Positions 1 to 60,489 of a stretch of 60,489 nt of DNA are shown piece after piece (positions within the stretch are counted from its first letter, which is position 1; every line of letters begins with the position of its first letter). Made by a program: the position numbers and the translations under genes. The DNA is from Candidatus Woesearchaeota archaeon. GTDB lineage: Archaea; Nanobdellota; Nanobdellia; Woesearchaeales; DATGWN01. A model generated the notes under the pieces. It ran no database searches. It was not told where the DNA came from and saw only the letters and a program-made list of their open reading frames with translations. The stretch lies in contig JBLKOU010000002.1 in assembly GCA_047603125.1 (NCBI GenBank), positions 1 to 60,489 of the forward strand, given 5' to 3'.

Positions 1-46
1 CATAAATATAGTATAGTCGTTTATATTTATATATATTTCTCAACAA

Positions 47-180
47 TAGTTAGCGGCAAAAGAAAAGCATAACTCCTTGGCGTAAAATCAAAAATCAGAG
101 CGATTCATGCAGCTCTGATTTTGCAAACTTGACAACTGTCGTGAAATCGCCAAGTTATGCGAAATTAATGTCGTCGACTA
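47..180 (+). repeat. Intergenic repeat family A, copy 1 (~134 nt, hairpin-rich; candidate structured ncRNA or MITE-like element)
   Basis: Matches 23705-23838 with only 2 mismatches seen by eye. Contains a perfect 11-bp hairpin aaaatcagagc/gctctgatttt and a long bulged stem gcataac..ttggcg / cgccaa..gttatgc. Confidence 0.8.
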
Positions 181-205
181 CAATTGACTTTCTTCAAAAA
201 ATAAG

Positions 206-355
206 AAAAAAGAGCACCTTGCAGAAAAATTAGAAAATTCAGTGATTGTTTGAAAGCTTCTTTCAAACTTGAGGATGAGAATCCGAAAAGATGCAACTGA
301 ATTTTCGCGTAATTCTCAAAGTGGGACTCTTGAGCAAAATCTGCGTGCTCTTTTA
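206..355 (-). repeat. Intergenic repeat family B, copy 1 (~150 nt, terminal inverted repeats; MITE-like or sRNA)
   Basis: The reverse complement aligns end to end (about 90% by eye) with 16447-16595 and 55500-55650. Termini are aaaagagcacgcag ... ctgcaaggtgctctttt. Central perfect hairpin gtttgaaag-aag-ctttcaaac. Confidence 0.8.
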
Positions 356-446
356 AAAAAAATTATTAGATGAAGCCTCAAAAATTTCCGTTTTCAAAAA
401 AATGAACCACCATATTTATAAAGAGGCTCTCGTTTCATTTTTTACT

Positions 447-854
447 ATGGATTATGAAAAAATGCTGGCAGATGCTATAAAGCAGGCGCCAAAGGACTCA
501 CAAAAAACAGAACGGTTTGAAATTCCGAATGTAACTGGGAGATTAGAAGGAAATAAGACTATTGTAACAAACTTTTTTGCAATCGCAAGAAAAATAGAAA
601 GGGATCCGCAACATGTTTTAAAGTTTATACTCAAAGAACTTGCTTCAAAAGGAACTGTGGATGGAGAAAGACTTATCTTTATGAGACGGGTCTCACCTGC
701 TCTTATTAATGATAAAATTAACAAATATGTAACAAATTTTGTTATTTGTTCAGCTTGTAAAAAACCAGACACGAAATTAGAACGAACTGAGCAAAAAACA
801 TTTTTACTTTGCAATGCTTGTGGTCATAAAGAAAGCGTTAAGGATTTCATTTGA
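447..854 (+). CDS. Translation initiation factor aIF2 beta subunit
   Basis: The ORF 402..854 translation has an eIF2-beta/eIF5-type core (FEIPNV...GNKT...LKFILKELA) and a C-terminal CxxC...CxxC zinc ribbon (CSACKKPDT...CNACGH). The ATG at 447 (MDYEKML) gives the typical length; 402 is an alternative start. Confidence 0.9.
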   Translation: MDYEKMLADAIKQAPKDSQKTERFEIPNVTGRLEGNKTIVTNFFAIARKIERDPQHVLKFILKELASKGTVDGERLIFMRRVSPALINDKINKYVTNFVICSACKKPDTKLERTEQKTFLLCNACGHKESVKDFI

Positions 855-870
855 GAACAAAATCTTATTG

Positions 871-1296
871 TTATAAAAAAGATTTCATTTCTTGAGAAAT
901 TTTTTCAAGAATATCTTTTGAAACAAATTTTTTTCTTTCTCTATCGTAATGATGAGCGAATTCTAAATCTTGAAATTGTTTTCCTGAAAATTCAATTTTT
1001 TCTCTATAGCGTGGTCGAAAATGCCAGTAAACGAAAGGTTTTGGAGGATTTTTTTTATAACCATGATTCATTAAACATGACCAATTAAACATTGTGGCAT
1101 TAAAAGCTTTTTTACAAGCAGATTCTAATTTTTGAACAATATTGGTATGAAAATCTTCCCATTCTGCCAGTGTTAAGCTTGCGAGATCTTAACAATCTCT
1201 CTTGAGAATAATGACACATCTTCCTAAATATGCCTGATCAGGATTGAGAACAACTTTCCAAAAATTTGATTGATAAACTATCACTTCATCTGTCAT
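871..1296 (-). pseudogene. HIT-family hydrolase-like gene interrupted by an in-frame TAA
   Basis: The minus-strand frame from the ATG at 1296 reads MTDEVIVYQSNFWKVVLNPDQAYLGRCVIILKRDC*DLASLTLAEWEDF...ATMFNWSCLMNHG...FVYWHFRPRY. The stop codon is at 1191..1189, in the same frame as ORF 871..1092. The histidine triad also looks degenerate (YWHF instead of HxHxH). Confidence 0.6.
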
Positions 1297-1355
1297 TAAA
1301 TGTTTTATTGTGTTTATTTTTAAATAATTTACTAAAAAATCAAAATAATTACTAA

Positions 1356-4300
1356 TCACCCAAAAAATTCATTTAATCCGGATTGTTTTTCTTTTTGCTT
1401 ACCAAAAACACCATCTATTCTATTTTGTAAAGCCTCAAGTACATCTTGAATATAGGGATCAATATTATACTTTTTTCCAAGTTTTTGGGATAATTCTAAA
1501 TATTTCACAACAGAACCTTTACTAATAGTGAAAATTATTTTTTGTGAAGCGCACGTCTTACAAGTTCCGCTTATTGGCGGACGCCTGTATTTGGTGTTAC
1601 ATTTGACACAGCGAAATTCTTGTTGTGTATATTTTCGTAAATTACCGAGGGTATCACGGAGAAAATGCTTTTGTATAACTGTTTGTGCAACTGCACTTTG
1701 ATCAACTGCATCTATTTTTTCAGCTAGACGCATTTGTCCATCTACTTTTTCTCGCATTGAAGGAAGAATTTTATATGCTGAACAAGAAACTCCATCATTA
1801 AAATTAGATGTGTCGTGCGTAAAACCCATTCCTTCAAATTGTTCAGGTTTTCCTAAAGTATCTTGAAAAAGAGGAATTTTCACATCCCATGGTTTTTTAT
1901 ATTGCTCACAGGCTTGATAAAATTCTAAAGGATACTTCCAAGCAATATCCATATTAAAGACCATATCATCAACTTCCATGGGGTTAATAATACTTGTCAA
2001 AACCAGTGGCGCATCCATTGTCCCACCTCTGTGTTTTGGTAAAAATTTTGTAGAGAAATTTAACAGTCCATCCATTAATAAGAAAAAGCAACTTTCATCG
2101 CCGTCGCATTGTCTTGTAAGGATTCCATTAGCTACAACTATATTATTTTGAACATTTAAACAATAAGATGGTTGATTTTCTAAAACAGTTAACAAAGAAA
2201 TTGTTTCATAATAATAATCTTCATCCTGGGGAAGATCTTTCAATTTAGAGGGATTGCAATAAAGACTTTGTGAAGCATCTAAAAAATCATGCTTCGGTAT
2301 CTTTAAACAATCACCAATTTTTAGTTTATTTGCTTCTTTTATTCCATCCACAGTAATGTGTTTATGGCGGATTGTTGTTTCTAAAACTCGCCCTAATTTC
2401 GTCTTTATACGAATTATCTCTTGGGGGGTATGTTTTGTAAAATTATTGATCGGTACTTCAGTAATTTTTCCTTGAACAACCCCTAATGTTTTATATCCTT
2501 TTGGCTTACACTCCAATGTTTCAAAATCATCTACGACATTTGTAGGATTGAGCTTTTCCACTAAATCTCCTATTTTTTCTTGTGTCCAGATCCCTTTTTT
2601 TTTCACAGGAATATAAGTATTATAAGTAAAACAGTCCCTACGCATAGCTGCATGAAACATTGGGTGACAATACATCCCTTGGTTTTTTGTAAAACCTACT
2701 ATTCTTCCAACAGATGCAGCAGATGTATGTGGGGCGAGAGCAAAAACAAGTAAGCCAATTAAATCTTCTTTTGTCTTTAAATTATAATATGGTTTGAGAC
2801 TATATAATTGTGAAAGCTCATCATCTACATACCTTGCCACGCGAAATAATACTTCATCTGCTGGTTCAAAGGGTGAATCTAAACAGCAAGGAATAACAAT
2901 ATCTTGTGGAAAGAGTTCAATAACTTGGTCTTCATTTTCAATCTTGTTTCCATGAATATCTATTGTATATCCTAGTTTTTTTAATCGAGAAATAGAAGCC
3001 CCTACTTCGTTTGGTTTAAAATGTGTTATGGGAACTTCGCTTGCATCATAGCGAATTGTTCCATCTTTGTTTGCATATACATCATATGTTTCACGAAGTT
3101 TCTTTTTTAGGGGGTGTTCTGTTATAATTTCTACGCTTTGATTTTGATAGTTACTAGGATCTCTTGTAATTATTTTTTGAGGCGCAACGCCATATGTACT
3201 TCCTGTAGTCTTTCTCATTTTTGCTTTTTCTGGTCGACCCATTCGTGAACCAATAAATACTCCTGCTTTATCTCGAACTAAAAATGAATGAAGAGATTGA
3301 ATAAACAATAGTGGGTTTTTGCGTTCTTTTTTGTATTCCTCTAAACGTTTATGCGCATCTTGATTAGATTCAATAGCTAATGTTTGTAAAAGGGCAAATG
3401 CGTAATCTTTTTCTATAATTACAAAATCAGCTGAAACAGTATGCGGAATTGCTAATTTTTCTAAAGCAGTTTTTGCTGTTTTTTTCAAAATGATTTTTTC
3501 TTGTAAACGTCCGTCATAAAGAGAAACAAGTAATTGCTCAAATAATTCAGGAGTAAGTAATTTCCAAAAATAAACCCATTGCGGGTGTAATGGAACAGTA
3601 TATGTTTTTGAAAGTGAAAATGCAATTTCAGGTGATATGGTTGTTGTTATGGGTTTTTCTAGTAAATTTGTTAGTACATCAAGAGAGCAGTCAATTTTTT
3701 TTACGATTATTTCTTTTGTCAGTTGCTTTTCTTCTATAATTTTTTCAAACTCACAGACCCACCATTCTTGGCAATATCCTGGTGATAATAATGTATGCGC
3801 TCTATCAAAAAAGTCTCCAAAATTAACAAGTACGTCCCCTAAATACAAAATTCGTTTCACTTGTGAGTGGATTTTTTTTGCTAAAGAAATTGTATTTACC
3901 TGCACAACGCTTCCGTCTTCTAACAAAACTGTGGGACCTTCGATAGTATCACAACTTGTAAATGCTGCAGCCTTACCGGGTCGTTCCACTTTTAACTGGG
4001 TAGCATTTGCAATAAAGTTATCCAAAATAATCATTGCGGCTGGATGAATACTTTGCGCAGAAAAACCACTTACTCGACTTCTTCCATACCGCAATCGAAA
4101 TCCGCGCAAGGGGTGGCCAATGACTGGTCTTCCTCCGACTAAATCTGCGACATACGTATATACAGGATAGACGTTTTTTTCTTCTAACGTCTGTTCTTTT
4201 TTTTCTTCTGTTTTTTGCGAGGATTGGGTGGAAGTTGCTTTTTTTTGTATATCAAGAAATGTTTCCATAAATTTCCAATCTTGCATCCCCATTTGCTCAT

Positions 4301-5129
4301 ACCATTTTGCAAGATTTTTCCATAGTTTCTTTGCTTTAAGTGGAAGACAAGAAGAATGAATAAGACAAAACCCGCTTCGAATTCTATTTGCCTTTATTCG
4401 AGGTAAGTCTTTGTAATTAGAAACTTCAAATTTTTCAGAAGGATCCCCGTCAATTTCAATAGGACAATGTTGACACATATAAATAGATTCTTCTTTACTA
4501 GGAACATATTGTAGATTTGTGACACGCTCATGATAATCCATTATTTCTGTATAACAGCGTTCTAATTCTTTTTCATCAGGGTCATATTTTTCAAACCCTA
4601 AGTGTTTTCTTACATAATCGGCAATGATCACAGATGTTGCTGCAGCAGTTCCTCCTGCGTTTCTCACCGGTCCTGCAAAATGCATTGCAAAATACTCTTT
4701 TCCGGAATCTCTTCGCTTTTTTAATTCAATTTTTGTAAAACCTTCAAGAGGAGAAGAAACAACACCCACTGTTACATATGCAAATCCTACGCGAATTCCT
4801 GCTTCAATTGCTTGTAATTGTTCTTCAAACTTGACAAATTTATTTTGTGCTATTTCTAAGGCAATTTGCATGGCAACACGCCAATCTTGTAAGCCATATT
4901 CTTTTTCAAGCTCTATAATTCTCTCAACTACACCGCTGCCATCAATTTGTGGAACAAGAACAGAAATTAAACCTACTACTCGCTCTGCCAAGTTTTTTGC
5001 AACTTTTACATCAACGTGTTTTGTAGGATCAAACCCTTTCTCTTTTGCCAATTTTGCAAAGGAAATAGCTTGAGAAACGTCTGATTCTATTGAAGAAAAG
5101 TACTTTTGTATTTGCTTACTTGTATTCAT
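1356..5129 (-). CDS. DNA polymerase II (PolD) large subunit DP2, intein-containing
   Basis: 1257-aa ORF with DP2 hallmarks: FAGPVRNAGGTAAA, GRPVIGHP, GSRMGRPEKAK, the catalytic HAAMRRD...CDGDE region and a C-terminal CVKCN...CKTC zinc finger. Confidence 0.95.
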   Translation of the reverse strand: MNTSKQIQKYFSSIESDVSQAISFAKLAKEKGFDPTKHVDVKVAKNLAERVVGLISVLVPQIDGSGVVERIIELEKEYGLQDWRVAMQIALEIAQNKFVKFEEQLQAIEAGIRVGFAYVTVGVVSSPLEGFTKIELKKRRDSGKEYFAMHFAGPVRNAGGTAAATSVIIADYVRKHLGFEKYDPDEKELERCYTEIMDYHERVTNLQYVPSKEESIYMCQHCPIEIDGDPSEKFEVSNYKDLPRIKANRIRSGFCLIHSSCLPLKAKKLWKNLAKWYEQMGMQDWKFMETFLDIQKKATSTQSSQKTEEKKEQTLEEKNVYPVYTYVADLVGGRPVIGHPLRGFRLRYGRSRVSGFSAQSIHPAAMIILDNFIANATQLKVERPGKAAAFTSCDTIEGPTVLLEDGSVVQVNTISLAKKIHSQVKRILYLGDVLVNFGDFFDRAHTLLSPGYCQEWWVCEFEKIIEEKQLTKEIIVKKIDCSLDVLTNLLEKPITTTISPEIAFSLSKTYTVPLHPQWVYFWKLLTPELFEQLLVSLYDGRLQEKIILKKTAKTALEKLAIPHTVSADFVIIEKDYAFALLQTLAIESNQDAHKRLEEYKKERKNPLLFIQSLHSFLVRDKAGVFIGSRMGRPEKAKMRKTTGSTYGVAPQKIITRDPSNYQNQSVEIITEHPLKKKLRETYDVYANKDGTIRYDASEVPITHFKPNEVGASISRLKKLGYTIDIHGNKIENEDQVIELFPQDIVIPCCLDSPFEPADEVLFRVARYVDDELSQLYSLKPYYNLKTKEDLIGLLVFALAPHTSAASVGRIVGFTKNQGMYCHPMFHAAMRRDCFTYNTYIPVKKKGIWTQEKIGDLVEKLNPTNVVDDFETLECKPKGYKTLGVVQGKITEVPINNFTKHTPQEIIRIKTKLGRVLETTIRHKHITVDGIKEANKLKIGDCLKIPKHDFLDASQSLYCNPSKLKDLPQDEDYYYETISLLTVLENQPSYCLNVQNNIVVANGILTRQCDGDESCFFLLMDGLLNFSTKFLPKHRGGTMDAPLVLTSIINPMEVDDMVFNMDIAWKYPLEFYQACEQYKKPWDVKIPLFQDTLGKPEQFEGMGFTHDTSNFNDGVSCSAYKILPSMREKVDGQMRLAEKIDAVDQSAVAQTVIQKHFLRDTLGNLRKYTQQEFRCVKCNTKYRRPPISGTCKTCASQKIIFTISKGSVVKYLELSQKLGKKYNIDPYIQDVLEALQNRIDGVFGKQKEKQSGLNEFFG
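2109..2633 (-). other. Mini-intein (175 aa) inserted in the PolD DP2 catalytic motif RRD|CDGDE
   Basis: The extein junction HAAMRRD / CDGDES is split by CFTYNTYIPV...(block B-like LETTIRHKH)...YCLNVQNNIVVANGILTRQ followed by +1 Cys. There is no endonuclease-sized insert. The intein ends in Arg-Gln rather than His-Asn. Confidence 0.75.
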
Positions 5130-5186
5130 TTGACCCCTCTATATTAAATTTGGCGATGCTTTAAATAGTTTTATTTTTTGAAATTT

Positions 5187-5879
5187 TTACAAGTACAAAA
5201 TATAGGATTGTTCTTTTCTCTCAACAATATATTTAATTGGCAATCGCTGAGTATTCATATTAAAAATCCTAAATGGCAATGGTTGTGTCTGTCCTACACA
5301 AATGTCTTCGAGTTGATAATGCTCTCGAACGTTTCTGTGTTGATTATTTCTTAAAATATGCTCATTTTGAATAATTTGGCGCAATGTTCTTTTTTTAATC
5401 CCACAATATTTTGTCGCTAAATTTCTTGGAGCAGCCCCGTAGAGTAGTTGAAGATTTCTTGCTTTTTTTGCGATAAGAAACTCTTTTGCAAAAAGTGCAT
5501 CAATTACTGAACAAGAACAAAAGTATAAGGAATCTAAGCAAAAATTTCTTTGTAGATGTCTTTTTGGCCTTTTTAAGGTTCTCCATATTTTAGCTAAATT
5601 TGGAACCATATGAAAACCAATTAAGTAAAATACTGGATAGTTTTTTTCTTGAAAAGACTCAACTTGATAATCTTTAATTTGAGCTCCATAATTAATAAAG
5701 GATGTTTTTGCTTCCAAACCAAAAATATTTCCATCAGGTGTTTTACATAGAAAATCAGGATCTTTGTTCGTTATAAATTCAGGTCCATTTCTTTGTAAAT
5801 TTTTAATTATAATATGAGCTAAAGAGCGAGAAACAACTTTTTCAAAAACGTCCCCTATATCAGTTGATAATTGAGTCAT
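5187..5879 (-). CDS. Hypothetical protein with possible PD-(D/E)xK nuclease motif
   Basis: 230-aa ORF. The motif DPDF...FGLEAKT resembles a D...ExK restriction-endonuclease-fold core. No family was recognised. Confidence 0.45.
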   Translation of the reverse strand: MTQLSTDIGDVFEKVVSRSLAHIIIKNLQRNGPEFITNKDPDFLCKTPDGNIFGLEAKTSFINYGAQIKDYQVESFQEKNYPVFYLIGFHMVPNLAKIWRTLKRPKRHLQRNFCLDSLYFCSCSVIDALFAKEFLIAKKARNLQLLYGAAPRNLATKYCGIKKRTLRQIIQNEHILRNNQHRNVREHYQLEDICVGQTQPLPFRIFNMNTQRLPIKYIVERKEQSYILYL

Positions 5880-6282
5880 AATTTTAGAAAAAGAATCTCA
5901 TTTAAACATATTTACATGAAACAGAGGACACACACACCATGACTTCCTATGGAAAGTGTTTGTAAGGATTGGTTGATAAACAAGTCATTTTCAACTTTTT
6001 TGGAAAATTCCAAACTCCCGTATTTATTTATTTTCTATATAGAAAATAATTATATATAATATATATGTCAAAATGCTTATATTTTTATTCTCTTTATTAT
6101 ATTTGATTTTTTTATTATTTCTCGACGAGAAAATCTTATTTTTCGTTATTTTTTCAAACAATTTATTTTATTCATTTTTTATTTCTAATCTCGACAGGAA
6201 ACGAAGGGGTGTGTGGGATAACTCTCTTCAAAAACAACACATTTTTAAGAATAAGGGTGTTCCACATGAAACAGGGTGACTA
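5880..6282. other. Candidate replication origin (oriC) with ORB/mini-ORB-like boxes and an AT-rich unwinding element
   Basis: The intergenic region lies immediately upstream of orc1/cdc6. ORB-like boxes are listed in the oriC finding (5880-6282). An extremely AT-rich tract spans ~6030-6185. Confidence 0.6.
6189..6217 (+). promoter_or_regulatory. Best ORB-like (origin recognition box) element
   Basis: tctcgacaggaaacgaaggggtgtgtggg resembles the archaeal ORB consensus (TTCCAGTGGAAACGAAGGGGT-like) including the G-string. Confidence 0.55.
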
Positions 6283-7491
6283 ATGGCGACAAAAAATCTT
6301 AATGCATATTTTGAAAAATATTTAACAAGGGACACTATATTTACAAATAAAAAAGTTTTTTCTATGGCATATACGCCTGAAACAATTGAATTTCGAGATG
6401 AACAAATTGAGGCACTTTCCCATATTCTTGCACCTGCTCTTCATTTAGATAAGCCTTCAAATGTGTTTATTTATGGAAAAACTGGGACGGGAAAGACATT
6501 ATCTGTAAAATACATTAGTGAGCATATGCTTGCTGTTGCAAAAGAACGCTCAATCCCATTACATATTTTTTACCTGAATTGTAAGCTTAAACGTGTTGCT
6601 GATACGGAATATCGTCTCATTGCACAACTTGTTCGCGAATTTGGAAAGGAAATTCCTCCAACGGGTTTACCAACTGATGAAGTTTACAAAATATTCTATG
6701 ATTTATTAGATAGTAAGGAGCAATTAGTTATTTTAGTTTTAGATGAGATTGATCAATTAGTCAAAAAAGCAGGGGATGAAATCTTATATAATTTAACAAG
6801 AATGAATTCTGAATTAAAAAAAGCCCAAGTTTCTATTATAGGTGTTTCAAACGATCTTGTTTTTACTGATGGGTTGGATTCTCGTGTGAAATCTTCATTG
6901 AGTGAAGAAGAAATTGTTTTTCCTCCATATAATGCGTTTCAAATTCAAAATATTTTAAAAAATCGTGCAAAAAATGCGTTTAAACCAGATACGGTTGAAG
7001 ATGGCGTGATTGAAAAATGTTCAGCATATGCTGCACGTGAGCATGGTGATGTTCGTCGTGCAATTGAATTATTACGCGTTGCTGCTGAAATTGCTGAGAG
7101 AAAAAACGAAAAGCGCATTAGTTTTGCTCATCTTGATCAAGCAGAAGAGAAAATTGAGCGAGATAGGGTTACTGATATTATTCAAACACAACCCAAACAA
7201 TTTCAGACGCTTTTGTATGCGATATTGCAGCTTGCCACAAAACAAAATGAATTTATTTTGACAGGAGAAGTCTACGAATTGTATAAATCTGTTTGTTATA
7301 AGGTTGACTTGCGCCCATTAACACAGAGAAGAATTTCTGATGTGATTACAGAGCTTGATATGCTTGGTATTATTAATGCAAAAGTTATTTCCAAGGGTCG
7401 TTTTGGTCGCACGCGAGAAATCGCACTTGCCATTCCTATAGGAACGCGACCAAAAATTAGTAAAACAATCGAGGAAAGTTTGAATTTATGA
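6283..7491 (+). CDS. cdc6: Orc1/Cdc6 replication initiator
   Basis: AAA+ Walker A GKTGTGKT, Walker B VLDEID, sensor region GDVRRAIELLR and a C-terminal winged-helix-like region. Confidence 0.95.
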   Translation: MATKNLNAYFEKYLTRDTIFTNKKVFSMAYTPETIEFRDEQIEALSHILAPALHLDKPSNVFIYGKTGTGKTLSVKYISEHMLAVAKERSIPLHIFYLNCKLKRVADTEYRLIAQLVREFGKEIPPTGLPTDEVYKIFYDLLDSKEQLVILVLDEIDQLVKKAGDEILYNLTRMNSELKKAQVSIIGVSNDLVFTDGLDSRVKSSLSEEEIVFPPYNAFQIQNILKNRAKNAFKPDTVEDGVIEKCSAYAAREHGDVRRAIELLRVAAEIAERKNEKRISFAHLDQAEEKIERDRVTDIIQTQPKQFQTLLYAILQLATKQNEFILTGEVYELYKSVCYKVDLRPLTQRRISDVITELDMLGIINAKVISKGRFGRTREIALAIPIGTRPKISKTIEESLNL

Positions 7492-8936
7492 GTTTAGAAC
7501 AACAAAAAAAAACGATTGCACAATTGTATAAATCGGGAATTTTAGTTACGCCAAAAATACTTGCTTTAATTAAACAAGGACATTCATTTGAGCAAATACA
7601 AAACCAATTACAAGTGCAAGAAAAACAAATAACTGATTCAGATATTGATCCCTCTCATGTGAATGTTTCTATTATTCATAACTATCAAGATAATTTAAAA
7701 GAATATTCTGTTAATGATTTTATCAATCATTTTAGTGTTCGATTGCAAAAAATAACATCGTTTTTGCGCTCTCGTTCAGAATTAGAAGATTTGACGTCTA
7801 TTCGAAGAATTAGTCAAAAAGAACAAGGAGAGCAGGTGTCTATAATTGGGTATGTGAGTGATATTACACAAACAAAGAATGGTCATTTTTTATTAGAGAT
7901 GGAGGATAAAACTGGTTCTGTTCGTTGCTTGGTTTTGGATAGGGAAGAAAATAAGCATTTACTAGAGCAAGTAAAAGATGTTGTTTTAGATGATATTATC
8001 GGTATTCGGGGCGCTGTTTCTCAAGGGGATGATAGAGTGTTATTTGTAAATACTATAGTGACACCTGACATTCCTACAGTTGGTGGATTAAAAAAATGTG
8101 ACGATGATGTGAACGCTGTTTTTATTGGTGATTTACACATAGGTGCAAAATTATTTTTAGAAAAAGAGTTTCAAGCATTTCTTGATTGGTTGAATTTAAA
8201 ACATCCTGATCCTGTTGCAAATGAAGTTGCAAAAAAAGTGCGCTACGTTTTTGTTACTGGAGATATTATTGAGGGAATTGGTGTATATCCAAACCAAGAT
8301 CAAGATTTAGAAATAATGGGTGTTCGGGATCAATATGCGCGTGCAGCTGAGCTTTTTTCACAAATTCCAAAGCATATAAAGATTATACTAACACCGGGAA
8401 ATCACGATACGATGCGCCTTGCTGAGCCTCAACCTGCTATATATAAAGAATTTGCAAAGGATTTAGTAGAGCTTGAGAATGTTGTGAATGTGAGTTCACC
8501 CTCGACTGTTGCAATCCATAAATATGGAGATTTTCCAGGGTTTATAGTATTGGTTTATCATGGGAATTCGTTTTTTTATTATTTTGATGCGGTTAATAGT
8601 ATTCGTCAAGCTGGAGGAATAGAAAACCCGGATTTAGTAATGGAATTTTTACTCAAACGTCGCCATCTTGCACCAACACATGCGTCAGTCCAATATATTC
8701 CTGATGCGGATAGGGATGAGTTAATTATTGACCCAATTCCTGATTTGTTTGCAACAGGACATATTCACAAACATGTTGTTCGCAATTTCAAACACATTAC
8801 GCTTATGAATTGTTCTTGTTTTGTTGGTGTGACTGATTATCAGAAAAAACAAGGAATGGTTCCAGATTTAGCAAAAGTAACAGTTATTAATTTAAAGACG
8901 AGGGCAATTCAAACTATTGATTTTGAACATGTATAA
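7488..8936 (+). CDS. DNA polymerase II (PolD) small subunit DP1 (3'-5' exonuclease)
   Basis: Calcineurin-like phosphoesterase motifs GDLHIG, VTGDIIEG, PGNHD and ATGHIH, preceded by an OB-fold-like region. The ATG overlaps the orc1 stop (ATGA). Confidence 0.93.
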   Translation: MSLEQQKKTIAQLYKSGILVTPKILALIKQGHSFEQIQNQLQVQEKQITDSDIDPSHVNVSIIHNYQDNLKEYSVNDFINHFSVRLQKITSFLRSRSELEDLTSIRRISQKEQGEQVSIIGYVSDITQTKNGHFLLEMEDKTGSVRCLVLDREENKHLLEQVKDVVLDDIIGIRGAVSQGDDRVLFVNTIVTPDIPTVGGLKKCDDDVNAVFIGDLHIGAKLFLEKEFQAFLDWLNLKHPDPVANEVAKKVRYVFVTGDIIEGIGVYPNQDQDLEIMGVRDQYARAAELFSQIPKHIKIILTPGNHDTMRLAEPQPAIYKEFAKDLVELENVVNVSSPSTVAIHKYGDFPGFIVLVYHGNSFFYYFDAVNSIRQAGGIENPDLVMEFLLKRRHLAPTHASVQYIPDADRDELIIDPIPDLFATGHIHKHVVRNFKHITLMNCSCFVGVTDYQKKQGMVPDLAKVTVINLKTRAIQTIDFEHV

Positions 8937-9594
8937 TAAAGAAACGGTGAGATTAGTAGGAACAAACCATGTTTCATTTGATTCAAAAAAGGTTATTTTA
9001 GATGCGTTTTTCGCATTTGAACCAGACATTATAGCTCTTGAATTAGATAGGGAACGATTGCAAGGTTTACTTTCTGGTCCGAGAAAAGTTCCATTTTCAG
9101 CTATTTTTCAACTTGGGGTGATTGGATATCTTTTTGTTTTAATTGGAAGTAAAGTGCAAAATACACTTGCAAAAAAGTATGGCGTTCGTCCGGGTGAGGA
9201 TATGCTCACAGGTCTTGAGATTGCAAAACAATATCAAAAAAAAGTCAGTTTAGTAGATCAGCCTGTTCGAATCACACTCAAACGTTTATCAAAACTCTTT
9301 ACATTTCGAGAAAAAATGCGTGTTGGTATAGATCTTATTCGTTCATTTGTGAGTAAGAAATTTGTGTACTCAATAGGAATTGACCCATCAAAGGTTCCTG
9401 ATGAACAAACAATCATTCGCGTTATTGCTTTTTTAGAAAAACGATATCCTTCAGTTTATAAAGCGCTTATCCATGAGAGAAATATTTATATGTGTAGACG
9501 CATAAAAAGGATACAAGATCAGTTTCCACAAGCAAAAATTCTTTGTATTGTTGGGGCAGGTCACATTCCAGGAATGGAAAAACTAGGGCAATGA
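8929..9594 (+). CDS. TraB/PrgY family protein
   Basis: Motifs LVGTNHVS, ALELD, GEDM and VGAGHIPG. The ATG at 8929 overlaps the DP1 stop; the ORF track starts at TTG 8917. Confidence 0.8.
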   Translation: MYNKETVRLVGTNHVSFDSKKVILDAFFAFEPDIIALELDRERLQGLLSGPRKVPFSAIFQLGVIGYLFVLIGSKVQNTLAKKYGVRPGEDMLTGLEIAKQYQKKVSLVDQPVRITLKRLSKLFTFREKMRVGIDLIRSFVSKKFVYSIGIDPSKVPDEQTIIRVIAFLEKRYPSVYKALIHERNIYMCRRIKRIQDQFPQAKILCIVGAGHIPGMEKLGQ

Positions 9595-10265
9595 GATTAG
9601 CGTTTTCAATAAAAGAGGTATTCATACTTATTTCATATAGTTTTATCTTTGGTTTTTTATTTTCGTTTGCTCGCTGGAGCATTGAAAATCTCTTAACATT
9701 TAGTGCAATGAGTTTTTTGGTGCTTTTTTTTCTTATGAGTGGTCAAAAATGGATGGCGCACAGAAAGCATATGTATGTGAGTATGGCCTTTTCATATTGG
9801 GCATTGTTTGTAAGTTTAGTGCTTTGTATTGTTTCTAACGGATCTATTATTTTACCAATTCCGCCAGGTATTATTTTAGAAAAGCACGAGCATGTGGGTA
9901 AAAAAATGCAAGGATTTCGAGAATTTGCAAAAATTGGATTTGCAGGAATATTTGTAACCATTCTATTTGGTTTATTGTTTTCTCAATTAGAAGCGTTAAC
10001 GTCAATTTTATTTTATATTGTCTTTGTCTCTTTGCTTCCTCTGGATTTTATATTTCGCTATTTTGAGCCACATAGTGGAAATTTACCAGGAACGCTTATT
10101 TTTTATCGTTCAAGAACACTCTATGTTTTTACACTCATATTTTTTTTAGCAAGTTCGCTCATGGCACTGAGCGGAGAAGTTTTATTCACCCTCTTTTTTG
10201 GTTTAATGGTGGGCTTATTTGGTTCGCTGTATTATATAATAAAAATAGAAAAAAATTTTTCTTAG
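9591..10265 (+). CDS. Polytopic membrane protein (function unknown)
   Basis: Multiple hydrophobic helices. The ATG at 9591 overlaps the traB stop (ATGA). The weak LLPLD motif is reminiscent of M50 proteases, but there is no HExxH. Confidence 0.6.
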   Translation: MRLAFSIKEVFILISYSFIFGFLFSFARWSIENLLTFSAMSFLVLFFLMSGQKWMAHRKHMYVSMAFSYWALFVSLVLCIVSNGSIILPIPPGIILEKHEHVGKKMQGFREFAKIGFAGIFVTILFGLLFSQLEALTSILFYIVFVSLLPLDFIFRYFEPHSGNLPGTLIFYRSRTLYVFTLIFFLASSLMALSGEVLFTLFFGLMVGLFGSLYYIIKIEKNFS

Positions 10266-10267
10266 AA

Positions 10268-10492
10268 TTATTTTTTCTTTGTAAGAAGCTTTTCTAATTT
10301 TTTCTCTTGTTTTTCAATCTTGAGTTCTTCTTTTAAGACGGTTTTCACGAGTGCTTCAATATGTGTGTCAATTCGAGCAATTCTTCGCTCCAAAAGAACT
10401 AGAACACGTAAAACGTACACTATTGCACCCAATGTACCTGCAAACACTGCCAAAATTAATGCTATCATGTTACTATCCATAGGATAAATCAC
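10268..10492 (-). CDS. Small membrane-anchored coiled-coil protein
   Basis: 74-aa ORF with one N-terminal TM helix (IALILAVFAGTLGAIVYVL) and a Lys/Glu-rich helical tail. Confidence 0.5.
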   Translation of the reverse strand: MIYPMDSNMIALILAVFAGTLGAIVYVLRVLVLLERRIARIDTHIEALVKTVLKEELKIEKQEKKLEKLLTKKK

Positions 10493-10544
10493 CTCTTTTG
10501 TGTATTTTAGCAGTTCCTATTTATAAATTTAGTGCGCTAATCGC

Positions 10545-10817
10545 TTATTTAATAAGTTTAAATCCATTAGCAAGATAGGTTTCTCTTTGGATAATTTGAG
10601 TGTTTTCATTTGAATTTTTTCCGTCAAATACGCCTTTTACTATTACTTGCTTATCAAAAACAAGAATTTTTTTTATGGTGTGTTGGCCGCTGAGTTTTCT
10701 TTGGTGTATATAAAAATCTCGAAAGGCTTTCATTCCAGATATAGTCTGTTCTCCTCGGATATAAATTATATTTTCAGAAAATAATTCAAACATTTTTGGA
10801 AAAGATTTTGCATCCAC
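10545..10817 (-). CDS. Hypothetical small protein (possibly NTF2/SnoaL-like)
   Basis: 90-aa ORF with a GTG start. The fold guess rests on weak sequence pattern only. Confidence 0.4.
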   Translation of the reverse strand: MDAKSFPKMFELFSENIIYIRGEQTISGMKAFRDFYIHQRKLSGQHTIKKILVFDKQVIVKGVFDGKNSNENTQIIQRETYLANGFKLIK

Positions 10818-10893
10818 TAATGTATAATATTGGAGGATTTTCTCATTATATACCGTAAAGTTTTACTTATGTTATGATTTATATAATTAAGTA

Positions 10894-11697
10894 TTATTTA
10901 GCCACAACTTTCATTTCAAGCCAAGCCAAATCAAAGAGATCTTGCATAGTTTTTGCAAAGAATGGTGTATTTATCCAAATACCCGTATCGTATGTTGGAT
11001 GTACTTGCGCATCATCCATCATCATAAAAATAATTTGTTGTTGATCAACAACAATAAAGCGTCCAATAATGTCTGTGTGTTTTACGACTGCAACATCCTT
11101 GAGATTTTCAATATGGGATTTACATTCATCTGTTACTTGTGTTGCGATTTTAATTTTCACACCGCGTTTAGCAACTTTTTCTAAGACGGGTTTGAGTGTT
11201 TCAATTTTGTGCATGAATCCTTGTGTTGTTGTAAGAATACAAACTTCTTTTTCTGCGTCAAGAATTGTTGCTTCAAGATGTGTATAAATGTGTTGTTTTC
11301 CTTTTATGCTGCCTGTTAAATCCGCGGAATCAACATGTTCGATTCCTTGAGTATGTAATAATTGTAATTCTTCTAGAACAGAACTTTTTTTGAGCTTTTC
11401 AACGATTTGCGTGCGATCATTGGCGTCGCGTAGGATTGATTTTTTCATTACTTCAATCACTTTATCTGGCTCAATTGCGAGATATTTGATTGGTTTTCCA
11501 ATTTTAACGATAATAAAACCTTTTTTTTCTAATGATTCAAGAACGTCATAGGTACGGCTTCGTGGAACATTTGCAATGTCTGATAATTCCCCTGCCGTTG
11601 CTACGCCGCGTGATAATAATGCCACCCAAAGCTTCACTTCATAGCTATTTAAATCGAAATCTTTGAGTTTACTTAACAGTTCTTTACTCACTATCAT
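10894..11697 (-). CDS. trmB: TrmB-family transcriptional regulator
   Basis: N-terminal winged HTH (LNSYEVKLWVALLSRGVATAGELSDIANVPRSRTYDVLESLEKKGF) plus a TrmB-type C-terminal effector domain. Confidence 0.85.
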   Translation of the reverse strand: MIVSKELLSKLKDFDLNSYEVKLWVALLSRGVATAGELSDIANVPRSRTYDVLESLEKKGFIIVKIGKPIKYLAIEPDKVIEVMKKSILRDANDRTQIVEKLKKSSVLEELQLLHTQGIEHVDSADLTGSIKGKQHIYTHLEATILDAEKEVCILTTTQGFMHKIETLKPVLEKVAKRGVKIKIATQVTDECKSHIENLKDVAVVKHTDIIGRFIVVDQQQIIFMMMDDAQVHPTYDTGIWINTPFFAKTMQDLFDLAWLEMKVVAK

Positions 11698-11827
11698 GAA
11701 AAGAGGGAGATTGAAAGTATTTATAAAGGTTTTCTTTTGTTGTTATTCTGAAGTGGTTATTTTTAAACAATCAGTCGATTTTGTTCGAAAGCTTTAAATA
11801 CCCACAGATGATAAACACGCTAGGTGA

Positions 11828-12106
11828 ATGCAAATGCTAAAGATGAAACGCATAACAGAAACATACGACATGCGCGTATTTACTGACGGTGGAGATTATT
11901 TTGGGGATATTGAAGAAGCAATTTTAACCAATAATAAGGTCTATGGTTGGCGAGTGCGAGCAAGCAAAAATTCTTTTTTAAATAAGGTATTAGGAAGCGC
12001 AAAAGGTGTTATTGTACCCCACCAATTAGTAAAAGCAACAGGGGATATAATGATTATCAATAAAACTGCGGTGCCGTCGTATTCTGATGATGAAAAAGAC
12101 GAGTAG
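11828..12106 (+). CDS. PRC-barrel domain protein
   Basis: GDYFGDIEEAIL...VYGWRVR...VIVPHQLVKATGDIMIINK pattern. A BRE/TATA-like aaagctttaaata lies upstream. Confidence 0.7.
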   Translation: MQMLKMKRITETYDMRVFTDGGDYFGDIEEAILTNNKVYGWRVRASKNSFLNKVLGSAKGVIVPHQLVKATGDIMIINKTAVPSYSDDEKDE

Positions 12107-12548
12107 TTTTCTTTTTATTTTCCTTTTCTTTATGACATTTAGCTTTGCAGCTATTGATCCTGCGGTGATTGAGCTTTACCAAAGTATGTCGGGAAATGAA
12201 TTGAGTGAGTCTATTTTACTTTTACAAGAAATGGATGCAGTACAAATATTCATGCATTTGGAGTCGCAAAAGTCAGAACCCGTTAATTATACTGTTTCTT
12301 TGGAGTGTGTTCGGTGTCGCGATTCTGTCGAATTGTCGTATTTAAAGGATGGAACGTTGCCTGCCGGCCAAAAAATTCTCAACGGTATTGTTATTCAAAC
12401 AAATCAAACACTACCAGGCTTGTATTCATATAATGTGGTGGTGCGAACGCCTGAAGGGGTTTATTTTGAGCAAGAGTTGCAAATATTTGTGCAAGCAACA
12501 AGGTTTTTCCCCGTATTATCACATTTTCTTCTAGCAATACGTATTTAA
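12087..12548 (+). CDS. Hypothetical secreted protein
   Basis: N-terminal signal-like segment MMKKTSSFLFIFLFFMTFSFA and a hydrophobic C-terminus. Confidence 0.5.
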   Translation: MMKKTSSFLFIFLFFMTFSFAAIDPAVIELYQSMSGNELSESILLLQEMDAVQIFMHLESQKSEPVNYTVSLECVRCRDSVELSYLKDGTLPAGQKILNGIVIQTNQTLPGLYSYNVVVRTPEGVYFEQELQIFVQATRFFPVLSHFLLAIRI

Positions 12549-12642
12549 AGACTGAGAAATACGCAATTTTGCAGATGAAGAAGTGAACACCAGCTGAGGC
12601 TTGCCGATGATGAGCGGAAGTAACTTCTGATGCTCTTTTCCA

Positions 12643-12966
12643 ATGACTCCAAATTCATTTCAAAAAGACGTTCTTGTACTCGTAGATCAAATTCCAAAAG
12701 GACGCGTAGTGACGTATAAGCAACTTGCACACATGCTTGGTTCTCGTGCCTATCGTTTTGTTGGTCAATGTGTGAAAAAAAATCCACATCTAGGAAAAGT
12801 CCCTTGTCACAGAGTTGTTTGTAGTGATGGGTCGCTTGGCGGATATGTTCTTGGTGTTGATCAGAAAAAGAAATTGTTGGAGAGTGAAGGTATTGTCTTT
12901 TTGAAAAATGGAAAAATAGATTTGGATGTGTATGAATTCATGTTTGCAAAAATTAACCAAACATAG
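12643..12966 (+). CDS. ogt: O6-alkylguanine-DNA alkyltransferase-like protein (single MGMT DNA-binding/active-site domain)
   Basis: IPKGRVVTYKQLA...VPCHRVV...GGY carries the PCHR active-site motif. At only 107 aa it has no N-terminal domain. Confidence 0.8.
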   Translation: MTPNSFQKDVLVLVDQIPKGRVVTYKQLAHMLGSRAYRFVGQCVKKNPHLGKVPCHRVVCSDGSLGGYVLGVDQKKKLLESEGIVFLKNGKIDLDVYEFMFAKINQT

Positions 12967-14092
12967 TCAATTCACGACGTTCTTTAAATTCTTCATCATT
13001 TTTTACTTTCTCAACTGCATCCACAAAATGTTTATTTGCCATTGTATGTTTATTTTCACGAATTGCAAAGTATCCTGCTTCCGTACAGACTGATTTAATT
13101 TCTGCACCAGAAAACCCTTCCATGAGCCGTGAGATTTGTTTAATACTAACTGATTTTGAGAGTTTCATATTTTTTGTGTGAATTTTAAAGACTTCTTCAA
13201 TACCTTCACCTTCAGGGTGTGGAACATGGATGAGTCTATCAAGTCTTCCTGGCCGAATGATTGCGGGGTCAAGAATATCTTTTCTATTCGTTGCACCAAT
13301 AACTTTGACATTATCGAGTTTTTTAAACCCATCAAGCTCTGCTAAAAATTGCATGAATGTTCGTTGTACTTCTCGCTCGCCACTGGTTCCTACTTCTATT
13401 CGTTTTGCAGCAATTGAATCGATTTCATCAATAAAAATAATTGCTGGCGCTTTTTCTCTTGCTCTTTGAAACACTTCTTTGACAAGCTTTGCTCCTTCTC
13501 CTATGAATTTTTGTACAAGCTCACTTCCAACAATTTCTATAAATGTTGAATTTGTGGAGGCAGCAACTGCTTTTGCAAGTAATGTTTTTCCAGTCCCTGG
13601 CGGTCCATAGAGTAACACACCTTTTGGTGGTTCAATTCCAACTTTTTTAAATAATTCTGGTTTTTGTAATGGTAATTCAATGACTTCTTGCACTTCTTGA
13701 ATTTGTTTTGCAAGTCCGCCGATTTGATTCCACTCCATTTGCGGCTTTTCTATGATGAGAAACTTATCAATATCAAATTTTTTCATGCTATCTATTTTTT
13801 TAATAACAGTAAGATTTTTTTGTTCACACAAAACCGTGTCGCCGGGAGCGAGTTTTTGACATGAGGATGAAATGTTGACATAGAATTGATTTCCATTAGG
13901 AACTTTAATGATTGCTTGATTTTTTTCACTTACATATTCTACAACTTCACAAATCATGAGCGCAGGTTGTTGAAAACGAATAAGTTCATGCTGTAGTTGA
14001 GCAATTGTTTCGCGAAGCATTCTATTTTCAGCTTCCATTTGCTCATTTTCCCCTTCGTACGTATATTCTGCTTGATTTGTTTTGATTGACAT
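12953..14092 (-). CDS. pan: Proteasome-activating nucleotidase (PAN), AAA+ ATPase
   Basis: N-terminal coiled coil, OB segment, Walker A GPPGTGKT, Walker B IIFIDEID and second region of homology. Confidence 0.95.
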   Translation of the reverse strand: MSIKTNQAEYTYEGENEQMEAENRMLRETIAQLQHELIRFQQPALMICEVVEYVSEKNQAIIKVPNGNQFYVNISSSCQKLAPGDTVLCEQKNLTVIKKIDSMKKFDIDKFLIIEKPQMEWNQIGGLAKQIQEVQEVIELPLQKPELFKKVGIEPPKGVLLYGPPGTGKTLLAKAVAASTNSTFIEIVGSELVQKFIGEGAKLVKEVFQRAREKAPAIIFIDEIDSIAAKRIEVGTSGEREVQRTFMQFLAELDGFKKLDNVKVIGATNRKDILDPAIIRPGRLDRLIHVPHPEGEGIEEVFKIHTKNMKLSKSVSIKQISRLMEGFSGAEIKSVCTEAGYFAIRENKHTMANKHFVDAVEKVKNDEEFKERRELTMFG

Positions 14093-14147
14093 GGGTTTGT
14101 GATATTTTTAGTGTTTTTAAACATTTTGAAAACACCCTCGGTTTTTT

Positions 14148-15248
14148 ATGAGCAGAATATTTATAAAACACGCCTCATTTGACAAAAATATGCAACCATC
14201 TCCAAATAAAATAGAGCAATTAGCAACGAAAATACTTTCTGAATCTGTCGTTTTAGAAAAAGGACAATCGATTCTTTTAGAGTTTGGGCTGCAAGCAAAA
14301 CCGTTGGCGCTTATTTTATACCAAAAACTCTTGAAAAATGGATGTCATGTACATATACGCATCGGGGATGATGACTTTTTACGAACATATTACCAACATG
14401 TAAACGACCAAGTTAATCATGTGAGTCAAAGCGAACAAGTGTTATATGATACTATTGATGCAAAAATCGTTATTGTTGCAACAGAAAATACAAGTGCGCT
14501 TTGTGATGTTGATCCAAAAATTATTTCGCAACGTCGCAAAGTTCTCTCTCCACATTCATATAAAGTGATTGAAAAACAATGGTTGCTTTGTCAATACCCA
14601 ACAAATGCTTTTGCACAGGATGCAAATATGTCATTATCAGAATATGTAGATTTTGTTTTTGACGCAATGCTTGCGCCATTGGATAATGAACTGATGAAAA
14701 AGTTAAAACAGCGACTCGATCAAGGAAAACAAGTACGCATTATTGGTGAAAATACAGACTTGATTTTTTCTATTGATAAAAGAACTGCAATAATTTGTAA
14801 TGGAAAACATAATTTACCCGATGGTGAAGTGTTTATTGCTCCGGATGAATTTTCTGTCGAAGGTCATATTTATTATGATATTCCAATTAATTTTATGGGA
14901 CGCATTGTCGAGGGTATCTCATTAACATTTGAAAAAGGTAAAGTCGTACATGCAACAGCGCATAAAAATCAAGATGTATTGCATGCAGCTCTCAGTGTCG
15001 ATGAAGGTGCATCTCGACTTGGAGAATTTGGCATTGGAACAAATTACTCGTTAACAAAACCCACAAAGCAAATTTTATTTGATGAGAAAATGGGAGGGAC
15101 TGTTCACTTAGCAATCGGCCGTGCCTATAAAGAAGGCGGTGGCAAGAATGAGAGTGCGATTCATTGGGACATGATTAAGTCGCTTAAAAAAGGGAAACTT
15201 TTAATTGATGGCGAACTTATACAAGAGAATGGAACCTTCAAAATTTAA
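14148..15248 (+). CDS. Aminopeptidase, M29 (AmpS/PepS) family
   Basis: LGEFGIGTN...LFDEKMGGTVHLAIG...NESAIHWDMI motifs. Confidence 0.85.
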   Translation: MSRIFIKHASFDKNMQPSPNKIEQLATKILSESVVLEKGQSILLEFGLQAKPLALILYQKLLKNGCHVHIRIGDDDFLRTYYQHVNDQVNHVSQSEQVLYDTIDAKIVIVATENTSALCDVDPKIISQRRKVLSPHSYKVIEKQWLLCQYPTNAFAQDANMSLSEYVDFVFDAMLAPLDNELMKKLKQRLDQGKQVRIIGENTDLIFSIDKRTAIICNGKHNLPDGEVFIAPDEFSVEGHIYYDIPINFMGRIVEGISLTFEKGKVVHATAHKNQDVLHAALSVDEGASRLGEFGIGTNYSLTKPTKQILFDEKMGGTVHLAIGRAYKEGGGKNESAIHWDMIKSLKKGKLLIDGELIQENGTFKI

Positions 15249-16407
15249 ATTAAAGAACGGATTGCCTATTCTTTTATACCCGACGCCTGCAAAAAGTACG
15301 AGCATTGTTATTGGTATTCGTTTAGGCTCAATTACAGAATCGCATAATGGCATTTCTCATTTACTTGAGCATGTTGTTTTTGAAGGAACAAAAAAATTTC
15401 CTACTGCGTTATCATTTGCAAAATATCTTGAAGATTTTGGAGGAGAATGTAATGGTTCTACAGGCAAAACAAAAACGCTTTTCTATGTGAAAGTTCGTCC
15501 TGAACACATTGATGTAGGGTTAGAATATTTATATGAATTGTTTGCACAACCTTTATTGAAAAAAGAATCTATGGAAAAAGAGAAAAAAGTGGTGCTACAA
15601 GAAATTGCTGTTCTCAAAGAAGAACCAAGACTTGATCAATGGCGAATTTTTGAGCAAGCGTTATTCGTTAACCATGCTGCAAGATTGCCAGTGAGTGGAA
15701 CGAGAAAGAGTGTTTTGAGTTTAACACATGAGCAATTATTAGAGCAATATTCTCAAGCATATTGTGCTCAAAACGCATTTGTTGTTGTTTGTGGGAGCAT
15801 TCCTTTGAAAATGCGTGAAAAGCTATCTCAATTTGAAACAATTCCTAGCGGCAAGCCGATGAAAACGACTTCGGTAGTTGAGCCAAATAAAAAAACTCAT
15901 AAAAGAACAAAAAAACAATTGCAACAATCGTATATAACAATGGGTGTGAAAGTTGAAAACATTTCAAGTTTAGATTCGATTGCGTTAGATATTTTAGAGG
16001 TTATTTACTCAAAAGGTCAATCAGGTTGGTTGTTTGACGAATTTCGAAATAAGCACTCGCTCTCATATGATGTATTTGCACACCATAATGCTGATGGAGA
16101 TGGTTCATATTTTGCGTGTAATTGTGTCGTTTTACCGAAATTTGAAGAGCAAGCAATTGCACTGCTCAAAGAAATTTTTCAGCGTAAGCCTTCGAAAAAA
16201 GATGTTGAATTAGCAAAAGAATTTCTTATTAGTAAATATGTTTTTGATTGTGAGGATACAGTTTATTTTGCCCAGTTTTTATGTGAAGAGGGTTTGGATG
16301 GAAGAGAAGAGTATTTGCAAAAAGTTAAAGCGATGACTGTCGAGCAAGTTCATAAATGCATTGATAAATATTTTACAAGTGAGATGACAACGAGTATTGT
16401 TTTTTAG
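15229..16407 (+). CDS. M16 (pitrilysin/insulinase) family zinc peptidase
   Basis: Inverted zinc motif HLLEHVVFEG (HxxEH). The ATG at 15229 is preferred over the ORF-track start at 15205. Confidence 0.85.
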   Translation: MEPSKFKLKNGLPILLYPTPAKSTSIVIGIRLGSITESHNGISHLLEHVVFEGTKKFPTALSFAKYLEDFGGECNGSTGKTKTLFYVKVRPEHIDVGLEYLYELFAQPLLKKESMEKEKKVVLQEIAVLKEEPRLDQWRIFEQALFVNHAARLPVSGTRKSVLSLTHEQLLEQYSQAYCAQNAFVVVCGSIPLKMREKLSQFETIPSGKPMKTTSVVEPNKKTHKRTKKQLQQSYITMGVKVENISSLDSIALDILEVIYSKGQSGWLFDEFRNKHSLSYDVFAHHNADGDGSYFACNCVVLPKFEEQAIALLKEIFQRKPSKKDVELAKEFLISKYVFDCEDTVYFAQFLCEEGLDGREEYLQKVKAMTVEQVHKCIDKYFTSEMTTSIVF

Positions 16408-16446
16408 GTTGACTTTTTTTTGTGGCTTTATCTAACAATTGTTTTT

Positions 16447-16595
16447 AAAAAGAGCACGCAGATTTTGCTCAAGAGTCCCGCTTTGAGAATCGCGCGAAAA
16501 TTCGGTTGCACTTTTTCGGATTCCCATCCTCAAGTTTGAAAGAAGCTTTCAAACAATCACCAAATTTTCTGAATTTGCTGCAAGGTGCTCTTTTT
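16447..16595 (+). repeat. Intergenic repeat family B, copy 2
   Basis: Aligns with 55500-55650 and with the reverse complement of 206-355. It has the same termini and the same central hairpin. Confidence 0.8.
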
Positions 16596-16661
16596 CTTAT
16601 TTTTTTGGCTGAAGCCCCATTTTACGATAGATATTAAAATAACGTATATTTTACTATTTCT

Positions 16662-17303
16662 ATGCAAAAAGAGCAGTTTGCAAAAATATTTGTAGATACG
16701 AGTTCATTGGTAGATTTGATTAAAGAAGATTCACAGTATGTGTCCGAAGAGCTTTTAGAACATCCTTATTGTGTGACTCCTTTAATTTATAATGAGTTTC
16801 GACCGAATAAAACAAGAAATCTACTCATAAAGGCAAGAAAGCATGCAAAGAGAGCTTTCCCTCCGTTTGAAAGACAGAATTTTATTAATAGTGTCACAAG
16901 AGATATTCGAAGAAAACGCCAAATATATAGGCAATTAGAGCAGTCTCAATATATTCCAAGAGCGGGTACTTCTGATAGTTTAGTTATACCACAACGATTA
17001 GGTTTATCACAAGCAGATTGGCAGCTTATTCGTACAGCGCATAGTTATGCACAAGTAGATGGTGATGTTGCTTTGTTAAGTCATGATTTTCATCTTTGTT
17101 TAGGCTCGTATGCTTTTGCAAAACGTTTTGGTGGCGGCGTTGACGTTTTTTATGGTAATTTGCAGTCAAATCGATCTTTAATCTTTCCTGAGGACAAAAT
17201 TGCGTTTCGTGGACCAAAATTAATTGATTTTCCAAAACGAGACGAAGTAAAGTATGTCCCAAACATTTCGTTTTCTCGATTGGAAAGTGCGCCTAGTCGT
17301 TAA
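16662..17303 (+). CDS. Hypothetical protein, possibly PIN-like nuclease fold
   Basis: N-terminal IFVDTSSLV, and later acidic positions (NEF, QADW, LSHDFH) spaced as in PIN domains. The assignment is weak. Confidence 0.4.
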   Translation: MQKEQFAKIFVDTSSLVDLIKEDSQYVSEELLEHPYCVTPLIYNEFRPNKTRNLLIKARKHAKRAFPPFERQNFINSVTRDIRRKRQIYRQLEQSQYIPRAGTSDSLVIPQRLGLSQADWQLIRTAHSYAQVDGDVALLSHDFHLCLGSYAFAKRFGGGVDVFYGNLQSNRSLIFPEDKIAFRGPKLIDFPKRDEVKYVPNISFSRLESAPSR

Positions 17304-17349
17304 ATAGACAGAACTTCGAGCTATTTGATTTCAAAAGAGTTTTAAGTAA

Positions 17350-18576
17350 GTGAATTTTTACACGAGTATGGTTAAAAGTGTCCGAGAGCAGGTTTTAGAA
17401 CAAATTAAGCCAAAAGAAGATGTGTTAAAAATTGTTGAAACTGTTGTTTCTCTCTTAAAAAAAGCTTGTAATGCTGATGTTCGAGTCGGTGGTTCCATTG
17501 CAAAACAAACATATTTGGCAAATGATTATGATTGTGATATTTTTGTTCGCTACGGAAGTGATGATAAAGACTTATCTGAATTATTAGAAGCTGATTTGAA
17601 AAAGACGCCGTTTTCATTCCAACGAGTTCATGGTTCTCGAGATTATTTTCAAACAGTGTATCAAGGAGTAGCATTTGAGTTTATTCCGGTGAAACATATC
17701 ACCAAACCAGAGCAAGCACAAAATGTAACGGATATGTCTGTTTTTCATGTAGATTGGATATCTCCAAAATTAAATGATACACTTCGAGATGATATTCGTT
17801 TACTCAAACAATTTTGTAAGGCGCAGCGTGTGTATGGTGCAGAAAGTTATATTGGTGGGTTTTCCGGTCATATTTTAGATATTTTAGTCATCTATTACGG
17901 TGGATTTGAAGCAGTTTTACAGGCTTCAAAAACATGGAAACAAGGTGGGACTATTGACATTGAAAAACATATGGCGAAAAACTTTAACGCTGATAAATTA
18001 CATTCGCCTCTCATAATTGTGGATCCGGTTGATCCTTCAAGAAATGCTGCAACAGGATTGGCAAACGATTGTTTTTCTCGCTTTCAAAAACACGCAAACG
18101 CGTACTTGCAAAATCCATCTGTTGACTTTTTTGTTAAAACACCTTTGTCAGAATTAGCACCAAAATCACTTTGTTATTTTTTTCAATTTACACCGGTGCC
18201 GGGGAAAGTGGATGTGAGTGGGGCAAAAGTAAAAAAAGCTATTGAGTTTGTGCTCAAAAACATATCTGAATTTGGCCCTCATGATTTCTTATGGGATTAT
18301 CAGGAAAAAACGGGTTTTTTTTCTGTAAAAACACCGCTACTTTCCAAAACAAAAACAGTACAAGGTCCGCCATTGAATAAAACGCAACATGTTGAAGCGT
18401 TTGTTGCACAACATGAACAAACATATGAGCAAGATGGCCGAGTTTTTGCAACAGTGAAAAGAGATTTTTTTCGTATAGAAGATGCGCTCGAATATTTTTG
18501 TCAAAGCACATATGTAAAAGAGCGGGTCGTTTCTCTAACCTGGCAAAAAGCGCAAAATCGCAACGAGTCCACCTAG
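17350..18576 (+). CDS. cca: CCA-adding enzyme (archaeal class I tRNA nucleotidyltransferase)
   Basis: GGSIAKQTYL..DYDCDIFV nucleotidyltransferase motif and the archaeal CCA body/tail pattern. The start is GTG at 17350 or ATG at 17368. Confidence 0.88.
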   Translation: MNFYTSMVKSVREQVLEQIKPKEDVLKIVETVVSLLKKACNADVRVGGSIAKQTYLANDYDCDIFVRYGSDDKDLSELLEADLKKTPFSFQRVHGSRDYFQTVYQGVAFEFIPVKHITKPEQAQNVTDMSVFHVDWISPKLNDTLRDDIRLLKQFCKAQRVYGAESYIGGFSGHILDILVIYYGGFEAVLQASKTWKQGGTIDIEKHMAKNFNADKLHSPLIIVDPVDPSRNAATGLANDCFSRFQKHANAYLQNPSVDFFVKTPLSELAPKSLCYFFQFTPVPGKVDVSGAKVKKAIEFVLKNISEFGPHDFLWDYQEKTGFFSVKTPLLSKTKTVQGPPLNKTQHVEAFVAQHEQTYEQDGRVFATVKRDFFRIEDALEYFCQSTYVKERVVSLTWQKAQNRNEST

Positions 18577-19542
18577 ACTTTCGAGTTGTTTGTGTATTTG
18601 ATATTCTGTTTCTACAATAAATACAGTTGCTTTTGATTGTTCTGCAAGTTCAATAATTGGTTCAATTTGTTCTGTTTTTGTTTGCAGTAGCGCATCACTT
18701 ACAAAAAGTGTCTGAATATTTCCCATTTGTGCAGCTTCCAAGCATTGTTCTAAACCATAGGTGGTCAGATTATCAGTTGCTAGATGTTTGAGTGCTTTTT
18801 CAAAGTCTGCGGTGATTTTGGATTGCATATCTTCTTGGATGATATTTTCAAATGCGACATTTTTGAGGAGTGCAGAAAAACTTGAATTATCGCTAAGAGA
18901 AACGTGTTGTGCTCGTATAGATTCTTTGTTACAGAGTTCGAGAATTTGACTCTTCCAAAAATCAGGCCCTGCAAAAATGATGTGCTGTGCTTTTTTTTGT
19001 TTTACGAAGGAGAGAATGTGCTCAAAAAATTCTTTTGTTTCAGTTTGCTGCTGTGCGTGCTTTGATTGATCGTTTTGTAATTGCGTTAATTTTGTGAACC
19101 CTTGTTGTGTATAATTTCCAATGATTGCTTGCTGATTATCAAATAAAATAATGAGTGCTTCAAATGTTTTTGTTGCCTGCTCTAATCGTTCAAGCTCAAA
19201 TGATTTCCATTCTTTTTTGATAGTGAGAGTCATTTTTGTTGTGAGAACAAAGGAATGATGTTCACCTTTTGGTACGTCAGGTGGCCCTTGTGTGATTGTT
19301 CCTAATACGCGAAGTCCAAAATCGGGGTCGAATTCGCATTTTTGCACACAAATTTCTAACCATAGAGTTTTTTTTATCGCAGCACTGCTTCTTTGTGTTG
19401 TGTCAGTTGTGGGTTTTATTTTTCGTGTAGTCATTCCACTAATATGATCTCCGGATTTAATCACTTTATAAAGGTGGTATAAATCATCGGCAAATTCAAT
19501 ACTCACTTCTCGTGTTCTATTATCGATTGTTTTGATGCGCAT
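18535..19542 (-). CDS. pelA: Pelota/Dom34 mRNA surveillance factor
   Basis: eRF1-like three-domain pattern with a Pelota N-terminus (MRI...DDLYHLYKVIKSGDHI). Confidence 0.9.
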   Translation of the reverse strand: MRIKTIDNRTREVSIEFADDLYHLYKVIKSGDHISGMTTRKIKPTTDTTQRSSAAIKKTLWLEICVQKCEFDPDFGLRVLGTITQGPPDVPKGEHHSFVLTTKMTLTIKKEWKSFELERLEQATKTFEALIILFDNQQAIIGNYTQQGFTKLTQLQNDQSKHAQQQTETKEFFEHILSFVKQKKAQHIIFAGPDFWKSQILELCNKESIRAQHVSLSDNSSFSALLKNVAFENIIQEDMQSKITADFEKALKHLATDNLTTYGLEQCLEAAQMGNIQTLFVSDALLQTKTEQIEPIIELAEQSKATVFIVETEYQIHKQLESLGGLVAILRFLPG

Positions 19543-19548
19543 GGGCGA

Positions 19549-19560
19549 TATATTTATAAG
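19549..19560 (+). promoter_or_regulatory. TATA box for the 19581 gene (leaderless geometry)
   Basis: tatatttataag is centred ~26 nt upstream of the ATG at 19581, within a 38-bp divergent spacer. Confidence 0.45.
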
Positions 19561-19580
19561 GGGATTCTATCAATTTATAT

Positions 19581-21284
19581 ATGTTTGGTGAAAGAGTGAG
19601 ATTAAATACAAGAGCAGTGGATGATCGAAGCACGGGCGCACCGTTTGTTATTGTTTTAACGCTGCTGATTATTTTTTACATTTTATTTTTGCCTCCGGGA
19701 GATAGAGCAAGTTTGCTTGGAGAAAATGGGCCATCTGGTCCGGGAACGCCTTCGCAACCAAGTCAAGTTCGGCCGGGTGAATCCTTGGTGTCATTAGGTT
19801 CTGGAGATTCTTTTGTTTTTGAAGGGCCGGGTCGGGTTACAGTGCAAGCGCAAAATCAGTATGAGCATATGTTGTCTACTTTTGCATTGCGTGGTGAATA
19901 TGAGGCGCAGATTCTTGCTGAGCGTCAATCTGTGCTTGTTTCACGATCTTTATTTGAGCGCCAAGACCAAGTTTTACAATTTTCAATGGACTCTCCGCAC
20001 CAAAATGCACGAGCAGTTTTAGACTTTGGGGCAGGTTCTGGATTAGTCACAGTTACACATAATGAAAATACTGTGTTTCAAGGTCCCATAACACAACCTG
20101 GCGTTGTTATTGATTTGCCGCGATTATACGAGAAAAACGAACTTCGTGTTCAAGTAGAAAGTCCAGGTTTTGCTTTCTGGACAAAAAATCAATATCCGCT
20201 TCGATTTATGCGCGTGCAAGCCGATGTTTTGGAGCAATCAACTTTGGATGCTTCCCAATCATTTAGTCTTCGTCCTATTGAAATTCAGAATTTAAATTCT
20301 GCCCGATTACGATTCTTTGCAGAGTGTCAATCCGATGTTGGCAAATTAACAGTTTATATTAATCAGAATCGAACATTTTCAAATGTTGTTGATTGTGGCA
20401 ATATTAATGTTATTAGCATTGCAAAGAGCAAACTTGTCTCTGGTCAAAATGTCATTGATTTTGAATTAGATTATGGAGTTGTATTGCTGGATCAAATTCG
20501 CGTATTAACTGATTTACATCGCGATGAAGGGTTGATGTATTATTTTGATTTGAATCCTGATTTATTTTTAGAAACATCTCGCACAACGGCGGTTTGTGGA
20601 GAAGTTGATGGTGTTTGTCCATCTGGCTGTAGTGCCCTTGTGGATAAAGACTGTTGCTTTGCAAATAACCCGAACGCATACTGGTGTCCAACACCAACAG
20701 CTTTATTATCTGATCGTTGTGTTGGTTTTGTTGATCAAACAAATGTTGATCGGTGTCCAAGTGGATATGAAGATAGACAAGGTCGAGTGCCAAGTGACTT
20801 TCGAGGAATATGCGGTGATAACAACGATGGTGTTTGTCCAGAAGGTTGTCTTCCTGAATATGATAAAGATTGTTGCTTTAAACAAGATGGATTTTGGTGT
20901 TCTGACATGCCTGTGGGCGGCGTGAGCAATGTGTGTATTCGTGAACTCACACAAGACACTTGCCCACTTTGTCCGAGTGGATATCGTGCACCACCTGGAA
21001 AATCAACACTCTCTTGTACTCCGGAATCTCGTTCATTAGTTGAAGATGATATTTCTCTGAAAACAGAATATCGTATTTTAGCTGAATTTCGTTTTGTTGA
21101 GGATGGTTCAAGAAACAACGCAGACGTACAAGTGAATGGACATACATTTACTTTCGATACGTATCGAGGTTTGGCGCAGTATGATATTTCTCGTTTTGTA
21201 AACGATTATACGAATTATTTACAAATTATTCCTCGTAGCGAATTCTCATTAGTGCAAACTCGAATTCGCGTAGAACGACGTTAA
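19581..21284 (+). CDS. Secreted or membrane-anchored protein with duplicated DGVCPxGC...DKDCCF cysteine motif
   Basis: N-terminal basic region plus hydrophobic helix (RSTGAPFVIVLTLLIIFYILF), then a P/G/S linker. Two copies of CG.x.DGVCP.GC...DKDCCF...WC are encoded at ~20587-20700 and ~20806-20915. Confidence 0.75.
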   Translation: MFGERVRLNTRAVDDRSTGAPFVIVLTLLIIFYILFLPPGDRASLLGENGPSGPGTPSQPSQVRPGESLVSLGSGDSFVFEGPGRVTVQAQNQYEHMLSTFALRGEYEAQILAERQSVLVSRSLFERQDQVLQFSMDSPHQNARAVLDFGAGSGLVTVTHNENTVFQGPITQPGVVIDLPRLYEKNELRVQVESPGFAFWTKNQYPLRFMRVQADVLEQSTLDASQSFSLRPIEIQNLNSARLRFFAECQSDVGKLTVYINQNRTFSNVVDCGNINVISIAKSKLVSGQNVIDFELDYGVVLLDQIRVLTDLHRDEGLMYYFDLNPDLFLETSRTTAVCGEVDGVCPSGCSALVDKDCCFANNPNAYWCPTPTALLSDRCVGFVDQTNVDRCPSGYEDRQGRVPSDFRGICGDNNDGVCPEGCLPEYDKDCCFKQDGFWCSDMPVGGVSNVCIRELTQDTCPLCPSGYRAPPGKSTLSCTPESRSLVEDDISLKTEYRILAEFRFVEDGSRNNADVQVNGHTFTFDTYRGLAQYDISRFVNDYTNYLQIIPRSEFSLVQTRIRVERR

Positions 21285-21285
21285 A

Positions 21286-23646
21286 ATGGTTTCCATAGGT
21301 GCTCCTGCAAAGAAAGTTTTGCCGTCAAATGTTTTGACATTTTTAATTCTCTATATTATTTTTCATTATATGGTTGATTTTATTTTATTAGAATTTGATA
21401 TGAGTTCTAGTAGTGGTATTTGGGCTAGGACATTGGCACACATTATTGTTGCTTGTGTTTTTGCAAATACGCTATTAGGAACAGGAGAGCATGCATCGCA
21501 GAAACCAAAAACGATGATGCTCATTGTGATTCTTCCGCTTTTAATCATGGGATTGTCGGGTGTGCTTCCTTTTCCTCCAATTGTGAATCCTCTTATTGCC
21601 ATGTCACTTCTAGTGATTGGATTATTAATTGCCCTACGTCAAAAAATAGAATTTGGTGTGGGAATTTTAATCACATTTCTTATTTCTTTGTATATTTTAC
21701 CATTACTTGGAAATTTTTTTGTTAATTTGCCTGTGCAAAATGTTGTTACTACCGGGCTTCATAATTTTCTCACGCCATTATTTATTTTACCGTGGTTTAT
21801 TTATGTTGTTTTTATACAAGGGTATGTCCCAACCACGGGGGGTGTAGTATTTTTAGGGATTGTTTATTTGGTGTTTATTGTCGTAAGTATTTTTTTCACC
21901 GCAAATGGTTTTACATTTGTTAGCGGATATGCTTCTCAAATAGATGATCAGCAGATGCAAACCTTTGTGAGTGGCGTTTCTACAATGCAAAATTTGACCA
22001 CGCAATTATTTAAGTTAGAAACGTATACAAATCTTTGGAATCAGACGCAAACAAGATTTGATGAGGGAATAGATCGAGCAACTGGTCGAAACTTTGAAGC
22101 CAGAGTCGAGCAGGGGGCGGGACGCGAAGTTGGTCTTCGATTAGATTCGGTTCGTATTGCGCAAAACCAATTTGAACCTGATCAGCCAATATTACTTCAA
22201 TCTCGAATTGAAGCACAAACACTTAATGAGCCAATTTTAGCACATTTTTTTTGTAAAGCCTCAGCTCCACGTTTTGAGCGTTATGGGGAGGTTTTTCCTG
22301 AGCAGTTAACTGTGACGAGTTTTGCAAATCGCGGGCTTTCTTGTGAATTTCATCCCCTCCGTCATACACTTGAACCTTCGCGCTCATATGAGGGTATTCT
22401 TGGAGCGCGGTTTACATTTACAAGTCTTGCCTATGTCAATCGATATTTTGTTCGAGATGATATTTATACGCAACTTTCCTCTTCATCGCAGCGATTACGA
22501 CCTGAGCAAGCCTTTTATCAATCCTATGGAATTACGACTCCAAGAACAACGCCGTTTCAGACACGCGGGCCTATTAATTTAGGTATAACTGTTGATTCGG
22601 AAGTAATTCCTCTTGCGCCCGATGATCGTTTTTTGATGACTGCGTATATTGAAAATGGTCGTCGTTGGGATGGGAAAATCCATCGCATTCGTGAAGTATT
22701 ATTATCAATGCCAAGGGGTTTACAAATTCGTGAAGATGCAAATGGATTATCATGTACGGCAAGTGGTTTGGCGGGCAATTTTTCACGATTAACAGTATGT
22801 GAAGATTATACTGCATTTGAAGATGTTGATTGTCAAACATATACACACATTCGATTTTTACCTGAAACGGGCGAGTTAACTGATTCACAGCGTCAAAGCG
22901 TGCTCTTTTCTTGTCAAGTAGACGTTGCATCTGCAGATCAATTGCTTGCAAATGCGCCATTTTCGATGAGAAGCTTGCGCATGCGCGCATCATACGAGTA
23001 TGAAATTACGCAATCGCGTCGTTTCTCAGTTACTGATGGAGATGTAACAATTGTGGATGAGTCCGTTGAGAATCAACGATTTTGTAATGCGCATGAGCAT
23101 CCGTATCAACAGCACCCTGTTGGATCATACATGTTTAATTTTAATAATGAATTACGTGAGCAATATAATGAAGCCGTGCGTACAATTTTTGAAAAACCTT
23201 CATATGAGTCGGTTTTAAATGATGCAGCCTGTGTTGAGCGCAATTTGCTCCTTGGTCAAGCAACATATTTTTGGCCACAAACAAGTTCGGGCAGTTCGAT
23301 TGCAAGTCAGTATTATGGTCATTTTCGTGTAACGCCACGTATGCTTAGTGATTTGATTAATTTTGATTATCAAGATTATGCCTTGCTTGCTGATGAAGAC
23401 CCTCGAATTATTTTGCAAGCACAACACGAACAAATCGCAAAAGATTATGCTTCTGTTGTGGCGGATCTGTGTGACCCATTCTCCATAGAATGTCTTGTCG
23501 GGAAATTTAATTGTGGAATAGGGTTTGAGCTAGGTAATTTGAATTCCTGTTTTGATCGCTCATTCTGTCAATATTGCCATGATACATTGGTTCCACAAAT
23601 TTCCACAATTGTTGGTCAAGTGGATTACTTCTCTAGTCGGGAATAG
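21286..23646 (+). CDS. Fusion of a polytopic membrane domain (~6-7 TM) and a ~570-aa extracytoplasmic domain; unknown function
   Basis: 786-aa ORF that starts 1 nt after the stop of the previous gene. The first ~215 residues are a hydrophobic helix bundle and the rest is hydrophilic with scattered Cys. Confidence 0.75.
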   Translation: MVSIGAPAKKVLPSNVLTFLILYIIFHYMVDFILLEFDMSSSSGIWARTLAHIIVACVFANTLLGTGEHASQKPKTMMLIVILPLLIMGLSGVLPFPPIVNPLIAMSLLVIGLLIALRQKIEFGVGILITFLISLYILPLLGNFFVNLPVQNVVTTGLHNFLTPLFILPWFIYVVFIQGYVPTTGGVVFLGIVYLVFIVVSIFFTANGFTFVSGYASQIDDQQMQTFVSGVSTMQNLTTQLFKLETYTNLWNQTQTRFDEGIDRATGRNFEARVEQGAGREVGLRLDSVRIAQNQFEPDQPILLQSRIEAQTLNEPILAHFFCKASAPRFERYGEVFPEQLTVTSFANRGLSCEFHPLRHTLEPSRSYEGILGARFTFTSLAYVNRYFVRDDIYTQLSSSSQRLRPEQAFYQSYGITTPRTTPFQTRGPINLGITVDSEVIPLAPDDRFLMTAYIENGRRWDGKIHRIREVLLSMPRGLQIREDANGLSCTASGLAGNFSRLTVCEDYTAFEDVDCQTYTHIRFLPETGELTDSQRQSVLFSCQVDVASADQLLANAPFSMRSLRMRASYEYEITQSRRFSVTDGDVTIVDESVENQRFCNAHEHPYQQHPVGSYMFNFNNELREQYNEAVRTIFEKPSYESVLNDAACVERNLLLGQATYFWPQTSSGSSIASQYYGHFRVTPRMLSDLINFDYQDYALLADEDPRIILQAQHEQIAKDYASVVADLCDPFSIECLVGKFNCGIGFELGNLNSCFDRSFCQYCHDTLVPQISTIVGQVDYFSSRE

Positions 23647-23704
23647 TTTTTTCCAGTATCTTCGACTAGATTTGTATTTTTTTTTTGTGAACCCGTTTGA
23701 AGGT

Positions 23705-23838
23705 TAGTTAGCGGCAAAAGAAAAGCATAACTCCTTGGCGTAAAATCAAAAATCAGAGCGATTCATGCAGCTCTGATTTTGCAAACTTGACAGCTGTCGT
23801 GAAATCGCCGAGTTATGCGAAATTAATGTCGTCGACTA
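23705..23838 (+). repeat. Intergenic repeat family A, copy 2
   Basis: Matches 47-180 apart from 2 substitutions (gacaActg/gacaGctg and cgccAag/cgccGag), in the same orientation. Confidence 0.85.
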
Positions 23839-23896
23839 GGTATTAGATAGATTTTTAAATAATAACTTTAAAACAGAGTTATGCGTTTTTGGAATA

Positions 23897-24553
23897 TTGT
23901 CAGGTCCATTTTTTTTTTCAGAGAGATTTAATTCACAATTAGGGAATGCTATAATAGGCTCAACTTCGTTTTATTTGCTTCAATGGTTTGGTATTTTTGC
24001 AGCTTTGCCTATTGTTTATGGTATTTACTTAGTGGTACTTGAATTTATTCGTGGTAGTGGAGCTTGGTTTGGTCCTGATTTGGCACTCGTTTTATTATCT
24101 GCTTTTATAGGATTATTGGTGATGGTGTTTGCGATATTATTTGTATTTTTGATAGGATTATCTTTTTTGTGTAGTTTACTTTTAATTTATCCTAATTCAA
24201 AAATGTCATTTTCACAAGTTTTTGAAGTTCATATTCTTTCATCGACACCTTTATTCATAAGTATGTTTATTTCAATGATAACTCTTTTTTTGTCTTATTA
24301 TATTTCTTATTTATTTAAAATGTTGCCATATTATTTTTATTATTATTTTATACACATTGTTCCATTCTTTTTACTTGTTGGAGGAATTGTTATTTCTTTT
24401 TATTTACAGTATGGCGCTTGGAGGAAAGTATATTCTATCCCGATTAAATCTTTTTTATTTTCCCAAATACTTTTTAGTTTGACAATTTTTATTTTATTTG
24501 CAATTATTTTATATCTTTTATTAAATCCTTATATTTTTTATAGGTTTATTTAA
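23897..24553 (+). CDS. Polytopic membrane protein, unknown function
   Basis: 218-aa ORF (TTG start) that is almost entirely hydrophobic helices. Confidence 0.6.
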   Translation: MSGPFFFSERFNSQLGNAIIGSTSFYLLQWFGIFAALPIVYGIYLVVLEFIRGSGAWFGPDLALVLLSAFIGLLVMVFAILFVFLIGLSFLCSLLLIYPNSKMSFSQVFEVHILSSTPLFISMFISMITLFLSYYISYLFKMLPYYFYYYFIHIVPFFLLVGGIVISFYLQYGAWRKVYSIPIKSFLFSQILFSLTIFILFAIILYLLLNPYIFYRFI

Positions 24554-24656
24554 TCTAAAAATATTTTTAACGGGGTTTTCATTTTTTCTTATAAAATTAT
24601 TGGAAGGTGCTGCATCGATGACAAAACTTAAAAACTCGATTCGTTATTACTAGCGT

Positions 24657-25577
24657 ATGTATCGACATATACTTGTTTTGGTAGTTGTTTTGTTCTTAGT
24701 GAGCGCGTGTCAAGGCGGTCCTCGCGGAAGTGTGACAGATGATGATTTTCGCACTGGCACACAAGCAGTTGCTCTTAATTTTGAGCGAAATGCACCTCCA
24801 AATCAAATTATTTCAGGAGATACTTTTAGTGCTGCACTCACACTTGAGAATCGTGGAGCCGCAGATGTTCGTCGCGGTATTATTATTTTATCAACTGATG
24901 AGTCGATTCTTTCTTTATCTGGTCAGAATAGACAATCATTTTCCCTGGAAGGGAAATCACGGACGTATCCACGCGGCGAGAGTGATTTAATTGTTTTTGG
25001 TGGTCGTGCGCAACCGTTAACATCGCAAAGTCAGCGTCAAGATACACAACTAATTGCGACTGTTTGTTATGATTACCAAACATATGTGTTTGAAGATGTG
25101 TGTATTGATATGGATCCCTATAATCAAAACCCGCATCTTGATCGTATTTGCCAAACGCGAACAATTTCTCCAGGTGGTCGAGGAGGTCCAGTTGGTGTAC
25201 GTACTATTGATGTGCGATATGAACAACAAGATCAACGGTTCGTTCCAATTATTCAATTTGAAATAGCAAAATTAGGAAGTGGGTTTATTTATGAGCATGG
25301 TCGAAGTGATTCTTATTGCGGCTCACGCTCGTTTGGTGGTGAGGCGAATCTTGTGCAATTTGATGCGACACTTTCTGATATTCCTTTAGACTGTCAAGGA
25401 TTAACGCGAGGGGTTCATGGGTATTTTCAAGTAGAGTTGCGTGATGGTTCTGCGCGTGTTTCTTGTTTTTCAAATTCATATGATCGCCAGTTTGGTTCGT
25501 ATGTTGCGCCCTTATCTATAGATCTGCGTTATGGGCATACACATTCTGTTTCTCGTCAAGTTTCTATTGTACGATAA
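24657..25577 (+). CDS. Lipobox-containing secreted protein, paralog 1 of 3
   Basis: Signal peptide ending LVSAC. Shares RTGTQAVAL.F, LENRGAADV and the central CYDYQTYVFEDVC motif with the 26683 and 27649 products. Confidence 0.75.
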   Translation: MYRHILVLVVVLFLVSACQGGPRGSVTDDDFRTGTQAVALNFERNAPPNQIISGDTFSAALTLENRGAADVRRGIIILSTDESILSLSGQNRQSFSLEGKSRTYPRGESDLIVFGGRAQPLTSQSQRQDTQLIATVCYDYQTYVFEDVCIDMDPYNQNPHLDRICQTRTISPGGRGGPVGVRTIDVRYEQQDQRFVPIIQFEIAKLGSGFIYEHGRSDSYCGSRSFGGEANLVQFDATLSDIPLDCQGLTRGVHGYFQVELRDGSARVSCFSNSYDRQFGSYVAPLSIDLRYGHTHSVSRQVSIVR

Positions 25578-25608
25578 GTATATAAATTATGATAGCTTCC
25601 CCACATGT

Positions 25609-25842
25609 ATGGTCGCAAGACAACCAAGTTCGACATTACAAACCGTTGGAGCATTATTGGTTACTGTGATTTCTTCAGTAATCATGATAGTATTGAGTAT
25701 TTTGTACTTTATGCTCACAATTTGGGTTATTCGAGTAGGTGCATCATGGGCTGGCGCAGAAGCGGACGGAAACATGATTGTACTGACTGCAGGTATTGTT
25801 ACTGCAGCAATTTTGCTCGGTTCAGCTCTTCAAAGACGGTAA
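25609..25842 (+). CDS. Small two-TM membrane protein
   Basis: 77 aa from the ATG at 25609, with two hydrophobic helices. It is the internal part of ORF 25531..25842. Confidence 0.4.
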   Translation: MVARQPSSTLQTVGALLVTVISSVIMIVLSILYFMLTIWVIRVGASWAGAEADGNMIVLTAGIVTAAILLGSALQRR

Positions 25843-25863
25843 ATCTTTTTGTTTTTTCTTTTT

Positions 25864-26598
25864 TTAATTTAGAAAAGGGTCTGGATTGTTTTCAATGTTA
25901 TATTTTCCATTATTTGTTCGGTAATATTTTTTTTCTGAACCGACGGGACATCCTTCGGGGAATTTTGTTGTTGGATAGAGAAAATCATATCGATAGTGCA
26001 TTGGTCCCCAATATTGATTGTCTCCATGGATAGCTCCAGCTTTATTATATTCGCTTAGATTTGTTTGAATTTTTTGTAAAAACGGCGTAAGTCTGTTTTC
26101 TGTTATGATTGCTTGGTGGATGTAAATTGTTATGCCTTTTCCTTTTTGGTTTGGACTGCATTCTTTGAAGAATCGTTTTGTGGATAGCTTAACAATTAGT
26201 TGAAAATGTTCCAATGTTTGTTTCATGAGATTATATGCGAAGGCAACATCTTGAATATTTTCACAGAAAATGTGTATTTTCCAGCCAGAAAGTGGGAATT
26301 TATTTGATTGTATTGTAAAAAACATGTTATTTTCATTTTCTAGTTCTTGCAATACTCGCGATTGGAGGGGTTGCTTATCACAAAGATCAATGACTTTGAG
26401 TCGAAGACCATATATTCGGGGAATATAATTGGGTTCTCTTATTCTTGAGCGAACTTCTTGAATGTATTGAATGATTTTTTGTGCATCATAAGTAGTTTTT
26501 TGTGTTTGTATGGTTTTTAGTTGCTTTAGAAGTTCAAATAATTGCTCAAATGAGGTTGTTTCATAAACAGCGTCTGAAATAAGTTGTTCGTTTTGCAT
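25864..26598 (-). CDS. Hypothetical cytoplasmic protein
   Basis: 244-aa ORF on the opposite strand inside the surface-protein cluster. Motifs GWKIHIF and QKGKGITIYIH; no signal peptide. Confidence 0.6.
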   Translation of the reverse strand: MQNEQLISDAVYETTSFEQLFELLKQLKTIQTQKTTYDAQKIIQYIQEVRSRIREPNYIPRIYGLRLKVIDLCDKQPLQSRVLQELENENNMFFTIQSNKFPLSGWKIHIFCENIQDVAFAYNLMKQTLEHFQLIVKLSTKRFFKECSPNQKGKGITIYIHQAIITENRLTPFLQKIQTNLSEYNKAGAIHGDNQYWGPMHYRYDFLYPTTKFPEGCPVGSEKKYYRTNNGKYNIENNPDPFLN

Positions 26599-26650
26599 AT
26601 GTATGTATTAATGCTTGTTTCTATAAAAATATGCCTTTTTTACTTAACAA

Positions 26651-26660
26651 TATTTATAAA
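26651..26660 (+). promoter_or_regulatory. TATA box for the 26683 gene (leaderless geometry)
   Basis: tatttataaa is centred ~28 nt upstream of the ATG. Confidence 0.45.
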
Positions 26661-26682
26661 TCAGCGACGATAAAAAGAACCT

Positions 26683-27594
26683 ATGGTACATGAGCGCCAC
26701 TTCCATGTAGGATATGTAGTAATGTTTTTTCTTGCACTGTTATTATATTCGGGCTGTGCTGGTGGTGGCGTATCTGAGAGTTCATATAGGAGTGGTTCAC
26801 AAGGGATAGAACTTCGTTGGGCTCAGGGTAATCAATATGACTTTTTTGAAGGGGAGCCTGTTTCTCTTTTATTAGATGTGCGAAATCGTGGTTCTCATCC
26901 TGTGCAACAGCAAGATATGAAATTATTTTTAACCGGTGGTTTTGATCGAACGTATTTGCCCTTAGAGATTAATCAAGTGCCCGGAACGTTAGAAGGGAGA
27001 ACGCGTTTTGATCCTCGTGGAGATTTTGGTGAATTAATCACAATTGGCATGAATCAACCTGCACGTTTACCTGTTCATAGAAAAGAATTTGCGCAATCTG
27101 TTCATGTGACTGCATGTTATCGGTATAAAACACAGACATTTGCTTCTGCATGTGTCGATCCTGATCCATTTAATCGTCGGCTTGCAAGTAAGGCATGTCA
27201 ATTAAATGTGCGAGGCTATGGTGCGCAAGGACATCCAGTTGTTGTGAATAGAATTGATCCAGTTGTAGCGGGAAACGATATTCGCTATACGATTTATTTT
27301 TCTAATCAAGGCAGAGGAACTGTTTATTCGCCGTCTTTATCACTTGATGCTTGTGGACTTAATACGTACGAGCAGCGTTCGACAAATGTGGTAACGGCAA
27401 CAGCAATGCTGGGGAGTCGATCACTTCGCTGTGAACCTACGGGATTAGTTCGTTTGATTAATAATCAGGGGATGCTGGTCTGTACTTGTCAAAATTGTCT
27501 TGAGGATAATGCGTTTGAGACAACACTGACTGTGGAGCTCTCCTATATCTATGGGTCGTCAATTAGCACCAATATTCGCTTGTATAGTGACTAA
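26683..27594 (+). CDS. Lipobox-containing secreted protein, paralog 2 of 3
   Basis: Signal peptide ending LYSGC. Shares RSGSQGIEL, VRNRGSHPV and CYRYKTQTFASAC with the other two paralogs. Confidence 0.75.
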   Translation: MVHERHFHVGYVVMFFLALLLYSGCAGGGVSESSYRSGSQGIELRWAQGNQYDFFEGEPVSLLLDVRNRGSHPVQQQDMKLFLTGGFDRTYLPLEINQVPGTLEGRTRFDPRGDFGELITIGMNQPARLPVHRKEFAQSVHVTACYRYKTQTFASACVDPDPFNRRLASKACQLNVRGYGAQGHPVVVNRIDPVVAGNDIRYTIYFSNQGRGTVYSPSLSLDACGLNTYEQRSTNVVTATAMLGSRSLRCEPTGLVRLINNQGMLVCTCQNCLEDNAFETTLTVELSYIYGSSISTNIRLYSD

Positions 27595-27648
27595 ATAATA
27601 GATACATTTATAAAATAAAAACGCCAGTTTTTTCAATTAGGTGATATT

Positions 27649-28605
27649 ATGAGATATTTAGCTGTACTTTTTATCGTTTCGGCGCTTCTAGTCGCAGGTT
27701 GTGGCGATGGTTCGCGAGATTCAGGGTTTACAAACCCATTTATCGGAGGCTCTAAAGCGCTTGATTTACGATTTCAACCTGGTGCGCCAGTTGATGAAAT
27801 CCAAGATGCGGGTAATTTTCCGTTTGGCGTGACTGTTGAAGTAATCAATGTGGGTGAGAGTGACATTGATGTGAGTGATGGATATATCAAAATTGATGGG
27901 ATTAGCCCAGAAGACTTTGGTGTAACATCTGGTGACTTTCGTCAAGAATTGCCGCCAATGCGTGGTGCAACAAAAAGTGGTCAAGGTCAAATTATTAATG
28001 GTGATAGGGACGCAGTTTCCTTTGGTCCAATGACATATATGCCACGATTAGCTGGAAGTGTATCTTCAGTTACGGTTCGAGCACTTGCTTGTTATAATTA
28101 TGAAACGCGCGCAACAACAACGCTTTGTGTGAAATCCAATCCAATGGATCCAACAACAACGGGTGATGTTTGTGACGTGAGTGGTCCAAAAAGATATGCA
28201 AATAGTGCAGGTCCAATTCGTGTAGTTGATGTTGTACAAAACCCGTCCGGTCGTGATGGAATTCAAGTTGCATTGACTATACAGCCAACATCTGCAAATA
28301 ATAATTTTTATAGAGCCGACTCGGAATGTACGCGACAAGTCACAGATCCAAATATTCGACAAGTATATGTTGAAGTTGAACCAATCCTTGGTGGTCGATT
28401 ACACCCAACATGTCGTGGTTTTGTTGAAGGACAGGGATCTTCAGGATTTGTACGGTTTTCCTCTAATACTGATAAGCGAGAAATTTATTGTACTTTTGAT
28501 GTTTCGGATGTTGAGGTAGATGCAGAGGTGCAAATGGATTTGTCTATTAAATACCGTTACGAGGACATTATTTCAAAACCAATTCTTATTAGAAGTTCTA
28601 CATAG
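27649..28605 (+). CDS. Lipobox-containing secreted protein, paralog 3 of 3
   Basis: Signal peptide ending LVAGC, with VINVGESDI and CYNYETRATTTLC. An SD-like aggtga lies 8 nt upstream. Confidence 0.75.
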   Translation: MRYLAVLFIVSALLVAGCGDGSRDSGFTNPFIGGSKALDLRFQPGAPVDEIQDAGNFPFGVTVEVINVGESDIDVSDGYIKIDGISPEDFGVTSGDFRQELPPMRGATKSGQGQIINGDRDAVSFGPMTYMPRLAGSVSSVTVRALACYNYETRATTTLCVKSNPMDPTTTGDVCDVSGPKRYANSAGPIRVVDVVQNPSGRDGIQVALTIQPTSANNNFYRADSECTRQVTDPNIRQVYVEVEPILGGRLHPTCRGFVEGQGSSGFVRFSSNTDKREIYCTFDVSDVEVDAEVQMDLSIKYRYEDIISKPILIRSST

Positions 28606-28694
28606 AACTTTTTTTTTGTTTATTTTTTTCTTTTGTGTGGATACGTAATCTGGTATAGTAGATTGTTTAATATAATTTTTTCTCAAATAAACCC

Positions 28695-29927
28695 TTAGTT
28701 TCTTGAAACTAATTCTTCATAACTGACGAATTTAATTGAATCATGTTTATCGTAGTTTTTTTCAGGAGTTACAAGTAATAAATTAAATTCTTTATGTTTT
28801 TTTTTAAAATCAAGCAATCCTTGAAACTCTCTTTCTTTAATGTTCGTTGTGTCAATTGTTACGTTTATTGCAAAATCTTTTGCGATGAAATCGACTTCGG
28901 TATTTTTTAGCCAATACATGATTTCTTCATTAGTTTGAGAAAGGCGTATTGCAACCAAGTTTTCAAATTTCATCCCTTTGTTTTGTTTCGTTGTATTGAT
29001 AATTTGAAAAAAACCGTTATCGGATATGTAATATTTTGGCTGAATATTTTTATCAAAACGTCTTTTATATGAGTAGGAAAAATGTTTTACTTGAATAAAA
29101 AGATACGCGTCTTTCATTGCATTTATGTAATTTTCAACAGATTCTTTATCAATTTTCAAAGCTTTTGCAAGGCTATGGAAACTAAATCTGCTGCCGCTAT
29201 TTTCAATTAAATACTTTGCAAGATTTTTTACATTTTCTCCATTTTTTATATTATGTCGTTGAATGACATCTTTAACCAAAATATCCTCAAAGTATTGTTC
29301 TAACAGAACTTTTTTTAATTTCGGACTTTGCTCCAAAACAACTTCAGGAAAACCCCCAAATAATTGAAATTCTTCTAACTGTGGTTTGAGGGTAAAATAT
29401 TTATATTCTTCAAAAGATAAAGGTTTTATTTCCAAAGTAATATTCCTTCCAGTCAAAAGTGTTGAGAGTTCTTTTGAGAGGAGGGATGCATTTGAACCCG
29501 AAACAATGAATTTAATTTCTTCATTTCGATCATATACTGTTCGTAAAAATCTCTCCCATTGTGATATAACTTGTATCTCATCTATGAAAAAATAAATTTT
29601 CTTATTGGAATTTATGTGTTGTTTATAGATTTCTAGTATCTTTTCAAATAGTTCTAATGAGTGGGAATTTCTTAATTCATAACTTTCAAGATTAATGTAG
29701 AGTAATTGTTCTTTTGCGACGTTTTGTTTAATCAATCGCTTCATTAACTGCTTCATCAAGGTCGATTTTCCGCAGCGTCTAACTCCTTTAAGAACTATGA
29801 TTTCTTTTCTCGGCAAGTATTCTTGAATTTCTTGTAAATAGAGTGAACGCTCTATACCTGCATCTTGTTCTTGATCCCATAAATTTTCTTTTTTTAGCGT
29901 TTTTAGAAGGGCAGCATCTGAAATCAT
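28695..29927 (-). CDS. AAA+ ATPase of the archaeal ATPase / DUF4143 type
   Basis: Walker A GVRRCGKST, Walker B FFIDEIQ and the typical C-terminal DUF4143-like region. Confidence 0.85.
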   Translation of the reverse strand: MISDAALLKTLKKENLWDQEQDAGIERSLYLQEIQEYLPRKEIIVLKGVRRCGKSTLMKQLMKRLIKQNVAKEQLLYINLESYELRNSHSLELFEKILEIYKQHINSNKKIYFFIDEIQVISQWERFLRTVYDRNEEIKFIVSGSNASLLSKELSTLLTGRNITLEIKPLSFEEYKYFTLKPQLEEFQLFGGFPEVVLEQSPKLKKVLLEQYFEDILVKDVIQRHNIKNGENVKNLAKYLIENSGSRFSFHSLAKALKIDKESVENYINAMKDAYLFIQVKHFSYSYKRRFDKNIQPKYYISDNGFFQIINTTKQNKGMKFENLVAIRLSQTNEEIMYWLKNTEVDFIAKDFAINVTIDTTNIKEREFQGLLDFKKKHKEFNLLLVTPEKNYDKHDSIKFVSYEELVSRN

Positions 29928-30086
29928 GATTTTGCAGAATCCTCGAACTATATAAACTTTTTCATTTTAACCGAACCTTTTTTAAATAAACTGAAGGCGT
30001 GCGCTTATTATTTATATAGAGTTTCGGTTAGAAGATCGTTTTCTTTTGTAAGTGACTTTTTTTCAATCTAAACTCTTTAGTTACTG

Positions 30087-30517
30087 TTACCACCAAAAAC
30101 TATCATCATAATTATCGGCATCGTCTTCAAGTTGATCCATACTTTCATTCAAGAAATTATCAATGAATATTGCAGTTTTTTGAATTGACACATCATCTCT
30201 CACTAAAGAATTTGGAATTCTTAACGTCAAAAAACCTTTTTTAAATCTGCCAAAGCTTGCTCTGGTTTAAGGTTATGGTGACTACCATCCACTTCGATAT
30301 TGACTTTTGCATCAACGATTGCAAGATCAATGCTTTTGTAACCATCATATTTTTCAAACTCAACAAACCAACCTTTATTTTTAAGCAAATAGCCTAATTT
30401 TTTTGCTTCTGGCGTAGGTTGGCATCTTCTACAGAGGGGTTTGAAAAAGTATTTCTTTGAATAATCAAATTCTTGTTTAGTAATTGCAAGTTTACATTTT
30501 TTGCAAAAATATTTCAT
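30087..30517 (-). pseudogene. DUF559-type endonuclease-domain gene with a frameshift in an A/T homopolymer
   Basis: The ORF 30227..30517 ends ...IEVDGSHHNLKPEQALADLKKVF*. The family-typical continuation KKGFLTLRIPNSLVRDDV...FWW* is open in another frame down to 30087. The total span is 431 nt, not a multiple of 3, and the shift maps to aaaaaacctttttt (~30229-30245). Confidence 0.6.
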
Positions 30518-30616
30518 GTGCTGGTAATTATTGGTATAATTATTAAAGCTTTCTACATAAGATTCTTGATTTATTCGAGTGTTGCTCTAGAACTGTAGTT
30601 TTTTTCGTTTATCGCA

Positions 30617-31579
30617 CTACTCTTTTTTCACCAAACACATATATGCTAAGAACGCTTCGAGTTGTAAGTATTCATCGCTTCCTTCAGTCATGCGAAATTC
30701 AACATCGCCACATCTATCAATGAGTTTGATTTTAATGCGCTCTGGTATTTGCAGATTCCATAATTCTTGTTGAATTTGTTTTATGATATCGCTTCCTGAT
30801 AAGCCGTGTTTGAGCATGGTTTCTAGCAATAAAGTTCGTGCTTTGAGAAATTCATTATCAAGACAATGGTTGAGAATACCAATAACTTCTTGTGGTCGTG
30901 CAACGCTTGAGAGTTCAAAGACTATATCTTCTGTTATTGTTTTAGAAATTGCACTGCAACTTTGTAAAAGGTTTTTCACTCTGCGCCCATCACCCTGTGT
31001 TACTTGAAAAATCGCTTCTTTTGCTGATGGTTCAACAATTATTTGTTCGCTTTTGCTGACTTGTTCAATCATTTCAAACACATCTTCTTTTTCTAATGGT
31101 TTGAAGCGAAAAACAGTGCAGCGTGATTGAATAGGATCGATGATTTTGGATGCATAATTACACGAAAGAATAAATCTTGTCGTTGTTGTGTAATTTTCCA
31201 TTGTTCGTCTTAGAGCCTGCTGTGCTTCTTTTGTTAGTGCATCACATTCATCAAGATAGATAATTTTGAAGGGAACAGAATCGATAGCTTTTGTTCGTGC
31301 AAAGTCTTTGACTTTTGTTCGTATTACGTCAATACCTCGCTCATCTGAGGCGTTGAGTTCTAAAAACGATGATTTATAGTTTTCTCCAAAAAGTTCTTTT
31401 GCAATTACAAGTGATGTTGTTGTTTTCCCAACACCTGCAGGGCCTGAGAAGAGAAGATGGGGGATGTTTTTTTGTTCGACAAATGATTTGAGTCGCTGAA
31501 CAATTTTTGTTTGTCCTCGGATTTGTGAAAATGTTTGTGGTCGAAATTTTTCAACCCAGATTGCGTGTTGTTCTTCCAT
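30617..31579 (-). CDS. rfcS: Replication factor C small subunit
   Basis: WVEKFRP, Walker A GPAGVGKTT, DECD and SRC (QSRC) motifs. The ATG at 31579 (MEEQHAIWVEKFRP) is preferred to 31636. Confidence 0.95.
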   Translation of the reverse strand: MEEQHAIWVEKFRPQTFSQIRGQTKIVQRLKSFVEQKNIPHLLFSGPAGVGKTTTSLVIAKELFGENYKSSFLELNASDERGIDVIRTKVKDFARTKAIDSVPFKIIYLDECDALTKEAQQALRRTMENYTTTTRFILSCNYASKIIDPIQSRCTVFRFKPLEKEDVFEMIEQVSKSEQIIVEPSAKEAIFQVTQGDGRRVKNLLQSCSAISKTITEDIVFELSSVARPQEVIGILNHCLDNEFLKARTLLLETMLKHGLSGSDIIKQIQQELWNLQIPERIKIKLIDRCGDVEFRMTEGSDEYLQLEAFLAYMCLVKKE

Positions 31580-31850
31580 ATGAAAAAAGAATTGGTTTGT
31601 AATTAAAAGGTTTTTGTTTGAGGACAGTGCTTGCACTTCTTTTCATAAATTTCGGGCACTGTTTTAGGTTGATGTGACTTTTGCGACTTTAGTTGTCCCC
31701 AATTTGGGTACATCTTAAATCAAAGGCGACTTGGTAAATCAACATTTTCTCAAGGTAATTTTTTATTAAAGAAATCTTGAAACAATTAAGTACAAAACGG
31801 TGTATTCTTAAGAAATCGTGTTTATAATTTTCAAAAAGAAAGGAAAAAAA

Positions 31851-32114
31851 CTATATGATGTCTTCTTCAGCAATAACTAAAAAGTCACCAGTTGCGATAA
31901 CTGCGCTGTAAGGAATCAAAATATTATTCTCTTTATCGTGCTCTAACTCGAGTTTTTCAGTATAGACTGTTGGATTTACCAATACAATATTGATTAATTC
32001 TCCACTTCGAGTCTCAAAAACAAGATCGCCTACTTCGCCGAACCGTTTTCCGTTTTTGGATACAACTGTCTTTCCAATGAGGTCTTTTGAAAATCTTTTT
32101 TCTTCGTCTGCCAT
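31851..32114 (-). CDS. PRC-barrel domain protein
   Basis: LIGKTVVSKNGKRFGEVGDLVFE...ILIPYSAVIATGDFLVI. The likely start is the MADEEK Met at 32114. Confidence 0.7.
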   Translation of the reverse strand: MADEEKRFSKDLIGKTVVSKNGKRFGEVGDLVFETRSGELINIVLVNPTVYTEKLELEHDKENNILIPYSAVIATGDFLVIAEEDII

Positions 32115-32181
32115 TGTCGTGTAGTGGTTGTGTAATGTCACCTATATAAATGTTTCTCTTTGTAAAAAGGGAGATTTTTAT

Positions 32182-32652
32182 ATGAGGGGGTATTTATGGG
32201 TAGTTATGATAGCGTTGACAAAAAATGGTCTGCAAACGCGCGAAGGTGTGCCTGTAGTTGTAAGTACGAAAAAATGGACAAAACAAACGGTTCCTCGGGG
32301 AAAGTTTGCAGTCTATGATGCGTCATTTGCTGTATTGGATGATATTCGCTTTGTGTTAGAGAAGGGTTTTTGTCAAATGGTTGTTGGACTTGAGCGACGA
32401 AGAGAATCTGATTTTATGCACCAGTTTGCATCGGGGTTTAATCATATTCATGCTCGGTTTTGCGCAAAACATGGCATTATCGTCGGGTTTGTGTTTGAAG
32501 ATGTGCTCAAAGATCGTGCCTTTGGTCGAATGGCTCATATTTTACGACTCTGTGAGAAGTATGGGGTTTCTTACACTTGTGTCTCATTTTCTGGTTTACC
32601 CTTGCATGAGCCGGACATTTTGTGTTTGTTTTCACTTTTGCTGCAAAAATAG
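32182..32652 (+). CDS. Hypothetical protein, weakly RNase P Rpp30-like
   Basis: The C-terminal pattern SGFNHIHARFCAKHGIIVGFVF...RLCEKYGVSYTCVSFSG..LHEPDIL resembles the Rpp30/PHP-like barrel end. It is shorter than typical Rpp30. Confidence 0.35.
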   Translation: MRGYLWVVMIALTKNGLQTREGVPVVVSTKKWTKQTVPRGKFAVYDASFAVLDDIRFVLEKGFCQMVVGLERRRESDFMHQFASGFNHIHARFCAKHGIIVGFVFEDVLKDRAFGRMAHILRLCEKYGVSYTCVSFSGLPLHEPDILCLFSLLLQK

Positions 32653-32713
32653 GTGGTTGTCGTCTTGGCAACACAAAAACTATTTAAATGGTAATTGTGC
32701 TTTTTAAAAGCAT

Positions 32714-35700
32714 ATGGGTACTATTCGGGTGTGGGTTATCGTATTATTATTCTTTCTTACTTCTAGTGTAGTTTTTGCTGGTGGAGTTGGTTCAGTTTCT
32801 TTGAAACCATTTGATGAATGTACTGAGGATGATGATCGGTTAGCATTATTTTATGTTGATAATCGCACGAATGCGCATGTTTGGAGAGATTTGCCTGAAG
32901 GGGCAACGAGCGGGTATGCGGTTTGTTATACAATTCCTGAAGAATTACAAGGTGTAGATGGGTTATTTGAGAAAACAACTGATGGTAATCATTTCATTTT
33001 ACAATTAACTTCTGAAAGTGATGCACACGCGCATGGTCCAGGGGATTGGTTTAGTGTTAATGCGACGAATGAACTGGGTGCGACATTTTATATTCCTTCT
33101 GATTCACAAATAAAAGCGAATGGTGTAACATTAAGTGACACGTGGGTAGATATAGATGAGTTAACTGACGTTTATAATTTATTCGTGATGCGAAATGTAA
33201 TTTTTGCAAATGGGAATGTTCCTTTTTCTGGTAAAACTGCTACTGGAGCGTCTTTTACTTCGCTTGATTTTTCAGGTTCACAAACGTGGATTTTAGGTGC
33301 GACGGATTGGGTTGAGGTAGGTGACAATGCAAATTCACTTTCTAATTCTGTTCCTATTGCGTTTACTGGTTTTGATTGTCGAAGGGAGGGTGCGAATTAC
33401 GGTGATCTTGCAGACGGTGAACTTCGAATCGGTTATTTAGATTCAACAAATCATTTTTCTTTTGATGAAAATGGTGTATATTCGGTAGCTCAAATTATTT
33501 GTACAATTGAAGAACCTGTGCAAATTTGTACGGATGAACAAAAAGCTCAAGGGTTGTGGTATGAGCTGTTGGATGACTTTTCAACTTTACCTGAAGTGGG
33601 AAATAATGTAGCAGTTCGACATGGGACTAGAAGTGATTTATTTGAGACAAATCACCTTCATATAACATTTGATAAAAAAGAAGGATCTAACCCGGACTCG
33701 GTTTCACTTTCTGGTTTGGAAGCATCGGGGGATGGATATTTGGAATTTTATTATTTTCCAGAACAGTCTTTAGCTTTGGATGTAAAAATAAATGGTCAAA
33801 CATATTTTGTAGAGGATCACATAATTGGTTCACTTAATTTGCAGCGACAAGTTACTGGTTCTCCACGAATTGATAGGTGGAATAAAGTGCAGATTTTTGT
33901 TTCGGGAGGTGTTAATTCAATTGAATTCTTATTACCTGAAACGCCGTTAACAAATTTACAACCACAATATGTTTATAGAATAGACGGTTTGAGTTTTCAT
34001 CCTAATAGTGGTCGAAATTATTGCGGCAGCGATGGCGAGTTTAATGCAGAGATATCTGAAGATGCTTGTTCTGCAATTCCTGGTTTGACATGGACGGGCA
34101 ATAGATGTTGCGGGTTACCTGATGATCAAAATTATGTTGATGACAATGGTGTTTGTGTAAATGGTCGAGTTCTCATGGAAGAAAAACCAATAACGAAGGT
34201 AGCTTTTGATGTATTTTATGATGGAAAGTCGCGGCACGTTACGGATTTTTGTTTTGATAATTTGTGTCATATTTCCCTTCCGCGAATAGACGGAGAGGTC
34301 TCAACTATTTCTCGCCCGGGTTGGTTACGTTTTGAAGGAAATGGTGCAAATATTACTCATATTGAGTCCAATACAAAATTGACACTTGATCAAGACATGT
34401 TGTTATTGGTTGATTCTTGGAATTTATCTAAATCTTCTAAAGACGATGGCTGGATTAGAGATATAACTGAACGAGTCATGATTTATGGTTCATTATATGG
34501 GAGAGTAGCTGATTCCGAAGAGCCGGATCGTCACTTTCTTATTGGTGAATATCAATTTTCGGGAGTTGACGTTTATTTTCTAAATGAAGAAGAAGTCGAT
34601 GAACAAGTGGTAGCGGGTTCTGCAGTTCAGGCAAAACTTGCGTATTTGAGAAACAATGAGGCCTATATTTATACTCGCGGTACATTTACCGACCCAAAAT
34701 TTTTAATTGGTGATCAAGAGTGGATTTTAGAACAAGATTCTGTTCAAGATTTCCCTGAACCGATGAGTACATTTTTATCTAATTTTACTATAACGGAAAA
34801 AAATACTTATGTTGTTCCGTCTGATTTCTCACTACCGAATCAAAGACCGATAGATATTTTTTTTCAATATACAACTGAGGATGTAGAAGTGAAAACAATA
34901 CATTTACGGACGCTGGTTGGTTCGCCTACTTCTGGAACGCAAAATTATTTTGCGTTGGTGGAAGATGAGAATTTTATTGTTGTGAATCATACTGATGCAA
35001 ATTATTTGGGTACAAAAGTATTTTTTGTTTTTGGAGAAAACAATGAATTAATACGCACAAAAAGAACTGATAAAACGCACGAGATTGATTTGATTGGAAA
35101 TGAACAAGGTGCAAGAAAAGTTGTTGGTTTTTATTACGATCAATTTGGTAACCCAGTACAAGAAGTTTCGTTGGATTTAGATTCTGGTTCTGTGGAGGAA
35201 AGTTCTGATGATTCCGTTCAATTAGATACACCTATTGAAATTCGAGGGCGCGATGGAACATTTGCAAGATTTGAAGGAACAGAGAATAGTCGTCAAAGTT
35301 ATGATCCAAAACAACTTATAAGAGTAAGTTCAAATATAGCGCAATTTATTTATTCTTCTCGTGGTGGTAATTTAGCACTTCGTGCGTGTATTTCTGAGCC
35401 CGAGCAGTTTTCAGCGTTGAATCCTATGAAAATAGGTGGTGCTTGTCATATTGCATATTTAGATTATCGTTGTGTTCCTCCTGATGTTCTTCCAGGTGAC
35501 GGCACAGGTTTCTTTTTCCGCTATCCTGAGGGTAATGTCGTACCTGCTTCAAAGCCGGAAAATGATGGATCGTCAGCATATCAAATGCATTTTTCACAAG
35601 GTGTAGGAACTGCTTGTTGTGGGCAGGATTCTTGTTGGACGGGTGTGAGTTGTATTGATGATGGCGAAACGCTTGGTCGACACACATGTCTTGCAGGAGA

Positions 35701-36733
35701 GTGGGCACTTGCACAGTTGAAATTTAGTCCGAATGGAAAAGAGAGTAGTTTTTGTTCACAACCAAGTCAGTGTTATGTTGGTAGTTTTGCTGAAAGTGAC
35801 ATGTTTGAAAAAACGTCAACGGGCGGGTTACTTGCAAACAACTGTGTTGAAAATCAAACACGTTTTGGCGATTATATTTGTGCTGATGGTGGTTGGGCTT
35901 CAAGAGAATTTGAGCTGGCAAATTTATTGTTGCATATTGCAGACGTTGAGGACGATGACAAAACATTCCAACTTATTTGTGATACGCCTCGTAACATTTT
36001 AGATAGTATGGAAGTTACTTTGGAAGAATTTTCTGATTTAAGGGCGTATAATGCGTTAATAGTGGGAATGCAACAATCTAATAATGTGCTTTGTAGTAAT
36101 ACGCAAGAATGTATAAAAAAAGCATGTATTTTAAATACAAATCAAAATGAGGTTTCTTTTGGTGTCACAATCCCTGTTCCCTATAATGAATCTGCGGGAA
36201 TTTGGAATTTCTTAGGTTTGAGTTGTAGTGGAAGTGGTTTACAAAAATGTAGTTCCAATGTACTCGGGAATGAGTTTGCAATTCATTATTATCCGCCTCA
36301 ACAACAGTTGATTTTTTCACAGGTTTCTCAAGCGGGAAATATTTTTACACGCTTTATTGAAGCAATAAGAAACTTATTTAGATTACGCTCTGAATTTTTG
36401 ATCAACGATCTGGTGATGCCAAATATGGTTGTAAGTAAAACATATTTGCAGGGCGAGGGGAACGAAGTGTATTATTTTGCAACAGTGCGCGATGTATGGG
36501 ATGATGATTCTAAAAGTACAGACATGGAATTACAAGTTATTTCACACCGGGATTTTTCGAGTGTAGCTGAGGAAGTTGCTAAGCGTCTTACGGGCAATAA
36601 TATTGATTTATCCACGGAACCGGCTACTAACATGACTATCGTTGTCGCTAAATCGAATACTGCAAAAGAAACGATACTGACCCAATGGCCTCATTTCACT
36701 TGGCATCTTGATCCTAAAATTAATTTGGATTAA
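32714..36733 (+). CDS. Large secreted protein (1339 aa), first gene of the giant surface operon
   Basis: Sec-type signal MGTIRVWVIVLLFFLTSSVVFAGG, a long uninterrupted ORF, Cys clusters (e.g. CGSDGEFNAEISEDACSAIPGLTWTGNRCCG) and many N-x-S/T sequons. Confidence 0.85.
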   Translation: MGTIRVWVIVLLFFLTSSVVFAGGVGSVSLKPFDECTEDDDRLALFYVDNRTNAHVWRDLPEGATSGYAVCYTIPEELQGVDGLFEKTTDGNHFILQLTSESDAHAHGPGDWFSVNATNELGATFYIPSDSQIKANGVTLSDTWVDIDELTDVYNLFVMRNVIFANGNVPFSGKTATGASFTSLDFSGSQTWILGATDWVEVGDNANSLSNSVPIAFTGFDCRREGANYGDLADGELRIGYLDSTNHFSFDENGVYSVAQIICTIEEPVQICTDEQKAQGLWYELLDDFSTLPEVGNNVAVRHGTRSDLFETNHLHITFDKKEGSNPDSVSLSGLEASGDGYLEFYYFPEQSLALDVKINGQTYFVEDHIIGSLNLQRQVTGSPRIDRWNKVQIFVSGGVNSIEFLLPETPLTNLQPQYVYRIDGLSFHPNSGRNYCGSDGEFNAEISEDACSAIPGLTWTGNRCCGLPDDQNYVDDNGVCVNGRVLMEEKPITKVAFDVFYDGKSRHVTDFCFDNLCHISLPRIDGEVSTISRPGWLRFEGNGANITHIESNTKLTLDQDMLLLVDSWNLSKSSKDDGWIRDITERVMIYGSLYGRVADSEEPDRHFLIGEYQFSGVDVYFLNEEEVDEQVVAGSAVQAKLAYLRNNEAYIYTRGTFTDPKFLIGDQEWILEQDSVQDFPEPMSTFLSNFTITEKNTYVVPSDFSLPNQRPIDIFFQYTTEDVEVKTIHLRTLVGSPTSGTQNYFALVEDENFIVVNHTDANYLGTKVFFVFGENNELIRTKRTDKTHEIDLIGNEQGARKVVGFYYDQFGNPVQEVSLDLDSGSVEESSDDSVQLDTPIEIRGRDGTFARFEGTENSRQSYDPKQLIRVSSNIAQFIYSSRGGNLALRACISEPEQFSALNPMKIGGACHIAYLDYRCVPPDVLPGDGTGFFFRYPEGNVVPASKPENDGSSAYQMHFSQGVGTACCGQDSCWTGVSCIDDGETLGRHTCLAGEWALAQLKFSPNGKESSFCSQPSQCYVGSFAESDMFEKTSTGGLLANNCVENQTRFGDYICADGGWASREFELANLLLHIADVEDDDKTFQLICDTPRNILDSMEVTLEEFSDLRAYNALIVGMQQSNNVLCSNTQECIKKACILNTNQNEVSFGVTIPVPYNESAGIWNFLGLSCSGSGLQKCSSNVLGNEFAIHYYPPQQQLIFSQVSQAGNIFTRFIEAIRNLFRLRSEFLINDLVMPNMVVSKTYLQGEGNEVYYFATVRDVWDDDSKSTDMELQVISHRDFSSVAEEVAKRLTGNNIDLSTEPATNMTIVVAKSNTAKETILTQWPHFTWHLDPKINLD

Positions 36734-36738
36734 ATCAC

Positions 36739-38358
36739 ATGGCTCTTATGACTGCGCGTGGACAAGTAACTGTTTTTTTAATCATCGGCCTAATTGTTTT
36801 TATGGCATTTGCTTTGTTATTGACATATCAACCGCGAACATCGGTAGAAGATTTATCTCCTGCGGATGCAACGCCTGCAAGAATTGCAGTTGAGACATAT
36901 CTGCGCCAGTGTTTACAGGAAAGTGCGGACACTGCCACGAAAACTATTTTGTCTCAAGGAGGGTTGTGGTTTGAAAGTCAGGGTGGTTCGGATAATGATG
37001 AAAATTTTGATTTTGACAAACCTGTTGTGCTTAGACATGATGTCTTGCCACGTCATAGTCCTCCATATTATCCTCATAATTTAAGTGGTCGATATAATGC
37101 GACGCTAGAAGAGCTTTATATTCATTTTCATGAACAAGGATTATTATTATTTCCATTATTTGGAAGAATTGACCCGAGGGCTGAGTCGGGGAATTTTTAT
37201 TTGCCCCGTCTTTGTGATCTTGAAGGGCCGAATTGGCCTGGCCATACTGATCATGGACGAACGTGTGAGTCAGATGTCTATGATACAATTGGTTCTGTTT
37301 CTTCAATACAAAATAAAATTCAATCATATACGACTGGAATCTTTCAAAACTGTATTGAGAGTTTGAGTGGGCGGGATGCGCCCGTTGCACAATCTATTGC
37401 ACAAGAGAGTTTTATTCATGTTATTTATTCAAACGATGGGGTTGAATATGTGGCAAAGGTTCCAACACAGGTAAATATTTCAGATGTTACGCTTCGATTA
37501 AATGATATTTCCTATACGCAACCTCTGCGAATTAAACCGATGTATAATCTCATTTTTTTTGGTATGCGTGAGGAGACTATTAATGCGAGTTTTATGATTG
37601 AGAATGCAAGCCATTGGGATTCATTGATATATTGTAATTATAATGGAACAAATTCTCTATGTTTATTGCCTGGTTTACAAATAACGCGGGAGAATAAGAC
37701 TTATGAGGACAGACATTATGACTTAATAACAGTTGTAGACACACAAGTTCCGCGCAGAGTGTTTTCTGTTTATTTTGAAAATCGTCCGCCAATAATTGAG
37801 TATCCGTCATATTCGCCATTTGTTGTGCAAGCGGACGAGACATTTAATATAACGCCTCGTATTATTGATCCGGACGGCGATACTGTTTGGACTGTTTTTT
37901 CTCGATATAATGGGTCTGAATGGATAAACGACACTTTATTTCGTTTTAATGAATCCCAATTGTATGAAGAAGGGGATTATTCTTTAGGTTGCCCTGGGAA
38001 TGTGTGTGCGAATTACACTGTTGATGTTTGTGAATTTGCGCAGCTGGGGACGCATAATTTTCGCTTATATGCTGCTGATCGTGGGGGGCCGTATGACTTT
38101 TTTCCGATTGATATTACGGTAAAGCCGGCCGATAACCTGGATAGTTGCTCAGGCTCTGTGTGGGATGCTTGCGCAACAGGTATGAACTCTACTTGTGTTG
38201 AGGTGTTGGAGGGGTATGGTGTTGATTTTAATCCTGCTGATGGAATATTTGAAGGTTGTGATTTAGAAGAGTGTTTAGGTAATTCATGTACTTTGTGGGG
38301 AGGTACAGATGTTCCGTTTCCGCAGCACGGCCAAGCGCTTTTTAACAAATTTTGTTAG
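36739..38358 (+). CDS. Protein with class III (prepilin-like) signal peptide and a Cys-rich C-terminus (539 aa)
   Basis: Starts 5 nt after the previous stop. The N-terminus MALMTARGQVTVFLIIGLIVFMAFALLL is a basic region, then G/Q, then a ~20-residue hydrophobic helix. Confidence 0.8.
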   Translation: MALMTARGQVTVFLIIGLIVFMAFALLLTYQPRTSVEDLSPADATPARIAVETYLRQCLQESADTATKTILSQGGLWFESQGGSDNDENFDFDKPVVLRHDVLPRHSPPYYPHNLSGRYNATLEELYIHFHEQGLLLFPLFGRIDPRAESGNFYLPRLCDLEGPNWPGHTDHGRTCESDVYDTIGSVSSIQNKIQSYTTGIFQNCIESLSGRDAPVAQSIAQESFIHVIYSNDGVEYVAKVPTQVNISDVTLRLNDISYTQPLRIKPMYNLIFFGMREETINASFMIENASHWDSLIYCNYNGTNSLCLLPGLQITRENKTYEDRHYDLITVVDTQVPRRVFSVYFENRPPIIEYPSYSPFVVQADETFNITPRIIDPDGDTVWTVFSRYNGSEWINDTLFRFNESQLYEEGDYSLGCPGNVCANYTVDVCEFAQLGTHNFRLYAADRGGPYDFFPIDITVKPADNLDSCSGSVWDACATGMNSTCVEVLEGYGVDFNPADGIFEGCDLEECLGNSCTLWGGTDVPFPQHGQALFNKFC

Positions 38359-38447
38359 CCGTAATAATTCCTTTGCTTTCCCGTCGGGGAAAATAGAAAA
38401 CTATTTAAAAGAAACTAGGCATTTTTAAACACTAAGAGGGGTCAGCA

Positions 38448-41400
38448 GTGCGTATATTCCTAACAATTTTATTTTTATTCACCATTCTTCTAGTTTCCCC
38501 TGTTTATGCTGATGATGTAAAGTTTGGTTGTTATGTCCATAATTGGGATACGTTTATAGAGACAAACAGCTGTAGTGGTACAACGACATTATTGCAGGAT
38601 TTAGATGCTAGTGAGAAATATGATGAATTAGTTTCTGAATATGAGGCAGATTCCGATGAGTTAAGCGCAAGATTTGCGGCGAATAAATATTGTACTTCTA
38701 CTCAGCGAGAGGATTTTGGAGATGTTGCCGGCGATTTAGCTGAGTTTTGTTCGGGTGCTATTTGTGATTTGGGCGACGGAAGAACAGTGCCAAGACTTTT
38801 TGGTAATTGTAGCGACACGAAGGCTTTTTTTGAAGCGAATCCTGACTCGCTTCCTTCAGACCCAGATCCGGACCCCGACCCCGACCCGGACCCTGATCCA
38901 GACCCTGACCCCGACCCCGACCCGGACCCTGATCCAGACCCTGACCCCGATCCAGATCCAACAGACCCGCAAGTTTGTCAAAATGTCTGTAACTTACAAA
39001 CACATGTGTGCAGTAGCTCAGTTTCTGGCGAATTCAATAATGTTGGGCCCGGCTCTGTTTGTTGCCAACCAGACTACTGTGTAGAAAAGCCTGACGTTGA
39101 TTTGGAATCACGCACAATTTCAGGAAGTGTTGAGCGCCCAGGAAATTTAGAAGGGAGATTATATCAAGTTCGAGCACTACAAACAGATGGAGAATTTGGA
39201 GCGTCGGTCTCTCAAACAGGATCCTCATATGAACTTGAGAATTTATTACCCGGTGTTTATAATATCACTATTACTAATTTTGACAGCGATCCCACGTATA
39301 GAATTGTTGATGTGACTGAAGAAAACAAAACTGGCATTAATTTTAATTTAACAACTGATAATATACCAACCGTTATTGTTACAGATGAAGAAGGGGGGGC
39401 TTTAGGGGGCACATCTGTTGTTGTGATAGGTGGCAGCGTGTCACAAATAACACCTTCCAGTGGAACTGTATATTTGGTTGGGGCAAATTTAGGTAGTTTA
39501 GAATTGTTTATTGTCAAAGACGGTTATATACCGCTGCGACAAACACATGATTTTGGTGAAGAAAATCCATTTACTGCACGATTGCAAACAAAAGATTGTT
39601 TACAGGACGAACCTCCTGCACCGACATATCAACGAACGCCAGGTTCTACGCGATTGAAATTTACGGCATTTACTCCTTGTAATTTAGCTGCAAGCTCTTT
39701 TGTACTTGAACGTTGTTTAGGAGTAAATTGTGATTCGTTTGTAGAAGTGAATCAAACAGCAACACCATTATTAACGGATTCGAGTGCTCAATGGAATCGA
39801 ACATATAATTATCGAATAAAAATTGTTTATGAACAAGATTCAAGTATTGCGTATTCTCCGTCTGTGCAGATATATACGGGGGACACCGTTTGTGAGGGGA
39901 TGTATCAAAATCAGCCCTTTTGCGGGGAAGAAGTGGATGGTAATGTGGGGTATCGATGTTCTAACAACCAGGTTGTAAATTATTATGATACTGATGATTT
40001 TACTTGTGATGAGCCGGGTTTTTGTGTTGAGCGTTTGAATCAAGAAGGTAAATTTTATTTAACTTGTCAACAAGATAATGTTTGTTTAATTCAAGATTTT
40101 GTTCAAAGTCCCTTTGAGCTTTTTACCAGCAAGGACACTTGTTTAGAGAATAGCGATTATCTTTGTTATTTTGATAGAGGAGCAAGTGTTGCTCCGGTAT
40201 GCCAGACGTGTTTTTCACAAATGAAGTGTTCGGATTATCTCACAAGAGACGCATGTCGGGATGATGCCTGTCATGTAGGAAATGTTCAGGATTCTGCATG
40301 TCAATGGCAGGAGTCAATTACTCAAGTCGGTATGGGAACATGTGTGCCTGCACAAGATTTTGCACAGAATAATCCAACTGCTGCGTGTTTACAATGTACT
40401 GGAAGTAGTTGTGATCAAAAAATGTGTGAAGGTTTAGGAGTTTGTACGTATGTGGGGGGTGAGAGTAAACCATGTGTTGCAACATCTGATTTTTACTGTT
40501 CTGCTGTGCAAGATCGCAACATTTGTGAGGATCATGAGTCGTGTTTATGGAACCAGAATAAATGTGTTAAGAATTTTAATGGTCAACCTTGTGAAGCCGA
40601 ATTAGGACACTTGTCACAACATTGTGATGATACAATACCACCAGTAACAACTATTCATATGGATTCGCAGCTAGGCGTTTTTGATTTATATATTATTAAT
40701 TTTAGTGTAATCGATCAAGGTATTGGCGGGTATCCTAATAATCCTCGGGATGATTATACTGAGTTTGTCGAAAAAACAAAACTTTGTTTTATTGATTGTT
40801 TTAATACTGACTTATCTTTTAATTCTGTAAACTGGAAAAAAGCAGTAATTACCACGAATCAAATTTATTTTGAGTTAAATGATTCTTTAGTAAACAGTCT
40901 CAATACTGAAGGTGGCGAATCAATTGTTTATTATTATTCAGTTGATCGTGTGTTAAATAGTGAGGCACATAGTCGACATGATGTAAATAGATTTTATTTT
41001 CGTATTGATAGAACTGCTCCTCAGCTAGAGGTTTTGACAGAAGTTGTCATGGATTACACTGGTAGTCAACAACCCTCTGTTCTCTTTGATATTAAAACAA
41101 CGCATGATACGCGAGCAGATGAGGCGAAAAGAACATCTTGTTCTGTTTCTTTTTCTGACCAAACACAATCATCTAAAAACACATATTTGAGTCGTCATAC
41201 ATTTTTCTTTCCTGAACAAAATGATGGTGTTCGTGATGCAACAATTACTTGTGTTGATGAATTTGGCAATACGAATACGAAAACAGAATCGGTAGAAATT
41301 TGGTCCGATAGTGATATTGAGTGGATTTCTCCTGCGCGTGTTGTTTCAGAGCAAGACCATGATTTAATAATTGAGACTGCAACGCCTGCTGAGTGTAAAT

Positions 41401-44400
41401 ATTCGGCAGATCCTCTTGCTTTACATGATCAGTATAGTAATTTTAAACCTGATTCAGCTTTTACTCGTCATAGTGCACAAGTAACATCTCCAGAAAATAC
41501 GCAAACAACATACTCGGTTATTTGTTCATTTTCTCAAGGAAACCGTGAAAAAATTGTGCAAAGCACTGTTCTTGTAGATACAATCCCGCCACAAACAGTT
41601 TTTATTAATGAGCAAACAGGAAAACCATTTGATTTTACGAAAGTTTATACAGAGCCAGTTACTGTACGGGTCGGTTGTGTTGATCAACCGCAAGGGGGCT
41701 TTGGTTGTGTTCATCGTTCGGGTTTGCAGGATTTAACTCTTGCAAGTTCACAAGATACTTCGCCCATTGATTTATCTAAAGCACAGGTGCGTGAAGAGGA
41801 TGAGTTTGCAGAGTTTACTGTGAATTCACTGGCAAAAATTTGTGCACAGACACGGGAAAAAACAAGAGAACCTGAATTTGGTGAGAATCAAGACTGCCAT
41901 GCAGTGCAATTTCAAGAATTACAACCCCATGTTCGTTTTGTAGATCCTCCCGAGTTTGCTTCTTCTAACTCTCCTCAAATAGTTGCACAAGTTTATTTCA
42001 TGCGTGATCCATTGTCTTTTTCTGTGAGTGGTGATCAAAATTATGTTAATAGTTCCTTTTTATTTAATACAGGAAAACTTTCTGGACGCTTTTCTTATAC
42101 GGATGAAGAAGATCGGGTAGAACTATATGTTGAATTTGGTGATCAAAGAGTCGTGTTTAATTTAGCTCAAAATAGGGTTGAATTTGCTGGCAGTACTGTA
42201 TCGTTTACATTTGAAGAAGGAGAGAATTATTTCTTTGACATTTACTCTCAAAGTTCCAATCAAGCAACGGTACGCTTAAATAATCAAACTCTTTTTAACA
42301 ACGTGCAAATTGGTTCGAGCGAAGGGATTGTGCGCTATGGGTATGAAAATACAATTCCTGGAATACAACCTCGCATAACAGTGAGCCCATTGTCTGTAGA
42401 AGTGTTTGATAGTTTGATCAGTGAGTATGACGTTACATTTACAGCTGGAGAGAGAATTACTCGAACAGTTCGACTTCCAGCAAATGAACCGAAGAATTTA
42501 CAAAATGTATTATCCTCATTTCGAATTGCAACACTTGATGAGTTTTATGAAGGAGGTCAAGTTCAATTACAAATATATCCTGTGGGCCATTCATCTAATG
42601 GGGATTCCCATACTGTAGAATTTCGTGTAGGGGATTCTATTAATCTTGACGTTTCTTTTGTTTCGGATGAAGGGACTAATACAATCTTTTTTGATGAGTC
42701 ATTTGGTGTAGAATATGAGTTTGAACACTTTTATCCTGTTGAAAATGTGACAATTGAATTACCCGATTCTTTTAAACACAGTACTGTTTTTGAACCACCT
42801 ACACGTTCAGCAAATGATTCGTTTACTGTTGCTATAAATCCTGATAATCGTATTCTTATTGGTGAACATATTGTTTATGCGTTTGTTGAAGATGCAGAGG
42901 GTCTTTTTTTAGAGCGAAATTTCACATTATCCATTTTGAGTCGATTCAGTGAATTTAATGATTTGTTGCGAATTTATACAAATACAAGTAGGCCAACTAT
43001 AGAATTTGGTGTTCCAAGTGAGTATAGTACAACGGAATGTCGTATAAGATATCCTTCGGAAGGTCAAACTCGAGAGCAAAAATTCGAGTCACAAGGAGAT
43101 ATAAGACGAGTCACACTTGAACATTCTTTGACAAAAAAACCAAATGCGGAAGTTGAAATTTCTGCAACAATTATGTGTTCTGCTGTCGCAGATAATGCTG
43201 CTCAAGAAATTGATGCAGTTATTATTGTTGATATGCGACCACCAAGGGTTGGTTTTGTCATTGACTCGTTTGATCAATCTATTGCTTATATGTCGGAGTA
43301 TTCCGTAGAATCAAAAACTTACAGGGTATTAAATTCATCTGGCGTGTTTGCAAAAGGTTTTCGGATAATGGCGGATGAACCTGTTCGATGTCGTTTTGAG
43401 CGAGGAGCATGGCAAAGCAATTGGACGGGATTACAAAAAAATCATCTTTTTACAGATGCGGCAGTACTGTTTTCTTCGCCATTGGTTCCTTCACAAATTC
43501 AGGCAACATGTCAAGATCAAGCAAATAATACGGTGACGCGCAGTCTGGATCTTACAGAATCGACAGAGCCAGTTCATCAAGTAACTGTTCCAGAAATTAT
43601 TTTTGCAAATCAACAATTTGAGGTCGAATTACAGACAACAAGAGATTATCAAGAATGTCGCGTTTCTCCAAACAGTGGTTGGTCGCATGCACTTCCTTTG
43701 ACATCCAATGATCGTGATTCGTTAACAGGACTTATAAGTCACACGAGGGATGTTCGTTTTAGTAATCAGCCAAGTACACTTTATATATTGTGCGATCAAC
43801 AAGTAGTTTATACAAAAACGGGATTATTGTATGAGCCTTTATCGGAAAATGAATTCCAGGCTGTACTGGTAACACAACCGTTTATTACACAGGATTCTCA
43901 AAAAACAATTGCCATTGAAGTGAATCAAACCCAACATCCATTCAAGGTTTATGTATATAATGATGGTTTGCAGTTAGTGAGAGAGTTTGAACCACAGACC
44001 GAATCAATTTTCCTTCCTGTTTCCTTGCATGGTGGAACAAATGAACTTCAAGTCTTGGTTGAATATGGACCCAAAACTATTGAACTTAAACGTTTATACG
44101 GATATAGGTCTGTTTCAGGTTCACGTGGTACGTATGCATATTTGCGAGGAGCGGTAGGAACAATTTCTCAATATCCTGGTTTATATTATGATGTGCAAAA
44201 TCAGAGTGTTGAGTTTGAGGATTTTGTTTCTGGCAATTACTACACATTGGTGGAAGAATATGAAGGAGAAACTGTCTATCATGCATTTCGCTATGAATCG
44301 TTGACACCATTTGTTTATTATAATAGCACTCGTTCTCAATTTATGTGGGATGGTCCATTTATGTATGATGTTCGCGATGGAAGAAATGAAGATGTAGTTA

Positions 44401-47400
44401 TGGGTCAACGGCCAATGAGTGCATTTGATTCTCAGGTGGGGCGCGATACAATTAGTCACGAGGGGAGTTTTTCAAGTAATGCTTATGTTTTTGCGACAGT
44501 TTTTAGTGAATTTTTAACAGAGGGACGAGGTTCATTTGCCCAATTTGTTGAATCCGTTTCAACACCAGTTACAATGGACGTACATCCTACGACAATTGTA
44601 ACTCCAAGACCGACATTGGAAGTTTATTGGAATCGACCTCTTCAGATTATTGAAGCAACCTTTAGTGGTGGAGCTGTTAATGAGCAGTTTTCAAGTATGA
44701 CGGACTTTTTATTGAATCAAAGCTTTCAAATAGAATCATCACTTGAAGAAGGCCAGCGCTATACACTAGATATACTTACCCAGACGCCAGGTGGTGCTCA
44801 GCAGGAATTTTCAAAAGACTTTACTGTTTCATTTGAACCATTGAAGATAACACTTGTCTCTCCCAAATTTACCGATCGGAGAAACTATGATTTTGTCATT
44901 CGAACAGATAGGAATGCGCAGTGTGGTTTTGCACAATCTGACACTGATTTTGAGAGTATGCAACTATTAGTATCGACAGACGACAATACTCATGTAGCAA
45001 CTGTGCAATTTGAATCTGACGAGTCAGAAAAGACATTATTTGTCAATTGTAAAGATCTCACAACAAATGTGATTTTAAATCAACCTGAGCAATTTGTTAT
45101 AACTTACAATGACGATAGTCCGACTTTTGATTTTGAAGTAGTGCAATCACAATTTATTCCTGAAACAAACGCGTTTGCAATCATAACGCCAACAGGAAAA
45201 GCGCTTGCAACAGTGAATGCAACACAACCTGTAACATGTACTTTTGCGCGAGAAGAAAGTACCCCAAGCACATTTGGTTCTGATCAATTTAACACATCGC
45301 ACGAACATATGATTTCCATTTCAAATACTGAGCCGCAAAATTATACTATTCGATGTGAAAATCCTGCAGGTAGGTATACTCAGCAAACATATCCATTTTA
45401 TAAAATTTCGCCTGCGCAATCTGCGCATATTTTTATTGAAGAGCCTTCTTCAACAAGACCATTTGTTTTTGAGCGAAGTACGTCTCTTGTAGTGCGAACA
45501 ACTCCTAATAAGTTTACTCAATGTTCATATCGTGCAAACCAGGGTTCAGAAATTTCTCTTGTGAGACAAGATGATGCGACATACTATATTCAAGAATCTT
45601 TGCAACTTCAGCTTGGATGGAATGTCCTAAATGTGACTTGCACAGGTGCAGATGCACATCAAGAATACTCGACACGTTCGGTTTTTGTTGATCAAATTCC
45701 TCCGACAATATCTGCTATTGATGTTGAGTCAAGCATTACTGTGAACCCTCATCAATTACGCGATCATCCATTCTATTTACGTGCAAATGTTTCGGGTCGG
45801 GATGAGCAATCGGGATTATCTGAGATACAATATATGATCAGAACAGATACAACTACTCAAATTGCAAGTGGGAATGTTTTACTCCAAGGAGTTTCACAAA
45901 TAGAGAATAGAACACTTTCAAAAAATATAAATATTGATCCTTTGATTAGTGAAGATAGCTTCTATTGGGATATTTCGTTGATAAATAGAGCTGGATTAGT
46001 TTCGCAACTTGAATCAACTCCCGTGCAGATACATGTTGACCCCGATGTCGTTTATGCACAATTGTCTTTAGTACATTCTGACACAAATGTTACCCGAGAT
46101 AGATATGTGCAAATTCAAGCATTATTTACAACAAACCCTGATAAGTTTATTCATGCAAAAATAATAAATCCGAACGGAGTAGAGCTATCTACTGAATTAC
46201 TCGAGCGTCAAAATACACGTCATGTCTTTATTGCAAATAAAAGCGAGGATGGATTATTGGTTGAAGGAGTTCACAGATTTGAACTACGCTATGAAGATGG
46301 TGATGGTGAACACTATATACAAGAATATTATTTTGAATATCAACTAGGCAATGTTGAAATATTTTTAGAAAGTCCAAAGTATGGTGGAACAACAGCACAA
46401 AACACTCAATATCGCTTTATAACGACTGATTTGGCGACATGTGAGTACGACTGGGGAACAGAAATAGGTTCGGGGTCACAAAGTATATCTTCAAATTATC
46501 AGTTAAATCATAATGTTCCAATTAGTTTCCGGCCACAAGACGATGGTCAAGTCTTTTCATTGACACTGGAATGTACAAATAAAAATGAACAACCGACAAA
46601 AGAAACATTTACAATTACTTATGATACACAAAAACCGCAAATGAATGTGACATTCTCTCCGTTGATTAATAATCGTTGGATATTTAACCAAAGAACTGTT
46701 TCACTTTCAGTTAATACTGATAAACATACTTTGTGTCGATATGGCCGAACAAGTGACTTTGAACAGATGAATCCACTTTCAAACAATCAATTTTCAAGAG
46801 AACATACGACGCAAATATCTTCTTTACCTGATGATTCTATATGGTGGGTTGTGTGTAAAGCCAGAACTGAATTATCAACAAGTCTTGAACAAAGAATCTC
46901 TGTAGATTTGAATCCAACACAGTCTTTGATGATTCATTCTCCTGAGAGATATATTCGCCCAGGTGAGCATACAATTAACGCAACAACACACATACCTGTT
47001 GAGCCACAAAGTTGTGTTGCGAGTATAACAAAGAATAATCAGACACAAATGGTTGACATTAGCGTGACTGAAACTATCATTGAAGGGTTGCATACATTTT
47101 CGGATGAAGGCTCATACAAAATAGAATTGGATTGCAGCGGTACTGGAACTGCGCCTGGTGAGGGGGCATCCGCAAGTCGCTCAATTATTGTAGATGATAC
47201 TGCGCCAGAATTCATAAACATTTCTACACCACAAACTGCAAGATTAGATAGCCAAGATCGTGTTCCTATCAACGCGAGTGTAGTATTTAAAGATAATTTA
47301 TCAGGAATTTTATATTATGAATATATCGTAGGTTCAGCACCATTCCCTCAAGCAGGGTATAATTCATATATGAATGGTACGAATAGTTCAAGTGCATATT

Positions 47401-48185
47401 TTCAGACATTAGTCTCTGATGTTAAAAGAGATGACCTTATTTATGTAACCGTGCGAGCGGTAAACAAGGTTGATTTAAAAAGTGAGTATCAATCTTCAAA
47501 TTCGATTAGAGTCGTTGGTGGTTCAACAACATCCAATGGTTCAGATCCAGACCCTGATCCGGATCCTGATCCGGACCCGAAACCGCCAATTGTGCCTCCA
47601 AAAAGTGAGAATGGTGATGATGAACCGGATCCTCTTCCAGATCCAGATCCGCTACCGCAAGATGATACGCCTGATCCCGTAGAATCATCTTCAGGTCTTG
47701 GTATGTGGTTTTATATAATACTCCTCCTCCTTTTGATTATTGCTGTTGTCGGAGGATACTTTGGCTATACGGCGTATGAAGATAAGTTACAAAAACAAAA
47801 ACGCCCAGTCTCACGGTCTGTCGGCATGCCACCACCACCGGGCTCTACGCAAAGTCAATTTGGTTCACCAACAATGCCTGCTGCGCCACCCCAACAGATG
47901 AGTGTGAAGCAAAAGCTCAAACAACGCTTGCAAAAACGCCTTTCAGCAACAACGGGAGCTCAGGCGCCTGCGTCAGTTCAAAAAGAATCGACGCCAAGTC
48001 AGCCTGCACAGCCGTCAGCACCAATGAGTGAGTTACAAAAAATTGCACAATCTGCGCCAAAACCAACACAACAAAAAGCAGACCTTGAAGGGCTTAAATC
48101 GATTACAAATGGTGAGTCTGAAAAACCCCAAGAAGAAGATTCGCTTGAAAAGCTCAAGAAACTTTCGGAGAAAAAAGATGAATAA
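38448..48185 (+). CDS. Giant membrane-anchored surface protein (3245 aa)
   Basis: GTG start with an upstream gagggg. Sec signal MRIFLTILFLFTILLVSPVYA, a (DP)17 linker, a Cys-rich region, and at least 10 repeats of ~100 aa each with a conserved Cys pair. A second DP-rich linker is followed by a single C-terminal TM (WFYIILLLLLIIAVVGGYFGY) and a P/Q/K-rich tail. Confidence 0.9.
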   Translation: MRIFLTILFLFTILLVSPVYADDVKFGCYVHNWDTFIETNSCSGTTTLLQDLDASEKYDELVSEYEADSDELSARFAANKYCTSTQREDFGDVAGDLAEFCSGAICDLGDGRTVPRLFGNCSDTKAFFEANPDSLPSDPDPDPDPDPDPDPDPDPDPDPDPDPDPDPDPDPTDPQVCQNVCNLQTHVCSSSVSGEFNNVGPGSVCCQPDYCVEKPDVDLESRTISGSVERPGNLEGRLYQVRALQTDGEFGASVSQTGSSYELENLLPGVYNITITNFDSDPTYRIVDVTEENKTGINFNLTTDNIPTVIVTDEEGGALGGTSVVVIGGSVSQITPSSGTVYLVGANLGSLELFIVKDGYIPLRQTHDFGEENPFTARLQTKDCLQDEPPAPTYQRTPGSTRLKFTAFTPCNLAASSFVLERCLGVNCDSFVEVNQTATPLLTDSSAQWNRTYNYRIKIVYEQDSSIAYSPSVQIYTGDTVCEGMYQNQPFCGEEVDGNVGYRCSNNQVVNYYDTDDFTCDEPGFCVERLNQEGKFYLTCQQDNVCLIQDFVQSPFELFTSKDTCLENSDYLCYFDRGASVAPVCQTCFSQMKCSDYLTRDACRDDACHVGNVQDSACQWQESITQVGMGTCVPAQDFAQNNPTAACLQCTGSSCDQKMCEGLGVCTYVGGESKPCVATSDFYCSAVQDRNICEDHESCLWNQNKCVKNFNGQPCEAELGHLSQHCDDTIPPVTTIHMDSQLGVFDLYIINFSVIDQGIGGYPNNPRDDYTEFVEKTKLCFIDCFNTDLSFNSVNWKKAVITTNQIYFELNDSLVNSLNTEGGESIVYYYSVDRVLNSEAHSRHDVNRFYFRIDRTAPQLEVLTEVVMDYTGSQQPSVLFDIKTTHDTRADEAKRTSCSVSFSDQTQSSKNTYLSRHTFFFPEQNDGVRDATITCVDEFGNTNTKTESVEIWSDSDIEWISPARVVSEQDHDLIIETATPAECKYSADPLALHDQYSNFKPDSAFTRHSAQVTSPENTQTTYSVICSFSQGNREKIVQSTVLVDTIPPQTVFINEQTGKPFDFTKVYTEPVTVRVGCVDQPQGGFGCVHRSGLQDLTLASSQDTSPIDLSKAQVREEDEFAEFTVNSLAKICAQTREKTREPEFGENQDCHAVQFQELQPHVRFVDPPEFASSNSPQIVAQVYFMRDPLSFSVSGDQNYVNSSFLFNTGKLSGRFSYTDEEDRVELYVEFGDQRVVFNLAQNRVEFAGSTVSFTFEEGENYFFDIYSQSSNQATVRLNNQTLFNNVQIGSSEGIVRYGYENTIPGIQPRITVSPLSVEVFDSLISEYDVTFTAGERITRTVRLPANEPKNLQNVLSSFRIATLDEFYEGGQVQLQIYPVGHSSNGDSHTVEFRVGDSINLDVSFVSDEGTNTIFFDESFGVEYEFEHFYPVENVTIELPDSFKHSTVFEPPTRSANDSFTVAINPDNRILIGEHIVYAFVEDAEGLFLERNFTLSILSRFSEFNDLLRIYTNTSRPTIEFGVPSEYSTTECRIRYPSEGQTREQKFESQGDIRRVTLEHSLTKKPNAEVEISATIMCSAVADNAAQEIDAVIIVDMRPPRVGFVIDSFDQSIAYMSEYSVESKTYRVLNSSGVFAKGFRIMADEPVRCRFERGAWQSNWTGLQKNHLFTDAAVLFSSPLVPSQIQATCQDQANNTVTRSLDLTESTEPVHQVTVPEIIFANQQFEVELQTTRDYQECRVSPNSGWSHALPLTSNDRDSLTGLISHTRDVRFSNQPSTLYILCDQQVVYTKTGLLYEPLSENEFQAVLVTQPFITQDSQKTIAIEVNQTQHPFKVYVYNDGLQLVREFEPQTESIFLPVSLHGGTNELQVLVEYGPKTIELKRLYGYRSVSGSRGTYAYLRGAVGTISQYPGLYYDVQNQSVEFEDFVSGNYYTLVEEYEGETVYHAFRYESLTPFVYYNSTRSQFMWDGPFMYDVRDGRNEDVVMGQRPMSAFDSQVGRDTISHEGSFSSNAYVFATVFSEFLTEGRGSFAQFVESVSTPVTMDVHPTTIVTPRPTLEVYWNRPLQIIEATFSGGAVNEQFSSMTDFLLNQSFQIESSLEEGQRYTLDILTQTPGGAQQEFSKDFTVSFEPLKITLVSPKFTDRRNYDFVIRTDRNAQCGFAQSDTDFESMQLLVSTDDNTHVATVQFESDESEKTLFVNCKDLTTNVILNQPEQFVITYNDDSPTFDFEVVQSQFIPETNAFAIITPTGKALATVNATQPVTCTFAREESTPSTFGSDQFNTSHEHMISISNTEPQNYTIRCENPAGRYTQQTYPFYKISPAQSAHIFIEEPSSTRPFVFERSTSLVVRTTPNKFTQCSYRANQGSEISLVRQDDATYYIQESLQLQLGWNVLNVTCTGADAHQEYSTRSVFVDQIPPTISAIDVESSITVNPHQLRDHPFYLRANVSGRDEQSGLSEIQYMIRTDTTTQIASGNVLLQGVSQIENRTLSKNINIDPLISEDSFYWDISLINRAGLVSQLESTPVQIHVDPDVVYAQLSLVHSDTNVTRDRYVQIQALFTTNPDKFIHAKIINPNGVELSTELLERQNTRHVFIANKSEDGLLVEGVHRFELRYEDGDGEHYIQEYYFEYQLGNVEIFLESPKYGGTTAQNTQYRFITTDLATCEYDWGTEIGSGSQSISSNYQLNHNVPISFRPQDDGQVFSLTLECTNKNEQPTKETFTITYDTQKPQMNVTFSPLINNRWIFNQRTVSLSVNTDKHTLCRYGRTSDFEQMNPLSNNQFSREHTTQISSLPDDSIWWVVCKARTELSTSLEQRISVDLNPTQSLMIHSPERYIRPGEHTINATTHIPVEPQSCVASITKNNQTQMVDISVTETIIEGLHTFSDEGSYKIELDCSGTGTAPGEGASASRSIIVDDTAPEFINISTPQTARLDSQDRVPINASVVFKDNLSGILYYEYIVGSAPFPQAGYNSYMNGTNSSSAYFQTLVSDVKRDDLIYVTVRAVNKVDLKSEYQSSNSIRVVGGSTTSNGSDPDPDPDPDPDPKPPIVPPKSENGDDEPDPLPDPDPLPQDDTPDPVESSSGLGMWFYIILLLLLIIAVVGGYFGYTAYEDKLQKQKRPVSRSVGMPPPPGSTQSQFGSPTMPAAPPQQMSVKQKLKQRLQKRLSATTGAQAPASVQKESTPSQPAQPSAPMSELQKIAQSAPKPTQQKADLEGLKSITNGESEKPQEEDSLEKLKKLSEKKDE
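38859..38960 (+). repeat. (GAC CCN)n tract encoding (Asp-Pro)17, containing a perfect 36-bp tandem duplication
   Basis: 38871-38906 is identical to 38907-38942 (gaccccgaccccgacccggaccctgatccagaccct). Confidence 0.9.
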
Positions 48186-48699
48186 AAAAGGGTTTGACGC
48201 AAATCAAATGTTTATTTATATTGTTGCTATTGTAGTTGTTGGAGGCGTGTTAATTTTTGGAGGCCGTGCAGTACTTTTATTTTTACAAAGCAGCGAGAAT
48301 ATTCAAACAACACAGTATTTACGAAATTTAGAATCGGCAGCCACTGGTGTTGCAAATGAACATGGTACTGTTCGATTTCATGACGTCAGACTAGTGGCTC
48401 GTGCAGATAAAATTTGTATAATTGATAAAACGAATAGTACTATGCAGGATGGTAATTGCGATCAAGATTACGGCGCAGAATTATGCTACCTCTGGGAATT
48501 AATTGTTGAAAAACGCCAAGAACCAGCCAATGTCTTTTTATTACAAGGATCGGCCATTGTTCAATCATATCACATTGATAATTTGTATCCTGAAAGTGAA
48601 AATAATATTGTGTGTGCGCAAAGTTCGGGACAGCGCTTTGAGATGACAAATCGTCGAGGGGCCGCATATATTAACGTGACGCTGCCTAGTTCATCATGA
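48178..48699 (+). CDS. Prepilin-like (class III signal peptide) protein 1
   Basis: The ATG at 48178 overlaps the giant gene stop by 8 nt. N-terminus MNKKGFDANQMFIYIVAIVVVGGVLIFGG. Confidence 0.7.
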   Translation: MNKKGFDANQMFIYIVAIVVVGGVLIFGGRAVLLFLQSSENIQTTQYLRNLESAATGVANEHGTVRFHDVRLVARADKICIIDKTNSTMQDGNCDQDYGAELCYLWELIVEKRQEPANVFLLQGSAIVQSYHIDNLYPESENNIVCAQSSGQRFEMTNRRGAAYINVTLPSSS

Positions 48700-49718
48700 A
48701 TAAACAGGGTTTTATTGCAATTTCATTTCATTGGTTATTTATCGCCTTAATTGGTGGTTTTTTACTGTTCTTTTTCTTTAACCTTGTCTCTACTGGTGTT
48801 GATGTTGCACAGAATCAACAAAGCATTCAATTAGTAACAAATTTGGAAACATTATTTAGTGCATTTGCACAAAACGAACATACGGATGGGCCGATTTCTA
48901 TAGGGGAGAGAACACAATTGACGCTGAGTTGTGATTTTATCGGTGAAGGTGTTGCATCCAACTTTCGTGCAAATCGCGGTATTGATTTATCACTGAATAA
49001 TCTGGTTATTTATTCACCTGTTGAGCTTGAAGGTCCTACGATTTATGCAAAAACCATTCCGGCAAATATGCCATTTTATGTTGGTTCAGTGTTGTTATTA
49101 GTTGATACGCGAACAAAGTTTTATTTTGAGGGTTTTTCTGAGGATGAGTTTGCGTATTTAGTAGATGCACTGCCGCGTGGTGCTTTGGTTGAAAATTGGA
49201 CTGATTCAATTAATGATCGAGGTATGAATACGATTGTTGTGGTGAGCAAAAATGGTTTTTCAGGTGACCTCCCTTCTCGAAGAGGATTGACGGTGCGAAA
49301 TATTACCTTGGTTCCTGGAAGTTCAATTGACCAGGAAGGAACAATTCGCTATGGGGATGCGGATTCCCATAAATATATTGGAGAAGCAATGCTTTTAGGT
49401 GCGCTGGTTTCGGATGAAAATACATTTTTATGTAATACATTCAAACTCATGCAAACTTTTTCTCGTGTGTCGCAAGTGATGTCGCTTCGAGCGGGTGAAG
49501 TTCAACTTGAGCAATATACAAGTTCAGAGGCATGTCGAACAACGCAAAGTCAAATTGGTTTAGCTATTAGTCGCGTACGCTCTGAAATGAGCCCACTGAC
49601 GGTTTCTAAATATAGGGATAATTATGCGACTATAATGGGTGAGCTTCAAAATGAATTTCCCAGCATTAGAGCATTGAACAGAGAACTTGTCGAACGATCA
49701 TGCCCGGTGGTGTACTAA
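48696..49718 (+). CDS. Prepilin-like (class III signal peptide) protein 2 (340 aa)
   Basis: ATGA overlap with the previous gene. N-terminus MNKQGFIAISFHWLFIALIGGFLLFFFF. Confidence 0.7.
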   Translation: MNKQGFIAISFHWLFIALIGGFLLFFFFNLVSTGVDVAQNQQSIQLVTNLETLFSAFAQNEHTDGPISIGERTQLTLSCDFIGEGVASNFRANRGIDLSLNNLVIYSPVELEGPTIYAKTIPANMPFYVGSVLLLVDTRTKFYFEGFSEDEFAYLVDALPRGALVENWTDSINDRGMNTIVVVSKNGFSGDLPSRRGLTVRNITLVPGSSIDQEGTIRYGDADSHKYIGEAMLLGALVSDENTFLCNTFKLMQTFSRVSQVMSLRAGEVQLEQYTSSEACRTTQSQIGLAISRVRSEMSPLTVSKYRDNYATIMGELQNEFPSIRALNRELVERSCPVVY

Positions 49719-50206
49719 TGAAAAAAGCACAAATTCGCATGTTTGAAAGTATTGCAGTGTTGATTTTATTCTTTTTTCTTGTTGCAATCGGGCTTGGCTT
49801 TTATGGGAATATTCAACAAGCGCAGATGGAGCAGTCCCGTGATCAATTATTGAATTTACGAACAATAAAAATTGCAAACATGGTTGCGGGTATGCCTGAG
49901 CTTTCTTGCACTCAAGAAGGTGTCAAGACAAGTGCGTGTGTTGATTTTATAAAAGCAGAGCAAATGGCAAGTACTCCTTTTCAAGCTACACTTTTAGATT
50001 ACATCGAGTTTGATAATGCGAAAATAGAATTGTATGAGTTTATAGAAGATGATTTTGAACCCGTTGTAACCATTTTAGACCGGGCACCTACAGAATTTCG
50101 AGCTGCGATACCTTCGCGCGTTCCTGTAACAATTTATCGACCGGTTCCTGGAAGCTCACATGGGACATATGACTTTGGATATTTGGAGGTGACAACATAC
50201 CGATGA
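49718..50206 (+). CDS. Prepilin-like (class III signal peptide) protein 3
   Basis: TAATG overlap. N-terminus MKKAQIRMFESIAVLILFFFLVAIGLGF. The ORF-track start at 49700 is an alternative. Confidence 0.7.
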   Translation: MKKAQIRMFESIAVLILFFFLVAIGLGFYGNIQQAQMEQSRDQLLNLRTIKIANMVAGMPELSCTQEGVKTSACVDFIKAEQMASTPFQATLLDYIEFDNAKIELYEFIEDDFEPVVTILDRAPTEFRAAIPSRVPVTIYRPVPGSSHGTYDFGYLEVTTYR

Positions 50207-50700
50207 AGGCACAATCAGAATTATTGGGTTTTGTTATTGTGGTTTTGCTTATGTCAGTTGGCATGCTTTTTGTTTTAGGGTTTTATGTGTTTAGTGAGCC
50301 GTCCCAAGATAGAGAAATTTTTTCAGACAGACAAATTTCAACGATGCTCAACGCCGCGATATTACAAACATCAACAACATGTTACTCACTACCTTTGCGC
50401 GATTTAGTAGTAGACAGCCAACGACCGACTCAGTCTATAAATTGTCCAAATTCAGACGGGGTTTCCACTCCTAGTCTAGAATATGCTAAAACAAAAATTG
50501 AACAATTACTTAATGCAACTTTGGATGTCTGGGATGTTGATTATGAATATAGAGCGTATAGGGTACAAGGGGACGAAGAGCAAGGAAATCCTATAGAACT
50601 GAACAGAGGCGCATGTCGAGGAAAAGAACAAGTACCAAATACATTACTTTTACCCATACCTCCTTCTGGAACTGTGTATTCTGTATTGACAGTGTGTTAA
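50203..50700 (+). CDS. Prepilin-like (class III signal peptide) protein 4
   Basis: ATGA overlap. N-terminus MKAQSELLGFVIVVLLMSVGMLFVLGF. Confidence 0.7.
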   Translation: MKAQSELLGFVIVVLLMSVGMLFVLGFYVFSEPSQDREIFSDRQISTMLNAAILQTSTTCYSLPLRDLVVDSQRPTQSINCPNSDGVSTPSLEYAKTKIEQLLNATLDVWDVDYEYRAYRVQGDEEQGNPIELNRGACRGKEQVPNTLLLPIPPSGTVYSVLTVC

Positions 50701-50730
50701 TGATTTAGGAAACAGTCAAAACACATTTAA

Positions 50731-51273
50731 ATTCAGACAGAGAGCTTATGCTTTATAGAACAAGAATTAGAGCGAACATATTTAGCAAAGTATCTGCCTT
50801 CTCTAGAGAATGTCCCATTTACAATTCTTTGTGATCGGTATATTCCCGTTTCTAGCAAGCACCCAGTCTTGCGTATACGAAAAAAAGGAGATACGCATGT
50901 TATCACAAAAAAGTATCCAAAAGTAGACGGAGATAATTCTGTAATGGTTGAGGAGACCATAAAATTAAGTGAGTCTGAATATGAGAGTTTGCAAGCTTTA
51001 GATGCAAAGAGTTTTTTAAAAAAACGATACAAGTATGAATTTTCACCCAAGCACTTTTGTGAAATTGATGTCTATCAAGAGCGTCTACTTGGACTGGTAG
51101 TTATTGATTTTGAATTTTCATCTTTGCAAGAAAAAGAAGCGTTTATTCCTCCTGATTTTTGTTTAGTAGAAGTTACAAACAAACCATTTTTGGCTGGTGG
51201 GATGCTTTGCGGGAAATCTTATGAACAATTAGTAGAGCAATTAGATAGTTTAGGTTATAAAAAAATTGTTTAG
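50731..51273 (+). CDS. CYTH-domain protein (CyaB/ThTPase-like); 5' end lacks a canonical in-frame start
   Basis: The frame of ORF 50869..51273 stays open back to 50731 and encodes IEQELERTYLAKYLP, which matches the CYTH ExExK-type N-terminal strand. The only ATG (50748) is one frame off, next to a ttt run. Confidence 0.65.
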   Translation: MQTESLCFIEQELERTYLAKYLPSLENVPFTILCDRYIPVSSKHPVLRIRKKGDTHVITKKYPKVDGDNSVMVEETIKLSESEYESLQALDAKSFLKKRYKYEFSPKHFCEIDVYQERLLGLVVIDFEFSSLQEKEAFIPPDFCLVEVTNKPFLAGGMLCGKSYEQLVEQLDSLGYKKIV

Positions 51274-51355
51274 AATATAGGCTTTTTCAAAAAAAGCACG
51301 CAGATTTTACTACAAAGTGTCCTTTTTTCTTTATCAGATGAACTCTAAAAACACA

Positions 51356-51925
51356 TCACTCTTCTTTTTTGAATTTGTCAGTAATGCGATTGAGTTCTTG
51401 AATGTTTTCTGTAAAAGTTGGCAGAATCTTAGAAAACGCTTTTTCCATAGCCTGTAATTGACTTCCAACAGCAAGGACATTCTTATCATAATCACCAACT
51501 TTTCCAATAACGGCTTTTTGTAGATTATTATACTCTTCCTTTAAATCTTTGAATTCTTGATCAAACTTTGCCAGGCGCTGTTCAGTATTGTCCTTCCATG
51601 TATAGAGTTTTGTCAAGTCTTTTTGAATATCGTTCCATTTCTCATGAATAATCGCTTCAATAAGCTGTTCAATCTCTTCTGCCTCATCCACACCTTGTTG
51701 TTGGGGCATTTGTGCTCCTGGTGGCGGAGGCATACCTGAAATACCTTGTGGTTGAAGTCCCATTGGGTTTTGCATATCCATTTTTTGTACCTCTTTTGCG
51801 ATTGAATACAGCTCAAAATCGCTGCTTATTTGCGACAATGATGCGCCATCACGCTGAAGTGTTTGCGTTATTTGTAATGAATTTAAGCCCTGTTTGGCTA
51901 ATTCTTGTATTATATATATACTCAT
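51356..51925 (-). CDS. Coiled-coil protein with a Pro/Gln-rich linker (GMPPPPG)
   Basis: 189-aa ORF with a small N-terminal helical domain, a P/Q linker and a long heptad-like C-terminal region. Confidence 0.6.
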   Translation of the reverse strand: MSIYIIQELAKQGLNSLQITQTLQRDGASLSQISSDFELYSIAKEVQKMDMQNPMGLQPQGISGMPPPPGAQMPQQQGVDEAEEIEQLIEAIIHEKWNDIQKDLTKLYTWKDNTEQRLAKFDQEFKDLKEEYNNLQKAVIGKVGDYDKNVLAVGSQLQAMEKAFSKILPTFTENIQELNRITDKFKKEE

Positions 51926-51992
51926 ACTATCAAGACTCTTTATTTAAAAATGTAGTGGGTTTTCATTCTTTTACTGGTTCGATTTTGTTTAG

Positions 51993-52003
51993 CTTTATAA
52001 ATA
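51993..52003 (+). promoter_or_regulatory. TATA box upstream of the orphan deoxyhypusine synthase 5' fragment
   Basis: ctttataaata is centred ~30 nt upstream of the ATG at 52028. Confidence 0.4.
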
Positions 52004-52027
52004 TGTATTTATTCCAGTCACTAACAC

Positions 52028-52122
52028 ATGGTATATTATCAAATAAAAAAGGCAGTTGATGTGAGCTCTCTTGCAAAAATTCAAGGGGTGGATCTTGAAA
52101 AAGCACATGATGTGCATAGTTT
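52028..52122 (+). repeat. 95-bp direct repeat, left copy: orphan duplicate of the deoxyhypusine synthase 5' end
   Basis: atggtatattatcaaataaaaaaggcagttgatgtgagctct...gatgtgcatagttt equals 53490-53584 with 2 mismatches. Here the reading frame terminates after ~37 codons. Confidence 0.85.
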
Positions 52123-52227
52123 GACGGGAATAAGTAAAAAATGAAAAAGGGAATTATTTATGTAATGATAACTGGCGTCTCTGGACTAAAAAAATGATTA
52201 AAATATATCATATTGAGAGTAATTAAG

Positions 52228-53242
52228 ATGGCTAAAAATATTAGAGATACAGAAAATACTATAATCATTTATGAAAATAACGAAGGAAAAACAACTATCT
52301 CTGTAAAAATAGACGGAGAAACAGTTTGGCTTACACAAGCGCAAATGGTGGAGTTATTTAATTCAAGTAAAGCAAATATTAGTGAACACATAAAAAATAT
52401 TTATAGTGAAGGAGAATTATTGCCAGAATCAACTGTTCGCAAATTCCGAACAGTTCAAAGAGAAGGAAATAGAGATGTTTCAAGAGAGATAGAGCACTAT
52501 AATTTAGATATGATTATTTCGCTTGGGTATCGAATCAAATCGTCAATTGCCACTCGCTTTAGACAATGGGCAACGGCTCGCTTAAAAGAATATATTGTCA
52601 AAGGCTTTTCTATTGATGACGAAAAGTTACAAAATATCGGTGGAGGGAATTACTGGAAAGAACTATTAGATAGAATACGAGATATCCGTAGTAGTGAAAA
52701 AGTATTATATCGGCAAGTTTTGGATTTATATGCTACAAGTATTGATTATAACCCGAAAAGTTCTGAATCAATTCAATTCTTTAAGACAGTACAAAATAAA
52801 CTTCATTATGCTGTAAATAAACAAACTGCTGCTGAGACTATTTATTCTCGCGCTGATGCACAAAAAGAATTTATGGGTCTTACAAACTTTCAAGGAGCGA
52901 TTCCTACAAAATCGGATATAGCTATTGCTAAAAATTATCTTGAAAAAGATGAGCTATTTAGATTAAATCGCATGGTTTCGGCTTTTTTCGATTTAGCGGA
53001 AATAAAAGCACAAGAACATGTGAAAATGTATATGAAAGATTGGGTTTTAGAACTTGATACATTTGTTGAGATATATGGTAAAGGAAAATTAGCAGGAGCA
53101 GGTCTTGTTAGTCACAGCATTAAAGAAGGCAGAAGTAGAGTATAAAAAATATCAAGTTAAAACACTTTCACCAGTTGAAAAAGATTATTTAGATACCATT
53201 AGAAATTTAGAGAAAAAAATTAAAAAGAAGGTAAAAAAGTGA
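52228..53242 (+). pseudogene. rhuM: RhuM-family protein gene with a C-terminal frameshift
   Basis: Strong RhuM pattern (VWLTQAQMVELF...NISEHIKNIY.EGEL...VRKFR.VQ.EG.R.V.R..EHYNLDMIISLGYR..S..ATRFRQWAT). The frame ends at 53145 (..VSHSIKEGRSRV*), but the family-typical tail ALKKAEVEYKKYQVKTLSPVEKDYL..* continues in another frame to 53242. Confidence 0.8.
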
Positions 53243-53385
53243 CGTGGTTAGTAATGCTAATCAGTTGAGATTGGTCGTAGAAGATGGAAAAAAGCGACTT
53301 ACAAATGTTGCAAATATTGAGTAAATTTTCAGGCTTATTAAGAGTTTATCAGGGATACCTAGCTTTCTCGTTTTCTGGGTTTGAA
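53240..53385 (+). pseudogene. Remnant of a DinD/BRO-N-like gene
   Basis: One frame reads NANQLRLVVEDGKKRLTNVANIE*IFRLIKSLSGIPSFLVFWV*. This resembles the DGKK.LTD.A....L.RLIQSIPS....F..WL segment of DinD-like proteins, but with stops and no start. Confidence 0.3.
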
Positions 53386-53456
53386 AAACCTGTGTTTTTG
53401 AATTAACTTCGAGCAGCGAACTTTTGTTATTTATGTACACACTAAGAAATGATGAA

Positions 53457-53469
53457 TATTTATAAATAA
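53457..53469 (+). promoter_or_regulatory. TATA box for the intact deoxyhypusine synthase gene (leaderless geometry)
   Basis: atatttataaata is centred ~27 nt upstream of the ATG at 53490. Confidence 0.45.
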
Positions 53470-53489
53470 CTTCGTGTTTTCTTAATCTT

Positions 53490-54485
53490 ATGGTATATTA
53501 TCAAATAAAAAAGGCAGTTGATGTGAGCTCTCTAGCAAAAATTCAAGGGATGGATCTTGAAAAAGCACATGATGTGCATAGTTTTATAGAGAGTTTTTCA
53601 ACAATGGGTCTGCAGGCAAGCGAGCTTGCAAAAGCAATTGATATTGTCACGATGATGCGCCGAGAGCAGGCAGCCATCTATCTTTCTTTTACCTCAAATA
53701 TGGTCAGTAGCGGTGTGAGAGAAGTAATAACCTACCTTGTCAAGCACAAACATATACACATTATCAGCACATCTGCAGGCGGCGTGGAAGAAGATGCACT
53801 CAAAGCATATGCGCCATTTCGATTGGGGTCTTTTTCAGTTTCGGGGGAATGGTTATTTAATCAAGGATTAAGTCGTATTGGAAATATTTACACGACAACT
53901 GACCATTATGCATATTTTGAACAATTTATGCAATCGGTGTTTGCAAAATTATACGAGCAGCAGAAAAAAACAGGTCAATGTGCAACGCCAAGTGTAATTG
54001 CACGAATGATTGGGCAAGAGCTTGAAGCACATCCTGATTTTGATCATGAACAGTCATACTTATATTGGGCATATAAACAAAACATCCCAGTGTATTGTCC
54101 GGGAATTATGGATGGTTCTATTGGAGATTTATTATACTTTTTCAAACAAAAACATCCTGACTTTCTTATTGATGTAACTGGTGATCACAAACAACTCATT
54201 GATACAACACTTTCGTTTGATAAGACGGGAGCAATTATTTTAGGTGGCGGCATTGCTAAGCACTATGTTCTTAATGCCAATATTTTTCGCGAAGGATTGG
54301 ATTATTCAGTGTATATAACCACGGCTGTTGAGTTTGATGGTTCTGATTCAGGAGGAAGTGGCCAAGAAGCGATAAGTTGGGCAAAGTTACAACTGCGCTC
54401 ACCCCATGTTCGTGTTACTTGTGATGCGTCCATTGCAGCACCTTTATTGATTTATGGTGCATTTGTTCCAAAAAAAGAAGCGTAG
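53490..54485 (+). CDS. dys: Deoxyhypusine synthase
   Basis: Characteristic SNMVSSG, TSAGGVEED, GGGIAKH and EFDGSDSG...EAISW motifs across 331 aa. Confidence 0.95.
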   Translation: MVYYQIKKAVDVSSLAKIQGMDLEKAHDVHSFIESFSTMGLQASELAKAIDIVTMMRREQAAIYLSFTSNMVSSGVREVITYLVKHKHIHIISTSAGGVEEDALKAYAPFRLGSFSVSGEWLFNQGLSRIGNIYTTTDHYAYFEQFMQSVFAKLYEQQKKTGQCATPSVIARMIGQELEAHPDFDHEQSYLYWAYKQNIPVYCPGIMDGSIGDLLYFFKQKHPDFLIDVTGDHKQLIDTTLSFDKTGAIILGGGIAKHYVLNANIFREGLDYSVYITTAVEFDGSDSGGSGQEAISWAKLQLRSPHVRVTCDASIAAPLLIYGAFVPKKEA

Positions 54486-54489
54486 ATAC

Positions 54490-55176
54490 TTACGCATGTT
54501 CGTGATGTTCTTTTAATTTATCACTGAGTTTTTGAATATTAATATTTGCAAATAATGTTTGTAATTTTGGATTGTTTTCAATGATGCGCGCGAACCCTTG
54601 TACATTTGCAACAAGAAGTTTTTCCATATCAGGATTGCTATCAAAATATGCTGCAATTTTTCTTTTTTGCTCATCGCTAATGGATGGGCTTGGCGTTTGT
54701 GGTTTTGGAGGTACTACTTGAGACTGTTCTGGTTGTTTGTGTGTTTGAGTCGGTGTACTTTGTAGGTGCTGGCGAACAATGTCTGTTGCAATGCGCTCCA
54801 CCTGTTTTTGTGTGACAAATTGCACAGGATTCCAAATTTCAATATATTTTTCAAGTGTTTTGACTTCATTTTGTTTTGCTGTTTGTTGCAATTCTTGAAT
54901 GATTTTGGTCATGTCTGATTTGATAGATTTAATTTGGCGCGCAAGTTCATCTTTTTCTTCAAAGAAGAGTTCTAAATCCTTTTTGATTTTTTTGAGATCT
55001 TCAAGCGTGTTTTGTTCGTGCAAATCCATTTTTCGACGCATATTACTTTGCACTTCTTCAACCATACGTAGCCTTCGCGAAACACTTGCCATTTGTTGAG
55101 CCATCGCAGGTGCATTTTGAGGCGGAGGCGGATTTTTTTGTCCTCCAAATGAGAGATTGAGTGAATTATTTGCCAT
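54490..55176 (-). CDS. Coiled-coil protein with Pro/Gln-rich segments
   Basis: 228-aa ORF with an N-terminal QKNPPPPQNAPAMAQQ, a long coiled coil, a second P/Q-rich linker and a small C-terminal helical domain. Confidence 0.6.
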   Translation of the reverse strand: MANNSLNLSFGGQKNPPPPQNAPAMAQQMASVSRRLRMVEEVQSNMRRKMDLHEQNTLEDLKKIKKDLELFFEEKDELARQIKSIKSDMTKIIQELQQTAKQNEVKTLEKYIEIWNPVQFVTQKQVERIATDIVRQHLQSTPTQTHKQPEQSQVVPPKPQTPSPSISDEQKRKIAAYFDSNPDMEKLLVANVQGFARIIENNPKLQTLFANINIQKLSDKLKEHHEHA

Positions 55177-55221
55177 AGGGTATGTAAGGCACGGCGTTGT
55201 TTAAAAATCTTGCTAAGAATT

Positions 55222-55350
55222 GGTTAGCGACAATAAAAAATTATAATGCCTTGGCGCATAAGTAGAATTTCGAGGAGTTGCGCGCCGGAGAAATTCGCAA
55301 GATGAACCGCTGTTCCGAAATCGCCGCATTATAATTGGAATTCGCCGTTA
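55222..55350 (+). repeat. Intergenic repeat family A, divergent copy 3
   Basis: Same length and architecture as 47-180. Shared blocks are gttagcg, ccttggcg and ctgt..gaaatcgcc. The long stem is retained through compensatory changes (ttataatgc / gcattataa versus gcataac / gttatgc). Confidence 0.6.
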
Positions 55351-55499
55351 GGTACTTAATGAGAAAAATATGTTTTTTAAACATAGAAAAAGCGAATTCT
55401 AAATGTGAAAAACACACGGATTTTCACATAATTTGCTTCTGTCTAAAACTAAATTGGTTCTTGGTGTGTTTGTGGAATTTTTATCTTCGGGTTTTTTTC

Positions 55500-55650
55500 A
55501 AAAAAGAGCACGCAGATTTGGCTCAAGAGTCCTACTTTGCGAATAGTGCGAAAATTCAACTACATCTTTTCAGATTTCCATCCTCAAGTTTGAAAGAAGC
55601 TTTCAAACAATCACCGAATTTTCTGGCTTTACTGCAAGGTGCTCTTTTTT
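55500..55650 (+). repeat. Intergenic repeat family B, copy 3
   Basis: Aligns over its full length with 16447-16595, with the same termini and central hairpin. A ~40-nt 5' fragment of the family also occurs at ~51290-51333. Confidence 0.8.
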
Positions 55651-55786
55651 CTTATGTACCGTATGAGTGTGTATATTTAGGGGTTTTCTTTCAAGTCAAA
55701 CCACACGCAATCTTTATAAATGTCGTTACGTCAAATATTTTTAAGAAAGAGGGTGTGGGTCAGGTTTTTTTGCACATAATAGAAGT

Positions 55787-58045
55787 ATGGTACAATATGA
55801 AATCATTCGTGAAGGAGAAGAGATACTTTTACGAGTCGATTTTTCTCAAACATATACTATTCCAACCGTTGAGGACGATCCTCGAACGATGGAGCTTGTT
55901 GTCAAATTCTTACAAGAAGTTAAGCACGCAACAAAAATTATTATCAATCAACAACGAGATTATGAGTATGATTATGAACAAACGCATATGCTCTTAGAAG
56001 TTGCGCAATTACAAATTCGTCTCGTTGATTTTCCCATTAATCCGCTCGTTTCTACAAATCGTCTTATTAGTCAACATTATGTTCAATTGCAACAAATAAT
56101 TCATCAAAAAGTTCGCTCTGATCCCATCGGTGCATATGTGTCATTGATTCGCCTTATCCGTCATACACATATGAAAAAGCCCCATGGTGTGGGTCAAGTA
56201 AAAGATGCATATGCGTATTTTTGTACAATCTTAGAGCAGATAAAACAAGAGTTTGAGAAAATACAATTAATTAAAATTAGCCAAGATCAAATAGAAACCT
56301 ATGACGAGTCCCATCGTGATATTTATCGCCAATTTTTCACACCTACTATTAAGCCTGATTTTATGTTAACAAAAATTATGGCAAGCTACCCAAAAAACGC
56401 AAAGGAAGTTGATTCCTTTATGATTGGCAAAACCCAAGTTACCATTTTTGAGCTTGCAGACAATGTTCAATACATGTATCATATTATGCCGCCAGAGTTT
56501 CAGCTCAGTGATGAACTCTACTCATTATTAGAAGATGCGCGCGCAGTCTTGTCAGAGCACAAACCACAAAAAGAAGAGTTTACTGATCCAGAGCGAATGC
56601 GAGAGGTGTTTTTTAATGTTGGGTTTGATTTAATACAAGAAATTGCAAATGAAAAACAAGTGCAACTTAGCAAAACTGAGCGAACAATGCTGACGAATAT
56701 TCTCATTCGTTACACAGTTGGTTTTGGTTTAATTGAAATTTTACTTGAAGATGAGCAGATGCAAGATATTTCCATAAATAGTCCACAAGGTGCAAATCCC
56801 ATTTACATTGTTCATGGAAAGTATGATGAGTGTATTACTAACATTATGCCAACAAAAGGCGAGGCTGAAAGCTGGGCGACAAAATTGCGATTGATTTCTG
56901 GTCGAAGTTTAGATGAGGCAGATCCTATTTTAGATACGGAGCTGGAATTTCCAAATGCGAGTGTTCGTGTTTCAGCAATTACGTATCCACTCAACCCTTC
57001 AGGTTTGGCGTTTTCCTTTCGTCGACATCGCGATAAACCATGGACGCTGCCATTATTTATGAAGTACAAGATGATTAATGCTCAAGCTGCTGGTCTATTG
57101 AGTTTTTTCATTGATGGTTCGCGAACAATGTTAATTGCGGGAACAAGAAGTAGCGGGAAATCGTCATTTTTATCAGCTATTATGATAGAAATTATGCGTC
57201 GGTATAGAATGATTACAATCGAAGATACATTGGAGCTGCCAACAAAACAAATGCGTGAATTAGGTTTTAATATTCAACCGATGAAAGTTGCATCTGCTCT
57301 GGGTGCAAAAACAAGTGAAATGGATGCAAGTGATGGTATTCGCTCAACACTACGATTAGGTGACTCGGCACTTATCGTTGGGGAGGTGCGAAGTACTGAA
57401 GCAAAGGCATTGTATGAAGCCATGCGTGTTGGCGCGGCTGCAAATGTAGTTGCAGGAACAATTCATGGTGATAGCCCGTATGGTATTTTTGATCGTGTGG
57501 TCAATGATATTGGCGTTCCAAAAACATCGTTTAAAGCAACGGATATTATTATTATCGCAAACCCTATTCGCTCAGCAGATGGGTTGCATAAATATAGGCG
57601 CGTGCTCTCGATAACAGAAGTGCGCAAAGATTGGGATGATGATCCGCTCAAAGAACATGGGTTTGTTGAATTGATGCGATATAATCCTCTGACAGATCAA
57701 TTAGAGCCAACGGATGCACTCATCGGAGGCGATTCTGATTCTCTCAAAGATATTGCAGGTCGTGTTCGCGAGTTTGCAGGAAACTGGGATGCCATTTGGC
57801 AAAATGTACAACTTCGCGGTCAATTAAAAGAGTTATTGGTGCAAGCAAGTACAGATGCAAATATTCCTGAATTATTAGAAGCGCCTTTTGTTATTTCTTG
57901 TAATGATGAATATCATCGTTTATATGAGAAGGTTCGACAAAACAAACGCTTTGAGAATGAGGAGCAAATAAATCAAGCAATCTTAGAACAATTTGAGCAA
58001 TGGTTACAAAGGCAGGTTCGTGCATGGCAGAAATCGATAAATTAA
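55787..58045 (+). CDS. Type II/IV secretion-family ATPase (archaeal FlaI/PilB-like) with a long N-terminal extension
   Basis: Walker A AGTRSSGKSS, Asp box ITIEDTLEL, Walker B ALIVGEVR and His box AGTIHGD, in 752 aa. Confidence 0.92.
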   Translation: MVQYEIIREGEEILLRVDFSQTYTIPTVEDDPRTMELVVKFLQEVKHATKIIINQQRDYEYDYEQTHMLLEVAQLQIRLVDFPINPLVSTNRLISQHYVQLQQIIHQKVRSDPIGAYVSLIRLIRHTHMKKPHGVGQVKDAYAYFCTILEQIKQEFEKIQLIKISQDQIETYDESHRDIYRQFFTPTIKPDFMLTKIMASYPKNAKEVDSFMIGKTQVTIFELADNVQYMYHIMPPEFQLSDELYSLLEDARAVLSEHKPQKEEFTDPERMREVFFNVGFDLIQEIANEKQVQLSKTERTMLTNILIRYTVGFGLIEILLEDEQMQDISINSPQGANPIYIVHGKYDECITNIMPTKGEAESWATKLRLISGRSLDEADPILDTELEFPNASVRVSAITYPLNPSGLAFSFRRHRDKPWTLPLFMKYKMINAQAAGLLSFFIDGSRTMLIAGTRSSGKSSFLSAIMIEIMRRYRMITIEDTLELPTKQMRELGFNIQPMKVASALGAKTSEMDASDGIRSTLRLGDSALIVGEVRSTEAKALYEAMRVGAAANVVAGTIHGDSPYGIFDRVVNDIGVPKTSFKATDIIIIANPIRSADGLHKYRRVLSITEVRKDWDDDPLKEHGFVELMRYNPLTDQLEPTDALIGGDSDSLKDIAGRVREFAGNWDAIWQNVQLRGQLKELLVQASTDANIPELLEAPFVISCNDEYHRLYEKVRQNKRFENEEQINQAILEQFEQWLQRQVRAWQKSIN

Positions 58046-60222
58046 AACGAAAATACGAAAAGCAAATTGAGCAGCAGTTAAAGAATAAAATCTCTTCAAC
58101 GCAGCTCTCGCAAGCAACCGTGGGCGAAGATGCAAATAGTCGAGTCTCCAGTGAGTATACTGCGTTTAAACAAGCAAATATTCGAACCACCATGTCTTTG
58201 TACGAGCAAGCTTGTGACTTTTTTGGAAAGAATTTACCTATTTCTCCAGATAAAACAAAAAAACCACAAATGCAGGCAGATATTCAAACATGCCATTTAC
58301 AAATCACTCCTGAGGGTGCAACGTCATTTGCGATTGTTGTGCCACTCCTCTTTATTATGATTTCAGGCATGTTTGCGTTTTTACTCACGCAAAGTGTTGG
58401 AGTGGTTTTTTTATTTTTTAGTCTGGGAGCAATTATGATTTTTCCATTGCTAAATCTTCCTTCTTATCTAGCGCAGAACTTTCGTATGAAAGCAAGTAAT
58501 CAGATGATCCTTTCTGTTTTTTATATTGTCACGTATATGCGCCATACGCCAAATTTAGAGCGTGCAATTGAATTTGCATCCCAGCATTTGAATGCACCGC
58601 TTTCTCTTGATCTCAAAAAAGTGATTTGGGATGTTGAAACGCAAAAATTTTCAAGTATTTTTGATTCACTGGAAAACTATTTAGAAACATGGCGGGATTA
58701 TAATGATGAATATGTAGAGAGTATGCATGTTGTTGTGAGTTCTTTATATGAGTCTTCAGAAAAGAAGCGACAAGAACTCCTCGATAAAGCGCTTGATTTA
58801 ATTTTGGAAGAAACATACGATAAGATGCTCCACTATGCACATAATTTGCAATCACCAATTACGGCACTTCATATGTTAGGTGTGGTTTTACCAATTTTAG
58901 GGCTAATCATGCTTCCCCTTGTTGTGAATTTTATGGATAATGTGCAATGGTATTATATCATGCTTGCGTATAACATTATTTTGCCCATTGCAATTTATGT
59001 GATGGGTCGACGAATATTAAGTTCACGACCATCTGGATACGGGGGAATGGAGCTTGATGAAAGTAATCCTGAAGTTCAGCGTTTGCTAAAACAAAAAATA
59101 AAACTTTTGGGTGTTTCGCTTCCCTTCACTCCAGCACAAATAGGGATAACGATTGCTGTTGTTTTTTGTTTTATAGGAATTTCACCGGTTCTTTTGCATT
59201 GGGCGGGCGCATCCGACATCGGATTTGGTTTGGAGCGAGATGATTCGAGCGTTGGTTGTGGATACCGATTCTGTTTACTTGATTATGAACAAACACCTCA
59301 AGGTGTTAAAGGACCATTTGGTTTGGGTGCAACGATTTTGAGTTTGTTTATACCGCTTGGTTTGGCGTTTGGGTTAGGGCTATATTATCAATTACGTTAT
59401 AATGCACTCATGGAGCTTCGCGTTGACACACAAAAATTAGAGGGTGAGTTTACGGGTGCGTTATTTCAATTATCAAATCGACTTGGTGATGGGTTACCTC
59501 CGGAGATTGCGTTTTCTCGTGTGGCAGAAAATATGCCAAACTCTCGCAGTGGGAAGTTTTTTCAAACAATTTCTGGTAATATTCAAAAACTGGGCATGGG
59601 TGTTGCGGAGGCTATCTTTGATCCTAAAATAGGAGCTTTGACATATTATCCGTCTAATTTGATTGAAAGCTCAATGAAAATTCTCACACAGAGTGCAAAG
59701 AAAGGACCAAGTGTTGCATCAAATGCCGTGTCAAATGTTGCGCGCTATATTCGAGAAATGGGACGTGTCAATGAACGATTGCGAGATTTAATGGCTGAAG
59801 TTATCTCATCTATGAAATCACAAATTGGTTTTTTAACACCTGTTATTTCTGCCATTGTTATCGGAATTACCTCAATGATTACGAGTATTTTGCGCGAGTT
59901 AAAAAATCAGTTAGAAGGTGTAGATGGGGCAGGTGATCCGGCTGCAGGTGCGGTTGGTGGTGGGTTGAACTTTTTGGATATGTTTGGCGAGGGTATTCCT
60001 GCGTTTTATTTTCAAATTATTATTGGTATTTATGTGGTGCAAGTGGTGTTTTTACTTTCAGTGCTCATTAATAGTATTCAAAACGGAATAGATCCGGTTA
60101 ATGAAAAATATATGCTGGGGAAAAATTTGATTGCTTCTACTTCATTATACATTGGACTTTCACTCGTGGTAATTATTATCTTTAATATTGTCGCGACGTC
60201 TATATTGACGAGTATGGTGTAA
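58024..60222 (+). CDS. FlaJ/TadC-like (T2SS-F family) polytopic platform protein
   Basis: Overlaps the ATPase 3' end by 22 nt. It has two similar halves, each a cytoplasmic helical region followed by TM helices. The call rests on architecture and on adjacency to the ATPase. Confidence 0.7.
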   Translation: MAEIDKLKRKYEKQIEQQLKNKISSTQLSQATVGEDANSRVSSEYTAFKQANIRTTMSLYEQACDFFGKNLPISPDKTKKPQMQADIQTCHLQITPEGATSFAIVVPLLFIMISGMFAFLLTQSVGVVFLFFSLGAIMIFPLLNLPSYLAQNFRMKASNQMILSVFYIVTYMRHTPNLERAIEFASQHLNAPLSLDLKKVIWDVETQKFSSIFDSLENYLETWRDYNDEYVESMHVVVSSLYESSEKKRQELLDKALDLILEETYDKMLHYAHNLQSPITALHMLGVVLPILGLIMLPLVVNFMDNVQWYYIMLAYNIILPIAIYVMGRRILSSRPSGYGGMELDESNPEVQRLLKQKIKLLGVSLPFTPAQIGITIAVVFCFIGISPVLLHWAGASDIGFGLERDDSSVGCGYRFCLLDYEQTPQGVKGPFGLGATILSLFIPLGLAFGLGLYYQLRYNALMELRVDTQKLEGEFTGALFQLSNRLGDGLPPEIAFSRVAENMPNSRSGKFFQTISGNIQKLGMGVAEAIFDPKIGALTYYPSNLIESSMKILTQSAKKGPSVASNAVSNVARYIREMGRVNERLRDLMAEVISSMKSQIGFLTPVISAIVIGITSMITSILRELKNQLEGVDGAGDPAAGAVGGGLNFLDMFGEGIPAFYFQIIIGIYVVQVVFLLSVLINSIQNGIDPVNEKYMLGKNLIASTSLYIGLSLVVIIIFNIVATSILTSMV

Positions 60223-60489
60223 AGAACTGTTACTACAACAATTTGTCAAGATCTTGAAATGGTGTCCAGAGTTTTTTTGTTTGTTTTGCGAGTGTTGGGT
60301 TTTGGCAACAGAGATGAGATGCTTGAAAAGTTTCTTCTGAAATATTTAGCGCGTGACAAATTTGATCATGAACAACAGTCGGGTTTTGAGTTTCTGGGCC
60401 AAAATAAAGCGTATGAAAATAAATTGGGTTTGGTTGATCTGATTTGAAAATGACACATGTGATGACTTCGTCATATAATTCTTTTGCTG

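Follow-up and report, generated by a model that had tools for sequence, protein, structure and literature searches.

Genes and features of the locus

The stretch of DNA analysed here (the window, 60,489 nt) belongs to a lake-water DPANN archaeon of the Woesearchaeota type, and the runs containing this sequence are DNA only. Genes at 32714-50700 form a single seven-gene surface operon encoding a cysteine-rich, Sec-secreted protein of 1339 aa, a pilin-like protein of 539 aa, a giant surface protein of 3245 aa and four smaller pilin-like proteins, here called P1 to P4 (Table 1). The TATA-box-like element in front of the operon is a possible archaeal promoter, from which a transcript with little or no leader would arise.

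The product of gene 1, for which a Pfam search returned no family, is a candidate secreted adhesin or accessory protein. Partial homologues of 250-550 aa were encoded directly upstream of the 539-aa-like gene, two genes before the giant one, in seven long related loci. In the giant protein a Sec signal peptide is combined with (DP)n repeats close to either end, a transmembrane helix at the C-terminus and a charged ~180-aa tail; this layout suggests a protein of the S-layer-like or adhesin type. Its Pfam matches were weak and comprised CarboxypepD_reg and PARP-repeat only.

The start codons of P1 to P4 had been described as overlapping the preceding stop codons, and on re-reading of the sequence all four overlaps were found where they had been placed. 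Shine-Dalgarno-like motifs precede the starts of P1 (GGAG), P3 (GGTGGTG) and P4 (GGAGGTGA), and the chosen starts are backed by the N-termini of homologues. The overlapping codons are the one feature from which a fixed stoichiometry with the giant protein, as proposed in the original prediction, may be read.

Table 1. Position of the surface operon and of neighbouring genes in the window (/ marks the predicted cleavage site)
Feature	Position	Strand	Basis or remarks
TATA-box-like element ctatttaaat	32681..32690	+	Read from sequence; ~25 nt upstream of the operon's first ATG
Gene 1, 1339-aa Cys-rich protein	32714..36733	+	ORF, translation; Sec-type signal peptide (MGTIRVWVIVLLFFLTSSVVFAGG)
Gene 2, 539-aa pilin-like protein	36739..38358	+	ORF, translation
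Gene 3, giant 3245-aa surface protein	38448..48185	+	ORF; stop TAA at 48183-48185
P1, 173-aa pilin-like protein, MNKKG/FDANQMFIYIVAIVVVGG	48178..48699	+	ATG at 48178; 8-nt overlap with giant-gene stop
P2, 340-aa pilin-like protein, MNKQG/FIAISFHWLFIALIGG, largest of P1-P4	48696..49718	+	ATG in ATGA 48696-48699
P3, 162-aa pilin-like protein, MKKA/QIRMFESIAVLILFFF	49718..50206	+	ATG in TAATG 49716-49720
P4, 165-aa pilin-like protein, MKA/QSELLGFVIVVLLMSVG	50203..50700	+	ATG in ATGA 50203-50206
189-aa coiled-coil protein, convergent with P4	51356..51925	-	Non-specific coiled-coil Pfam matches only
228-aa coiled-coil protein, divergent from ATPase gene, directly upstream	54490..55176	-	Conserved neighbourhood
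T2SSE ATPase (FlaI/TadA/GspE2-like), 752 aa	55787..58045	+	Pfam T2SSE E=2e-15
TadC/FlaJ-like polytopic platform, 740 aa, ~9 TM	58000..60222	+	Pfam T2SSF E=6.5e-5, just below cut-off

Pilin-like families and their cleavage site

P1 to P4 and the 539-aa protein are type IV pilin-like proteins. The N-terminal designs claimed for them were present at the expected places: MNKKG/FDANQ.. in P1, MNKQG/FIAIS.. in P2, MKKA/QIRMFES.. in P3, MKA/QSELLGF.. in P4 and ..TARG/QVTVFLIIG in the 539-aa protein, where a predicted class III site (R-G/Q-V-T-V-F-L-I-I-G) is followed by a hydrophobic helix. We scanned both strands of the window, using all ATG, GTG and TTG starts and ORFs of at least 40-80 aa, for K/R followed by a small residue (G/A, and in a second scan also S) and a strongly hydrophobic 18-mer, with the small residue directly after K/R or, in the first scan, one residue later. 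Only these five ORFs showed the design convincingly. The other matches (a polytopic protein, a 567-aa protein, a 218-aa protein with six TM at 24005 and an ORF overlapping another gene) were spurious.

Each of P1 to P4 represents one conserved family. Together the four families, which include full-length homologues, count 1,899 relatives at E<=1e-3, 322 of them at E<=1e-10. Nearly all relatives are unnamed "hypothetical proteins" of Woesearchaeota/Nanoarchaeota. Two homologues carry the automatic names 'ComGC' and 'UPF0333', assigned independently, the closest P4 homologue being named 'competence protein ComGC' by JGI. No pilin family in Pfam or NCBIfam was matched above threshold, PF04021 (Class_IIIsignal) was absent among the 25 most often matched of 85 families in a scan of 90 family members, and sequence and profile searches of the PDB found nothing. 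For the 539-aa protein, Pfam and NCBIfam searches likewise returned no family. The gene preceding the giant gene began with [KR..][GAS]Q[ILV]T[LVI][FMY][IL]I.G in 14 of 15 non-redundant related loci, and the 539-aa protein belongs to a fifth conserved pilin-like family.

Across hundreds of homologues of P1 to P4 a [KR][GAS]/Q site was conserved despite a leader varying from 3 to about 50 residues, with K/R at -2 in 91-98% and G/A/S at -1 in 99-100% of sequences. Glutamine at +1 was without exception in the P3 and P4 families, together with an invariant acidic residue. Thus, among 69 non-redundant P3 sequences, -2 was K/R in 91%, -1 A/G/S in 99%, and +1 Q and +6 E in 100%; in 59 P4 sequences the figures were 98% for K/R at -2 and 100% each for G/S/A at -1, Q at +1, E at +3 and G at +6. 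All 46 sequences of the P2 family had G/A at -1 and 98% had K/R at -2, and W13, F15, G20, C79, C246 and C336 were invariant and C280 nearly so in 39 aligned sequences. Among the closest relatives of P1, K3, G5, D7 and Q10 were invariant, and its wider family shares the motif K[AS]Q.IGQ.FI[FY]; P1 is also distantly related to P2 across the first ~85 residues (hhalign probability 91%). Six cysteines are conserved in the outer domain of P4. The window's own P2 has Q, not K/R, at -2, both P1 and P2 have F, not Q, at +1, and in P1 the polar FDANQ precedes the hydrophobic segment. The acidic residue stands at +2, +3 or +6, and in EppA substrates and bacterial pilins typically at +5.

Read from its residues, the site of these families appears to be that of an archaeal class III signal peptide, of the type with Gln at +1 that EppA cleaves in Methanococcus. 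The conserved site with its variable leader supports this reading, since the published rules ask for G/A/S at -1, in archaea also for a charged -2 position, and in EppA substrates for Gln at +1 (PMC4371748).

Predicted structures

An N-terminal helix followed by a beta-rich domain, as would be looked for in a pilin, was present in the AlphaFold models of P2 and P3. The P3 model (pLDDT 93.1) has a predicted helix at residues 2-57 and then six beta strands, and the P2 model (pLDDT 92.4) a helix at 11-59, a beta-rich domain at 64-228 and a C-terminal three-helix bundle at 241-333. In both models the N-terminal helix of 50-56 residues is predicted to run about 30 residues beyond its hydrophobic part, as does alpha-1 of pilins. 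A Foldseek search of the PDB with both models gave nothing at E<=1e-3, and no solved pilin resembles the globular domains.

Gene order in relatives

The seven-gene surface module occurs in the same order in many relatives. The order P1-P2-P3-P4 on one strand was found in essentially all of 73 metagenomic loci and in one locus from a genome (L004), usually with a pilin-like gene of ~370-550 aa and a giant gene of 1,400-2,800 aa upstream; in nearly all long loci the giant-like gene, encoding a hydrophobic C-terminal segment, stands before P1. The motif and tight packing recurred in about 60 non-redundant related loci, with a median of 10-19 nt from the upstream stop to the +1 codon, and the tight coupling is kept. 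In related loci the cluster runs on with 8-12 more genes of like N-terminal design, and separate genes encode Cys-rich proteins of 85-130 aa with a class III-like leader design; within the window none of these small candidate major pilins was found.

This gene order bears on the kind of subunit that P1 to P4 might be. The original prediction spoke of minor and major pilin-like subunits. Its pilin-like part is supported, but not the designation as major subunits: proteins of 162-340 aa in a fixed four-gene order with equimolar-type coupling have the look of minor pilins. We favour minor pilins because the genes are coupled, their order is fixed and their products far exceed the small candidate major pilins of relatives in size. 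It seems to us quite improbable that P1 to P4 themselves build the shaft, which would make them the major pilins of a heteropolymeric filament and not a tip or initiation complex present in few copies. Several pilins do build pili in some archaea (PMC4371748), the P3 family exceeds the other three in abundance and conservation, and the window holds no smaller pilin candidate. However, four families with such order and coupling are typical of a minor pilin set, the separate 85-130-aa genes of relatives fit major pilins better, and P2 with its helical bundle would be bulky as a shaft subunit.

Assembly machinery and prepilin peptidase

A pair of genes for an ATPase and a membrane platform, absent from the original prediction, lies 5 kb downstream of P4. 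The ATPase matched NCBIfam models of FlaI (3.9e-36) and TadA (7e-34), both far below the equivalog cut-offs, and its nearest solved structures were Archaeoglobus fulgidus GspE2 (2OAP), CpaF and FlaI. It is a candidate motor for the pilin-like proteins. The platform gene overlaps the end of the ATPase gene and adjoins it in 31 of 37 related loci. Two coiled-coil proteins, which are not paralogues of each other, share this neighbourhood. In 24 of 37 Woesearchaeal loci the 189-aa protein is encoded close to the ATPase, and in L004, as in the window, it adjoins P4; it is a candidate accessory of the ATPase and platform on the cytoplasmic side. The 228-aa protein, near the ATPase in 27 of the 37 loci, is likewise a candidate accessory. 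The pair lies less than 10 kb from the surface module in the window and L004 only, and is usually unlinked to it elsewhere.

In a Pfam scan that covered all ORFs from 110 aa upwards, and with them each polytopic membrane ORF, no A24 peptidase was recognised in the window, in agreement with the earlier observation. Neither in the 60-kb window nor in the flanks of 37 related ATPase loci or of the module elsewhere did we find a peptidase of the A24/EppA/PibD type. Alternatively, the proteins might remain as uncleaved signal anchors. P1 to P4 and the 539-aa protein would then form a membrane complex for holding, ordering or maturing the giant S-layer-like protein, and no filament would be made. 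FlaF and FlaG of the archaellum offer an analogue, as they look pilin-like but are stator or S-layer-binding parts. The missing peptidase, the mostly unlinked ATPase and platform genes, the giant protein's own membrane anchor and globular folds unlike any known pilin all speak for this explanation, and a long helix would be modelled for any N-terminal membrane helix. Nevertheless, we regard it as unlikely. It leaves unexplained why, beside a basic residue and behind a leader of free length, -1 is small in 99-100% of sequences and +1 is Gln in 100%; the invariant Glu/Asp just inside the hydrophobic helix is a typical trait of pilins and not of anchors; the helix extends about 30 residues past its hydrophobic part like pilin alpha-1; and the window does encode an ATPase and platform pair. 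The class III signal peptides originally proposed, on a set of pilin-like subunits, are supported by the conserved site, the AlphaFold models, the machinery genes and the fifth conserved family to which the 539-aa protein belongs.

The ATPase also had a weak NCBIfam match to the bindosome ATPase BasE (3.1e-14, far below cut-off). The five pilin-like proteins might form a short, non-protruding stub, like type II secretion pseudopili or the Sulfolobus bindosome, that pushes or positions the giant and 1339-aa proteins in or through the envelope. Their genes are co-operonic with those of two large exported proteins, and P1 to P4 resemble a minor-pseudopilin set of four with one large member (P2), as GspK is among GspH-K. 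We would give this only a slim chance: both large proteins bear ordinary Sec signal peptides, a single-membrane cell requires no second export step, and Pfam, NCBIfam and Foldseek showed no homology to type II secretion pseudopilins or bindosome parts.

Comparison with known systems

Among characterized filaments we compared the pilin-like proteins with the Epd pilus of Methanococcus maripaludis (EpdA-E, processed by EppA), which shares K/R at -2, G/A at -1 and Gln at +1; its sites RAQI, KGQV, KGQL and KGQI compare with RGQV, KAQI and KAQS in the window (PMC4371748). Several minor pilins per operon together with large adhesin-like proteins are a further likeness (PMC4371748; PMC4858521). Epd-like (System 1) type IV filaments have been reported in DPANN archaea (bioRxiv 10.64898/2026.04.22.720090). 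The window differs from the Epd system in several ways. Its pilin-like proteins showed no similarity in sequence to annotated pilin families, the acidic residue occupies +3 or +6 instead of +5, and Phe stands at +1 of P1 and P2. An EppA gene is absent from the locus and its vicinity, one 740-aa platform gene takes the place of two, and the DUF2341 domain known from clade 1 loci is missing from the large proteins.

In some known archaeal loci, genes for an adhesin and for several Cys-rich minor pilins accompany one for an S-layer-like protein that has a C-terminal TM (PMC4858521). The part list of the Thermoproteales clade 4G loci of Makarova et al. 2016 is the same as here: a large S-layer-like protein with a C-terminal TM, a large signal-peptide protein that is an adhesin or minor pilin, and several small predicted minor pilins, which are rich in Cys and evolve fast (PMC4858521). 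However, they belong to another phylum and have no detectable homology, and the Woesearchaeal module is usually apart from the ATPase and platform genes.

In P4 and in 6 of 90 family members, the N-terminal ~30 residues match the start of the archaeal Pfam profile DUF7289 (best E=6.7e-5), with scores below the gathering cut-off; the literature searched made no mention of this profile. For the window's P4 the match reaches 14 bits against a cut-off of 27 and spans residues 3-32 only, i.e. leader and hydrophobic helix, the 238-position family body being unmatched. FlaF and FlaG are similar in having a pilin-like N-terminal hydrophobic helix, a beta-rich outer domain and an S-layer partner, but they share no sequence similarity with the proteins described here, which make up four or five families and not two. 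They have been called minor archaellins (PMC4858521). Archaellum genes (FlaH, archaellins) were not found in the window.

Possible role of the pilin-like proteins

We think it rather probable that P1 to P4 serve as minor pilins in a type IV filament of the Epd-like kind, with the giant adhesin carried by this filament or acting as its partner. Each pilin-like protein would be inserted via Sec with its N-terminus in the cytoplasm, and an A24 prepilin peptidase encoded elsewhere in the genome would cut the basic leader of 3-8 residues after G/A at -1. Given the prevalence of Gln at +1 in these families, an enzyme of the EppA kind is expected. A FlaI/TadA-type ATPase and TadC-like platform would then pull the freed hydrophobic helices from the membrane and bundle them.

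Bacterial minor (pseudo)pilins are thought to prime assembly and to occupy the tip. The four (or five) subunits would most likely form such an initiation or tip complex, with a role comparable to that of GspH-K, or of FimU-PilVWX with PilY1. Through this complex the giant adhesin and the 1339-aa protein would be joined to the filament, allowing attachment to surfaces or to host cells. The likeness lies in four side-by-side pilin-like genes, one much larger, near a gene for a very large non-pilin adhesin; unlike the bacterial sets, P1 to P4 have an archaeal-type leader with charged -2 and Gln +1, and no sequence or fold match connects them. Unlike PilY1, the giant protein is membrane-anchored by itself and therefore has no need of pilins to stay on the cell. 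GspH-I-J-K and FimU-PilV-W-X/PilY1 serve as a working analogy only (see also PMC4858521).

P1 to P4 are unannotated, new members of an already known kind of protein, the type IV pilin-like proteins, and may be pilins that surveys of such archaeal genomes have missed.

Pilin-like genes around the giant gene

For the four small genes directly behind the giant gene (P1, P2, P3 and P4), the start and stop codon overlaps and the N-termini described in the original prediction were exact, as was the N-terminus of the 539-aa protein encoded just before it. Shine-Dalgarno-like sequences lie upstream of the starts of P1 (GGAG), P3 (GGTGGTG) and P4 (GGAGGTGA). We screened every start codon on both strands, for ORFs of at least 40-80 aa, for a basic residue, a small residue directly or one residue later, and a strongly hydrophobic 18-mer. 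The only convincing matches to this leader design in the window were P1-P4 and the 539-aa gene; the prepilin-like pattern is not a product of chance.

Downstream of P4, a terminator and promoter scan of bacterial type, which is ill-suited to archaea, found none. A TATA-like element preceded by an A-run was located about 25 nt 5' of the ATG of the first gene of the module, which encodes a Sec-secreted, Cys-rich 1339-aa protein. Such an arrangement would suit an archaeal promoter and an operon transcript with almost no leader. The giant protein carries long (Asp-Pro)n repeats near both ends (residues ~140-175 and ~3030-3075), which explain a spurious Pfam match to trypanosome procyclin (PARP). 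The mature part of its homologues opens with a G-C-C-x-[ND]-P motif that is weak in the window copy.

Coordinates of features in the window and in related loci (a slash marks the predicted cleavage point)
Feature	Position	Strand	Description
PolD large subunit DP2	1356-5129	-	intein (Intein_splicing domain, residues 850-1004)
Envelope gene cluster	19581-28605		no Pfam family
6-TM protein	23897-24553		218 aa
AAA_14/DUF4143 ATPase	28695-29927	-	between envelope cluster and RFC gene
TATA-like element	32681-32690		ctatttaaat
1339-aa protein gene	32714-36733	+	first gene of module
539-aa ORF	36739-38358	+	N-terminus ..MTARG/QVTVFLIIG..
Giant ORF	38448-48185	+	3245 aa, TAA stop 48183-48185
P1	ATG 48178	+	173 aa, 8-nt overlap with giant ORF, N-terminus MNKKG/FDANQMFIYIV..
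P2	start 48696	+	340 aa, start within ATGA, N-terminus MNKQG/FIAISFHWLF..
P3	start 49718	+	162 aa, start within TAATG, N-terminus MKKA/QIRMFESIAVL..
P4	50203-50700	+	165 aa, start within ATGA, N-terminus MKA/QSELLGFVIVV..
Coiled-coil protein	51356-51925	-	189 aa
RhuM-family gene	52213-53145	+	Pfam 4.5e-100
Deoxyhypusine synthase	53490-54485	+	
Coiled-coil protein	54490-55176	-	228 aa
T2SSE ATPase	55787-58045	+	752 aa; Pfam 2e-15; NCBIfam FlaI 3.9e-36, TadA 7e-34
TadC/FlaJ-like platform	58000-60222	+	740 aa, ~9 TM, overlaps ATPase gene
Extended module, locus L113	11048-17473		
Extended module, locus L111	11419-19287		
Extended module, locus L059	15171-20341		
Extended module, locus L100	14993-20467		
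5-TM trio, locus L019	7082-8868		
5-TM trio, locus L018	6941-8721		
5-TM trio, locus L033	3880-5670		
5-TM trio, locus L027	6623-8543		
5-TM trio, locus L005	5838-7665		

Conservation of the predicted cleavage site

Processing of prepilins requires G, A or S at position -1 and, in archaea, depends critically on a charged -2 (PMC4371748). Both the window proteins and their families showed a short basic leader, G/A/S at -1, a charged -2 and a site before the hydrophobic domain. In the window proteins the best 18-residue stretch of that domain scored 2.3-3.0 for hydrophobicity. The window sites are K-G/F in P1, K-A/Q in P3 and P4 and R-G/Q in the 539-aa protein; P2 departs from the -2 rule here (Q-G/F, with K at -3). 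Among non-redundant sequences out of related loci, K or R occupied -2 in 91-98% and G/A/S occupied -1 in 99-100% of the P2, P3 and P4 families. In the P3 family (69 sequences) K/R at -2 reached 91% and A/G/S at -1 99%, and Gln at +1 and Glu at +6 were present in 100%. The P4 family (59 sequences) had K/R at -2 in 98%, and G/S/A at -1, Gln at +1, Glu at +3 and Gly at +6 in 100%. In the P2 family (46 sequences) K/R at -2 was found in 98% and G/A at -1 in 100%, with a mixed +1 position (F, V, Q, I). The wider P1 family shares the motif K[AS]Q.IGQ.FI[FY], and the subgroup of the window copy has KKGFDANQ.FIYI. Genes before the giant gene in other loci encode [KR..][GAS]Q[ILV]T[LVI][FMY][IL]I.G in 14/15 cases.

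Leaders ranged from 3 to ~50 residues within each family, and the alignments nevertheless fall into register at one site. A rival explanation is that these are uncleaved signal-anchor proteins that organise the giant protein, like FlaF/FlaG; the invariance of the -1 and +1 residues beside leaders of such variable length argues against it.

In substrates of the peptidase EppA the Gln at +1 is highly conserved; EppA needs it and FlaK rejects it, and the Epd pilins of Methanococcus maripaludis have the sites RAQI, KGQV, KGQV, KGQL and KGQI (PMC4371748). The window counterparts are RGQV (539-aa protein), KAQI (P3) and KAQS (P4), so that these proteins match the Gln+1 class III type specifically. 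Gln at +1 was found in P3, P4, the 539-aa protein and 14/15 of its counterparts. The window copies of P1 and P2 have Phe instead, and many of their family members have Gln. Another EppA-type feature, Glu at +5, was not found in P3 or P4, where the invariant Glu is at +6 and +3, respectively. In P1 an Asp occupies +2, and in the P2 family Glu is mostly found at +2/+3.

Four protein families with pilin-like predicted architecture

A word-index homology search with P2 as query returned only P2 itself. An exhaustive HMMER search, for which P1-P4 were joined end to end in one job, yielded 1,899 relatives at E<=1e-3 and 322 at E<=1e-10. Since each relative was similar in size to one of the four segments and matched it from end to end, P1-P4 were found to represent four separate families. 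P1 and P2 are related over their first ~85 residues (hhalign probability 91%), and P3 and P4 over the N-terminal helix only. The outer domains have conserved cysteines (two in P3, four in P2, six in P4), in keeping with export of the proteins.

With the P3 family as profile query, 301 proteins were found, none with a precomputed Pfam domain; all named ones were "hypothetical protein" of Woesearchaeota or Nanoarchaeota. One JGI record among the P3 relatives bears the name "UPF0333 family", and the nearest homologue of P4 is named "competence protein ComGC" by JGI, after a bacterial type IV pilin. Nothing exceeded threshold in Pfam and NCBIfam scans of P1-P4, and no pilin family was among the matches listed in Pfam scans of 90 family members. 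The sole recurrent weak Pfam match was DUF7289, in 6/90 members and confined to the first ~30 residues (14 bits for the window P4 against a gathering cut-off of 27). PF04021 (Class_IIIsignal, UPF0333) was absent among the 25 families listed of the 85 that these 90 members matched at E<=1. Sequence and profile searches of the PDB with queries from the P families gave no matches.

AlphaFold2 models of P3 and P2, built with family alignments, contained the N-terminal alpha-helix and beta-rich globular domain that the original prediction had proposed to look for. The P3 model (mean pLDDT 93.1) has one helix (residues 2-57), after which come six strands and two short helices. In the P2 model (mean pLDDT 92.4) a helix (11-59) leads into a beta-rich domain (64-228), and the C-terminal part forms a three-helix bundle (241-333). 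In both, the N-terminal helix extends ~30 residues beyond the hydrophobic segment, like alpha-1 of pilins. A likeness of the globular domains to a solved pilin or archaellin fold was not borne out, as Foldseek against the PDB found no match at E<=1e-3 for either model, the best hits being unrelated proteins (E 0.37 for P3, 0.19 for P2). The predicted architecture of P2 and P3 is thus pilin-like, with modelled head domains unlike those of any solved pilin. Because pilin head domains are very diverse, the missing fold match lowers the case for homology to known pilins and not that for a pilin-like architecture.

Seven genes conserved as a module

Scanning metagenomes with the P3 alignment (12-sequence subset) retrieved 73 loci. 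Family HMMs recovered the order P1-P2-P3-P4 on one strand in essentially every sufficiently long locus, and likewise in the genome locus L004. In the related loci P1 is preceded by a giant gene (1,400-2,800 aa) whose product is hydrophobic in its C-terminal segment; before this comes a pilin-like gene of ~370-550 aa, and farther upstream a partial homologue of the 1339-aa protein. The +1 codon follows the upstream stop codon at a median of 10-19 nt, and since leaders have 3-7 residues, most loci have starts that adjoin or overlap the stop before them. A literature search found no description of this module.

Some related loci, such as L113, L111, L059 and L100, extend the module by 8-12 genes, nearly all encoding a basic leader, a [GAS] residue and a hydrophobic helix. 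These include six-Cys proteins of 85-130 aa with the motif KK[SG]QG[LI][SP]I[NT][AT]IIVA.., e.g. MNKKSQGLSINAIIVAVIALIVL, which by their sequences look like better candidates for a major pilin. Pfam assigned these small candidates to no pilin family, and the scan for the leader design found none of this size in the window. That P1-P4 themselves are major shaft subunits is disfavoured both by these smaller candidates and by the presence of four families in an equimolar layout.

Putative assembly machinery and search for a prepilin peptidase

Overlooked in the original prediction were the genes for an assembly ATPase and a polytopic platform protein located 5 kb 3' of P4. The nearest solved structures to the ATPase are A. 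fulgidus GspE2 (2OAP), CpaF and FlaI. Both components are thus encoded in the window, and their pairing with the pilin operon is putative; only in the window and L004 are they 10 kb or less away from the module. Relatives of the ATPase were found almost only in metagenome-assembled genomes of Candidatus Woesearchaeota, Nanoarchaeia and Nanoarchaeota.

The initial observation that no A24 prepilin peptidase is recognisable in the window held in Pfam searches of all ORFs of at least 110 aa and in a GxGD motif scan of all 60 kb. We extended the search to GxGD/GxHyD motif and TM-count scans of the window and all fetched loci, and to Pfam scans of 19 candidate polytopic ORFs of related loci and the polytopic ORFs of the window. 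The polytopic membrane ORFs selected from the flanks of related loci included no A24 peptidase: candidates were UbiA, permeases, carotenoid synthase and similar proteins, or had no family. The 218-aa 6-TM protein was rejected as a hidden peptidase, having neither a family match nor a GxHyD motif. The failure to find a peptidase in the window and among the ORFs selected from the flanks, the weak link between module and ATPase and the giant protein's own anchor would all suit uncleaved signal anchors, against which the invariant site residues weigh.

Two mutually unrelated coiled-coil proteins are encoded near the T2SSE ATPase in 24/37 (189 aa) and 27/37 (228 aa) Woesearchaeal loci and may serve the filament machine as accessory proteins in the cytoplasm. 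In the window as in L004, the gene for the 189-aa protein and P4 are convergent. The two coiled-coil genes adjoin in most related ATPase loci; in the window they are separated by a RhuM-family and a deoxyhypusine synthase gene, which suggests a local insertion or rearrangement. Just 5' of the coiled-coil genes and the ATPase, most relatives have three tandem paralogous genes for ~190-aa membrane proteins with 5 TM, two of the three bearing an N-terminal motif such as L-x-x-x-G-[ILV]-[FL]-D-[VAS]-[VL]-L-P. No copy occurs in the window, and the candidate members scanned had no Pfam family.

The window is archaeal (~36% G+C) and encodes the PolD large subunit with an intein, the PolD small subunit, Cdc6/Orc1, RFC, an eRF1-domain protein and deoxyhypusine synthase. 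When evidence of expression was sought, the sequence was found only in DNA runs of lake-water metagenomes. The envelope gene cluster encodes a 567-aa N-anchored Cys-rich, a 786-aa polytopic and the 218-aa 6-TM protein, and three lipobox proteins (306, 303 and 318 aa); a comparison of the first two showed them to be paralogues (28% identity, E=1e-23). Having no homologues in the related loci, it was rejected as part of the module.

Proposed function and significance

P1-P4 and the 539-aa protein are probably class III pilin-like proteins, and a type IV filament is the best supported model for them. Sec would insert all five into the membrane, and an A24 peptidase encoded elsewhere, probably EppA-like given the Gln at +1, would trim the leader after G/A at -1. 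The ATPase and platform would then assemble the subunits through their N-terminal helices. The invariable order and tight coupling of the subunits, together with their sizes and diversity, suggest a complex of minor pilins that initiates the filament or sits at its tip; its partners would be the giant adhesin and the secreted 1339-aa protein. The cleavage and assembly steps and the contact with the giant protein are our inference. As a whole, the explanation as minor pilins of a type IV filament acting with a giant adhesin seems somewhat better than even; a tip or initiation role specifically is proposed only tentatively. A pseudopilus or bindosome-like stub that positions the large proteins is a possible alternative, to which homology lends no support.

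The proposed mechanism fits archaeal loci that join an S-layer-like protein with a C-terminal TM segment, an adhesin and several Cys-rich minor pilins (Makarova et al., PMC4858521). It also fits the reported occurrence of the Epd-like System 1 in DPANN archaea (bioRxiv 10.64898/2026.04.22.720090). EppA-type systems have an EppA peptidase of their own in the locus and a clade 1 ATPase with two platform genes; the locus here has no EppA peptidase and a single 740-aa platform gene.

Type IV pilin-like proteins of archaea, and operons that join minor pilins with an adhesin, were already known. New are five unannotated conserved families with what is, judged from their alignments, a clear Gln+1 class III site. 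Also new is a Woesearchaeal module that is widely conserved in many Woesearchaeota and Nanoarchaeota, with a fixed order tied to a giant surface protein. Pili are the presumed means by which DPANN archaea attach to their hosts. Surveys of these archaea reported assembly ATPases, platform proteins and sometimes peptidases, yet no annotated pilins (PMC9563170, PMC4858521), and the five families plausibly supply the pilins reported missing. A further-reaching and rather unlikely reading sees in the module an attachment organelle, specific to DPANN archaea and derived from type IV filaments. In it the five subunits, as the missing DPANN pilins overlooked by current databases, would form a short stalk or tip that carries or positions the giant adhesin, so that these ultra-small archaea could dock onto host cells. 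The view of how type IV filaments work is unchanged by our finding. The P1-P4 and 539-aa families are candidates for the adhesive tip of a DPANN pilus, and all five provide concrete profiles with which DPANN genomes can be annotated.
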